From the NCBI GenBank assembly GCA_973895155.1, contig OZ316898.1, positions 7,737,079 to 7,801,078 of the forward strand: 64,000 nt of DNA, written 5' to 3'. The stretch is from Marsupella aquatica (lineage: Eukaryota; Plantae; Marchantiophyta). The translations under genes and the position numbers were made by a program. A model generated the notes under the pieces. That model saw only the letters and a program-made list of their open reading frames with translations. It did not search any database and was not told the DNA's origin. This document shows, piece after piece, positions 1 to 64,000 of this stretch (position 1 is the stretch's first letter; the number at the start of each line of letters is the position of its first letter).

Positions 1-1829
1 CCCAGGGGATGAAATCCGCCCCGGGACAAAGCGGGCCAGCCAAACAAACCAGCAGAACCTGGATTAATCAGGCCAGGCAACCTTGGTGGTGCCCAGCCCA
101 AAGTCCCAGCATCCAGTGGGTCCTCACATAAGTTTCATTTGCATATCGTGCAGCTGAACCCTAGTCCAACCTTCATCCGGAAACATGGAAGGCTTAAGGA
201 AGGGTCCCAAACTACTCTGACATGCATGGTGAAATGAGACAATTTTGTCACTTGTGGAAGACTTTCATTCCTCTTTTGCCAGGAACAACTTTGTATTCCT
301 CTCTCATGATGCTGTTACTCTCTATCAACAGACCATTTCAACCCAGTTTCATGAGCGTACTCTAATCAATCGATCACAATTAGGTTTGTTGCAGTCTGCA
401 ACTTGCTTCAAAGATCATTGACTGTAGGTTTTCCTGTGGATGTAGTCATTCTCCTGGGCATTCTCTTGCACTTTGCGTGGGACGGTTTGACCTTCTTCCC
501 TACATCATCTTGTGTCTGCTACTTACTTTTACAGCATTGCAGAGCAAGTTTTTATAGTTAAAGTACCAAGTTGACTATAGTGTAGTCTGAGTATTGCGTG
601 TATTTTGCTAGTTTAAATTTCTCTCGGCAAAAACAAAAGAGGTTCTGATTCAAAACCTGTTGGGAAATTCCCAGGGAAAATTTCTGGTTTTGGTCATTTC
701 CCTTCATATTCGAGGGCATGCAACCGTGGCAGGAACCTAGTCACAGGTTCATATGTAGAAATTTACACCAATTTATTCTAGCTTCAATAAACTTACTTCA
801 AAATGGCTCAGAATGAATTGTGTATTCTATGTGAGATGCTTGGCCTAGTCTTTGGTTTGAGCCTATAAATGCCAGCTGCTTGGAAGACTATGTAGTTATT
901 ATTGTGCTATAATAAGTATGACACAGAATACATGTGCTGAACTTCATCTAGAACAATAACTTCATAGTCTTCTAAGCAAAGGAAAGGCAGCTCCAGGCAG
1001 CCCAGCCCAAACAGCATAATCAATGAATTGGTGTGCAGTCAGGCAATGACTCGTCAAGCTGCCCGGCTGACCCACTTCAATCTCTACCCACACATAGCTG
1101 GCCCCTTCTAAGACGCTGCTGTTTTAGTATTCATAATAAATTTGATTCTACCCTATTTAGGAATCTTGATTAGTTTAACTAGTTTTTGAAATAGAGACTA
1201 TCCTATATTATTCAAATGTATTGAAACAATGATTCTAAAAAGGTAATTGTAATAAAAATGCACTCCTCTAAAGTGAGGAGAGCTACGTACTTTTGTGTCA
1301 GACAATTACATTAAATTGAATATATATATATATTAATATATATATATGTACCTTAGCGTACAATACTTTGTGGTTGAAGGAGAGTACACTAGCTTTGAGC
1401 CTCTCTATTTAGATGACACCTGTTAATCTATAAACCATAAACATTGGAAAATTTTGACCAATGGACATGTAACCTACAGGGCATCTTTCATTAATGTCCT
1501 GGTTTAGCCTTGTGAGTATTAAAATTATAATTTCATATATAATCTAAAATGAAAAATATATTTATATAATCTAAATCATGCTCAACCAACCCACTTGAAA
1601 AGTTTTTGTTGGGCCAAGGGTATCTTCTTAGCTGTTGGCTAACGAGTATAATTTGGTAATTGTTTTGGCTACAGGCCTATTATTCAAATGACATAATTAC
1701 ACAACGACTAAATGCAGATCTACATTATAATTCATGAGATCTACCATTCATGACCTACTCAATAGAGTGAAGCCATAGGTCTCTGGTAACAGTTTGTTTT
1801 ATATTTAAACTATGTTTGTGAGTAGGGAG

Positions 1830-2621
1830 GGGCATGGGGAGTCTGGGTGCAAGGAACCCTTCCTATGTAGCGCACGGGTATTCAGGCTAGTAAACATGGT
1901 TGTCAATGATATGCAGAAGCACCACTCATACTTCCAAATGCAACAGTCACTTACTTATGATTCTTTGGCTTACACCAGCTCGCATAATGGATCACATTGA
2001 GGCAGCTTGGCTAGACATATAGTCCTCACAGATATCTGGATGCTCTCAAGTCCACTTTTAGCTTGACAATGTGGCCTAGACAAAACTAATAGCCAGCCCA
2101 CACTTGCTAAGGGCTTGCTAAATGGAGGGTATGGCTACCAGCAATTTACAGGGAATTTTTCATGCTACAAGGACAAACTCTTATGTGCCCAGAAAACTTT
2201 CCTCATAGTAGACCTACGTGTAAACTCACTTTTGTGTCAGTTGGTGCTTTTTAAAACTTTCAAAATTCTCTTACATCAATTTGGCTGCCAAGAGAGTTTC
2301 ACACTAACCTTTTATATTGTGCCACTTTTGTCAAAAAAGCCACCAGTTAGTCATGCCTGGTTAAGTAAGTTTGTGGATAGGTTCTTTTTTTCACAAAGCT
2401 TTTTGCAAAAGTTGCACTAAAATAGTTACAACCTTTGCAGGTAGGTCTAGTACCAAACTTTTTTTCTCATACAAAGAAAAGGCCCTAAATACTCCACCAC
2501 TCTCCAAAGCAAACTTACTCCCTTGGTAGTCAAAACTTGGTTTCCAAAAGCTCAAATATTGTGCCATTTTTCAGGAAGCCAATTTTAACTCCTTTCTGGG
2601 TAGCAAACTCATTGGCCATCT
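1830..2621 (-). pseudogene. Possible very decayed Mutator/FAR1-like coding remnant interrupted by the copia element (continues at 8276-8370)
   Basis: Removing the copia plus one TSD joins DGTSRAFVGL*|MANEFATQKGVKIGFLKNG in frame, resembling the start of a MuDR DNA-binding domain. The rest is full of stops. Confidence 0.3.
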
Positions 2622-2936
2622 TGTGGAGAGAAATCAGATCAGGAAAAACACTCCAAACAATAGTTACGTGGTTCATCTCAAGGTTGGCTACGTCCACGGG
2701 AAGACCAAGCTTTATTAACCGTTATGTGTCTACTCAAGCATCACCATAGCTCTCATCTGTTCAAGCTCTCATTTCTTGCTATATCACTGTGTTCTCTCTT
2801 GAGAACTCTCTTGTGTGTTCTCACACCACATAGAAGTTGAAGAGATAAGGACCAATCTCTTCAACTAGGGTTTACTCTAACCCTAGTTAACATATAGTTA
2901 ACCATAGTTCAACCCAAGACTAAGTTAACCTCTACA
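2622..2936 (-). repeat. 3' LTR of copia element (315 bp)
   Basis: Starts TGTGGAGAG right after TSD CATCT and ends CTCTACA. Near-identical to 8037-8275. Abuts PPT (plus-strand AACTCCCCCTTGAC, 2937-2950). Confidence 0.93.
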
Positions 2937-3130
2937 AACTCCCCCTTGACTCACGTCTTGGGAGGGTTCATAACATTGTCTTTTCCTTACAAGTTCCTCT
3001 ACGGGAAGTTCAAGACAATAGGGCCAAAAGACCCTCCCCCTAATGCAAGGGTTAACTAGAACTAAGCCGTAGCCAATAAGACATCGGATGGAGTACTCAT
3101 ATATAGACATTTTCTTGGTTAACTCTATAT

Positions 3131-6100
3131 TTACAATATTTGTAAATAATTACAATGCCTTGAAAAACTATTGGAGTCTAATATTTTGGTATAAGCATCC
3201 GTTGGATTAAGCTTTCCATCAATCTTGACAAGCTCAAATTCATCATCCGATAATGCCTGTTGAATGAAATGATAGCGGACATCAATGTGCTTTACCCAGC
3301 CATCCATCACCTAATTCTTGGCAGTGTAAATTGCACTTTGATTGTCACAATGAAGATATACACACTCTTGTGATAAACCCATCTCCGTGACAAGCTTTTT
3401 CAACCAAATGATCTCTGATGCTGCTTCTGCTGTCGCTACATACTCGGCATCCATAGTAGACTTTGCAACACACTTTTGGAGAGTAGACTTCCAACTAATG
3501 CATCCACCAGCAAGTGTAAATACATATCCAGTTGTTGAACTCCTCTTATCCAAATCACCTGCGTAGTCTGCATCCACATAATCCTGAAGCACTTTCATAT
3601 TGTTTGAACTTGCATCAAACAATAAACCCTTCTTAGTGGAACCTCTGATGTAGTGCAAAATCCATTTCACTGCTTCCCAATGAACTTTTCCTGGATTTGC
3701 CATGTATCTGCTTACCTTGCTAACGGCATAAACTATGTCTGGTCGGGTGCATACAATGAGATACATTAAACTACCCATAGCACTTTCATAAGGAACTTTG
3801 GACATCAAACTTTTTTCTGTTGCATCCGATGGACAAAATGCTGTAGAAATATTAAAATGCCTTGCCAAAGGAACACTCACAGCCTTAGCATCTGCCATAT
3901 TGAATTTTGAGAGCACCTTCTCTGCATATCTTATTTGTGTCAGCCAAAGTTTGGCTTTGTTCACATCCCTCACAATCTCCATGCCTAGGATCCTCTTGGC
4001 TGTGCCCAAGTCCTTCATCTTAAACTCAGAACTGAGTTGGGCCTTAAGCTTATCAACTTCGCCCCTATCTTTTGCTGCAATGAGCATGTCATCCACATAA
4101 AATACAAGGATGACAAACTTAAAACCTGTGATGTTCACACGCCTGATGTAAACACATGGATCGTACACACTTTGCACAAATCCAAGTGATTTAAAAAATT
4201 TATCAAAACCCTTGTTCCACTGCCTTGGGCTCTGCTGTAATCCATACAAGGATTTTAGCAATCTGCATACCAAATTTTCCTTGCCCTTTTGCACAAAACC
4301 CTCTGGTTACCTCATGTAAATCACCTCATCCAACGATCCATGTAAGAATATCGTGACAACATCCATTTGATCTAAAACCAGATCAAATAAAATTACAAGA
4401 GCACATAGCAAACGTATTGTTGAATACTTTGCTACAGGTGAAAAAACCTCATTGTAGTCTATACCTTTTTGTTGAGTAAAACCCTTGGCTACCAACCGAG
4501 CCTTAAATATCTTCTCAGCATCCTCCGTGGGTCCATCTTTTTTCCTATACACCCACTTGCTGTCAACAGCCTACTTGTTACTAGGTAGACTTGTGAGTTC
4601 CCAAGTCTTGTTATCATGAAGTGATTTCATTTCCATGTGCATCGCCGCTTGCCATTGTTGCTTCTCCATAGAAGCTGGGACCTCTCGAAATGAGGATGGA
4701 TCTTCATCTTTTGTCACCAATGCATCAATAGATTCTTCATCCAAATCCACTTGATCAGAAGGAAGCCAAGTTCCATACCTTTCCCGGGCTTGACGTTTGC
4801 GAGTTCCTCTTCGCACTGAAGACTCTGGCTGATCTGATTGTAGTGTACTTTGCCTTACAGTGGTGTCAACATATTCTTCATCTGACACATCCTTTCCCCT
4901 TAAATCCTCTAGACGAGATTGCTCTTTGTTAGTAGTAGGGAATTGATCTATCTCCCCCTCCTTCAAGGATTTTTCTTCATTGAAGGATACATCCCGACTA
5001 ACAAGTAACTTGCAATCAACTGGATCCCACAACCGATAACCTTTAACTTCACGCTGATAACAAAGAAAAATGCATTTATGGGCTCTGGGATCTAGCTTAG
5101 TTCTATTGTTGCTAGGAACATGTGCATATGCTTCACAGCCAAAAACCCTCAGCTTTGAATAATCAGCAAGTCAATTGTGTCATAACTCAAAGGGGGTTTT
5201 GTAAGTAATTGCTCGACTAGGAGAGAGATTTACTAGATAAGCAGCAATGTTGACAGCTTCCGCCCAAAAGATTTGTGGCAATTTAGAGTGGCTCAACATG
5301 CTCCTTGCTCGCTCCAACAATGTGCGGTTGAGTTGCTCAACAACATCATTTTTCTCAGGAGTGTACACAGTTGTGAGATGGTGAATAATTCCCTTATTTG
5401 CACAATACGTGTTGAACTTGCCAGAGGTGTATTCACCACCATTATCTGATTGTAGATATCTCACATTCTTTGCAGTCTGTGTCTCACCTTGAGCTACCCA
5501 TTGTTTGAAGATGGAAAGCACTTCAAACTTATGGGCAATTAAGTAAATTATCCAAACAAACCTTGAGTAATCATCAATAAACGATACATAGTATTGTTTG
5601 CCTGAATGTGAGGAAATCGGAGCAGGACCCCACACATCGGAATGAATATACTCAAGTACAGCTTTAAAATGATGAATGACAATACAAAATGGAGTTTTTA
5701 TTTTCTTGCCGACAATGCAATGATTACAAAAACTCAACTTGCATGCTTGCAATCCTAGTAGGCGATGTTGCTTGTGTAAGATTTCCAAACTTTTTTCACT
5801 CATGTGACCAAACCGAGCATGCCATAAATTGATTTTCTCCTCCTGAGATTGACCAAATTGACTTCGGCAAGAAGGGTGGTGCCTTCCAAGACATAGATGT
5901 TTTTTTTCCTCTTGCCAATAAGAACTTCATTTGATCCGTGCATGACTGTTAACACCCCATTAGTTGCACTCCATTGATAACCCTTTGCATCCAAGTAGCC
6001 AAGAGAAATCAAATTCTTACACATTTCTGGAATGTGTCTGACATTTGATAGAGTACAGTACTTGCCATCGGGTAGTTGAATCTTTACGAATCCAATCCCT

Positions 6101-7161
6101 AAAACTTTGCAAGAATGATTATTTCCCATCAAAACAGATCTGTTGATAGGAGTGTAGGATGAGAAAAATTCACACATATAATACATGTGATACGAGCAAG
6201 CGGAATCCAAAATCCATTGATAATCCTCAACTTGGGAAGTGGTACACAATGCAAATCCTTCACTATCCTCTTCTCGAACAACTATTTGGGCTGAAGAACC
6301 GACAACTTCCTTGAATGTGTCTTTGATGCAAAAATTCTTCTTCATGTGGCCCACTTTGTCACACTTCCAACACTTTATCTCACGAGTAGACTTGGATGGT
6401 GATTTGGATCGAGATCTAGATCTGGATCTAAACCTCCTCCTACCAAAAGATCGGTCGTGGAACCTTCCTCGCACCATGGGAAGTGGGTTAAACCTTTTGT
6501 TTTCATGAGATGGCTCCCTTGATTTTCCTCTTTCTACCAACAGTATTGTTGATGATGAGGTTGAGATAAGATGAGCTGAAGAAACCAGCTTAGACTGCAT
6601 GTTATCGGTCAATAGGGCACTCACCACATCATTGTAGGATATAGTTGTCTTCACGGAATAGAAGAACTCGAGACAAAGATTGGTACGAAGGTGGTAGTGA
6701 GCTCAAGAGTTGTAAGGCTTTATTTTCTTCGCTTAAATGCTCCCCCAAATTCTCTAGGTCAACCACAAGATGATTGAACTGATCGATCTGATCTTGAATC
6801 TTGACTCCATCAGCCATTTTGAATTGCATGAGCTTTAGGCTTGCATACATTCGGTTTGACATCTCCTTCTTGTAGTACTTGTTGTGTAATGCTTGAAACA
6901 AGTCCGTCATCGTTTGTGTTGATTTTTCCTCGAACTGCTTCTTCACATTGTTTTTCAGGTACATTCCAACAATGCTTACCGCTTGATCCTGAAGATCATG
7001 CCAATCATCATCTTCCATCTCCTTGGGTTGAGATCTTAGTACCTTGCCTAGGCCCATCGCCTAAGTGCATCCCTCACGTTACGTTCCCACATTGTATAGT
7101 CCATCCGACCATCAAATTTTTCCACCTCAAACCTTGGACCTCCAATCCTAGTAGTCGTCAT
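3131..7161 (-). pseudogene. Copia gag-pol polyprotein, frameshifted and with premature stops
   Basis: Gag start FEVEKFDG. Zinc knuckle CWKCDKVGHMKKNFC. Protease WILDSACSYHM. Integrase IHSDVWGP / SDNGGEY. RT KARLVAKGF, LYGLQQSPRQW, YVDDML. RNase H DADYAGD...CDNQSAI...HIDVRYHF. Split over at least 6 ORF fragments. Confidence 0.95.
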
Positions 7162-8020
7162 CGCTGGAATGCCGAATGTAGTGTGGAGTCACATTCCGAC
7201 AAGAAATAAACGTCGAATGCTCAGATGCGGGGTGTAAAAATAAGGCCAAAAATGAAAGTTGGTGAATTTTGAAACTGATCATTGTTTTGTGTAGCCCACA
7301 AGGTAACGCTCCAAATTCTGAAAACGATTTGTCAAATGGACTCTCGAGTGCCGAGAATTTTTACTCCGACCGAATGGGGGTAAAAGATGAAATAATTACC
7401 CCTCGAGGGAATCTATTATGCCAAAAATTCCACTAGTATAGTTTTTCAAAATCAAATGCACCAATACTTGCCTAGCTTTTCCAAGTATGCCTCTCCAAAA
7501 GTTGAAGTTGATCCGATTTTGTTTGCTACTCGGAATCTTTGACCTTCGGTAAAAATTTAAGCCTCTGGAAAAGAATCTTTTTTGGAAATTCTGTCCGCCC
7601 TTGTACAGCCCCTATGGGGGACTTCGCAGGGGGCACTTCCCCCTGCCCAAGCCCTGTCGAGCCCTAAAAGGCCTCCTCAAAGTTTTTGACCTCCTCGGAA
7701 GTTGCGACTACTCGCGGCAGAAAGTAACCCTTGGCGGATTCACTCAAATTCCCGTCTCAGTTTTTGACAAAATCCAATTCTGATTTTAGATTCAAAAACT
7801 AGACTTTGAGGGCATCAAGATTGATATAAAGAAAATTATTTCTGTTTTTGACCTCAGGCCTTCATTGCTTCACTGAAATGAGCCCTTGGTTGTGTGCTCC
7901 ACACTTGTGAGAAGATTGAGTCCAATCTTCTTCCAATAGCTCCGCTTCAAAGAGGAAATCATCCGCTGTTCGCTTTGCTTGAAAAAAGTTCTATGGTGTT
8001 CCTAATCGACTGAAAAATCT

Positions 8021-8034
8021 GAGCTCTAATACCA
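8021..8034 (-). promoter_or_regulatory. Primer-binding site for initiator tRNA-Met
   Basis: Minus strand reads TGGTATTAGAGCTC, 2 nt from the LTR end, one mismatch from canonical TGGTATCAGAGC. Confidence 0.9.
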
Positions 8035-8036
8035 AT

Positions 8037-8275
8037 TGTGGGAAGACCAAGTTTTATTTACGGTTATGTGTCTACTCAAGCATCACCATAGCTCTCATCT
8101 CTTCAAGCTCTCATCTCTTGCTATATCACTATGTTCTCTCTTGAGAACTCTCTTGTGTGTTCTCACACCACATAGAAGTTGAAGAGATAAGGACCAATCT
8201 CTTCAACTAGGGTTTACTCTAACCCTAGTTAACATACTAACCATAGCTCAACCCAAGACTGAGTTAACCTCTACA
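8037..8275 (-). repeat. 5' LTR of copia element (239 bp; lacks ~73 bp of U5)
   Basis: TGTGGGAAGACC...CTCTACA, matching 2698-2936. Followed by TSD CATCT. Confidence 0.93.
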
Positions 8276-9722
8276 CATCTAGAGTCCTACAAATGCCCTG
8301 GAAGTCCCATCATGTATGACTAAGTATAGGGGTTGTTCATTGGGTTCAGTGGAAGACTTGTAAATTTTTGTGGAAGAACCTTAGCGGTGTTTTAATCCAC
8401 TTGTGTGAATCAAAGGAGTTTTTAAAACAAAAGTTGACAATATTTTTACAATATTCCAAAATTTAGGGGCAGAATTAGTTTCAAACTGTTTTCTTATATT
8501 TTAAGGTGTTTATTACTATGCGTGATATGGGACCCCCCTTGGAGTGAGGCCCCCGAGCTTGCTGCCTGACAAAGGTTATTGGTTGCTTGTATTTTACAAA
8601 CCCAGCAGTTAGATGGTTCTTTTACTTGTTAACGTTAAGGTGGTTTCTTGATCCCTTGTCTCGGAGTCCACTGCAGTCTACCATGTCTGTTGAACTAAGA
8701 CGTCATTCTTGACGATACGATCATGACTCATACCATGCACACATAGTCGACAAAATCCATACATGGTTCACCTCTTCTCCAAGGCTACGTCCACACAAAC
8801 ATGAAAAGCTTTACTTCAAGAGTCGTCACTGTCACGTCGTCAGCCTAGGCCTTAACCCGGGCTTTGGCTTAGACAGACACATCCTTCGTCAAAATGAGGG
8901 TTTGAGCAGGGAGGGAGGCACGGAATGCACCTAACTCACGTAAACTAGCGCTAAGTGTGCCTATTGTCATATACGGACACCTCCTAGGTATGGTTTGTGT
9001 TCCGCCGCCGGAACGTACCTCAATTGATAGCAGGATCGACCCCGGCTTACGGACTTCTAAGCCTTCGTGTTATCCGCCTTCGATCCGGATTCAATGATAT
9101 GGGTACTCAACCCGGGCTCGCAACCACTTACCCGCAAGCTACACCCCGTGCACAACTTGGGTAGTGCGTTTGGCCAAGCGTTGGCACCTATACACAAGAT
9201 TCACACATATACATATGCACAAGCATGCAATCTTGATTTACACGAAGAAAATAATGGGAAAGGATTTTACTACATAGGAGACATACGCGTACACTTAGTT
9301 GACCTGAAAGCTCTTGAATGAATAGGTCCAAGGCCGAGGGTATACACTACAATGGAGCCCGGCTCCACACTCGCCAAACGAGCTTAGTCTTACGCCCTCC
9401 CCTTGGTACTCTTTCACTCCCAGAGGTCGGGACTCCCCGCACATACCGCGGATGTCCAACATTGAGACTAAAAAACCCCCTGCCTCTACCGAGGGGTGCA
9501 CTAAATGCTAAGGGCCAAGGAACGGAGTGTCCTTGCACCCAAAGATTTGCTAACTAAGGTCCTAACTAAGCTGGCTGTTAGGCCAAAAAACGGCTTGTCT
9601 TATTAGAAGATCCTATTCTACGCAGGCTGGTCAGCATGGCAGTGCCGCTTTAGCTAGGGCGGCCACTGGTTGCTATAGCCTGGTTTAGCTACTCCTGACT
9701 GTATTCTAATCCTACTCTGCCG

Positions 9723-12700
9723 CTAATGCCTGGTGCACTTGCCAGAGCCGTCTGAGTGGGAGCGGCCATCCCGCTGTCTACGGAGTCTGTCGTTGTTCGT
9801 TTTGAGGAGCTGGACTTGGTCTAACAGAGATTTGTTCTCTTGTTTCGCCGCGTCCGTCTCCTCCGCTGCCTCTTGGCATGCCTCTTCCAGCTACTGGGCG
9901 TCGCTCGTCAGCATGCCCACCATCCGGTTCTGCTTCTCGGCTTCGGTTTGAAGCCGCGCTACTTCGGCCTGTAGAGCGGCTATCTCCGCAGTGTCACGCT
10001 GGGCCCGTTCTTCGGCCTCCTCTAGGTCTTTCTGCCAGATGACAGTTTGATTCTTCAAACTGTCAATCTGGGTCCGGAGCCGTGAAATATCGGCCTCCTT
10101 CCCAGCTTTGGCCTGCTCGGCTAGGGCGGTAAGGGCGTGCGCCTTCACTAACAACTCATCGGCGGCTGCAACCTTGGGTCGTAGTTGCAGAAGTTGAGCC
10201 TCTTGAGCCGCAACTTCGTTCTTTAAGTACACGGACTCAACCTGGTATCGCTCTATCCTTTGAAGGGCCTCCGACTGGGCCCGACTTGCCTTTACTGCGG
10301 TAACTAACTCCTGATTGAAGAAATAGGCTACCTTCCAGGCCATAAGCTCCCCGGCATCCTGGACAATCTGTTGAGAGAAATCTCCCAGAAGCCCGTTCAG
10401 AAATGTACCCGGTACAAAGAGTTCCGGGTGATCCAGGTTGTGCCTATCCGGATTTGGGCACGGGCAGACGTCAACTTGCGCGGGGGCCGGGGTAGTGACA
10501 TCCAGCCCTGGAGATGTAGTGTTGGAAGGGGCTGGAGTGTCCTCCTCCATCATCGTCCGGTCCTTCGGAATAGCCACCGGTGGGTCTTCTGGACCCTCGG
10601 GCTTGGGTAAGGCCTCCATGGTCCCAACTTCTGTTCTTGGCCCGGCCTGGTTGATCGTATCTAAGGTTGCGATCACAGCCTCCGGTACCTCTTCGGCCAC
10701 GGCTACTGCTACTTGCGGAGGTGGGGTGGGTGAAGCCTGCGTGGCCGCTGGACTTCGGGCCTTGGGTTGGGGCCGTCTTTCCAAGGCCGGGAAGACCCAC
10801 CCAGCTGGGACCAACTTAGTTACATTGACCCGGGGAAGGGTTCGTTGATCAAACCGGGCGTACCACTCGAGAATGATCTCGATGTGGCTTGCAAAATATG
10901 CCTTCCCGCCGATGTATAGCGCCTTTCTTCGCCGCTCCATCTCTTCATGGAATTTCTTAGCAAAGTATGACGCCCACTTCCTAGGTCGATAGTTCTCGAC
11001 CTGGATAACTTGGGCAGCGGAGATCTCACCCCAGGGTTCCATCATGTGGAGGGCGTACCTCTGGAACTCCAGCCGCTCGGCTATCTCGGGGATGAGGCAG
11101 GTCCTCATTACGAACCTGTTGTCCACTGATCCCTCGGAGGGAAAACTCAAGGATTGGTACTTGGCTCCCTTGCCCCCGGGAGCCCATGATTCGACTTGGT
11201 GATTGCCCTCGGGTAACCCAAAGATCATCTTGAGCCGCTCCTCTGTGAGGGACATATTCCTCCCCCGTAGCCGAGTATGCTGACGGGCGTCATCATAATT
11301 CTTGACGAACTCCGTCATGTCCTCCTCGTAGTACCTGCAGGTGTTCCAGGGGAGAGAGGCGAGGTGCTAGAATCCTTGAGTTTTCAGGTACACCGCATGT
11401 TTGGGTTGGAGGATGTTCTTATGCACGTTTTCCCCCATACGGTGCATTGTCACCTTGGCCGCGGCTACCGTGGCCATGGGTAACCCCGATACAGCTGCGG
11501 GTTCCTTCCTCTTCTTTCCCCGCGATTGGCTCAGGGAGGGTGACACCTCCCCATCCTCTCGATCGGGGATAGATAGTGCCACCGCCGTTAGCATTGGGGC
11601 CGGGGTGGCTACGGTCACCGTGTCTACTGGAGCCACTTCTCGGGTCCGGGCCTGGGGAGGGGGCGATGTAGTGCCGGCTCCCTGAGTGCTTGCTCCTCTG
11701 GGCCGCCTGAGCAAGGGTGGGGTAGCCTCGTCATCGTCGCTGAGGTCCATAGCGTTGACGATCAAGCGTACTTGTACTGGCGGGGCAACCGGCGGTGGGG
11801 ATCGGCTATGGGCCTCATTCACAATTGGGTGTACCTCACAGGAACCACTTTCAGGACTCAAAAACATGTTTTTTTAGTGAAAAATGACTTTTGTAACATG
11901 GAAAAAGCTTCATCATGATTTTATCTCAAGACATTTAAGTCTAATTTTTTCACAAGACTATTTTACATGGTGTAACCTACCTCACCATGTAGATAAATCA
12001 AGTTTTTAACTTTTTTAAGGAATCCTATTATTGATGGCCCTAAATAAGCCAAAATTACTGATTATTTTTGTCCTGTACATAAAGGTTTAGTGTGTGTCAA
12101 TATTTGAGTTTTAAAATATAGGATTATTCTATTAGTATGCATGCCTTGGTAAAATTTCATTGTCTAAAATGCAAGTTTTAGAGTCCTTTCGAGTCCTGAA
12201 ATGATGTGACTCGTTGCGTGACAAGTCCTTTTATCAATCTTTGAAGGACATATAAGGAAAGCTTCAAAGTCTCAAATGCTAGATAGTTTAATTAATGTTA
12301 CCAACCTACAGGATGTTTATTAAGTATAGTACATCAAATTTTGCATATAATCTCATTACACCTTACAAATGATGTCCTAAAGCATAATAAACTATGGTCA
12401 CTTTTGAGTGTGACGTTCCTTTTGGGTCCTCAAATTGTGAATGAGGCCTATGCTGAGACTGAAGTTGAGCCTGAGCCTGCGCCGATGCGGGTACGGGTAT
12501 GGGGTCGACTGGGCCGGCACCGGTGGTTGATGGTCTGGTTCCCATGAAGTTCTGCAGGTGCTGGTAGATGTTTTTCGCAACAAGTGTAGACGGCCTTGTC
12601 GATCGGGTAGTGCTGAACTCACTATTGATGATAGCCTGGACCCGAGCGGGGATGTGGTCAAAGTGGTGTCGTTGCAAGTCGATCGTGCCCGGGATAGTGA

Positions 12701-12988
12701 AGACCGCGTCCGGGAGCCGAAGCAATGCTTCCCAGAAACCGATATATTTGCCTCCGTCAAAGAAGTACCCTGATACCTCTTTGGGTTGATAAAGCTCACT
12801 CTGGGACGGTACTCAAAGTTAAGGAGATAGTGGTGGCGGCCTGCTAGGCGGATGGCTCTCTCGTATTTGCGTTTGATCTCATATCAATGCGGGTTGGCGT
12901 GTTTCAAGGAGTTGGCCAAGTGCCCTCCGATAGACAGGAACTGTGTCCAGAATCGTATGGCCAAACTGGAAAGGATCATATTTGACAT
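9723..12988 (-). pseudogene. Retrotransposon accessory ORF (~870 aa reconstructed): Pro-rich region, Transposase_32-like (plant transposon protein) domain, C-terminal coiled coil
   Basis: Removing the MITE plus one TSD fuses LQSQ|HSRSPPP in frame. In-frame TAGs at 11367 and 9891 can be read through (QGF*HLASLPWNTCRYYEEDMTEFVKNY...LRGRNMSLTEERLKMIFGLP). Heptad-rich C-terminus runs to a stop at 9723. One more stop and one frameshift near the 5' end. Confidence 0.75.
11811..12448. mobile_element. MITE (638 bp, AT-rich) with 16-bp perfect TIR and 4-bp TSD TATG
   Basis: GGCCTCATTCACAATT (11811-11826) and AATTGTGAATGAGGCC (12433-12448). TATG on both flanks. Excision restores the host ORF frame. 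Confidence 0.92.
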
Positions 12989-13962
12989 TCAAAGGAGGTA
13001 GCAGGTTACTAAGGATAAGTGAGAGAGCTGGGGTCAAAGCTGGCGCGTGGACTGAAGAACTGGTGCACTGCAAAGGATCGGCCCCCTTTATACTCTGAGA
13101 GCTCGTCGATCGCCCGACGCCTCCTCATCGCTTATAGGCCAAGCCTTTCACGCTTGCAGTGTACCGGCCACTTCGCCGGTCCGGGTCAGCTCGTGTCAGT
13201 GGCCGCCTCCCGGAGTTAGTTATACGGCCCTGAGGGAGGGGGAAAGGGGGCTCATTACACGCTCGCAACCCGGATGTGCGAATGGCGACCCGCCGCCAAC
13301 CCGAACGTGAATTCCCCTTATTGACTAATGATTTCCTACTCATAATGGCTACCTAAATACTATCGTTATGCTAATAATAATGGCATAAGATACCCCTAAC
13401 ACGCGTGCTAAGCGCGGTTAGACCGAATCACTCATTACCCTCCGTACCGGCGGCGTCATAGTCACACATGAGCTCTCTATCTCACGTCGTGTCGTTACAA
13501 TAAGCAAACACTAATGTACCAGTGGCTTACACTAGCCCTAGTATGTACAAGGTCACTTACAATTAATCTAACCTTAGCTAAGTTCCTAATTGTGGTTAGA
13601 TTAATTATCGTAACCTATGAGTCACAAGACTAAGAGCAATACTTAACAGTGTCTAAGTGCAGGCTCCTCCTGGGAAGACAGTCATGACACCCAAGGCTGC
13701 AATTCCAAGCAATTGTCTGCTGCACTTATCAATAAATGCTTCTAATATATGTCTTGTAGTCATTGATTAGTGCATTTGTATTCTTATAGACAAAAATTGC
13801 CCTTATGTATTTGTCATTTAATAATAGGCAACCTGTACTTATAGACAATGCATTTTTATTAGTGTATTTACAAAGGAATTTGCTGTATTATTGAGGGACT
13901 ACATGACCACCCTACAATTACCCACAGAATCCAGCTATACATGCTGCACTTATGCAAGGTAC

Positions 13963-14306
13963 TATTAGATATTGCTCTAGTCTTGTGACTCATGAGCTAA
14001 CCACAGTTAGTCTAACTTGGGTTAGGACTTAGCTAATGTTAGCGGTAGTCCTGTTGTGCATATAGCCAAGGCTAATGCCAGACCCTGGTGGAACTTAGGT
14101 TCATTGTTACGGAGCTAGTTGAGAGATAGGGAGAGCTTGTGCTGTGGATGCTTGGTATGGCCGGTCGGCCTAGAGTGCAGTAAAGCTCTTGTGTGTTCCC
14201 GTGGACATAGCCTCATGTGGAGGTGAACCACGTATCTCTTTGTGTCGACTCTTGTGCGTTGGATGGTTCATGGGCTTGCCGTTGCGAATGTCGTCTTTGC
14301 TCAACA
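13963..14306 (+). mobile_element. Solo LTR (copia-type), copy 1
   Basis: T(A)TTAGA...CTCAACA with perfect TSD GGTAC. About 94% identical to 48218-48562 by manual count. Has the GTGGACATAG...GAACCACGT motif also seen in the copia LTR. Strand is relative only. Confidence 0.93.
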
Positions 14307-14440
14307 GGTACTTCCACTTGACAGCCAGATTTATTGTGTGTGTAAGAATCAAGGCCTTGAGTCTCAAGCCCCCCCGTCCAACTCACTCCTCCTGGCATTG
14401 AGACCAAAGGCTTCAAGTGTACGCCACTTTAGATGGGGGT

Positions 14441-16569
14441 TGTGACAGGGCCCCAAATCCGGTAGTAACTTAGTGATGACTTATAATTGCGTATATGAGT
14501 AGAAAGCAAGTAGGTGTAGCAAAAGTGTTTGGTTTTCAAAATTTTTAATTTTTGTTAGTTCTAAAAAATTGATGCGACAACCGGAGGCCGGAGTAGAGAG
14601 GGGTGTCGGGTGGTGATGGATGACAAGGGAACCATTGAGGGGGTACAAGGAGGCCACAAGGCAGCCCAAGGACTTGGAGCCAAGGTGTGGGCATCTTGGA
14701 GGGGTGGGGGCTGGTCGGAGGCTCCACATAAGGCGCAAAACGGGAAGAATGACAAAATATAGAAAACATTGAAACTTAAAACAGACGTTTCTGCGCTAGT
14801 ACTATTCTAAACATGGTCATGTTTGGATTCATTTTGAAGCCCTCAATGAGCCCCATGCGAAACTGAGGTTCTCTAGTTGATTTTAGATCTATATCAAATA
14901 GTGACATATCAAGGGACCTCAACGCCCGTAAAATGGCAAACTAGACAATCTTGGAGTAGTGATGGTGGGAGGGCCCTTAGAAGGAAGGGGTTCCCACACT
15001 TGTGTTCCCCTTCACTCTTTGTGTGGTTTTCACATGTTTTTTTTGCTCTCTTTCCCTTCCCCACCGTAGAAGGGGCCCTCACACTTTTTTCCTTCCCATT
15101 TTCTCTATTCTCACTTGTGGGGTTTCCATTCATACCTAAACCCTAAACCCTTTCCCTCTTGTGCTTGCTTTCAACATGTGTACGGACCCTAGTTGTACAA
15201 ACATCAGATTTTCAACAATCTCAAAATCAAGAGTCTACGGGCTTGTTGGAAAGAGCTCGCCGAGCTGAATCCAACGATGTGTCACACGGCCAAAATGGAG
15301 CTAAGGCGGGGGAGATACAATAGATCGCATTTTTTTGAGAATACGGGAGTTTTGAGGCCGTACGGACGTAGAGAAGGAGGAGGTAGCAGCACATAGGGGG
15401 CAACGTGATCCGTGTTTTTTCAAAGCCAGGGCCCCCTGGTGTTGTACGGGTGAAACGGAGGGAGACGGTGCCCCGTAAAAAGTTAAACGATCATATCTTG
15501 GCCGTTTGATCTCCGTTTTGTGCACCGTTTATGGAGCCGTGATCAGGAAGAGGAGGGCTCCTCAGATATGTTTTCAGAAGTGAATTCTGAGAAAATTTTA
15601 GTTTCGACAATTATAGGGGCCCCCTCCTTTTACAACGAATCGATGGTGGCGATCAGGAGGATTGAGGCTGGTAGGCAGGGTAGATAGATAGGATAGGAGG
15701 TGGTGGACTCAAGTGAGTCCTTGTTTAGCGGAGTGGTATCCACTCCAATGGAGAGCGATGAGGAGACCAACTCACGGGGCTCAAGCCAGGGCACCATGAG
15801 TGAGAAGGAGAAGGAGAAGAGTAAGATGTTGGAGAAACAGTTGCGGGAGACCCGTAAGTCATCACAGGAAACCCAAGCTGGTCACGGTGCCATCGTATCT
15901 GCTAGTCACGGTGCCACCGTATCCGCTGGTCACGGTGCCAACATTTCATCACCCTCATCATTACCAGTGGAGGTGAGGATTCCAGGGGGTGACCCCTGGT
16001 TCAGTAAGTGAGTCCGGTGAAGACTAGTGGAGGGCCCTTGCTTTTCATGCACTATGGATTGGATGTTGGTACCGGCGAAGGCACCTTTGGTACCGTAGTG
16101 GGCTAGGGTTTTTTTCACAACGTGTGTGTGCCGCACGCTGTAGGTTAGTTTATCTCTTAGATGATTTTGGCTGCGCCGCTAGGGTTGCCGCCATTGTTGC
16201 CACTCCGTGAGGGGTGCTTTGGTGTTTTTTTGGTATTTAGGGGGGAGCCCCGGAGTAGTGAAAGGGGGAACTCAGTCTAGTGTTGATTTTAGGGAAGTTA
16301 GCTCATAGCCAGAAGGGGAAATCGAGCCAGAGTAGTGAGGTAAAGGTGTAGCGCTTGCCCCAGTGAGGCAGGATTTGGGCAGACGGCAGGAGGCCGGGTT
16401 GTCCTTGCAATGTGTTACCACTTTTTGCCAAAAGATATGGATTTGGTTTGATTCCTCAAGTTTGGTGTGGCGTTATCTTTTCCGGCTCACGATTGTGTTC
16501 TTTCCCAAGAAGTGTCTAAGGAATTCTTGCACGGATTGGTCAACCATGTGAGAAGGGGGGGTGGTGACA
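14441..16569 (+). mobile_element. Probable gypsy-type long LTR (~2.1 kb), possibly the 3' LTR of a truncated element
   Basis: TGTGACA...GGTGACA termini, preceded by PPT-like AGATGGGGGT. LTR-like composition. Three 24-bp tandem repeats at ~15878-15945. No matching TSD found. Confidence 0.5.
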
Positions 16570-18878
16570 GCACTCCACCAGTGACCAGCAGGAGTGTGTG
16601 TGTGGCGTAGTCCATGGGACTTGATCAAAAGCAGAGGGGGGCTAGTTGGTAGACTTGATCAAAAATTACATTTTCGGGAGCGGAAATAAACATACTCATC
16701 CTATATGCAATAGAATCCTAATAGTGTCCCTCCACGTTCCCGTCATACGATAACAAACGATTTCAGTAGGAGAAAATATGTATTTGTCATGTAAATCGTT
16801 TGATAAACAGGTGACAGGGGTTTCCATTACATGGGAACTGGAAGAGCTAACAGGGAGCTAGCAGGTTTGGACCTTGCTGCCTATGCGTTCCTCCACTTCG
16901 AGCAACCTCCACTAGGCTGTCCACTTTGGAGTGCCCAACTCTAGTTAAAGTGAGCTTCTGGTGAAACTTGCTCGGACGGCTGGCAGCCATCCACAGTCTC
17001 GGGCAAGTTAAACAGGATTAACTTGCCTTGATCTCGCTTACAGTCCTTAATGGGCTGCACCTAGTACTACTAAATTCTAAGCTATTATCATGCTACACAC
17101 TGAAGCAATCATGTTCTCAAAATGGCCTCATCCATACACACATGCCAAGCATGCGATGGAATTTGATCATTGGCTCTTTAAGGGTACTTTAATAATTACC
17201 TTGTACCTCTGCCAATCTCCCTGTGCATGAAAAGGAGGGCCGTGTGCTCCTTGCCATGCCTCCTTGCATAATGTTCTGCCAGGAAATACAAGATTAAATA
17301 TATTAAAATAAGAGAGTCCAAATTTACTAAAAGGCAGACGACTTGAAAAAGTTCCAGGATGCACTTAACCCCTCAGCCCTTATAGTGCGGGAATATATGT
17401 TATGTGAGCTAGCTCATACTTCACGAGTGGGTGGGCAAATAAAGCTCCCATTTTCATAAAATGAAAAGGCATGGACTGCAAACTGTTTGGCCAATTACAA
17501 CTAGGGTACTCTGGTCTTCATACTTATGTACCCCTCCTTGAACCACTGGGGTCCAGTACTTCTAAATTCTGGCATGTCCATGCCAAACATGAAGTCCTTT
17601 ACTACTGTAGCTCCCTCCCTACCCAGGGCTCCACATTAAGGATGAAAGGGTAAGTCTCTCAAGGCTTCTCTTGAGACCTCTCTCCAAGGTCTCGCCAGCC
17701 AAACTCACAGTCTTAGCCAAAACAGTGTTCGTCGTCTATTTCAGTAGAAAACAAGTTTTCTGAGGCATTTCGCCTCATGCAAGGTTTTTCAGGCTGTCGT
17801 ATCTGGATCATAACCAAGGAAAAAATACCAAGAGAAATCTAAACGGATTTATATGATTTCAAATGGCCAAAAATGGAACGGAAACACCCTAATAAAAACA
17901 AATTTAAACAAAATATTTACTATAAAATTACCAAATGAAAGCAGGTTAGGTCTATAGGTTATGAGCTAGAGACATGGTGTTGACTTCTGAATTCCAGTTA
18001 TAGAGAATCTCTGATGACATCCTCAAGTGATGTGTTTTCAGGAACACTTACTAAAACCTAAAATGTGCCTGGGGTGGGCCCTTTGCTTTCGTTTGGCTGT
18101 TGTTCCTGGTTGTTTGTCCTTCTGCCCTTGTTGGGGGTGTTTCTTTATTTTGGCAGCCTTTCTGGGTCCCCGTCTTCGTGGCGTTCACGTGGAGGAAAAA
18201 CCTGAAATTCACCTCGTTGGTGTTTGCTTTTTTCTTAATTTCTGTGAATTGAATGTCACTACAGGCCCTAGTTCTCCCTATCCATATATTTTTCTTTAAA
18301 TTTCCCCAGTGCCCCCCACTAAACTGGCAAGGTTGGTCTTTATGGTGCTAATTGAGAAAAGTTTACGTTAATAACATGGAAACCCTCATAAATGACATCG
18401 GCACAACAGATCAAAACACAAAAAGGAAGCAACATTTTTCTCTTCTCATAATTATCTTCCTTCCACACAACCCACACCCTCATTTCATTCGTTGCCTGCT
18501 TCAGACCAAGTAAGAGTTCCTTCATTGGTGATTTATTTCATCTGCGAAATTTACTCTTCCAAAATGAATACCTGGATAGCAATCATTGCAATCAACAGGC
18601 CAGAGCATGAGAATGTTTTGAGGGTTTCAAAAATGCTTACTAGCATTGAGTAGTAATATTCTTCGTTTCTCAGACAATAATTTTATGCGAGGGAGAAGAG
18701 AAATCTATATTTACTGTTGAACTATGTATTAATTATTCTCTTTGAAAGTTGGCCTATATGTAATTTATCTGTTTCTGAGAAGGCTAAATTGCCCTGTTGA
18801 ATCTTAATGATTTTTTGGCTCTATACCTTCCCATTCCCCAAAAGACAAAAACAGCGCTGATTAAAATGTGCACAGAGT

Positions 18879-19783
18879 TATATGCTTGGTGGGACCCATG
18901 CCAAAACCCATTTACATGATGGGCCCTTACAAAACTTTTGTTACAATCTAGGCCACTCACAAAAATACTGTTACAACTAGCCCCCTATGTAGGTTTCACA
19001 CACATGGTTCTTATGTGGTGCCTCACGCATGGTCAGCCGTACATTTTCCACCGCACACCATCGTGCGCTGTGTCATAGTCCACTGCTTGTACGACCATGC
19101 TTGCATACATAATGGATTATGTCCACATGATTACAGAATTTTAGGAAATCCACCGCTACATGACAGTGGGTTTGTACAACATTTAGTCTAGTACTTGTAC
19201 ATAGGCTACCAAAATTTGCCCATTAATGTTTGACTATGTGTTCTCTTTGTTTCATACTTAGTCAATTTTTGAAACTTGCAACTTGGTTCCTTTCATACCT
19301 GGACAAATTTGGGGTCTACGTGTGTGACGACAACATCCATGTCATCGTTGCTCCACACTACGTTGGACAATTTTTGAGCATTGCAGTAGGGGCCTACGGC
19401 CAAAAGTAAATGATTCATTCTATACTTAGACAAAAGAACAAAGAGAAATGTCAAAACATAATTATATCATGCAAACACTTTGCATAGCAACCTAATGATG
19501 GAAAATATGGTCAAAATTGAAACCTGAAGACATGAACCATACTGTCTTCACTTAGGAACTCGCAGTCCCCCTCACGGTTTGTGTGGCGGCTTTTTCATTT
19601 AGCATGGTTTGACTCTAGACTTTATGGTAGCTCTTATTGGTGATAATAAGATCTCCTTATAGGAACTGTTCGAAGAACATTTGACACAAAACAAAAGTGT
19701 CAAGAGGGGCCTTGTTTGTAACAAAAGTTCCATAAGGTACTATCATGTAGATTTGTTTTGGTAGGGGTCCCATCCAACATATA
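18879..19783. mobile_element. Old non-autonomous TIR element (MITE/MULE-like)
   Basis: ~80-bp diverged inverted repeats, 18879-18960 vs 19700-19783 (TATATGCTTGGTGGGACCC...ACTTTTGTTACAA). TSD not resolved. Confidence 0.65.
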
Positions 19784-20132
19784 GAATATGATTAGGATAA
19801 ATTTAAGAGTGTTGATGCCATGCCCCTCCCAATACTCTCAATAACAACATATTGTCCACTTGAGGATTTGAGTAGGGTATCATGTTGATGTACATTAATT
19901 CACACACATCAACTCACATGCTGCACATCATCCAACTGATGCAAACTAGAAAAGATATCTCAGAATCATATGCCCAAGAAATCCACAACAAATCAAATGG
20001 AATCATGTCATGGTCTGTCTAGCCAGTTTGGCCTTGCCCACCAGCTAGCCATAAAAGAGATGCCAACTCACATTACTCCGCGCACCCAAACTCTACACAA
20101 ACACTAGTACCAATAAGCTCAACTTAATTTGA

Positions 20133-20597
20133 AGAATGAGTAGCCAAGAGAGGCATGACTTTGTGGGAGCTCACTTGAGTAGAGACTGATAGGTCTTGGG
20201 TTAAACTATTGTGGTTGACAATTCCCTTTCTGTGGGGTTTCACAGATTTTCTCTTTAAAATTAAAAAAAATTAAAAAAAATTAAAAAATGAAGAGCCATT
20301 CACCTGTGCTCCAAGGTATACCCCTCCTTTGACAGGGAAGATTGTAACCTTCAGAGGTCCATAGGAGAATGAGTAGCCAAGAGAGGCATGACTTTGTGGG
20401 AGTTCACTTGAGTAGAGACTGATAGGTCTTGGGTTAAACTATTGTGGTTGACAATTCCCTTTCTGTGGGGTTTCACAGATTTACTCTTTAAAATTAAAAA
20501 AAATTAAAAAAATTGAAGAATGAAGAGCCATTCACCTGTGCTCCAAGGTATAGCCCTCCTTTGACAGGGAAGATTGTAACCTTCAGAGGTCCATAGG
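20133..20597. repeat. Recent tandem duplication, two ~233-bp units
   Basis: 20133-20365 and 20366-20597 differ only by a few substitutions and A-tract lengths. Confidence 0.95.
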
Positions 20598-20806
20598 CCA
20601 CCTGATGAGGTTACCTATACTAGCAGGTTATCCTAGTAAGTAGATCAAACTATTATACTAAGGAGGAAAGCATCATGTTAAAATTGAGGTGACATGTGGC
20701 TTCAACAAAAAGGGTCTGGAGTGCAAGTTTTGAGGGACTATTATTGTACATATTGTTTGCCTCACCAGGAGTTAATAAACTTTAGTACGTGAGACAATTT
20801 CATTCA

Positions 20807-21906
20807 TTTTACTTTCTTTTTCAAGAGACAATTAGAGGAAATATGTCAAAATCAGATTGATGGGCAGTATTTTCCATAAATTTCAGAAATATACAAAGAG
20901 TAAGATCTTGCAGGATTTGAAAAGGATTTAAAGTCCTACAATAAGCTAGATACAGTGTGGCTAGGTAGATGAGAAGCGACCATGAGAACCTGGATCTTCG
21001 TTTCTCCAATCAAGGGCTGAGAGACGAACAGACATGCTCGCTTCACGAACTTCATTGGAAATTGCTGATAATATGAATATAGTAAGCTCCTGAGTTGACA
21101 TCTGGAGCATGTGATCCACAATGCCAAAAAAACGGTTTAATCTATTTAAGTTTCGAGGGGCCATTATTGTCCATATTGGCCTGGCAACAAGGAGTTATTT
21201 AACTACTTACAGTAGAATATAAAGGTGTGAACCTACTCTTCAGGCCTATTGTCTAGAGTGTTTAGACCATGAAGTTAGGGCTGCAACTGAAGTTAGGGCT
21301 GCAACTGAAGTTAGGGGGGTGCAAATGGAAATAAGGGATTATTTAGAGGCATGTGAGACTTTAAAATGCTCAGCGTGGCAGGAGTCATTGGGAACCCAAT
21401 TCAAGCTGGATGGATGAACAGGCAACAAGAGTGGTACACGCTTGAATGTACTCCACTTTATTTCAGGGCTTGAATGTACTCCCCTCTATTTTGGTTTGAA
21501 TAACCAGCATTAGTCCAGTACTCATTAATCTCTGAAAGATTTTTCACTGATTTTACTTTCTTCACAAGGATACAAGTAATGCACAAATCTCAAAATGTGT
21601 GATGGGCATTAATTCTAAAGTTCAGAAATATACACAGAGAAAAATCTTACTGGGATTTAAGAAGGATTTAAACTCTTACAATAAGCGACCTACTGTAGTG
21701 AGAGAATCTCGATCCTTGTTTCTCCAATGGAAGGCTGAGAGACTGACAGTCATGCTCGCTTGTCTAACTTCCATCGGAATTGCTGAGAATATGAAGGATT
21801 AAATAAACTCCAACAGTGAGCGAGGTACAGTTGTGGCAATGTCGATGAGATTCTCGATCCTTGTTTCTGTAATCGAGGGCTGAGAGACTGACAGTCATGC
21901 TCGCTC
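20807..21906. repeat. Diverged direct repeats upstream of the host gene (20807-21080, 21551-21797, partial 21846-21906)
   Basis: Shared blocks TTCAGAAATATACA, AGGATTTAAA, TACAATAAGC, GGCTGAGAGAC..CATGCTCGCT. Confidence 0.8.
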
Positions 21907-22049
21907 AGACGAACGCAATAAAAAAAAAAAAAACTGGAAGAGGAAGAGTCTAGGAGTCCACGAGGTCAGCTTGCACGCTGCATGCAAATTGCGCATGAGC
22001 AATTGTCGTTTGCCATGCGTTTGTGGGCCCTCGTCTGCCTCCTTTAATT

Positions 22050-22050
<1 letters not shown>

Positions 22051-22089
<39 letters not shown>
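22051..22089 (+). repeat. (CT)n microsatellite, probably in the 5' UTR/TSS region of the downstream gene
   Basis: Perfect CT run followed by a candidate donor AG|GTACAT at ~22157. The UTR assignment is inference. Confidence 0.85.
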
Positions 22090-22092
<3 letters not shown>

Positions 22093-23533
22093 CTTCTCGG
22101 TCGCGTCCTCTGTCGCGCTCTCCTGTTGGTTTGGGACGGATCAAGCGGATAGATAGGTACATACCCTAGATAGAGGATTCAGTTTAATTTACATCTTAAC
22201 ATATGAGTACTCACGGACCATAGTGTAAACAACCGTACGCCACACCACACCGGCCGCGAGCTCTATGCGAAGCTGTGCTAAGCAGTCAACTGTCACTGGC
22301 TGGCTTGCTGGCTGGCTCTGGAATATCTCTAACCTGGCACCGACCTTAACTCCAAGCCATGCTGTGAAACTTGGCTTCCTCAGTTCCTCGAGAGCACAGA
22401 GCGCTCGCTCCTGTAGCTGGGACAGGTTGTAAAGCACGGCCAAATGAAGTTGGCTGAGCTGAGACCGACCTTCATTTTAAACTCGTGATAATGAAGTTCT
22501 TACTAACTGGAACACTTAGTTCTGTGAGATCGTCAGCCTCACTGATCTGCTGACGCCTCTTTGGGCAATGGGCCCATCTTGAGAGCCACTGTTCACGTGA
22601 AGACATGATCATACTTTGGTCTTTACTAAACTGTTGCGTGTAGCTGAAAGCTCGAAAGCCCGAAATGTGGGTATTAGATTAGTAGAGCTCCTCCCTCCAC
22701 CTATAGCGAGGGCGTTTGTGATTGCTGACGATCAGTAAGTTCAGCATGGAAACCATTTTGATTACGGGTTTTCTCCAGGGGCATTTCTGAGGCTGCTCTG
22801 GCAAAGCACAGTCACGACAAAGAATGCTGTCTTAGGGTACCCTGTCCCCAGTGGCCACCTGATCCGTGGCATCAAACCCGGGCATGAATATGCTCAGTCT
22901 GAGCCTCGAGTTCTTTCGCTCAGGCATTGCGCGAACACGGAAGTTGGACAGGTGCCGTCATACAGTAGTATGCATATGTCAAAGGTACGACACAGGTAGA
23001 GACCTAGACGGCCTAAACTAGTCAGAGAAAACTTTTGGAAGCTAAGTAGTAATCTGATGTGATCTACTTGTTCGAGCGAGCGCCAGGCCATGATCTACTT
23101 ACTGCTATAGCTCGAAGGAGAATTATGTTGGGAAGAAGGGAGGAAGGAAGGATGTTGTTGTTGTTCGATGGGACATTTGACTGGCTAGAATGAAGGTCGG
23201 TGGTAAATAAGACTGATCTAATTTGAATAGTTTCCAGAAAAAGGTGGCCCGGTGGAGGGAGACATGGAGACGTCATCCGGAAGGCTCGTCCCCAGCAAAC
23301 AGTGCTCGCAAGTTTCGAGCTTCTATTTAAATGCATCTACCGGCATCACATTCTCCGCAGAGCCGATCAATGCAGCTATCAAGCCTTGCAATCTGAAGCT
23401 AGCTACTGCACTACTCTACTCCTCACAAGTTGTCGACGACAGTCACAGGACTCTGGCTGTTCTGTTTTCTCAATACACTACTCACTAAGCTGCTGACGCC
23501 CAACACTTGCTTAGATTTCCAAGCAGCACACTC

Positions 23534-25673
23534 ATGTCTTCACCATCATACCGTATGATCATGGATCCTTTGGCCCCTTCTCGTACAGTTGGCACACATA
23601 CCTGCAGACGTCTGCTAATTATGTCCCTCGGTCTAGTACTCAGCATTGTGGCCGTCACAGCTGCATCTCCTGACTCAGGAAATCTTCAAGGTACTGGCAA
23701 GTTTGTATCCTCTATCTCGAAAGTAGACGACGGGTTGATGATCAGTTATGTACCTACTGTAGGTCGATGTCCGATATTTTCCTTCAGAGCAGTAGAAAAA
23801 TTCGTGAGTCTGAGCGTCCGTTCAAATCGAATTTTCAAGGCTGTGCTCTTCCAATTAATTAAGAAGCGATCACGATCCTCCCATTTCGATTCGTTTGAAC
23901 GACGAACTTGTGACCCACTGCATCAGTCATCTGTTGACTAGTAATTCTGTAGAAGTCCACGCTAGTCGCATTCAAATGTAATTAGCTGGGAGGATTCCGC
24001 ACCAATTGATTTCTTCGACAAAATTCCCGTCACTAGTTCTTTGTGCTTGCACATGCATTGAGTTGGGTAGTATTTCACTGGGTAAGATTGCTAATTATCA
24101 TTCGGTGCTGACAGTTTTTTAATCCTTTTAGCCTTTGTAGTCTGAGTATTTCAAACATGCCCTTGCCGGTACGATTCAATGCGGCATTCAAGTACGTTAA
24201 TTGTAGCATTCCCGACATCACTCTCTGGGTCTCTGCGAATAGTTTATTAGGGCTCGATGGCGACTCCGTCCGCCTGTCCGTTTGAATTGTTTCCTACGGA
24301 ATCGCAAGGTAGGCACAATTTAGACGTTCCCGATCATGGAGTCGACACAACAGGTTATCTGACGGCGCCGCGACTCCTGTTGCTGACAATCAGCTCAGGA
24401 TCATGCAATCATGCAATGTAATCAGATTGTGTTTTTAGAATCACTACGTAACGGTAGCGCATACATTGTTGGTAGTTCAGTCCGGACTGAGTTTCATGTT
24501 AGTTCAGAAAAATGAAGGAATAGAGATGGGCACTCCGCCATTGAGTTCATGGAGTTCAGCGAAGACATCATAATCTAATGGGTATATTTTATGGTCCGTG
24601 CACACATTTGTCCGTTTTCAAGTGTCTCCCTTAGTGCCGTAGCTCCGTAGATTAATTTCTAAACTTTTCTCTGGATCGTTATGAATGCAGCTGTGGGCGC
24701 TGTTCCTGCAGAAATTTCCTTGGCAAGCCATCCAATTCGGGACGAGCAGGCTGGACCGAACGGTAACTTTTTGTCTGCCTGAGCAGCCAAATTGATGTGA
24801 TCTGTCATTTAAATTTTATACCACAGAACTGCAAATTTCGAAATATTATCCTGTACCCAGTTAATTTGAATTCTTAGCCACCAAGTTAAATACGATTTCT
24901 TCCGCTAACAATGTAACAAATTTCCAGACGTTGTAGATCGAATTCGGACGGAGGGAACACCACAGGCTGAAGTCAGGCCGCCTGCTATTGGAACGCGTCG
25001 TGTGGAGGGATGGAGTCGAAAAATCTTGCGAGATATCTCTCCTCCTGGATTGTGGCCTACGCCTGATGACGTTACTCCAGTTGTGAACGACGAATTCCAA
25101 AGACGATCTCTTGTTATGGGCAGCACCTCTGCACCACCATTGGGTTCACCACCATTGGGTTCAGTCGGTCCACTGCTCGTGATGCACAGTTGGCAGGACG
25201 CAGAAGACTCGTTTCTTCGCCAAGCTCTTGTGGCTGATAAAACATACCCTGTGGCGCACTGGTCATCGATAGTTAACAAGCTCAACCGGCTGGGGTCTGT
25301 GATAAATATATCTTCACTCGCTTTCGGAATTCGTCTTCTTGGATCCTTGAGGGTGAATGTAGTGACCGCCGGAGACAGCTTGGAGAAAATGGAGCATGGA
25401 GATCAGGACTCTTTTCTCCCTGCCGCTGATAACACTTCTCCGGATCCAAATCTGGAAAGTGAAATGCAGTCACGGACTGGGCATTTCGAAGAGTCGTCGA
25501 CTGCTGTGCAGCAAAATGCTGCTGAAACATCGGAAGAACCCAAATTTCGTAGCAGGAGAAGTCTGCTGCAGGGTGACATTTCTCCTCCGGGAATGTGGCC
25601 TGATGCTGATGATGACGAGAGTCAGCTTTCCGAGTCCGTGGTGCTGCGGAGACGAAGACTCAGGAACATCTAA
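23534..25673 (+). CDS. Secreted pre-pro-protein, candidate multi-peptide hormone precursor (324 aa; exons 23534-23690, 24691-24762, 24928-25673)
   Basis: Hydrophobic signal segment RRLLIMSLGLVLSIVAVTAA. Two phase-1 GT-AG introns, with branch-like GCTAAC before acceptor 2. Exons total 975 nt, in frame. Repeated DISPPG[L/M]WP follows RKILR and RRSLLQG. Confidence 0.8.
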
Positions 25674-27385
25674 GCAGCCGGTGTTGTCTTGCTTCAAGGT
25701 GACGAGTGAGCAGGGATGATGTTGCCTATAGATTTACGCAATGTACAGTATAACACTGCAGGATGTGCTTACAGTACATGAGTGGTGGCGACCTGGACCA
25801 TTTTCCCTACTTTACAAAGGATTTTTCTGGGGTGTGCCGGTACTTTTCCTGAATTCGGAGCGCCGCGCCACCAAACCAGGACTGCTAAAAGATATGATGA
25901 GCAGGCCGACGATCTGCAAATAATTCGTCGGCTTGGGATTATAATACCGTTAAGGAGGACCGGTGTCGAATAGCACATCGGTATCCTAAGTATAGAGCTA
26001 GAGAAGTCAAGAACCAGAGGTTCGAATAGTAGTAGTGGAATACTGGATACTTACAGCAGTGTGCGCTGCTGCTGAACGAGAGGCTTGCAGACTCTAACTT
26101 GGAGAAATCAATCAAAAGTAGTCATGGAGTTGTGCAGTAAGCATTGACGGAGCCGCGACTCTCTGACTTGCTCCGATTGAAGAAAGTACGCGGGTCTTTC
26201 TTGTTTGCATTACCAAGACACCCACCCTAGGAGTCCGGGTCCCGCCCCCCACAGCTCAGCCCAGGTTGCCAGCCACTGTATTGTACTACTTACTTCATAG
26301 CAGATGTTTATTTGTAAAATCTAAGAGGAAATGATATAGATATGATATGATATGATATGATGCATAGATAGAGCGCGTTAAGTGCATATTTAGTCCGAGC
26401 TTGATTTGAGACGATAAATACGCTTCTTAAATTCTGAAGTGTTGCCTGCACAGACAGCGAGCAATTCAAATAAAAGATTACTTAATTCTACCAGACACGG
26501 TACAGCTTATAAAAGACTTGCATGAAACCTAGCTGAAGTGAGCAACAGCGGACGATGGGAAATGAGTCATATCTGTCAACAATTGAAGCAAATGATTGCT
26601 CAGGCTAGCTACCAGCTCACTTGTGATGTTTCTTGAGCATCGGTGGACGAACCGGGCATAGCTGATGCATGCATTCAAAACAAATCAAACAGAGGATTGC
26701 ATTTGCCAGGTTGACTGGAACCCCGACTGGAACGCGAAGACTGGCATTCATGACTTACTGTGATCTACGCTAGCTAGGGATTCACACTGCTGTATCCAGT
26801 TCTCTCCTTGTACAGTACAGTAGACTCGCATGTGAGATGAAATTCTTCGAGCATGATTGGAAGGCGAGCCTAATTTTTACCGTGAGCCAGTTATTGCAAC
26901 GAGAAATTTCTCCTACGAGACGTGCAGCATGCAATTTCGTTGAGCATGAGTCGATAATGGGCAAAATAAACTGAACTGTTACAAGCAACTTACGGGACAA
27001 GCAATTTACATGGAAGATTCCTCAAAGGCAAGCTTCTGTTAGTGACGGGCATTGATCATGGCCATGATTGGTGAGCATGAACAGGAATTCGTTAGACTCT
27101 GGACGGTTGACTAGAAACTGCTTCTATGTACCAGAATTTGGACTACAGGAGCCAACTTTTGGACGAAGTTTCGTGGACAGATTGATTCAGGGAATGAATG
27201 ACCTCACCTGAAGATAACTTGCAGTGCTGTGTACACTGTCAAAACTGTCAAACCAGAATTTGCAAATTCCAATGCATCGAGAAACGCGCTGAGATCCTGC
27301 TTGCAGAATTTAACATGCAAATTATGTACTGTAGTAGTTCTCAATTGGGAAAAAGTTATTTTAGGTTGCCTCCACACTTTAGCAG

Positions 27386-27545
27386 TGGTGATTTAAACTG
27401 TTCCCAACCCAATGTTCTCTGAATCCATGTTTCCTGTATTTGTTCATAGTTACCTAGTCAAAACTGGTGATTGAAACTGTTCCCAGCCAAATGTTCTCTC
27501 AGCCTACTGTATGTTTCCTGTAATTTGTTCATACCTAGTCAAAAC
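27386..27545. repeat. Tandem duplication, two ~80-bp units
   Basis: TGGTGATT.AAACTGTTCCCA...CCTAGTCAAAAC occurs twice. Confidence 0.85.
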
Positions 27546-30500
27546 ATGTTTTTGCTGCCTATTTCAATATAGGTGACATCATTTTCAGAGCATTATACCT
27601 CGTAACGTTTTTTCAGGCTATAGTGGGGAATTTCCGTGGCACGAATAGCCCTAACTTTCCCTGACGCGTTGCATGGATTGGATAATAGTCCAATTTTGGG
27701 GGACCAAAAATGAAAACATACTATATTATTCTCCCACAAAACTTTGGAAGTTTTCTGCCTTTGGAAGTTTTCTGCCTGGACTATGTAAATCACCCAATAT
27801 TTTAATTTGTTACGTGGAGAGTCAGTTTTTGCAGAAGGGACCCCTCAAAAGAAAGTTCTCTTGCCGTTGCATCAATGTTTTCCTTCTCTACATCGTAGAA
27901 GTAGCACGTCACAATTTTTTCACTAGTCTCTGTTGAGGTGCTATTGTGGAAAAAACCCGGGAAAAACTGTAGTATTCAATTTATGACCTTGGAACGTTCC
28001 GGGGAACGGTACAGCAGTGTTGGGCGGTGACTAAATTGTAAGAATTGAACCCCATAATTCCACTTCATTTGTGTTATCACGATTGTTATGTATTCACCTC
28101 AAAGTGCAGCTTAAAAATTATGAGTATATACAAGAGAAGAAAGTTTTATGTAGCTATATATGCCTGGTATGATAACTTAGACCATCCAACTTAGACTCAT
28201 ACCATCCAACTACCAAGAAGTCAGAGCTTGGATTTACTTTATTTTTCATTTGAAAAATTTTCAGCACTATTTAAACTAGACAGACACTACTCTTCCCCAT
28301 AAATCAATTCTGGATTTGACCAATCAGATCTCATTGTTTGTTTCCCATATTCTCTCTGACCATTTTGCCTGCTTTTTTGGTGAGACTTTGCTCAAGTTCT
28401 AAATTTTGAGCCATAGATTGCATTAGAAAGATGGTTCAGAGGTGAAGATGTGAGTGAAGGTCTGAATGATGGTTCAAGAGGGGTCTCCCCTGCAAAGTTT
28501 GCCACCCGAGAAAGGTTTGTATGAGCCCTAGGGTAACCTAGAGCCTTGTGTACTACAAGATGTGGTTTAAGAACATAACTGTACCTGGGCCCAGGCAGCT
28601 TTGAAAAATGCACTCATAGGAAAGAAACAACTTCCACGTAGCAAGCACAAGGGCAGCCCAAAAGGGAGGGCACTGCCAGGGCCCATTGACCCAGGTAGGC
28701 TGAACGACTCCATCCTGTCCTGACTCCAAAAATGAATTAGAGAGGGGTATAAATATGGGGAGAGGGAGTGCCTATGGCCATACAGAGAGATGGGACTTTG
28801 TAGAGGAAGCAGCGAGGTCCAGATTGTAATAGGATAGGTACTGGTTCAGTCACGCTTTAGCGCATGTCGTCATCCAAAGCTATCCTATGCACTTTTGTTT
28901 CTAACAAAGGGTACGTCCAAATGTACTTTCGATGCTCAAGGACCACTATCAATATAAAGAAATTGTACATACTATCAAAAGAAGTGATCTTGATGGTTTT
29001 CTTTTATTTTAAAAACTAGCTCATAACCGGTGCCTACAATATGGGTATGGATTACGAGCTACATTGGCTTACGTAGTTAATCCCTAGCTACTATAACCAA
29101 GACCTGCTTATTAAAATCCAATTTCAGGACTTTTCTTTTGGCTAGCTAACTCGCTAGCCATCTAGAGATTCCCTCTTTGATCTCTGCTGCAGAAGCCAGG
29201 GGAGACATACAGCAAGATAGTTGTGAGGTACAAAAGCAAATGTTCAAATTTATGGCCAATTTCCCAAGTTTGCAAACTAAGTTCACCAGTTGTTTTCTTT
29301 GTTGCTTTGTTGCCCTTAGTCATATGTAGTCATCAAAGTTATTGTGTCTTTGTAGTTCAGGTCTCCCCTCCTCACAAGCTAGGTGTTCATTATAGGCGAG
29401 AGGTGAGGCCTCCATATAGAGAGACCCCCAAGGTTATAGGCACTGCCCGCACCATACAAGAATGCGGAGGCCCACCAAGAAAATTCTCTGCCACAATGAG
29501 ATACCTTGTGTCATGCAGGGACCCACCAAACAAATATGTCCCACCAAATAAGATTCTGGCTTTCTCTAGGAACAATTGGTGTTGTGTGGGTAGGAGTAAC
29601 AACAAACAAAATAGATTTTGGTTGTTGCCTCATTACAACTCTACGTTTCTCACCTTCTGTACTTTAGTTCATCATAGAGTGTTTTTGTCAACACAATGTG
29701 TACCTTCCATCTTTTTCTTTATGACAATGAGTACTGAATACAGTAAACCCCCTAAATCCTGGCGTGTCTTTTGCATGTGTACCCTAAAAAGAAGGCCGTA
29801 AAAATAACAAGGAAGAAATTAATATAGAATCAAGTAGTCAACACAAAACGAACACATTTAGGTTCTCCCCTTCTAGAGCAGCAACTTGACCTACTCCGTA
29901 TAGGTATTCCCACTGTTGCTTGATGGATTTTATTTTTAAATATAAACCCCCACTTATACCCTCGTTTCAAGTTGCCCTTTAAATCATTGTTTAGAACTTC
30001 TTCCTTTCGCACAAGAGGAGCACACAAAACCCTGGAGTAAAGATATCACAGAAAGAGAGAGCAATTACTCAAGCTCAGCACCTTTCCTGCTCCGGCCACT
30101 AACACCACCATGATACTCTAAAAGCTCTATTAAGGTTGTAACAATAAAAGGGAACCATTTTTTACTAACCTGTCCCCCAAACTGGTCGTTATTGCCAAGC
30201 CGTCTGCCACACTTTTTATTCCTACCTTGCCCACCTTTTCGTATACTGGTTAGCTTAACCCAAGTACTTAACCCAAGGTCCTTCCTGATTGGTCACCGGC
30301 CACATGGTGAGGCACTGTTGGCCCCTCCATAACCCTGTCGGAGGTGCCCTAACCCAGTCCCGAGTATGGGTCCCCCCCCCCACAAGTGCAATGTAGGCCC
30401 ATCTAGAGAGCCGCCCGATCCTGCCTCCTCCTCCCCTCGCGACTCCCTTTGCGCAGCAGCATCTCAACCCTGCCGGCCCCACTCTCCCCCTTTGTGTTTT

Positions 30501-31371
30501 ACCAAAGGAATGCCCAAGCAATGTTTACACATTGCTTATGTGTATACTTTTGGGCCTGCGAGCTGCCTCCTTGGGCCACCATCAATTGAGCTTGCAGTAC
30601 GGCCCTACTCGCACTAGAAGGAAATTGGGTTTTTACAACTATGTCCTTTTTTACTCCTGGTCGGAAACAACTCTTAAGCAATCCCAACAACTGTGTTTTC
30701 GAAGAGTGGTATCTGGCTTGTAAAAGCAACTAAGTTTACCACTGCAATAGAAAGAATAACTCATTTGTTTTATTTGAGTGACTAAGGACAATTTAAAAAA
30801 CTACTCTAATTAGAGATGAAGAGGATTCTAGTTGTTTAAGGTAGTTTTGTAGTTGTTTGGGTGACGGTGGCTAATGACTATGACACATAGAGTTATATGG
30901 GACAACGGTGAGAAAGGACTGGCCCAACAGAAACCTTGAGACATCAGTGTTTTCCATTAAAAGACTTGGTCAGGAACATATAGTTGTACACTTCTATCTT
31001 GAGCAGCTGCTATATATTTGCTGAACAAATATATGTTGGACCATTTGTAGTTTGATTTGGCCTACAAATCATTTCTTAGTAGCAACCAGGGTAGCAAGCT
31101 CTTTACGCAGTTAAATGTGGATTTGCATGGGCCAGTTGGTAATGAGCACGGAACTACTACAATGCACGCTCTGCGGGTGGGAGTATAAATATCCTGGTGG
31201 AAATACAATCTTGCAAAGGATCGCAAGAGAGTTTGCTGGTTACTCAACCATAAGTAGACTTCATCTTGTACAACGTGTGAGTACAAATAAACATTGAAAT
31301 TGTTTTAATTTTACAAAATGTATTACAATGTGCAGTGCAACAACACTGCCAAGTTAGATCCGCAAAAGTTC

Positions 31372-32121
31372 TTATAAATTCCTATGTAGACCTTCTATCG
31401 GCACATGACCCAGTAACCAGTTCTTTGCTTCTTCTATAAGCCTAAAAGACTTGTGTTTATTGCCACTAAAACCTGAGACTTCGCGCTCTGCTTCTTCCCA
31501 ACATTCATAGATACCAGGATTCCGGCCTTTCCCCACTGCATACCACCGTTTCCTACTATGCAAGGAGGGATGATTGCATCTAAAATATAATACATCAAAG
31601 CTTGGATCAATCTGATGCTGGCCATGCCCTGAAACTTGAGCTGCCTGCCCATGCTCATACAGTAGATGTTGCTCTCTCACTATTGGTTGCTGAGCTGGAA
31701 TTTGAGCTGGCTGGCTATGGTGCTCATATACAGGATGCATCCATTGCTGCTCTCCATGCTCATCTTTTGGATTCTTAGCAGGATGAGGGCTGGAACTATG
31801 TCCTTCTGGTTGAGGACGAGCAACAGTAGTGAGATTCTCAACAGGCTGGGGGCTGAAATCAGGACCTTCTGGTTGAGGACGAGCAACAACAGTGAGATTA
31901 CCAATAGACTGAGGGCTGAAATCAGGAACTTCTGGTTGAGGACGAGCAACAGCAATGAGACGCTCAAGCAGCTCATGCAAAAAGCGGAAAAACTCGCTCA
32001 GTAGTCCAAGGCAAGACCAAAACAGGCCGTCACAAACTAAGGCCACAGCTGACCACAAAATTGCACCAAAAGCTTGCCTACAGGTGCTCCATGCATCCTC
32101 CAACTTTGCCTCTATTGCCAT
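31372..32121 (-). CDS. CACTA cargo protein with C-terminal RNase H1 N-terminal / caulimovirus viroplasmin (hybrid-binding) domain
   Basis: RKRWYAVGKGRNPGIYECWEEAEREVSGFSGNKHKSFRLIEEAKNWL (31414-31554) fits the YAV-x2-G-x2-PG[IV]Y-x2-W...V-x-GF consensus. N-terminal hydrophobic stretch and three 21-aa repeats. Upstream exons possible. Confidence 0.8.
   Translation of the reverse strand: MAIEAKLEDAWSTCRQAFGAILWSAVALVCDGLFWSCLGLLSEFFRFLHELLERLIAVARPQPEVPDFSPQSIGNLTVVARPQPEGPDFSPQPVENLTTVARPQPEGHSSSPHPAKNPKDEHGEQQWMHPVYEHHSQPAQIPAQQPIVREQHLLYEHGQAAQVSGHGQHQIDPSFDVLYFRCNHPSLHSRKRWYAVGKGRNPGIYECWEEAEREVSGFSGNKHKSFRLIEEAKNWLLGHVPIEGLHRNL
31790..31953 (-). repeat. 63-bp coding tandem repeat x~3 (VARPQPExPDFSPQ...)
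   Basis: CTTCTGGTTGAGGACGAGCAACA recurs at 63-bp spacing. Confidence 0.92.
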
Positions 32122-34492
32122 ACTGCAAGCGGACTCAGTTACTAGCTTAGTCTCCCGTTTGCTTGCAAAGGATCGATGATGTACCCTAGCGAGGAAACTT
32201 ACCTGAGAAAGCCACAAAAATATTGTGAATTAGTTGTGACTCAATGTATAACAATCAGCCCTAAGGGATATAGAAGAATACAAAGTGACTCTGAAAGCAC
32301 GTGGACCCCTCAACGACAAGCATGATCTTAATTTGGCAAAACCTTGTTGCAGATTTCTTTGTGGTGAAGACATCAACAACATCAATGAACGGCTCAAAGC
32401 AGCTTTTCTTAAATTGTTGCAATTGGTCATTATTTTCTTAATCAAATGAGAAGCTGCAAACTCTGCAATGCAGTCCGATCGGGCTTTGATCAGCAACATA
32501 CTACCATGCCAGGCGTGCTAAAATAACAATTGAAGAATAACATTTGTGACCAACTAATTAATAAAAGTAGAGTCTAATGGCTGATTGCCCTCGACAAATC
32601 ACTGCAATCTTCTTGTTGACAGTGCAATGGGGTTCTCCCCAACTCAATTGCAAACTCTGGATAGTAACGGACACAGGTGCTACGAGATATTACAATGCAT
32701 ATGAAGTAGCTAGGCTGAGTCGCCAAGGAACGAAAGGCAAAACTGACAAACTGAACGCTTGTCTGAGTAAGCAGACAATAGATCCAATTAATTATAGGTG
32801 AAGAAATAACGAGACTTACCGGAGAGATAGTATTAAGTAGATAGTCCAGCCACTTGCCACCACACTTTCTTCCAAAACCGTGCAATGTATGAGAGACCAC
32901 CAAGCTAGTCTAACCAGGAACACAAAGAGCTAGTAGATGATGACAGATACAAAGATAGGGAATACAAAGTCTTCCTGTCGCTTTCCTCTCCATGGAAGCG
33001 GACGAAAGTTGGATGTCGGCCTCAACAATTCCAGCAGCTTGAATCAAACTTTTTGTTCCTCTCTGCTATCCTAATGGCCTCCTGCCTGCCCTCCACCAGG
33101 TTTCCCAGCAATCGTCTTAACCTCACACTCATCCCCTTACGTAGCCTACCTATAGCCTACCTGTGCGCGACCAAATTAAATTCCTCCTTCGTAAGAAACA
33201 ATACTTGTAAAAATATTCCAAATTTCCAGACTGTCAACCCTATGACCTGGCCTCACGTTGTATATGCAAGAGAAATGACCCTGTGACCCGTCCCTCCCAA
33301 TTGCAACCATCCCATACAGCCATGAAATTATTCCATCTGCAAACCCTAAACTGTCTTAGCTAAGGTGCAATTCGCATCTAATGAAGGTCATCACTTCTCA
33401 ATGGCTTCCTATTGCGATTGCCCGCCTTCTTGAAATGAGAAATGTAGTGACAGCATTCAAGAGAAGAGCTGATGATGATGGTTGTGGGCGTGGCAAACTA
33501 GGAAGTTGACGGCCTCGCAGCTCGCGAGGGCGGTGAGTGATTGACCTTTTGTCAAGAAACTGAGCCCTCCATTTGTGCCGAGCCAGAGTGATCACTAACA
33601 TTTGAAAGAATTGCTTCGAGTAAGCTTGACGTCAATCTGTCCTTCGTATTGCTTCGAGTAAGAATTTCTTCGAGTAAGCATTGATCCGTGCCAAAGAAAA
33701 CTGTCGCTTGCGCCTTGACGGAACTCTTGAAGTCAGATTTTCTTTCCCCCTCCCTTCCTTGCTTCCCTTCCACCTCCCTTCCTCTCGTGTGCTCACTCAC
33801 TGATGCCGATGAACCGCTATAGGAAATCCGCTATGCTACAAAACTGTACTCGATTTCAACAAGAGTCCTATGGCAGCAGCTTGCGCTTGTGGTTTACAGC
33901 TTGCGGGTGTGTGTCGTCCCCTCTGCTCGCGTTTCAGGATTCACTCAAAAGGAATGCAAGGGGAGTGTATTCTGGAAAACTGGCAAAGGAGTGCATTCTA
34001 GCAAAGTCTTCCCGTAGCGAGAATTCCTCTTCTTGAACTAAACTTAACGCGCAGCACCAGTGACTACACCAATGCTAGAAGCAGACAATGTATGCTTAAA
34101 CTGCTTAACTGGCACACAAACTTACGTTGATCCAAAGGTTCTTACCTTAGACTAGGGACATAGAAGCATATACACCCAAAGTAAATATTTCTCAATTAAT
34201 CTCTACAGAACAAATCTGAATAAAAAGAATGTAGTTTGATACGGTGGTTGGACATTGCTACCTCCCAACTCTACCACAAATTAATTAATTTAAATGTTAT
34301 CCGTTTGGCACTTAGTCTTGCGCAAGACAATCTTTAGTTCTTGCTTAAAATGAATTAATTTAATATCACTAAGGGGCTGATGTGGAGGAGTGAAGAAGCA
34401 TGCAGCTGTTAGTTATAACCAAAAAACTTGCACACATACACTATTTGCATCTCATCTACTCAAATTAGATTGTCAAAATAATATGTCACACG

Positions 34493-35084
34493 TCTTAGCT
34501 TGGGTCTTTGCAACTCGAAGAACCCACTCAGAATCAGGTGCTTTGAGATGACAAGAATTAAAGCACTGCTTTATACCACTCTCATTGCAGTGGTGCGAGC
34601 CATGTTTTATAAAACCACTAAGAGGTCTGAGTGGTTTCACCAGTGGTACATGGTAGGGTCACCCACTAACTCTATTTCTCCAATTCCACAAACTCTTGGA
34701 GTGATGTTGCTAAAGGTGGTGGAAGGAGTTGCTCAACTTCTATGTGCCCCAAAACTTAGCACCTTTTGATTTCTTGTGTGATGGGGTGGGTGGTTTTGCT
34801 CAAACTGGGAGGCCATTGTGTTAGAGCTGTCCTTCAGGAGCAATGTGATGGAGCTAAGTTGGAGAAATGAGGAAGGCTACAACCAAAAATCATGAGCCTA
34901 CCATTGGCACCCCATGTTCTAAAATTATAAATACAATGTGCCAGCCCTCTTAGCCTGGGTCTTTGCAACTTGAAGAACCCACTCAGAATCCACTCATAAT
35001 CAGGTGTTTTGAGATGACAAGAATTAAAGCACTGCTTATACCACTCTCATTGCAGTGGTGCGAGCCGTGTTTTATAAAACCACT
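34493..35084. repeat. ~130-bp direct repeats (34493-34619 and 34948-35084), TRIM-like
   Basis: Near-identical blocks ~330 bp apart. First copy is preceded by TGTCACA. No clear PBS, PPT or TSD. Confidence 0.7.
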
Positions 35085-36849
35085 GAATCACCCGAGTGGT
35101 TTGAGACTGGTGGGTGCTGAATGGTGTTTGACCGTAAATTTCAGAATCCCCAGGCCAGGCTAAAATTCAGTACCTAGTCAATACTAATTATTTTAATCTA
35201 TCTGACCCTTTCTTAAGACCGGGGCACTTTACAAAAAGGGGTGGACGAAAAGAGAGGTAGCTTGCGTTCTAACATACTTGATCCACAGGTCAATTTGGAC
35301 TATCGTCTGACCAGCCAGAAAGGTAGTGCATTTAATATTGTACCATCTTCACCCTATACTTTCCATTTTTGAATCTGGCTATAATATCCAACAAAAGAGT
35401 GTTAGCTTTGTCACACTTTTCTAGCTAAGATGTTGCCAGTAGTTTGGCCAAAATGGGTATGGGTATGGGTATGGTTAATTGACATCAAATTATTACATGA
35501 TAGATGGCCCTTTTGACTTTGGAAGAAGCTTTGGAAATGAGTTATGTAAAACCCTCAAAGGGTTAATTTTGATAGTGGAGTTTAGTTGTAGACTTTGTAG
35601 GGGACTACTTAAGGAGTAGGGGTTCACTTTCTAGTGAATAAATATCTTAGGATATAGAGGGAATTTATTATGAATTTGAGGTAAGAGTGAAGGACCTCCA
35701 CTAATATTGTTGTCTTAGGGTAATGTCAATGGTAATTAAATGAGAAGTTGATTTATTGGGAGGGCGGGTCCCACTCTGCAGTAAGATCCCTACTCCCGCC
35801 CGGCTCCGCGCGGCACAGAGTCTTTACATTTGTTCGCATCATTTTGGTTTCGGTTTCTCGACTCTTTGCCTTAGGCTCATTCTCGCATTCTTAGTTTGAT
35901 CTGCAGTGCCCGTCGCAAGTCTCACCCTGAACCGCCTCACGTCTTGGCTTAATCGTTGGTGAACTCATTCTTCAAATGTTGGACAGATTTGCATGATAGA
36001 ATCGAAGTTTGGAGTGGGACAGACAAGGTGATCATACCGCCCGCTTTGGAAGTCGTAAACTCGGTGATTTCCAGGACCTCAGCAAGAAAGGAAATTAATC
36101 GAGGTTGCCATCTATTTGAATTGTTGTGGTGCTGAAGTAGAGTCAGCAGACGAATTAGTGACTTGCAGCAAGACTGCAGGAGCAACAACTTATTCATTGC
36201 TCAGGTTTTTAGTCGCAACCCTGTTGACTTCACCGCCCTCGCAGTCACAACCCTGTTAACTTCTGTTGTCGCGCCTGGTCAATGCGTGTCAAGTTTCTTT
36301 AACTTCTTGTTGTGGTCTATTCGCGTGTAAGTCTGTCATCCTGGACTCGAAGCAGAGTTAGATGGAGTAGTACTGCTTTGGACCATGGCTGATGGATGTC
36401 ATTTCATGCTGTCTGTCCGTGACCTTGAAGGTGTGAGGGGTTTACGGTGCAAGCTCCTTGGTTTGAAGACTTCAAGATTCTCCTTGACTCAGCAGGTATC
36501 AACGCCTTTGGTTTCTTTTTATTGCATGTGATGCCATGGATTTAAATTCTGTATCATCTCCTAGAAGTGGTTCAATCACTACCAGTTACACGAGAAGGTT
36601 AGCATGAAGTGAGAATGTGACAATGAATATAATCGTGAGTACGTGCTACTCTCCATATACAGCGAAAATGATGAGAGGGAATGAAACACTATGTTCAAAT
36701 TTGAACTTGGCAATGTGCAGTCCCACTTACGTGATCAAATTGAAGCAAAAATTCAGTAGCTTCGTCGCGCTGATTCAACTTTGAGGTGTGCTGTACTGCA
36801 TGTCATCGTGGTCCGGTAAGGTGAGAGTCTTTTAAGTTTATTGGCAAAG

Positions 36850-39800
36850 ATGAGTGCCAATCGTGTAGGCTTTGGACAGTCTCGGCTATTCAGAGACTTC
36901 CGAAGGAGTGATCTTCAGTTGCATATTAGGGATGACAAATTATGGCGTCGACAGCTGGCTGCTTGTAGGTCTGCAAGTATAGGGAAGATAAAGTGCCCTT
37001 GCACCATTTGCAACTGTAGGGGTAACCGTGTGAGTGTTCACACAGTCAAGAAGCGCCTATTACTGTACTCCCGACATCCATCTCAGCGACATTGGTGGGG
37101 GGATGAATGTGACACATCAGATGAGGAGTGGAATGAACACTTATGCGAGGTCAATCCTCCATCAGAGGGTAGCAATATAGATACTGGAGCTATAGGAGGG
37201 TCTGTCATTGATGTAACCTGTGATATGGAAATTCCCCGGTTGTTGGAGGATTTGGCATTGCCAGTGGAAAACCATCCAAGTGATCCTGTAGATGAAAGTC
37301 CTTCGAGGGAAAATCCAGAGAGAAGTGGGGAAGAGATGTTTAATATGGATGAGCTCTTGGAGTCCACAACTTCCACACCTCAAGAGCAGACTAGTCGAGA
37401 GGAGTGTTGGGATCAAGAGTCAGAAGAAAGAATGATGAATGCCTTTACAGAGGCATGTGCGCCTCTATATGAGGGGTGCAATACTTCCCAGCTGTCCTTT
37501 GTATTGACCTTTCTGAACACCTGCCATAACAACGGGTTTACTAACTCAGGTGTTGATGAGCTTCTTTCCTTGATGGCAAAACACACTATGCCATCAAAGC
37601 ATTTGCTTCCTAAGAATCTGTACGCATGTAAGAAGCTCATTGGTCATCTTGGATTAGATTATGTCAAAATCCATGCTTGTGAGGATGGGTGTGTTTTGTT
37701 CAGAAAGGATTTATTAGAGTGCGATCACTGTCCAACCTGCAAAAAACCTAGGTACAAGCAGGTTGGGCAGTCAAAGCAGGCAGTCAAAGTTCTCCGTCAC
37801 TTTCCCCTCATACCAAGACTGAGACGCATGTATAGATGTAAAGCCATTTCGGAGCTCATGACCTGGCATGCAGACAATAAGAGCAAGGATGGAAAGGTCC
37901 GTCACGTAGCAGATTCAAGGGCTTGGGCAGAAATTGAAGCTAATATAGATGATACTTTTGAGAGTGAGCCACGGAATGTTCATCTTGGATTAGCCTTGGA
38001 TGGTGTAAACCCGTTTGGTGAGAACAATCTAAAGCATTCCACATGGCCCGTAATGTTATTAAATTACAATTTACCTCCCTGGTTGTCTACTAAGAAGTTT
38101 TTTATTAGCTGTCTTTACTGATTCCTGGACCTGAATCTGTAACTGATCGTAACATAGATATCTACATGGCCCCACTAATAGAAGAGCTTTCAGAGCTCTG
38201 GAAAGGAGTCAAGTGCTTTGATGCACAAGATAGGCCGGGTAAACAAAAGTGGTTTACACTGAGGGCCATTCTATTATGGACAGTAAATGACTATCCAGCT
38301 TTGGGCCTCATTTCTGGTCAAGTGACCAAAGGATACCATGGTTGTGTAGTGTGTGGACCCAATGTCACTTGTAGAAGGCCCCAGTCTCTATCAAAAAATG
38401 TGTTCCCTGGAAGCCGTAGATGGTTGGAGGCCAATCACAAGTATCGTACTCCTGACTATGCTGCAAAGTTTGATGGAAAGATAGAGTCATGAGGCCCTCC
38501 CCCCAGGATGACATGCGAGCTAAAGCTGGCTTATGCTGCTGAAGTTGAAGAGTTTCTGAAAAAAGAAGGGGCCAAGCAAGGAAGCAAGCACTGCCCATCA
38601 AAGCTCCATGGAGTCAAGAGGAAACAGGGTCTTGCCGTGCTGCCATATTGGACTGTGAGTTATCACTTTACCTTTTCTTATCTCTCTTATTTAAACTAGT
38701 TATCTACAAGACTCTTTCATGTGGAAGTTTGAATTGAACAACTATTCATCAGTTTTGCTCGAGCACATTCTTGGTCTTTGTGAGGGAACAGGCCCACAGT
38801 GTTTAATTACAGTGTGTAATGTGCTAAGTCGCATAGATGTTTGGCAATCTCTTAGCTGGCAGGCAGTCTGGCTCTTGGATTGATTATGGGGGCTGCGAGG
38901 ACGGGCATCTGTAGAATTGGGTCTTTGCCTAGTCGGCTCTTCAGTTAGTTCTCCAAGGGTCTCTTACCCCTGCTTTGATGACCTGGTACTTTTTGGGTTT
39001 TTAGTATTTGTTTTTGTGTAGGCATGTGCAAATGAATGAATCAAACGATTAGAATATATTGTTTTGTTTTAAGATTGTAGTATGCGTAAATTAATGTTTG
39101 AACTAGCGAGATATGATTAATAATGCTTTGTAGTAGTTCTCGATGCTACCTACAACCGTTTGAAGGGCTGCCTGCAAAACTTTAGAATCTAAATTAAAAT
39201 CTAATTCATTCTGATAAGCAGTAAGGGCCTGTCGTATGATTCCTCCTTTCCTGGTCATCATAGTGCCCTTTCTATTTCTTTTGGTGCCGTCCAAGGCCAG
39301 GAACCACGATGTAGAGTCGCTTATCTTATGGGTCATGTTGCCTCAATCTGCTATCGCTACCTGTCCACTTCACTTCCTTGGAAAGACTAAGATAACTTAA
39401 AAAACCCATAGAGTTTGCTCAAAACCCTACAATTTTGTTACTAACAGAACTGTTTCTTCATTAGTATTCTAAATTGTATTCTAAATTAGTCGACTCTGGC
39501 CACTGCAATTGGGACGGGAAAATTTTGGGAAGAGCCCACTACCAATCGTTGTTTTCTTATTATGGCAGGGGAGCCACAATGGCCAGAGTCAGTTTATTTT
39601 TCTTTGTATCCGTCGCCTATGCATTTCGAAGGTAGATGAATCTATTTGGCCACAAGAAATGACTGGTCAAGACTTTGCTCTCATGTTTATAACTTGTTAC
39701 TCATGTTCTTTTATATATGGCGCGCAGAAACTTCTGATCAATCATGTCCTTGATCCAATGCACACGGAGAAAAACATTGCGCATAATCTTATCCACACAA

Positions 39801-41687
39801 CTTCTGGGAAGAAGGACATTGCTGCTGTCCGAAATGATATGCAAGCTGAAGGTGTTCATGAGCAATTGTGGATGAAGCCTCATCCAAACCAGAAAAAAGA
39901 TCACTTTGTGAAACCCAAGGCACCATATGTCATGAGCAAATCAGAGCTCACACAATTTCTGGGAACCTTGAAGTGTCTGAAAGTTCCCACAGACTTTGGC
40001 AGCTCATTAGCTAAGTGTGTGCGGCCTAGCAATAAGCTGGCAGGTATGAAATCTCACGATTATCATTGCCTAATGCAGCAGATCCTTCCATTGGCATTGA
40101 GGAATTTGATGGACAAGGGACCCCGATTGGCCATTGTGAGTGTGTGCAGAGTTTGGCGTAAGATTTGCTGTAAAGTTTGGGACCCTACAACAAAGGATGC
40201 GTTGATGAAAGATGTAGCACAAACACTCTGTGCTTTGGAAATGCATTTCCCTTCGTCCTTTTTTGATGTTATGACTCATCTCATGGTGCATATAGTGGAA
40301 GAGTTGGACATTTGTGGGCCTGTATCACAAAGATGGATGTATCCAGTTGAGCGATACCTCAAGAATCTGAAGGGTTTTGTACGGAACAAGGCACGACCAG
40401 AGGCATCAATGGCAGAAGGATACATTCTCGAAGAGGCTTTAGGACTTGTGACAGAGTATATGGTAGACTGCCAATCTACAAGGAGGCGTGTTTGGGATGC
40501 TGAAGAGGAGGAAGGAGTTAAAGGGGTGGTGTTGGAAGGGGCCTCATGCAAAGTCACTCTGACTGTGGTAGATCGAGATGCTGCTCATACATACTACCTA
40601 CAGAATAATTTGTTGGTAACACCATGGTTGAGGTAAATTGTTACTTGCGCAACTATTATTTATGACACACTTTGTAACTTGCTGATAATAATTCAGATAT
40701 TGTCATTAGTGGTTGATATTGTACGTTTTTGGATTGGTTTGCAGGCTCTATGAGAATGCAGAGGAAGAGAGAAGAAGACAGAGGGAAGCTTTTGTCCAAC
40801 AAAATAACCAGACACGGCCTCCACGCAGTCGTAGAGCAGCAACTTATCCTCAAGAATTGGAGGGAATTCCCTTTGGGGTTTGGTTTAGGAATGAGATTTC
40901 CGAAGCTAACCTTGATGATGATGAAAACAAGTTGTTGTTGAGGGCTATTTCCTTTCCCCCAAGCCAGCATGGTCTGACGTATACTTCAATGAAGGCTTAT
41001 GGAAATCATTACAGGGTAATGCGCTGTAAAGGAAGGGATGGTAGTTGGCGTGAGCTATCCCATCTTAGGGACACAGATTGTCAAGGGTACGCTACATTTG
41101 ACAGTGGGTTGGCCACCACTTTCCACGAGCAGAGAAGGGATCAGTCAGGAGTTGCTTTGGCTAAGCAAACCTACGTTGGGGTTCTCACCCAGATTCTTAA
41201 ACTTGACTATGGACCACTATTGCGTTTAGAACCAGCCATTATCCTCAAGGCAAAATGGGTCCGGTCAAAGTGGGGACCAGACAATACTGGTCCATCTATG
41301 AAACATGATGAAACTGGTCTCTGGCTGGCCAACTTTAACATGCCTTATCCTGCAGCCGAGAAGTTAGACTATGTCTTGCCTGGTCAAGTTGAGCAAGTTT
41401 TCTTCTATCCTAACGAGGCTAGAACCTCATGGAGGCATGTCCTTCATAAGGAGGGAAGGTCTCGTAGAGTTGTTGAGGGTATCTATGATGTTGAATACAA
41501 TGATCTTGTAGACCATCACGAGGTAGTTGAAGCGGAGCTTGTTGCAGCTGCTAACCGAGCTGTGCCATTGGAGGAAGGAGAGAGCTTAGTCGCTCAGCAA
41601 ACAGTTGCAAGGGTGACAGATGAATCAGTTGAAGAGATAATACAGGATGATGTTTGGGAAGATGAGGAAGATTCTGAGGAAGAGTAA
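36850..41687 (+). pseudogene. tnpD: CACTA TnpD-like transposase (exons ~36850-38654, 39728-40632, 40745-41687), disrupted
   Basis: KIKCPCTICNC. Transposase_21 motifs LGLALDGVNPF, STWPV, YNLPPW, WTVNDYPA. DUF4218 motifs MKSHDYH, FFDVMTHL, RWMYPVER. DUF4216-like C-terminus with QVFF. Frameshift near 38110 and stop at 38490. Confidence 0.93.
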
Positions 41688-42769
41688 CCGTGTGGCTATG
41701 TAACTGGTAGTGTGTGGATGCAGAACTCAAGTGATTCGGTCTTGGATTCGGCTGATGAGTCCCCAGAAGAGTCAAATGCTGAACTCATGGCCTATGAGTT
41801 GGAGAGATTGAGGAACATAAAAGCAAACAACGCCTTCATTGCAGCTGTGATTGGAAAATCTGCGGCAGATTTGAACAGGTCTTGAATATATAGTCCCTCC
41901 CAACTTTGGTAGTCCACCTTATGTCAATCTTTATATGATTAACATTAGAGTAGAATTTGAATGCGTCCAGTGGCCTGGGAATTGCTATTGGCATTGTTAA
42001 ATAATGTGGCCTTTGAAAATTTGCATGAATGACATTAATTAACATTAGTTTGGGTTGATGAAAGGCAGTTCAGAAGGTGTGGGAAGAAGCAAAATGAAAC
42101 GTGTTTATAGAAAGAAACCAGCGCAATTGCAGGTACCTTCTCTACCAACAAGGAAGAGTGCAAGGTAGCAAGCGATGAACATACCAACTATGGCAGACAA
42201 CGGCTCAGATATTGAGGGCAGTGAGCGGTCAGAAGGTACACCTTACAGTGACTCTGGGAATGAGGGAGGCGCCGACTGGGGGAATTGTGATGACGAGATA
42301 ACCATTGGGGACAAACAACGCGCAGGGGTACGTGTCTAATTAATTTTTCATTTTTTTGCTGTGCTGTGAAGGACACCAATTATGGTGCTATATCTTACTA
42401 ATATATGAAATATGTCCGCAACTTATAAGAATATTGAAGACATTTAGTAAATGTACTGATTGTTGACTGTATATTGTTTCAGGCTGTCTCACACACCTCT
42501 GCTAAGTATTATAAAGATCCCATCACGGGAGTTGTCAGCTTGCGTAAGTTTCCACCTGTACTAGCTTCTTTACATTAGCTATGTATGAATTTGAATATGA
42601 CACAGCCTATGATTGTGATTGAATGTAAAATATGATGGGATGACCATGGTTGTTAATTACTTGTCAATGTACGTTGCAAGGCTTAATGCCAAGTTCAAGT
42701 CAGGGTTCAAGTATATTGGTGGCAAATTCTAAGTCTGAACTAAGATGTAAATCTTTGATATTGTAGTGA

Positions 42770-45444
42770 CCCCTATCCCTCAGGGAAGTGCTATGATGGC
42801 CAGTGCAAGTGGACCGTCCCAACAGTCAATTATGCGGCAGATGTCTCGAGCTGCAAAGAAACATTGGGTGGATCACACAACTGAGCGAAGTAAAATGGGC
42901 ATGAAGAAAGCAAGTATTCAGGTATCATGCCAACTTTAATTCAAACTCTTCTAGCAGATCAACATAGGATCAAAATAGGATGCTTGCCAATTTTTAAATA
43001 GAAGTTGGAAACAGCCCCGACCTTTATCCTACTGACAGCATCGGTTAGTTTGAATCAATCACAATCGACAATGATGTCTCGTGTGCAGATTTGGAATGAC
43101 GATATTGATGCAAGTGACCAGTTCCGGGGACGTTGGGCAGATGACCTTCGTGCAGCTTGTGTTGGCAGACTCGACCCTTCCGTGCGTAACATTGCTAAGC
43201 AAGACAAGGACATTATTATCCATTTGTATGATGTGATGGCTACTAATTGGCAGTATGTAGGGGGGACTTTGTCTGAGAAGAAGTTCAGGTCCCACTTGTA
43301 AAAAATAATGAAGGCTCAACGTGCAAAACTTCACAAGCATTTTCAAGCGATTGGGAAGCGCTTGGACAAGAAGCCTCCTGAAAATGTCAAGCCTGAGCAA
43401 TGGAAAACACTTTGTGAGTGGTGGTTGTCCCCAGAAGGACTAACCAACATTCAGAAAATGACTAGAGCGAGAGCAGAAGTGAAGAATCCATCTAAAGTTG
43501 GACGAGGTGGCTATCGTGGGAGGGAGGCAATTTATGTGAGTGTGCTAACCCTTATGACATGATCATCTTTCAGTTTGTGCCATACATTCTCTGAGTGTGC
43601 TGATAAATGTTTGATTGCATTATTGTGCTGATAGTTGTTCCTGCCTTTTTCAGAAGAGGCAGAGAGGTCATAGCCCAGGTCTATCAGACCTTCGACCTAA
43701 TCCTTTTGATGACAAAGCAAATGGTTTGGGTTGGAGGTCAGATGTAAGCCCATCCTTGGCAAGTACTAAGTCCATCCTTGGTACACCTGCTCACCAGCTA
43801 GGGAGGAACTCAATCGTGAGTTTCTTTCTCTTCCTTTCCATATTGTAAGTACACCTGTCTCGGGTAATATTTTAAGAGGACACAAAGTGGCTGTATATGG
43901 CTAATTTTTTTACTCACTGTGGTTTTCTAGACACCTGTATCCAACCTTGTAGTTGAGCGAAATGATGAAGTGTTTTGTGAGAAAATAACTAGTTCTATCA
44001 ATACTACTTTAGCTGTTGGGTTGGCACTGGTGGCTAAGACAATTGCAGAGAGCTTGGGAAATTACCAGCAACATATGAGTGTTTTGCATCAGAAGGAGAC
44101 ATCTCATGTAGGAGGGGTAGGTATCAATATTGAAGCTTCCCAAGAGGGGGGTGGTGGACCTGGAGCACTTGGTACGTCAAGCCTACCCACTTCCACAATT
44201 AAGGCTGCATTGGGCACTTCAGCACCAAAGAGTTCTGCAATGAAGTTGAATTTTGTGGATCTGTCCAAAGAGGGTATGTCTGTCTAATTTGTACTCTAAG
44301 CTAGGTCATGACCATTTGCTCTGGGTGATCGAAAATTAAGAGCTTAATTTTGTAAAATCATTGTAATGCAAATGATTTGTAAAAGCATTTCGATCATCTG
44401 AAAAATTGAATAATATATGTCCATGTCGGTGAGGAAGGTGCGGAGCAGAAAGACCTGATGGACGATGCGGAGTATAGTCACTCTGTGACTGTAAAGCAGG
44501 AGGTCTTAGATGATCCCACAAAGGTCCTTATCTCCAGTTCACCTCAACTAACTCCTAAGACAGGCAAGGGCCGAAAACCTAAAGGAAAGGTATGGTTTTT
44601 GTGCTGCACTCAACTATCTCATAGTATAGATGCAAACTTTGTGACAAGGTGCTTAGCGCAGGGGCTCAGGAATTGTGTACATTCAAAGTTTTCTCAGGCC
44701 TGTGTTCTTACAAATTAGCTCTATGTCTTGTACGTGGATGGTGGATGTTCGAGTGGAATATGCACAGTATGTAGAATTTTTTTCAGTCCAATATATATGC
44801 ACACCTGACTCTATGCTCTCAGTCTAAGTTTGTCTAATTTTTCCTTTGATCAGATGCCAAAGGTGGGAATCATGTAGGCTCTTGAAGAGGGCAATGAAAC
44901 AATCTCAGAACACCCAACCCCTTCAAGACCTCTAAGTACGGATGTTCTGAAGTCAGCGTCTTCACCAACTATGTTGAAGGTGACAATCTTCATAGATTTC
45001 TCCTTTTCTAAATTAATTACTATCATTTTGCATCTGTTCACTATCCTGCATTATGCATGATTCACTTAGCAGTGATTACATCCCTTGAAATGGCGCGCAT
45101 CAGTATTGTTGCAAGCCAAGGGTTCATTGGCACCGCAGATTAAAAATATGGTCTCTAATTAAATTAGCCGTAATATATTGATTTACTGCTGGCAGTTCAA
45201 GATTGGGGACGTGGTGAAATTGAAGTCCCCAGTGGACTCTCGGGTTGTTGCTCTTGCAACAGTGCAGGGAGTCTGGGGGCAAGATTTTTACAATGGCAAT
45301 GAAATTCCACCAGGACATTTGATCGTGATTGCAAATGAGGTGTTTGAACAGGATGCACCTCTACTTGAGAAAGAGCATCCAAACTCTCAGGTCAAATTTC
45401 TGAAGGATGGGGCGACAGACATTTCTTGTGGTACCAGAAGTTGA
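42770..45444 (+). pseudogene. tnpA: CACTA TnpA-like multi-exon ORF, disrupted
   Basis: PPENVKPEQWKTLCEWWLSPE...SKVGRGGY (Transposase_24-like). C-terminal VVALATVQG...NGNEIPPGHLIV...DAPL typical of En/Spm ORF2. In-frame stops. Exon boundaries approximate. Confidence 0.75.
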
Positions 45445-46115
45445 TGAGGAAGTAGCAAGGAGTTGTTTTTTGATAGAATGTAGTGACTTGAGCTCTTTGG
45501 TTCAAGCTCGAGTAGTTTTGATGCACAAGCTGAGTTGGCCAATAGACTTGTTTTGTGATTAGTTCATCCAGGAAATACTTTACTGTGATTCTGAACAGTC
45601 GATCACCTGTACATTGGGGGTGAAATGAAGTCTACAGTCTCTATGCAGAATTTTATATTCATTCAATGTCTTTTTGTGTATATTTGCAATGTATATATCC
45701 TCTTGCAGTTGATTTCTAAGACATGTCTTTCTAGCTAGGCAATTTTTCAGGATGATTGGAAATAGGACCAATTGGGAGAATTGGTCCAATTATGAAATGA
45801 CACAAAGGACTAACTAAATAACTTCCATGAAGTCATAAATGACTGAGCGTAAAAGACTCAAATATTGGTAATATAAGACATCAACAAAATCACTCCAATA
45901 GTAGTCATTATAAACATGTCCTAAACAACTACAATTATCTCCACGTGTACCCTACTAGGAATTAAGCTATCAAAGTGTCACCTGTTGGCTGCTGGGATGA
46001 TATAAAGGAGACACGTGTCCACTTGTAATTTGGTTTGTGTGGCTCAGACCTTCCACGTGTCTAAATGCTATTTGATGGCTTTAGACACATGTCGTTTCCT
46101 TATTTGATGAGTCAT

Positions 46116-46207
46116 AACACAATTCAACTCTGATTTTGAGTTATTTAAGACCATCAATTCTTTTTAACGAAACACAATTCAACTAAGATTTTGAGTTATT
46201 TAAGACC
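46116..46207. repeat. CACTA subterminal direct repeats (~37 bp, 55-bp spacing)
   Basis: AACACAATTCAACT..GATTTTGAGTTATTTAAGACC occurs twice near the right TIR. Confidence 0.85.
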
Positions 46208-46824
46208 GTCAGTCTCCCAATGGACGGTGTCATAAACAACCTGCAATTTGCAGTTGTTGATAAAAACAACTCTATGTCCAAAAGGACTACTATACCAAAG
46301 CGACTTGCCTTTGTGAACTCAAATGAATGAGTTGTAAATTGTCCCAAACCACTCATAAGCTAGTCATTTTTTCAGTAATAAAAACATCATTTCCTTCTAG
46401 TGTTGGTCGAGTGCAAAGGACAAATCTGTGAGGATCGCCAAGGAGAGGGCGAACATACTCACGCCAACTACGAGGTCGAACAGAGAAATGACTGTTTAGG
46501 GACATTCCCGAATGCTGGCAGATTCATTTGTGGGTGATTTAACCTGAATAAAGACCTCATGAATGCGGCAACGCAGCTCGCATGGGAAGGAGAACAAAGC
46601 TCTGAAATTGAATAGATGCTTTACGTAGGAGCGAAGTAGAGCAATTGCTACTGTTGCAGAGCAAAAGAACCTAAATGGCTGGGCTTCTATTACTGCTGTT
46701 GTTGTGAACGACTCCAACTAAGTGTTCTGCTGCAAAATTGACAAATGTTGACTATGTTTGCTTCATGACGATTGTGTGGTGATTCTTAAGCCCGCATTCG
46801 AATTGTTGTTCTCTGTGCTTTAGG

Positions 46825-49050
46825 CCCATGGAGTTAGGAGAGGCACTCTAGTTGAATGTAGGCAGGACATTTGAGAGTTGGCAGGAGTTAAAGAAAGCCA
46901 TTGTGGATCATGGAGTCAAATCAGAGAGAGTGATAGTCACACACAAGAAGGACCACAAGAAGTGGAAGCTCAAATGTTGAATGAATCATAGTAGCCAAGG
47001 GGAGAAACAATGTCATTGGCACCTAAGGGCAACCAAAATGTCCAGAACTGAAACAATAACCATCATCCGCAATGACCTGGAACATACATGATGTGAGGCT
47101 ACGGACCAATACAAACGCAGAATGCATTCAAATTCAGATAGGCTAGCTGACAGGATCTTAATATCATTCAGAAAAATTGACATACCAGACCTATATTCTT
47201 GAGAAATACAGCTCAGGCATTAGTTCACCCGGATATCAAATACCACATTGCATATGCTGCCAAGAAGAGATGTGTGAATCATCTAGATGGAGACCAGACT
47301 GAGTCCTTTCACTTAATACCTGCCCATTGTCACCATATCCTACAACGTGATCCAGGGGCAGTGGCAAAGTACAGAGCTCCTGAGGGTTGATTAGATATGC
47401 TTTTTGTGTGCCCTTCCGCTTCCAGGGAATCATTTTGTCATTGCAGGCCAATGATTGCACTGGATGGCACCCACACCCGGTGCATGTATCCTGGAATTTT
47501 TCTTCTGGCCACCACACTAAATGCCAATATTAATACTATCATTGGGCTTGCTTACTCTTGGATACCATCAGAGAATGAAGCAAATTGGATGTTGTTTCTG
47601 AATTTGTTAAGAGATACAATCCTAGATTTGAGCAAGCCAGACACAATTTTCATTTCAGATAGGGAGAAAGGGTTGATTGATGGAGTACCAAGAGTTTTCC
47701 CACATGGGCATCCAGTGTATTGCACTTGGCATCTGGCCGAGAATCTGGCTAAGAATGTGCACAACCACCATGGAAAAGAAGTTAGGAAAATGTTTGAAAC
47801 CTTGCCTTATGCTGTCACTCTAGCAAAGTACAGTGCCAAGCTACAACGGATTGCACAAAAGTGCAAAGTTGTTGCTGGCTATATAAAAAATAGCAGATCC
47901 AAAATACTATTCCAGAGCTTTTTTTCTCACCCGAAGGTAACTGTTTGCTTTGTCTGTCCAGAAATTGCATTTGTCTAAATTTGAATAGCATATTGCTATG
48001 CTGGACTTGTAGGATAACCATAATAGCTCAAAATTTTATGTTCTTTTTTATGGCAGTTGGGGTCATGAGACTTCACAGTACTAGGCTGAAACTAGCAATC
48101 GTGCTTTGAAACCACAACGGCAGGAGGTAACCTTGAACATGTCATGCCAAATTTGGGATTACATCATGTTGAAATACTTTGAGAAGAAAGAGTTGGCTGC
48201 AAGAATCACAACTCCATTGTTAGATATTGCTCTAGTCTTATGACTCATGAGCTAACCATAGTTAGTCTAACTCGGGTTAGGACTTAGCTAATGTTAGCAG
48301 TAGTGTTGTTGTGCATATAGCTAGGGCTGATGCCAGACCCTGGGTGGAACTTAGGCTCATTGTTACGGAGCTAGTTGAGAGATAGGGAGAGCTTGTGTTG
48401 TGGATGCTTGGGATGGTTGTTCGGCCTAGAGTGCAGTAAAGCTCTTGTGTGTTCCCGTGGACATAGCCTCATGTGGAGGTGAACCACGTATCTCTCTGTG
48501 TCGACTATTGTGCGTTGGATGGTTCATGGGCTTGCCGTTGCGAATGTCGTCTATGCTCAACATCCATTCCCTCCCAACATAATGACAACATTGAGGGAGG
48601 TGGAGGAGAAAGCAACTCATCTAACTCCCCACCCTTCAACTCACGTAGAGGTGAGAATTACTAATGAATGGAACATTCAATACATTGTCCAATTGGATCC
48701 ACATTGGTCATGCAGCTATGGTGACTTTCAAGTGATGCTTGTGCCATGCATGCATGCTTGGCGGGCCTTGACCAGGCTATACAAAAGGCATTATGATTAT
48801 GTGTCGCCACTATATAGCACAGACACCTTCAGGAAAACATATGAAGCTCATCTACCAGCTTTGATAAGGAGTGACTTGTTGCCTGATCCCAATTGCAGGC
48901 CACCACTAAAGAAGCAAAGGAAAGGGCGTCCACTTGAGAGAGTGAGGATACAATTTGATGAAGAAGAAGCTTGTAGACTACTAACCTCAGAAGTGTGGAC
49001 TTTGTGGTGATCAAGGGCATGACAGACAAAATTGTCACAATTGTGCAAAC
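46825..49050 (+). pseudogene. mudrA: MuDR/MURA-like transposase, disrupted and split by a solo LTR
   Basis: N-terminal MuDR DBD-like region (ELKKAIVDHG...C...CHWHLRA). MULE domain CRPMIALDGTH...FISDREKGL...CTWHL. SWIM-like CSYGDFQVMLVPCMHA. Knuckle CGLCGDQGHDRQNC. Confidence 0.92.
48218..48562 (+). mobile_element. Solo LTR (copia-type), copy 2, inserted in the MULE transposase
   Basis: TGTTAGA...CTCAACA with perfect TSD TCCAT. Same family as 13963-14306. Confidence 0.95.
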
Positions 49051-49481
49051 TAGACGAGAAGCTGTTAGATTATCCAGGGAGCAGGTTGTTGGCGATAGGA
49101 CGGCGAACAAAGATATGGACTTGGACCTGGATACTGAGAATGATAGTGTGCCAGGAAGTGATATTGGTGATCATGACACAGGTGATAGTGAGGACTCAAG
49201 GTCTCTTGCACACACCGAGAACAATGGGGGCAGTCACACTGTTGTTGACTGGGGGAGCATTGTCTATGGTTTCTCTTTTGCAATGGAAATGAATCTGTGT
49301 TGTGGACAGATAGAGTTGGACTGCATTCAGACAAATCAGAATGAGAAGAGTGAATCATATATGACAAAACTATGTCTGGCAAAATGTTATTGCAAAACAG
49401 GGTTTTTTCATTGATGCATTGCTGCATTCCTAGCCAAAATTTGATTTAGAAGAAAATTCTACATATGAGGCAAGTCTACAT

Positions 49482-49705
49482 CTAGGGGAGTGCCCAAGCT
49501 GTCCTTTTTTTCAACCCCTTGTGCATAAAGTCTACAGCCTCAGCCTTGGTTTTGAAAAACTTAAAGTTGCAATCACTAAATCCATACATGCACTTGTTTC
49601 TCACATTCAGTCCATGTCTCGTAAATGCATGGCTGATAACCGTGTACGACTGCATAGAATTTAGGCTTAATTCTGCCCCGGTTTCCATGTGGATGTTGGG
49701 CCCTC
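49482..49705 (-). pseudogene. MULE cargo ORF with RNase H1 N-terminal / viroplasmin domain (frameshifted)
   Basis: Reads KPKFYAVVHGYQPCIYETWTECEKQVH|GFSDCNFKFFKTKAEAVDFM after removing a 4-nt insertion near 49585. Antisense to the transposase, near the right TIR. Confidence 0.75.
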
Positions 49706-52700
49706 AAACAGGTTCACTTCTGCTGCCGGTCTGCTACTCTGCTCTTTCAACACGGAAAATGAGCCTTGGACATTGGAGCTTGTCCCTGGTTCACTGCTGA
49801 TTAACTCCACCAAGTCGAATCCAATGCTGCAAAGACCCGTGCAAGTGGCCTTGAACACAGTCGAGCACATCTGAGACTTTACAAAAGAAGGTGCCCAACA
49901 ACCCTAGGATTGCAAAAAAGCATATCAATGAGAACTCAATAATACTCCTATGCTTCATTGCCTACGTTCCTGCCTTGCTCCACTGAAAGATGTTCAAGAG
50001 GGAGCTGTGAAATCAAACTCTTCAGCAGAACCCAAGTGCTATGTTCGCCCTTGCAGCTATGGTTGCTCTGTTTCTAAATGTTGAATCAGCACACTATTTG
50101 AAAACAACGTACAAGAAGAAGCTACAACACTCCGACTTGCCCTTCTTCACAATGCCAGCAGCAGCAAATGCCTTTGCTACTTCACCCTTGTGCTAAAGCA
50201 TTCGAGGCACATACTAAGGTTTGCTCCTGCAAATTGCCCTTCCACAGTTGTGCCAAAAAATGGGAAGGTCTTGGACAGTTAGGACTCCGTTTGCCCTCCC
50301 AGTTGGCGTGAGTATGTTCGCCCTCACCTTGGCAATCCTCACAGATTCGCTCCTCTGCCCTTGATCAAATAGGGTTGCACTGCAAGCTCGATTGAGGTGG
50401 CCCGAGGAGGCAGCTTGCAGGCCCAAAAGTGTACACATAGGCAAAGTGCAAACATTGCTTGGGCATTCCTTTGGTACAAGGCAAAGGGGGAGAGTCGGGC
50501 TGGGAGGGTTGAGGCGCTACTGCGCAAAGGGAGTCGCGAGGGGAGGAGGAGGTAGGATCAGGCGGCCCTCTAGTCGGGCCTGCGTTGCGCAGGAATAAAA
50601 TTAGTTTGGGGGACGGGTTGACAATAACGACCAATAACGACCAGTTTGGGGGACAGGTTAGTAACAAACAGTAAAAATGATTAAAAAGTTAATTATAAAG
50701 TTTACATTGTTTATGGTTTATGGATCAACAAGTGTCACCTAAATAGAGAGCTTCTCGAGATAAAAGAGAATTAAAAAGGAACAAAGTTAGCATATTTCTT
50801 TGTGAATCACATAGTACTGTACTTGTATATTGACTAGTACATTCACATTAATGCACTTGTCTTAACCATAAATCTCACATTTAAAAAGGTCTATCAATAC
50901 GAGTGTTTCATACTAGTCAAATTAAAATGTCTCACATGAACATTCAATTCTTTTGGATAAGTCAAACAAGGCATGTATTAGGATGAACATGCTATTAATA
51001 TCACTTAAAGATTATACTGTCACTACTAGGGACGATTATTTTTGTCAACTCAGCTCAGCAGATAGAATAACTGTCCAATTAGTTCACTTCAGAACAACAT
51101 ATAGAAGTAAGTCCCAGGCTGAGTCTGTATACAATATTAATGCTTTAGTCTGTTGTAGTTTCTAATGGAATTAGTTTGATTGCATAGCAATATATGACCT
51201 CCTGCAGCGGTCTCTGAAATCTGGACAAGCGTTTGTTTCAGTGACAATATTTGCACGATTCCAATATTCCACCTGTGTGAAAAGGCTTTGCCACTTTTAG
51301 CTAAGATCGGCTAGGTTTTCTGTCTTCCATCAATATTAGCCAGTTTTCCATTCAATCACAGACCCCAATAGCCAGAATCTACTAACCATTGTCCTTAAAT
51401 CCAGGGAAATCTGAATAAAAGAAACTAATGCGTCTCTAAGTCATTCAAACCAGCACTGGAACCCTAGACATGAGCTTCCCTACAGGTGCTGTCCATACCA
51501 ACCACCATTGTTTCAGGGCAAACATTTACTAGCTTAAAGTTAGCCCATTTTAATCTTCCATCAGCCAGTTTTCCACGTAGCCACAGCCCCCACAGCCCCC
51601 ACAGCCAGAATCTTATGGTTATATTTAAATGTGGAGTTCTAAAATTAAGGTCAGAATAAGTCTAACAAAACTAGATAAAGGATACTTTCAGCATCTTCTC
51701 CTCCACACAAGGTGACAATTTGCCACCTGACCAACGACAAAAACCTTAAAATTGCGCTGATACCAACCAGGTGACATCAGGGAGGCTTCCAGTTAGATAT
51801 TAATCTTAGAAAATGAGATAAAGGAGACTCCTGGCGTCTTCTTCTAACAGAATGTACATGGCTGCACCACACTGGCGGAAAAAGAAGAGAAAATAACTCA
51901 AAAATTAGGCTGACATCAGAATTTGAAGCCCCCATAGACCACAAGGTTGGTTTTTGAAACCCCCATGGACCACATTTTCTAAAATTTGAGTTCAATTGCA
52001 ATAACTTGTTATTCATAGATTCAAATAATTTGTAGTTTTGGGGTTATACTAAAGGACTATGTAAGCTAGGTTTACATGAGAGTGACATTGAATTTCTGGC
52101 CTATTTGTTGAGTTTTTCATCACAAAACTCACAGGGTTTGTGTTCTGCCAGGTCTTCTATTCTCTAGTTGCCTTGCAGGTGCAAAACTAAATATTATTTA
52201 AGGACTCATATGGAATGTAGACTCCCATGGACCACCAAATGTGGTACACTAGAGCATGGTGCCAAACATAGTGGTCCATCCTGGCTTCAATTTACTTATA
52301 TCAGCTAGCTGACAATATTGACAAAATTCTCTAAGTTTCCTGGGCTGCAAGTTGATTACGTGTTGTCTCTGTCACCGGTCTTCTTTATTGCTTGGAAATG
52401 AAGGTTTTCATTAAATGCAAAAGATGGCACCAATCTTGTACCTCAAGTTCCCTAGTGAATTTTGTTGTGGCCACATAGTTTTGGCGCAATAGCCTATTTG
52501 GGCGGTAATGGGTTCATTTTCAGGAGATGGCACCGGCAAGTCATTTGAGTGTCATCAAAGGTATGTAGTCTCGGGGTCTAGAGCTTTCTCATCTACCAAA
52601 ACCAAATAGAAAACAAGCAAAAGGTGTCTGAACTCTGGCAGTAACATCCCATCTTGGAAACGTGGGCTCTAATTTTTAAAAGAAAGATTCCTCAATCATG

Positions 52701-55045
52701 GCTTATTATCAACTTCAAAAGCAGTAAAGAAAGCTCATAAAGAAAGAAAGAAAAGGAACAAAATGAGAGTTAAGAGCTTGATTCCATGCGCTTGTCTCCA
52801 CCTTTCCTATCTAACCTTTGTGTTCGTGTGAGATTTGTTTTCTGTTGTTGGGGGGTGGGTGTGAAGGGAGGCGTAATCTCTTGAAGAGGGGTTTCTCACC
52901 AGCTCCTAAGCCAAAACTTAGGGTCATTAATGTGAAGCAATAGTCCCCAACATATGAGTCCTTGAAGTTGCAACTTACTGGTATTTGAACATATAGTTGT
53001 GGTATATGCTCAATGGACCACATGAGCTATCCAGACTTGTTGATAGACCTTAAATCAATGCACCCAAAACCTCATGAGTTTTGGTTGGGGAAATTTAGAG
53101 GTCCATCAGACAAGTTAATCCCTTCAATCCTTCGTTCACACACCTGCAGGGCCTCAAGGTGGGCTCGCAATTAATAGGGCACCATTAGCATTCTCCCACA
53201 AAAAATACGATCAATATTGCAACGGCTGCATACGTGCTAGATAGCCTTTAAATCTGAGCCAGAATCCGTCGGGTGTTCTTACGGGTCAAAAAGTATATGA
53301 ATACTTATTAATATCCCTTTAGAGTAAGGGGTCAAAAAAGGGTAAATGTCACATTGTTATCACACAATTAATCTAGAACTACTGCTGTACAAAAATTGTA
53401 AGAGTTTGGGGATGCCTATGAATAGCAAGACCATTCTCCCTTTCCTCATATGCTTAATATGTGGAGCCATCTGTTTATTTCTGTTTTTGGTCGGGGAAGG
53501 AGGGTAATGAAATTGGAAACCCACGGGGGGCTGCATGACTCGAGTTGGGGTGGGGGACCCATCAATCTTGTATCAAAACATAAAATGGCCTAAGTGGTTC
53601 TTAGGTCTTTGAGCTCCTGGCTATGGAGTTCAGACTGTAGCACAGTTTTCACGCCACTTCGACTACCCTCCCGCACTCAGTTTTTCTCGGAATCCAGTTT
53701 TCTCAGTTGCATTAGCTTGCTCTTGCCGAGGCGCATCAAATCGATATAAAACACGTCCAAAACGGTGCCGTATCGACCTACTTATGGTCACATTCATTTT
53801 CGCCGTTTTTCAGTCATTTTTCTGCGATTTTCGTCTTCCTTTCGACGGTCATATCTTGGTCGATCTTTCACGGATTTCAGATTTCTCAAGTGCTTTGTAT
53901 AGCTCTTCTCCGGGAGAATCAGATTGATCCCAAGAGCGGTCCAATTGGTCTCCTATTGCCCTAATTGGACTTTGATTAGCTCTCACGTTTTTTCTTCAAT
54001 TTCCACCGTTCTCACTTTCAATTAGCTTTGGGGTCCTGTAACAGTTCCTCGTTCACGGAATCCGGCATTCTCATGTGATTTGGTAGCTTTTGTCCGGGAG
54101 TGCAACATCTATCCCTACCGCGGTCCTTTTGGTGACATATCAACCACTTTCGGCTCCGATTATGATTCTGATTTAGTCCTCCTTTTTTGGTGACGGTTTC
54201 CCTTGATCAGCTTTGGAGCATTCCTGTATTGCCATGTTTCTCCTCCGATTGGTGGTTGCCTTTCTTCTTCAGTTCTGACAAGGTGGCTTTTGCCAAGTTT
54301 AGTGGACCAGTTTGCATTCCACCATCTTCGGGAGCTGTAGCAGCACGCTCAAATCAGCGGAGAGATATTCACTCGCACCGACTCCTCAACGGACACATCG
54401 ACGAGTGCTCCAGCTTTGTTCCCGGCTGTGCCTACACGTGCGCAACGGTTTTCTAGGCTAGCAGTGGCGCCGTTTCTTGGATTTTGATGCGGTGGGCTCT
54501 CTCCATAGCCTTCCCTTTCTTTTCACATGTCTTGGTTGGGCCTTTTGTCGCTTCTTGATGCGCTTTTGCTTTTATCGGGTTGCGACCTGTCATGTCTACG
54601 TTGAGAGTGTTGGCGTGGGGCAAGCGCCCAGCCCCCCCACACAGCTCTCCCCCCTCCTCCCCCCGCCTCGTGGTCGCCTTCGTGTTTGCTCTTCTTCATT
54701 GGATCTCTCTCATCTTCGTGATGACCCCATGCCCGATGCTCTGCCCGTCCCCCCAGTCTACTGCCCACCCCATCGACGCCCTGGCTCCTCTCCCCACCCC
54801 ATACCCCCTCCACCCCTCCAGCATCCCCCTCCGGCCTCTTCATCCATGTCGGTTCCCCCCCACCTCCTGTCCAGTCGTTCCCTGCTCCCTCCCAAGATGA
54901 GCGTCCCCTGCATACTTGTCCTGAGTGTGGCTGGGTTGGCCTCTCCCTTCCTCATCACCGCGGGCGGGGCCGGTGCCAACGTCGCCAGCAAGCACAATCC
55001 CAGCCCCAGCCCCCTCTTGACCCAGTTAGCTCTGCCCCTCCTTCC

Positions 55046-57984
55046 TTGGAGGCTTCCGAGCAAGCATGGAGTTGGGTTTGCTCTCTAGACCCCCTTCCAG
55101 CCTACCATCCAGGGTACATTAGACCTCGCCTTTATAACCACATCCCACTAGCGTTGCGCCCATTAGTTCGGTCATCCTTGTTGCAACTCATGCAACTTAT
55201 CTTGGCGCATCCTATCGAGGTCTCCTATTGGTCTTTACTCATGCTTTTTCCACAGTGGACTCTTACCCTCCCTAGTCACGGTGGTCGCGTGGGTCATCGT
55301 GAGACTGCCTCTCGTATCCATCGTTTTCTGCGGGGAGATTGGGAACAGCTTCAGGAAGAGTACTTTCTTCGAGCCCGTTCCTTTACTACCCGTGCTTTGT
55401 CTGACCCAGCTCGCCACTCTCATCCTCCAGAGCATAGACGCCTTCGTCGCTCTTGTCGTTTAGCCCAGGCTGGTGAATATCGTCATGCGGTCCAGGCCCT
55501 TTCTCCCACCACACCAGCCCCCCCTGGCGAGGTCACCTTGACGGCCCTTCAGGATCTCCATCCCCAGCTCTATGATCAGCTCCCTTTGTTCGTAGAGGAT
55601 TTTGAGCCTGAGGAGAATCTTCAGTTTAGTAGGGACCACTTCACCTATACTTTCCTTCATGCTCCGCGTTGCGCGGCTGGTGGCCCCTCTGGCTATGTCT
55701 TTGAACATTTTCGTGATTTATTCCTCCCTGAGGATCCTCAGTCTGGTTTTCCAGTTTTCTTCTCCTTTTGCCAGTGTATTGCTGCCGGCTATTTGCCTCC
55801 TCCCGTCTCTTGGCTTTTGAGTGCTTCTCGTTTATTGGCCATGGCTAAGTCTTCACCGGGTGTTCGGCCCATAGCTATTGGAGAGGTTTTTCTTCGTCTG
55901 GTGTCTCGCACACTTTCATCGCAGTATCGCTCTGCACTATCGGATCATTTCTCTCCACATCAGTTTGCAGTGGGCGTTCCTGGCGGTTGTGAGACAGTTC
56001 TTGCGGGTATTCGTACTACCTTGGACCTCCACCCTGATTGGGTTGTCCTCCAGGTTGATGTCTCCAATGCTTTCAATACGGTTTCTCGGGCAGCAATTTT
56101 TTGTGCTTTGAGGGCAGCGGATCCAGACATCCAGTCCCTTATCCCCTTTGTCCGTTGTTTTTATGGGTTTGAGGCCCCCCTCTTCTATAGTCATCACACC
56201 TCTACAAGAGTGTATACCACTCTTTCTTCTGCAGAAGGTACACGTCAGGGTGACCCTTTGGGTGGGCCTCTTTTTGCCATTGCCCATTTTACTGCTTTAC
56301 GGGAAGCCTCCGCGGCCCACCCCCAGTGTATCTTCCCCTCCCTTTCAGATGACACCCACATCATTGGTCCACCTGTTGCTGTTACTTCTGCCCTCGCCAC
56401 CCTTTCCACCCATTTGTTGGGCCTCGGTTTACAGGTTCAGCCGGTGAAGAGTCGTGCATGGAGTCCAGCTAGGTTATCCTCTGATCTTGCGCTTCCCCCT
56501 GGGTTCTTACGTCCAGCCGACGGTCTTCAGGTCCTTGGCTCCCCAGTCGGTACCGCCTCCTTTTGCTCATCTTTCATTGCTGACGCTCTCCAGGCTGCCT
56601 TAGCCCCTACTCCTATGCTCCCTAAGTTAGCAGACTCTCAGGCAGCATTTGGGTTGTTGTTGAGATGCATCCACCCTCATGCGTCCTATTTGGCTCGGAC
56701 ACATCCCCCTACCGAGGATCTTTATCTACACCTCCGAGCGTTTGATGTCTCCATTTGTGAGACTTTGGCCTCTCTTTTAGGGCCAGGTACTTTGCTCTAA
56801 TCTCCGTGGCTTCATCGACAGCTCAGTCTTCCTATTTCTCATGGTGGTTTTGGGCTTACTTCCACTGAGCGCCTTGCACCTTTGGCTTTCTTGGGTGCGT
56901 GGGCGGCCGCCTTCTCATTGTTGGCAGATCGTTTCCTTACTGAGGATCGACCTTTTTTACTTTCGTCTCTCATGGAGGTCGAGGAGGTTCCCTCCCATTT
57001 CAGGTTCATTTGCGCACGGCGCGGTCATCATTACCCGATCCTGTTCGAGCTGTGTTACCTTCATTCCAGGAGTTTTTATCCTTGGACCCCGTTCGTCTTC
57101 AGGCAGACCTTGCTGGGCGTATGCACGCTTTCACCCTCTCCAACATCCTCACCGAGGCACCTGACACGGACCGAGCTCGGATTCTTTCTTCCGGAGGGAA
57201 GGGCGCAGGAGGCTGGCTTCATGCCAATCCAGTCATTCCTCACCTGCGGATGTCTTTAGCGGAGTTTGTGACAGCCATGCGTCTTCGTATGGGCTTGCCC
57301 CACCCACTTCTTGCTGGTTTACCTCCTACTTGCACTTGTGGGAAGCCTTGTGATGCCACAGGTGTCCATCTTCTTCGATGCAGTTTGGGCGGCGAAACCA
57401 TTTTTGTTCACGACGCTGTGAGAGATGCGACTGCTCAGGTTCTCTCTGGCTCTTTGGTCTGCGCGCGGCGGGAGGTGGTGCTCGAGTTACCTGGTCCTCC
57501 ATCACAACGGTTACGGGTGGATCTTACCATGGTCCGTGAAGGTCACCGTACTTTGGCAGATGTAGTGGTGGCAAACCCATTGCGCCATGACATCATTGGG
57601 ACAGTGGTAACAACTGCAGGGGCAGCAGCATCACAAGCAGCAACAACGAAGGAGGCCAAATATGTTGCACGAGCTTCATCTGATAGCTTCCTGCCCCTTG
57701 CTCTTGAGATATTTGGGCGTTTCCATCATCAGTTCGACGGGCTTCTTCGCCAAGCTGCTCGGGATGTTCACAGCCGGATGGGTCCCACCGGGCCCCCGCT
57801 ATCTGTTTTGACCACACACTTTCGCCAACGCATTTTAGTCACCTTACAGCGTGCTCAAGCTCGGGCCATCTATCGTCGATCTCTGACAATGGGTGCTAGT
57901 GTGACTCCGCAGCGGCTAGCCCCCCTAGAGGACATTCCTGTCCCACTTGCCGATCTAGTTTCGACACTTGATGTAGACCACTAG
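55046..57984 (+). pseudogene. RT-RLE polyprotein with one premature stop (56798) and one frameshift (~57000); N-terminal part (~54200-55045) more degraded
   Basis: RPIAIGEVFLRL, QFAVGVPGGCE, VDVSNAFN, GTRQGDPLG, SLSDD, LPISHGGFGL. CTCGKPCDATGVHLLRC knuckle, HDAVRD, RVDL...LADVVV...KEAKY, PLALEIFG. Confidence 0.92.
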
Positions 57985-58036
57985 CTTGTTGCCACATTTG
58001 CTAGGGATGATTAGGACCTCGGTCCATTTGCGATAG

Positions 58037-58136
58037 TTTTAGTTCCTCTTTCTTGGTTTTTAGGGGTTTCCTTTTGCTCACTTCTTCTTTTAGTTCCTCT
58101 TTCTTGGTTTTTAGGGTTTCCTTTTGCTCACTTCTT
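58037..58136 (+). repeat. ~50-bp tandem duplication in the 3' UTR of the non-LTR element
   Basis: TTTTAGTTCCTCTTTCTTGG...TGCTCACTTCTT occurs twice. Confidence 0.9.
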
Positions 58137-58398
58137 TTGCGTTTGGTTTTGTCCACTTGGGACCTCTCTTGTTTATTCTTTTGTACTCTATTTGGCCTTT
58201 TTCTGTAAAAAGTATGTGTATATTCCTTCTAACAGGCCAAAACTGAAAGACAGCAACAAGCTACCCAAGTGGGGCAACCCAGCCCTACAAAAGGGGGAGG
58301 GGTGAGTCATCCTTCATCCTCTTTTTGTTTCTCTAGATTCCCCTCACTATTACTCTCCACTACATCGTTATGGATGTCCATGCCTCAATTGCCAGTAC

Positions 58399-58400
<2 letters not shown>

Positions 58401-58438
<38 letters not shown>
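58401..58438. repeat. (TA)19 microsatellite
   Basis: Perfect TA run. Confidence 0.97.
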
Positions 58439-58440
<2 letters not shown>

Positions 58441-60077
58441 TCTTACCATACTACAAAGTAGCCCTAATCCTAATGCTCATTCATAACATAGGCTTGCCTC
58501 CATACATGACATGCATTTGTATACTTAGTTAAGACACTAGATGTGTGCTATTGCCCCTCACAACATATGCATGCTTCACTTGTAGACTTAGTTAAGACCT
58601 TGGATGTGGACCATTAGGTGATCACACTATTAGTACATCTCAAAGCTTGAAAATTATGGATGATGGCATTTGGTCATAAAGAATAGGTCATAATTTTTTC
58701 ACACAAGACTGTGTAAAAGTTTTTTTTGTTTTTTCTTTCACCAGACTCTACAGTGACTAAAGGTTATAGCATACTACCAATTCTTCTGACAATTCATACT
58801 CCATATCTTTTTGTGTCCATAACCCATAATTAGGGAATTAAGGTACATCAAATTGTTAGCTTTGAGATGCACAGGGGGTTTAGGAGTTTGCATTTGCCCT
58901 CCTCCTTTGGTTTTAGTGTACTTTGTTTGGCAGTTTTCTGGGAGCTTGATACTTTTTCTCTTTGATCATTGTAGAGTATGGACATCTCCATGTGTGCCCA
59001 TGCCTTAATAGCCATTAGAATCTTACAATACTACAAATGCTTATGATGGCCCTTAGCCCCTATCCAACCTTTATTACTCCGTCTTTGTGCATGCTCCATT
59101 GTCAACCCAACTTTTCTCTCAAGTTTTATCGCTTTGATCACTGTAGCGTATGGAGGAGTGAATATGTACAGGTGAATTTCAGGCCCGCATGCATACTAGA
59201 TTCCCTCGTACCCTCAATCCGTAACATATGATTACAGGTGACATGATAAATCTTTTAATTGATTAAAAAAATTCGTTGGAATGGCCTTTGGAGTCCTAAA
59301 ATTATTTGTTAGAATTTTATGTCAACGTTGCTGCCAAGTCAACCCCCTTGAAATTGGAGCCGGGATGGATCTCCAAACTTGTCTAATTGACTTTTGCAAC
59401 CAGGAAAGGCTAAAGCCAAAGTCTCTTGTCTGCTGACATAGTACATAGTAGACTCACTAGTGAAATGTGGTTTTTCTTGCCACATTTCACTAGGTCAAAT
59501 TTGAGAGATCTGAATTCATAAAATAAAATAAAAATCCACTAGTCTCATTACAAATATGTTTCCAAATAGTTTCTAACAACCCAGCACAATCAGGTTCCAT
59601 TGAATACGGAGTGAGATACCAAATATCAAAGTTAGCCGCTCAAAACCTTACCAAAGAGCAAATTATGCACAACTAGTGATGGAGTAATCTTTGAGGTAAT
59701 ATACTCCTTTGAATGAATCAAAACCTAAAAAACTGAGAGTATTTCTGGTCCTCTGCCCTTCTTCCTACAATAGGAAATGGCTTGATGATTGATTTACAGG
59801 GCCGTAATGTTTTGCACATAGGGCGGGGGTGGGGGACTGTCCAACAGAGGAAAGGAAAATAACCAGAAAAAGGGCAGATTGTAAGATATATGGGAGCAAG
59901 CAGTAATTTCCCAGCAAGGACGCTTATTGCTATGGAGGTCACTCCTGTGGGCAGTTCTTTATGGCATTGATTTTGGCTAAGTTTGGAGTTGTAGTGAATT
60001 TGTAGCACTCCACATGGCCATAACAGGAGTTAAAACTTGGGTTTTCTATAAAAAAAATGACACAAGTTCTGGCTAGG

Positions 60078-62950
60078 AGTTGCAGAATTTGACTACCTTA
60101 ACACTTAGCTCCGACGTCGCTTACTCCGACACCCAACTTCTTTATGGTCCAAGCTTGGATAGGCCATCCAGGGAGGACTCAGCATGGGGAGACTTGTGAG
60201 CAATGGGACATGGCATTGGCGAAGGCAAGGCGCTAAGTCGATGACACACACTAAGGACTTAGACTAGCTGAGGGCTGGTCGGGTCAAGGGGGAAAGGACC
60301 GGGCTCAAGGTCGACCGTCCGGACCCCGGGATGGACTTTGAGTTATGAGGGCTTGATTGAGAGCTCCTCTTGGGCCCAAGACCAATGGAGTCTACTCCAT
60401 GGGCAACGGATGTTTGGGGCACGAGTTATGGCCCGATCCGGGTTTGGCCAATCAAGGGTCCCAGGGGACGATGGGATCTGAGGGCCTAGGCATGAGCATT
60501 GGGTTGGCTTGATCACAACGGGCTAAGGCACTCCGCTTGCGGACGCCTAACTAGAATGTTATGGGTGTGCCCAGACACGCGGGTTGGGATCCAGGTGGGG
60601 GACCAAAATTTGGGGACCAAAGTTGGTCTGGGGGTGGCAGGTCTGCATAAGCATATATGAGGGGAGTGGTGTCTCCATGGGGGCTGAGGACGAGCCGAAG
60701 TGGTGAGCCGGGGCGGTCGTGACGACACTAAGGAAAAATGCCAAATGGAAATAATGATAACTTCCCAATGGGAAGTCCGTTGGAGGACTTCTTGGGTGCA
60801 TTGGAAAGCTCTCAAGGAGGGCTACATTCTCCTGAGATCAGCTAGTTCTAGGGGTGCCATAGTTTCTCAGGGGTTTGGGGGCTATCTCACCTGCTTGCCA
60901 AATCCTACCAAAATAGCAGCCAAGTCGCGTTCGGTCTCTCAAGGCAGCTTGCATTGGGGAGGCAAGGCCAAGTAGGCATGGAGGTTGAGTTCCAAGGGAA
61001 ATTGGCCCCTAGACCATCAGTGGGCGAGAACCAAGAGTTGGTTGCTAGAGTCGGGACAATTTGGTCCCGGCGTGTTGGGACAAAGTGATAGACCTAGCCA
61101 CCCAGCGCCCTCACCAATCCCAACACTCACGCCTAAGTGCCCCTGGTGCCCGAACGCCTCTACGGAATACCTTGAGCAAGCACCCTAGTGCCCCTTGCAC
61201 CGCCAGCGACCCCTCCCATACGAAGCCGCACTTGCTCTCCAACACAACCGCTACTCAACGGTCCTCACTGTTTGCACAAGCAACCAAGCACCTCAATAAG
61301 TAACCCTTCAGGATCTAGAACTCGCCAAGTCTAGCATCCTAACTCAAGTTCAACAGACATTGGTAAATAGATCAATGATAGATCCTCCCGATGCCATAAG
61401 CCAGAACCAGAACCCACGCCGACTGTTCATCCAGAACAGCTCCTTCCTTGGGCGTAGCCCGGGTTCCCCCTTGTACCTATCCATCACCAACTGACCGCCC
61501 TGACCCCAGGACATGCTCATGGCCCAAATAGCGTAGCTTGTCCTAAAGCTTGTCCCAACACGTGAGGACCAAAAAGGCCCCGACTCTAGCAAACAACTCC
61601 AGATTTTCCTCACTGATGGTCTAGGGGCCGAACACTCTTGGAACTCAACCTCCACACCTACTTGGCCTTGCCTCCCAATGCAAGCTCCCTTGGGAGACTG
61701 AACGCGGCTTGGCTACTGTTCGGCAGGATTTGGCAAGCGGGCGAGTTAACACCCACAAACCCTGAGAACCCATGGTGCACCCAGACCCAGATGAGCTCAA
61801 GAGGGCTAGCCCTTGTTGAGAGCTTTCCAATGCATCCATGAAGTCCTCTAACGGATGTCCCATTGGGAAGATATCACCGTTTTGGTTTCCCTAAGTGTCT
61901 CGACCGTCGCGACTGATGACTTCGGCTCGCCTTTAGCCCCCAAGGAGACACCACTCCCCTCATATATGCTTCTGGAGACCTGCCACCCCCGGACCAGCTT
62001 TGGTCCCTAAATATTGGCCCCCAACCCGGATCCTATCGCGCATAATGGGCGCGCCACCAACTAGCAACACCCATAACTTTCTCGTTAGGCATACGCAAGC
62101 GGAGTGCCTTAGCCCGTTGTGATCGGGTCGACCGAGTGCTCATGCCTAGGTCCACAGGTCTCATCGCCGCTCGGGGCCCCTGATCGGCCCAACCCGGATC
62201 GGGCCATAACTTGCGCCCCAAGCTTCCGTTGTCCATGGCGTCAACTCCATTGGCCTTGGGCCCCAAAGGAGCTCACACTCAAGCCCTCAGAACTCAAAGT
62301 CCATCCAAAAGTCCAGACGATCGTCCTTGAGCCCGGCCCATTTCCCCTTGACCCGACCAGCTCTCAGCTAGTCCAAGTCCTTAGTGTGTGTCACCAGCTT
62401 GGCTCCTTGCCTTCGCTAGCGCCACGTCTCGTTGCCCACAAGTCTCCCCATGCTAAGTCCTCCCCTGATGGCCTATCCGGGCGTGGACCATAAGGGAGCT
62501 CGGCGTCAGAGTCAACGACGCCGGAGCTAAGTGTTAAGGTAGTCGAGTTCCGCGACTGACAAGCTTTAGGACAAGTTAGGCTATTTGGGCCATGACCATT
62601 ACCTGGGGGCAGGGCGGTCAGTTGGTGATTGATAGGTACGAGGGAGAACACAGGCTGCACTCAAGGAAGGAGCTATTTTGGACGAACAATGGGTGTTGGC
62701 TCTGGTTCTGGCTTATGGCATTGGGAGGACTTATCGTTGACCTACTTACCAATGTCTGTTGGGCTTGAGATAAGATGCTAGACTCGTGAAATCTAGATCC
62801 GGAGGGGTTACTTACCGAGATGTTTGGTTGCTTGTGCAGACAGCAAGGACCGTTGAGTAGCGGTCGTGTTGGAGAGCAAGTGCGGCTTCGTAGAAACTTA
62901 GGGGTGGGTGCTAAGATTGGTGAGGGTACTGGGTGGCAAGGTCCACTACT
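60078..62950 (+). mobile_element. Outer ~1.39 kb non-coding element (solo-LTR-like) with AGT...ACT ends
   Basis: AGTTGCAG...CACTACT with perfect 5-bp TSD CTAGG at 60073-60077 and 62951-62955. Split by an inverted copy of the same family. Strand is relative only. Confidence 0.88.
61084..62557 (-). mobile_element. Inner ~1.47 kb copy of the same family, inserted in opposite orientation
   Basis: AGTGATAG...CCGCGACT with perfect 5-bp TSD GACAA at 61079-61083 and 62558-62562. Its reverse complement aligns end to end with the outer copy. Confidence 0.9.
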
Positions 62951-64000
62951 CTAGGGAGAGACTAAGTTTGTTGGCGAAGTGGTGTATTAATATTTAGTGT
63001 TTTCTCCTGGTATGAGAGAAGGGTATGCCCATGCAAGTAATCTTTCTTCCTTCTTGCTTCCATGCTAATCATACCTCAAAAAACCTACTGATGCACCATT
63101 TGTTGCTAGAGATGTAGTTGATTGACCCCTAAATTGAAAAGTCTTACTTAGTTGAAGGACCCCATGGATGTGGCCCATAAGGTCTATGGACGGTTTGGGG
63201 ATCACTCACGGGTACTTGAAGTAGCACTTTGCATTTTAAGGGTCCATCAAGTATGTATGTACATATTTGCCCAAAAGTGGCCAAGAGTTTTTTCAAAAAG
63301 TAAAAAGTAAAGCTAGGAAAGGGAAAAAAAAAGGAGTTGCCAAGAGTTTTCAATGACAGAGCTGGAATCTAGCTAATTAGGCACTAAAAAAATTTAAAAA
63401 AAAGGCTGTCTCGCACCCTCGCTTGAGGCCTGTGCTAGTGTGCTGGGTGCCGATGTACGTGGCAGATTCAGTAACCTTATCTACTCAGTGCAGCGGGCCC
63501 ACGCTTGCATGAATTCTCAGACTATCAATGGACATCTCTTGCCTTGAAAACCGAAAGCAGGCCATTGATGGACATCTCATTAATTAACTGCTCTTTCGAC
63601 AAACGGACAAAGTGTGCACAATGGACGTCTCATTAACTGTTCTTTAGACAGAGTCTTTGCAGAATTGCAGGAGTACCACATCATCATGATTTGGCAAACT
63701 CCTCACTGGCATCCCTAGACTATGGAGGTCGGACTTTTGTTTCAAAGTAGAAAGCCACAGTCCATGAAAGGCAGGTCCTGAGTCCTGTGTCCTGAATGAC
63801 TGATTAACTCAGCGAGTAACCTTACATTGTCCAGATTCGCCGCCCAGGATGAATTTCTTGGTCGGTGTTTTTTTGCTTCGAATTGTTCGTGGAGGCTTTT
63901 CTGCTTTCATTCTTTGACTCGAGCCTTTCGTCTCGTTTGGCAGCTTTCGGGCTGTTAGGGAGTTCATCTTTAGCTCTTTTAGTTTGTGGTGTAGATGCTG

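Follow-up and report, generated by a model that had tools for sequence, protein, structure and literature searches.

A liverwort gene family with repeated DISPPG(M/L)W units likely encodes secreted peptide precursors

The gene described here lies on the forward strand of a 64,000-nucleotide stretch of Marsupella aquatica DNA (the window). It has three exons, the last of which carries two copies of a short repeat unit, and the locus comprises the following features.

22414..22439, no strand assigned: conserved non-coding patch about 1.1 kb upstream of the gene, 26/26 nt identical to the Calypogeia locus
23534-23690, + strand: exon 1 in its longest reading, from the sequence and exon-wise translation
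23561..23690, + strand: exon 1 from the conserved start, ending in the conserved SGNLQ and followed by a GT donor
23561..23665, + strand: predicted signal peptide, the only hydrophobic peak of the protein by a hydrophobicity heuristic
23691..24690, + strand: intron 1, GT..AG, phase 1, at the same position and phase as the intron of the Calypogeia model
24691..24762, + strand: exon 2 (72 nt), within the variable pro-region and aligning with Calypogeia exon 2
24763..24927, + strand: intron 2, GT..AG, phase 1
24928..25673, + strand: exon 3, carrying both repeat units, with the stop codon TAA at 25671-25673
25017..25028, + strand: R-K-I-L, putative cleavage site of the S1P/SBT3.5 type (RxxL/RxLx), separated from core 1 by one residue
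25032..25058, + strand: core 1, DISPPGLWP, with five synonymous changes and one L/M change relative to Calypogeia
25059..25115, + strand: unit 1 tail, comprising TPDD, a variable linker and RRSLV (25101-25115), the downstream basic/Leu element
25554..25568, + strand: R-R-S-L-L, putative cleavage site of the S1P type, separated from core 2 by Q-G
25575..25601, + strand: core 2, DISPPGMWP, with four synonymous changes and no amino-acid change relative to Calypogeia
25602..25661, + strand: unit 2 tail, comprising the acidic run DADDDES, a linker and RRRRL (25647-25661) near the C-terminus
27146..27190, no strand assigned: conserved patch about 1.5 kb downstream, ~93% identical to, and collinear with, the Calypogeia locus

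The window sequence has an uninterrupted frame and canonical splice sites. The Calypogeia gene model has the same three-exon structure at a locus collinear with the Marsupella locus, and exon structure and collinearity together indicate that the two genes are orthologous. The GPN-D sequence spanning the exon 2/3 junction is kept in the Calypogeia alignment, and the exon 3 protein is 54-57% identical to three homologues. The three-exon model given in a preliminary description of this DNA, a prediction from DNA, therefore holds, with both introns bounded by GT..AG and the exon structure common to the Calypogeia model. The protein length of 324 aa given there is the correct codon count from the ATG at 23534 (975 nt), but the in-frame ATGs at 23534 and 23555 are not conserved in Calypogeia, where an in-frame Met aligns with the third ATG, at 23561 (M10), and stops lie upstream. 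Given this conserved start and the upstream stops, a product of 315 aa is more likely than one of 324. From ATG 23561, 12/21 residues preceding the hydrophobic core are identical between the two species.

Four public runs contain the DNA of the gene, all of them DNA assemblies and none recorded as RNA. The introns are present, and splice joints absent, in every DNA contig aligned to the locus with a 2,601-letter query, and one contig from a related sample has a 2-nt deletion at 25246. The patch at 22414..22439 is possibly a cis-element, with a putative assignment to this gene, and Rfam gave no match in the 20-30 kb part of the window. A six-frame motif scan found no second family gene in the 64 kb. 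The window is also transposon-rich.

Signal peptides were called with a heuristic combining hydrophobicity and small residues at (-3,-1). In the Marsupella protein, the predicted segment has an n-region, MDPLAPSRTVGTHTCRR, with a net charge of +2, followed by an uncharged core of 20 residues, LLIMSLGLVLSIVAVTAASP, with a 19-aa Kyte-Doolittle mean of 2.34 at the hydrophobic peak and small-residue sites after VTA or TAA. By the same heuristic, this gene and at least six relatives (Calypogeia, Riccia 026622 and 017747, Mp1g09210, Mp8g11600, and the longer Mp8g11620 model) each have a positively charged n-region, a lone hydrophobic peak at the N-terminus and small-residue (-3,-1) cleavage candidates. 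The signal peptide claimed earlier corresponds to a signal-peptide-like segment conserved in three orthologue groups. Beyond this segment, the protein is predicted to be disordered. AlphaFold2 modeling of exon 3 gave a mean pLDDT of 48 and a pTM of 0.16, and we take this uniformly low confidence to mean disorder, although the underlying alignment was shallow (four rows). Exon 3 encodes 0 Cys, and this, the pLDDT and the lack of a Pfam family agree with the earlier characterization of the protein as Cys-poor and of low complexity.

The repeat itself was located exactly where it had been reported, with RKILR-DISPPGLWP-TPDD at 25017-25070 and RRSLLQG-DISPPGMWP-DADD at 25554-25613. Between the two 27-nt cores, the differences gat/gac, atc/att, and cct/ccg are synonymous and ttg/atg gives the L/M exchange, also as described. 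The best non-overlapping 9-mer self-match in the exon 3 protein is 8/9, a value never reached in 3000 composition-preserving shuffles, in which the maximum of 7/9 was reached 7 times. While the 9-mer is real, the conserved unit is longer and reaches both flanks; in alignment A1, R58, R59, S60, and L61 of the unit 1 tail are invariant, as are D225, D227-E230, and R240-R242 of the unit 2 tail. A third, degenerate core after RRSLV (25101-25115) was considered and rejected, RRSLV being the regular RRRxLL element of unit 1.

A unit logo built from 43 distinct units in 13 proteins gave the consensus R-x-L-L-x(1-2)-DISPPG[ML]W-P-x2-acidic run-x(3-9)-RRRxL. Within the core, D1 is present in all 43 units, I2 in 40, S3 in 42, P4 in 40, P5 in 42, G6 in 42, M/L7 in 39, W8 in 42, and P9 in 30, with PPG[MLVI] in 42/43. 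Upstream, at a fixed register, are R-5 (31/43), L-3 (36/43), and L-2 (32/43), and downstream are an acidic run at +12..+16, with D13 in 29/43, and RRRxLL at +21..+26. Flanking positions and spacers are near background, the spacers being unconstrained in length and sequence. The RxxL/RRxL sites that had been claimed before the two cores are a family-wide feature, with cleavage predicted; an S1P-type RxxL/RxLx recognition motif (as defined in PMC13082318) adjoins the core, and in the window it reads RKIL and RRSLL. Proteins carry 1, 2, 3, 4 or 11 or more copies, a single open frame of Mp8g11620 holding as many as 11 cores, which strengthens the precursor reading beyond what the two Marsupella copies allow. 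The shortest unit period is 25-28 residues, implying that almost nothing is needed beyond the core, the tail and the site.

An exhaustive profile search of 1.84 billion representative proteins returned 10 matches and word searches added two further members, about a dozen proteins altogether. All named members are liverwort entries labelled "hypothetical protein", from Marchantia polymorpha (Mp8g11620, Mp8g11600, and Mp1g09210), M. paleacea, Riccia fluitans, and Calypogeia fissa, and thus come from two liverwort classes, Marchantiopsida and Jungermanniopsida. Members are 265-795 aa long, with one short relative, P0010 (111 aa), whose model is uncertain. When the one unit of P0010 was used in a word search of proteins 61-194 aa long, only P0010 came back, although diverged single-unit relatives in other plants could escape both this and the profile search. 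Some family gene models are truncated, as the current Mp8g11620 model begins at a Met inside a core. The P0001 contigs (L005-L007; Logan/JGI) were considered as transcripts and rejected, because an intron-sized gap is kept between the exon-2-like and exon-3 parts, marking them as genomic; the P0003 contig (L004) has no clear exon-1 or exon-2 match.

Pfam gave no match for the window exons or nine relatives (10 members), and the ESM Atlas gave none for P0002. Across ~8.4 million papers, the motif strings were found only in irrelevant matches and one cnidarian paper, and the family gene identifiers only in a paper on thermospermine (PMC11020214). In that work, Mp1g09210, labelled 'unknown function', showed strong upregulation in the Mpacl5 mutant in both RNA-seq and RT-qPCR (PMC11020214), so one member of the family is expressed. 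Judged by sequence, the DISPPG(M/L)W motif defines a real, undescribed, liverwort-wide family that is liverwort-restricted as far as databases show. The preliminary description had named several outcomes that would count against it, and those that were checked came out in its favor. Homologues conserving the 9-mer no better than background are contradicted by D1-W8 at 39-43 of 43 units, and a match to a described family by the blank Pfam result, the missing RGF-defining residues and the absence of the motif strings from the literature searched. The conserved signal-peptide-like segment and the exon structure common to Calypogeia point the same way. Its broader label of a plant peptide-hormone family was narrowed, however; the motif family is real, but only liverworts were seen, and "liverwort-specific candidate" fits better.

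Purifying selection is focused on the peptide units, as had been suggested from the two Marsupella cores. In comparison with Calypogeia, the two units have dN/dS values of 0.11 and 0.14, against 0.37-0.51 elsewhere and 0.36 for exon 3 overall. The nine perfect cores of Mp8g11620 differ by 2-5 synonymous bases in 24 and by synonymous changes only, indicating conservation rather than recent homogenization.

Taken together, we favor the reading that the gene encodes the prepro-protein of a liverwort-specific family of secreted, disordered, multi-copy peptide precursors, with a probability of about 0.55. What follows is inferred, from secretion and hydroxylation through the sites and enzymes of cleavage to the mature ends and receptor signaling. 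The N-terminal signal peptide would take the protein into the ER. Prolines in the S-P-P of each core would probably be hydroxylated, and arabinosylation may come next. A subtilase of the site-1-protease kind (SBT6.1 or SBT3.5 type) would cut at R-x-L-L before the cores and again ~20 residues after them, and an Asp-dependent subtilase or an aminopeptidase would trim the products to the invariant Asp. The resulting acidic peptides, beginning DISPPG(M/L)W, would number two from the Marsupella gene and up to 11 or more from Mp8g11620, and would work extracellularly, most likely by binding a conserved receptor. Given the extent of the conserved unit, the released peptide may be longer than nine residues. 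The cleavage steps have precedents among known subtilases, as S1P/SBT6.1 and SBT3.5 cut RxxL/RxLx sites such as RRIL↓A in RALF23 and RRLM↓G in PROSCOOP12, CLEL6 receives a first cut from SBT6.1 before the Asp-dependent SBT3.8 matures it, and SBT3.8 cuts PROSCOOP20 at TLLR↓D (PMC13082318). The ALLR↓D of the Marchantia units has the same local sequence as this last site.

Several observations count against the precursor reading. No conserved cleavage site directly follows the core, leaving the C-terminal end of the peptide undefined, and the core does not have the C-terminal His/Asn usual for ligands of subfamily XI LRR receptor kinases. At 265-795 aa, the members are longer than typical plant peptide precursors, the Jungermanniopsid members keep a conserved middle region, SFLRQALVA..., and Riccia 026619 and Logan P0006 have no clear signal peptide in their current models. 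The RxLL, acidic run and RRRxLL flanks are conserved too, which would also fit a motif that works within an intact protein. On that account, which we consider unlikely, a secreted or ER-targeted disordered protein would function uncut, its DISPPGMW units serving for docking or glycosylation in the multivalent binding of a partner outside the cell or in the cell wall. The signal-peptide-like N-terminus and predicted disorder fit this account equally well, conservation on both sides of the core and the large size for hormone precursors would be expected of it, and multivalency would explain the change in copy number. What speaks for release instead is that R-x-L-L is a known processing motif, held in constant register ahead of every core and recurring behind it, that spacers are unconstrained in length and sequence, and that a structural hydroxyproline-rich glycoprotein would need S-P-P more densely than once per 25-50 residues.

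It is considerably less probable that the protein is cytosolic, with repeats that act as GYF-domain ligands in a multivalent adaptor for mRNA control. SMY2-type GYF domains accept PPG followed by a hydrophobic residue, and known GYF partners carry repeated PPPPGF. The plant GYF protein PSIG1/EXA1 binds PPGF (PMC5657617), and the core contains P-P-G-M/L/V/I. Invariance nevertheless extends far beyond this need, covering D1, I2, S3, W8, and the upstream R-x-L-L, signal-peptide-like N-termini occur in three orthologue groups, and Pfam detected no RNA-binding or other cytosolic domain. We give equally little credence to the idea that the product is a defence peptide, made by ribosomes and then modified (orbitide- or burpitide-like, for example cyclized through Trp or Pro), rather than a signal. 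Multi-copy cores between conserved flanks, as seen here, are typical of plant RiPP precursors, and the core has Pro, Gly, and Trp. Pfam, however, found neither a BURP nor any other domain in 10 members, the peptide and tail are strongly acidic, unlike antimicrobial peptides, and defence cores are usually variable between conserved flanks while the DISPPG core is invariant across two classes.

The chance that these proteins diverged from within the RGF/GLV/CLEL peptides is slimmer still. D1, S3, P5, G6, and P9 of DISPPGMWP coincide with AtRGF1, and in RGF precursors, too, SBT6.1 makes a first cut at RRxL-type sites and maturation takes place before Asp. Set against this, the sulfated Y2, H8, P10, and N13 are missing, the units having I2 (40/43), W8 (42/43), a variable position 10 and D13 (29/43), no profile or word search linked the families, and liverworts possess a canonical RGF gene of their own, the single Mp6g09180 (PMC8329595). 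A non-functional locus (chance ORF, pseudogene or transposon debris) would suit the transposon-rich window, the purely DNA-derived public runs and the 2-nt deletion at 25246 in the related-sample contig, but is close to refuted by the intact frame and canonical splice sites, the Calypogeia orthologue with the same exon structure at a collinear locus, the dN/dS of 0.36 overall and 0.11-0.14 in the units, and conservation across two liverwort classes.

The DISPPG family is likely a new family of secreted peptide precursors and appears to have been kept since the Marchantiopsida/Jungermanniopsida split. To our knowledge, the bryophyte peptide ligands known so far are all common to flowering plants (CLE, RGF, RALF, EPF, and PSK). 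A 2024 survey describes lineage-specific peptide families as known so far only from angiosperms, and peptide-mining pipelines limit precursors to ~200 aa (bioRxiv 10.1101/2024.05.13.593875). This limit, compared with members of 265-795 aa, and truncated gene models such as that of Mp8g11620 are probably why the family has been missed. If the precursor reading is true, the family is a liverwort-specific signaling invention. A more specific proposal, that DISPPG(M/L)W is the first bryophyte-lineage-specific peptide hormone, an ancient liverwort-wide polyprotein ligand released by subtilases in two steps (R-x-L-L, then Asp) to a conserved receptor, with at least one member, Mp1g09210, tied to stress or thermospermine responses, is more tentative, and we place it somewhat below even odds. 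With three members in the genetic model Marchantia polymorpha, the family is directly testable there. Subtilase processing in non-flowering plants was called unknown in a 2026 review (PMC13082318), and the strict R-x-L-L register makes these proteins a ready collection of natural substrates for its study.

Among known systems, the family shares with plant precursors of small, post-translationally modified secreted peptides in general a short conserved Pro-containing domain in a variable, Cys-poor pro-protein, while the 315-324 aa of the window protein exceed the ~70-150 aa of that class. The CLE consensus is a 12-13 aa R-x-x-P-x-G-P-x-P-x-H-H/N at or near the C-terminus and that of CEP a 15-aa domain ending in S-P-G-x-G-H; the units have neither pattern, in agreement with the earlier statement that the motif fits neither consensus. 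RALF peptides have four conserved Cys and a YISY motif after RRxL, and these features are absent as well, exon 3 encoding no Cys and YISY not occurring. Precursors of the multi-domain CLE, CEP, and hydroxyproline-systemin kinds hold several copies, with copy number varying between paralogues and free spacers, and thus resemble the present family in having several short Pro-rich peptides per precursor with diverging spacers; the DISPPG core is unrelated to theirs and matches no consensus among them, and those families do not have the R-x-L-L brackets and acidic run.

AtRGF1 reads DYSNPGHHPPRHN, and five of its first nine positions coincide with DISPPGMWP. RGF/GLV/CLEL precursors are likewise secretory pro-proteins with an S1P/SBT6.1 pre-cut at RRxL-type sites and Asp-dependent maturation before an invariant Asp, yielding a short Pro-containing peptide. 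The DISPPG family differs in lacking the Tyr2 that defines RGF (Ile in 40/43, never Tyr; PMC8329595), along with His8, Pro10 (position 10 being D/V/I/T/P), and the C-terminal His/Asn13, and in its multi-copy, much longer precursors with an acidic tail, RGF being single-copy. PROSCOOPs have RxLx/RxxL sites cut by SBT3.5 and a TLLR↓D context like ALLR↓DISPPG, and are lineage-restricted (PMC13082318), but SCOOPs are single-copy and C-terminal, have an S-x-S core, occur in Brassicaceae only and are not related in sequence. GYF ligands share P-P-G plus a hydrophobic residue, often repeated in disordered proteins, but are cytosolic, without signal peptides, and conserved only in the Pro-rich core. 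Finally, cnidarian GLWamide preprohormones are multi-copy secretory precursors in which units can read ...SPPGLW (PMC8638164), and they offer an analogy for a polyprotein hormone precursor. The animal units end in Gly plus basic residues for amidation, whereas the W of DISPPG units is followed by Pro and an acidic run, and GLWamide is a look-alike rather than a relative of the liverwort family.

The three-exon gene outlined in the preliminary description held up on sequence reading and exon-wise translation, in its exon coordinates, its GT..AG introns (both in phase 1) and both motif copies:

Exon 1, open frame from ATG 23534 to a GT donor after 23690, forward strand
Exon 2, 24691-24762, forward strand
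Exon 3, 24928-25673, forward strand
Core 1, DISPPGLWP, 25032-25058, forward strand, directly preceded by RKILR
Core 2, DISPPGMWP, 25575-25601, forward strand, directly preceded by RRSLLQG

The four public runs containing the locus are all DNA assemblies (one from the probable source, two from a related organism that differs by many SNPs), and the predicted splicing rests on comparison: the annotated gene of the Calypogeia fissa homologue, P0002, likewise has three exons with matching intron positions and phases, and the junction-spanning residues SGNLQ/ and GPN/D are kept among homologues. ATG 23534, described earlier as the start, does open the frame, but the conserved start is ATG 23561, where Calypogeia has an in-frame Met with stops upstream and a peptide conserved onward. 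From 23561, the N-terminus is signal-peptide-like, with a basic n-region of 17 residues, followed by 20 uncharged residues that form the only hydrophobic peak in the protein, and small-residue VTA/TAA sites. A small in-frame tandem duplication (PPLGS PPLGS, 25137-25160) occurs only in the window protein, its homologues having a 7-residue gap there. One contig, from a run of related organism B, is missing 2 bases of exon 3 at 25246, a loss that would shift the frame and could reflect allelic variation, a homeologous copy or misassembly. Contigs from three runs match only the 33 bases at 23672-23704 (the end of exon 1 and the splice donor) and diverge on both sides; their upstream flank codes for a similar signal-peptide end, and they look like a paralogue of the window gene at another site of the same genome.

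The window and Calypogeia loci are collinear, short non-coding patches included, and transposons surround the window gene:

22414-22439, non-coding patch, 26/26 nt identical to the Calypogeia fissa locus, about 1.1 kb upstream of the gene
27146-27190, non-coding patch, about 45 nt, 93% identical to the Calypogeia fissa locus, 1.5 kb downstream
21872-21926, 23193-23286, 26157-26204 and 26419-26456, further short non-coding patches collinear with that locus
3311-7057, reverse strand, Copia-type transposon (RVT_2, rve, Pol_BBD)
36841-40636, forward strand, CACTA-type transposon (Transposase_21, DUF4218)
54477-57984, forward strand, RVT_1 element

The patches could represent cis-elements, or else tiny exons from neighbouring genes that lack annotation, and no Rfam family matched them in the 20-30 kb part of the window. 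The RVT_1 family also adjoins the Calypogeia gene (71% identity over 3 kb).

The earlier comparison of the two 27-nt cores was confirmed, with three synonymous differences and one L/M site, and the 9-mer self-match of the exon-3 protein (8/9) was never reached in 3000 shuffles, which attained 7/9 at most. A word-based search with exon 3 returned three homologues whose BLASTP identity is 38-54% across the aligned part (41-57% in the alignment of the four) and in which motif, RRSLL sites and acidic tails do not vary. When 1.84 billion cluster representatives were searched exhaustively with an HMMER profile, 10 proteins matched, and an extra word search with a Marchantia member added two more. 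The named members come from Marchantia polymorpha (Mp8g11620, Mp8g11600, Mp1g09210), M. paleacea (Mapa_016361), Riccia fluitans (R1flu_026619, R1flu_026622, R1flu_017747) and Calypogeia fissa (P0002), all liverworts, and are labeled 'hypothetical protein' except for P0002, an 'unnamed protein product'. No moss, hornwort, vascular-plant or algal member was present among the profile- and word-search matches. When a single unit of one relative, P0010, was searched against proteins of 61-194 aa, only the query itself passed and just two shared any words.

Alignment of 43 distinct units from 13 proteins, numbered from the first Asp of the core, gave a conserved core (D1 in 43, I2 in 40, S3 in 42, P4 in 40, P5 in 42, G6 in 42, M/L7 in 39, W8 in 42 and P9 in 30) preceded at fixed register by R-5 (31 of the 43), L-3 (36) and L-2 (32), and followed by an acidic run at +12 to +16 and RRRxLL at +21 to +26, the remaining positions lying near background conservation. 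Proteins carry 1, 2, 3, 4 or 11 units, and in Mp1g09210 and another relative, P0003, the period falls to 25-28 residues, so that only core, tail and site are retained in these two. Homology across the two liverwort classes is confined to the units. The units of R1flu_026622 at 115, 217 and 317 have the tail DDDYDEG or DDDYEGG, the only Tyr in an acidic context, resembling a tyrosine-sulfation site, among members.

The current Mp8g11620 model starts at a Met within a DISPPGMWP core (nt 3001 of the M. polymorpha sequence L008), while the open frame (2293-4320) extends upstream to 2293 with two further cores at 2815 and 2983, and an older 795-aa model has an extra signal-peptide-like segment; the annotation now in use probably lacks its 5' end. 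The Tak-1 model of Mp1g09210 and Mapa_016361 carry a ~90-residue low-complexity Ser/Cys-rich extension ahead of the MARLPVQQ... signal peptide, which is probably translated 5' UTR, since the Tak-2 model and the Riccia orthologue begin at that signal peptide.

Between the window gene and Calypogeia (dS about 0.8), dN/dS was 0.11 in one unit and 0.14 in the other, against 0.37-0.51 for the remaining coding sequence, and each core differed by four or five synonymous changes. The nine perfect cores of Mp8g11620 differ pairwise at 2-5 synonymous bases out of 24, which indicates that selection on each peptide, and not recent duplication or gene conversion, keeps the copies identical. That the core has stayed invariant across the Marchantiopsida/Jungermanniopsida split points to a binding partner that is itself conserved, in the simplest case a receptor.

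The repeat observation is confirmed and much strengthened; the sequence features are shown, and every biochemical step is a prediction from them. The hormone role and LRR receptor kinase put forward in the preliminary description are hypothetical. Judged from sequence, the unit architecture most likely represents a polyprotein peptide precursor, and membership of the window gene in such a new family is the best reading, unproven, at a probability of roughly 0.55. Alternatively, the motif may work inside an intact secreted protein, as the conserved flanks and large size of the protein would allow. The core could also serve a cytosolic adaptor as a GYF-domain ligand, since PSIG1 binds PPGF (PMC5657617) and the core has PPG plus a hydrophobic residue, but the N-termini are signal-peptide-like and the invariance is far wider than that pattern. 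A defence RiPP precursor could be proposed, but the BURP domain is absent, the core shows invariance where variability would be expected, and its product would be acidic. AtRGF1 coincides with the core at D1, S3, P5, G6 and P9, and a diverged RGF could be considered on that ground. The RGF family is, however, defined by D1, Y2, P10 and N13, plus a conserved H8 (PMC8329595), whereas the liverwort unit has Ile at 2, Trp at 8, a variable 10 and Asp at 13, and liverworts own one canonical RGF gene, Mp6g09180 (PMC8329595). A non-gene is excluded by the orthology, the uninterrupted frame and a dN/dS far under 1.

Signatures of CLE, CEP and RALF are absent from the DISPPG(M/L)W family, Pfam gave no match in the window protein or nine relatives, and a protein atlas search gave none either. 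For exon 3, AlphaFold2 predicted only three short helices (mean pLDDT 48, pTM 0.16). A search of about 8.4 million texts turned up no plant paper containing the motif strings, and Mp1g09210 alone of the Marchantia identifiers is mentioned, as a gene 'with unknown function' strongly induced in a thermospermine-synthase mutant alongside small heat-shock protein genes (PMC11020214). A 2024 survey, by whose account lineage-specific peptide families were known only from angiosperms, screened ORFs under 200 aa (bioRxiv 10.1101/2024.05.13.593875), a cut-off that would overlook this family.

For the peptide-precursor reading, subtilase precedents and the matching unit sites suggest an order of processing. 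S1P/SBT6.1 and SBT3.5 cut at RxxL/RxLx (RALF23 at RRIL↓A, PROSCOOP12 at RRLM↓G), and CLEL6 undergoes a first cut by SBT6.1 in the Golgi before the Asp-dependent SBT3.8 matures it (PMC13082318). By analogy, the signal peptide would be removed, the S-P-P prolines would be hydroxylated under the general Hyp code, S1P-type cuts would fall at the R-x-L-L sites flanking every core on both sides, and trimming down to the invariant Asp would release acidic peptides starting DISPPG(M/L)W. PROSCOOP20 is cut by SBT3.8 at TLLR↓D (PMC13082318); the corresponding candidate sites are ALLR↓DISPPG in Marchantia, and KILR↓D and SLLQG↓D in the window gene.
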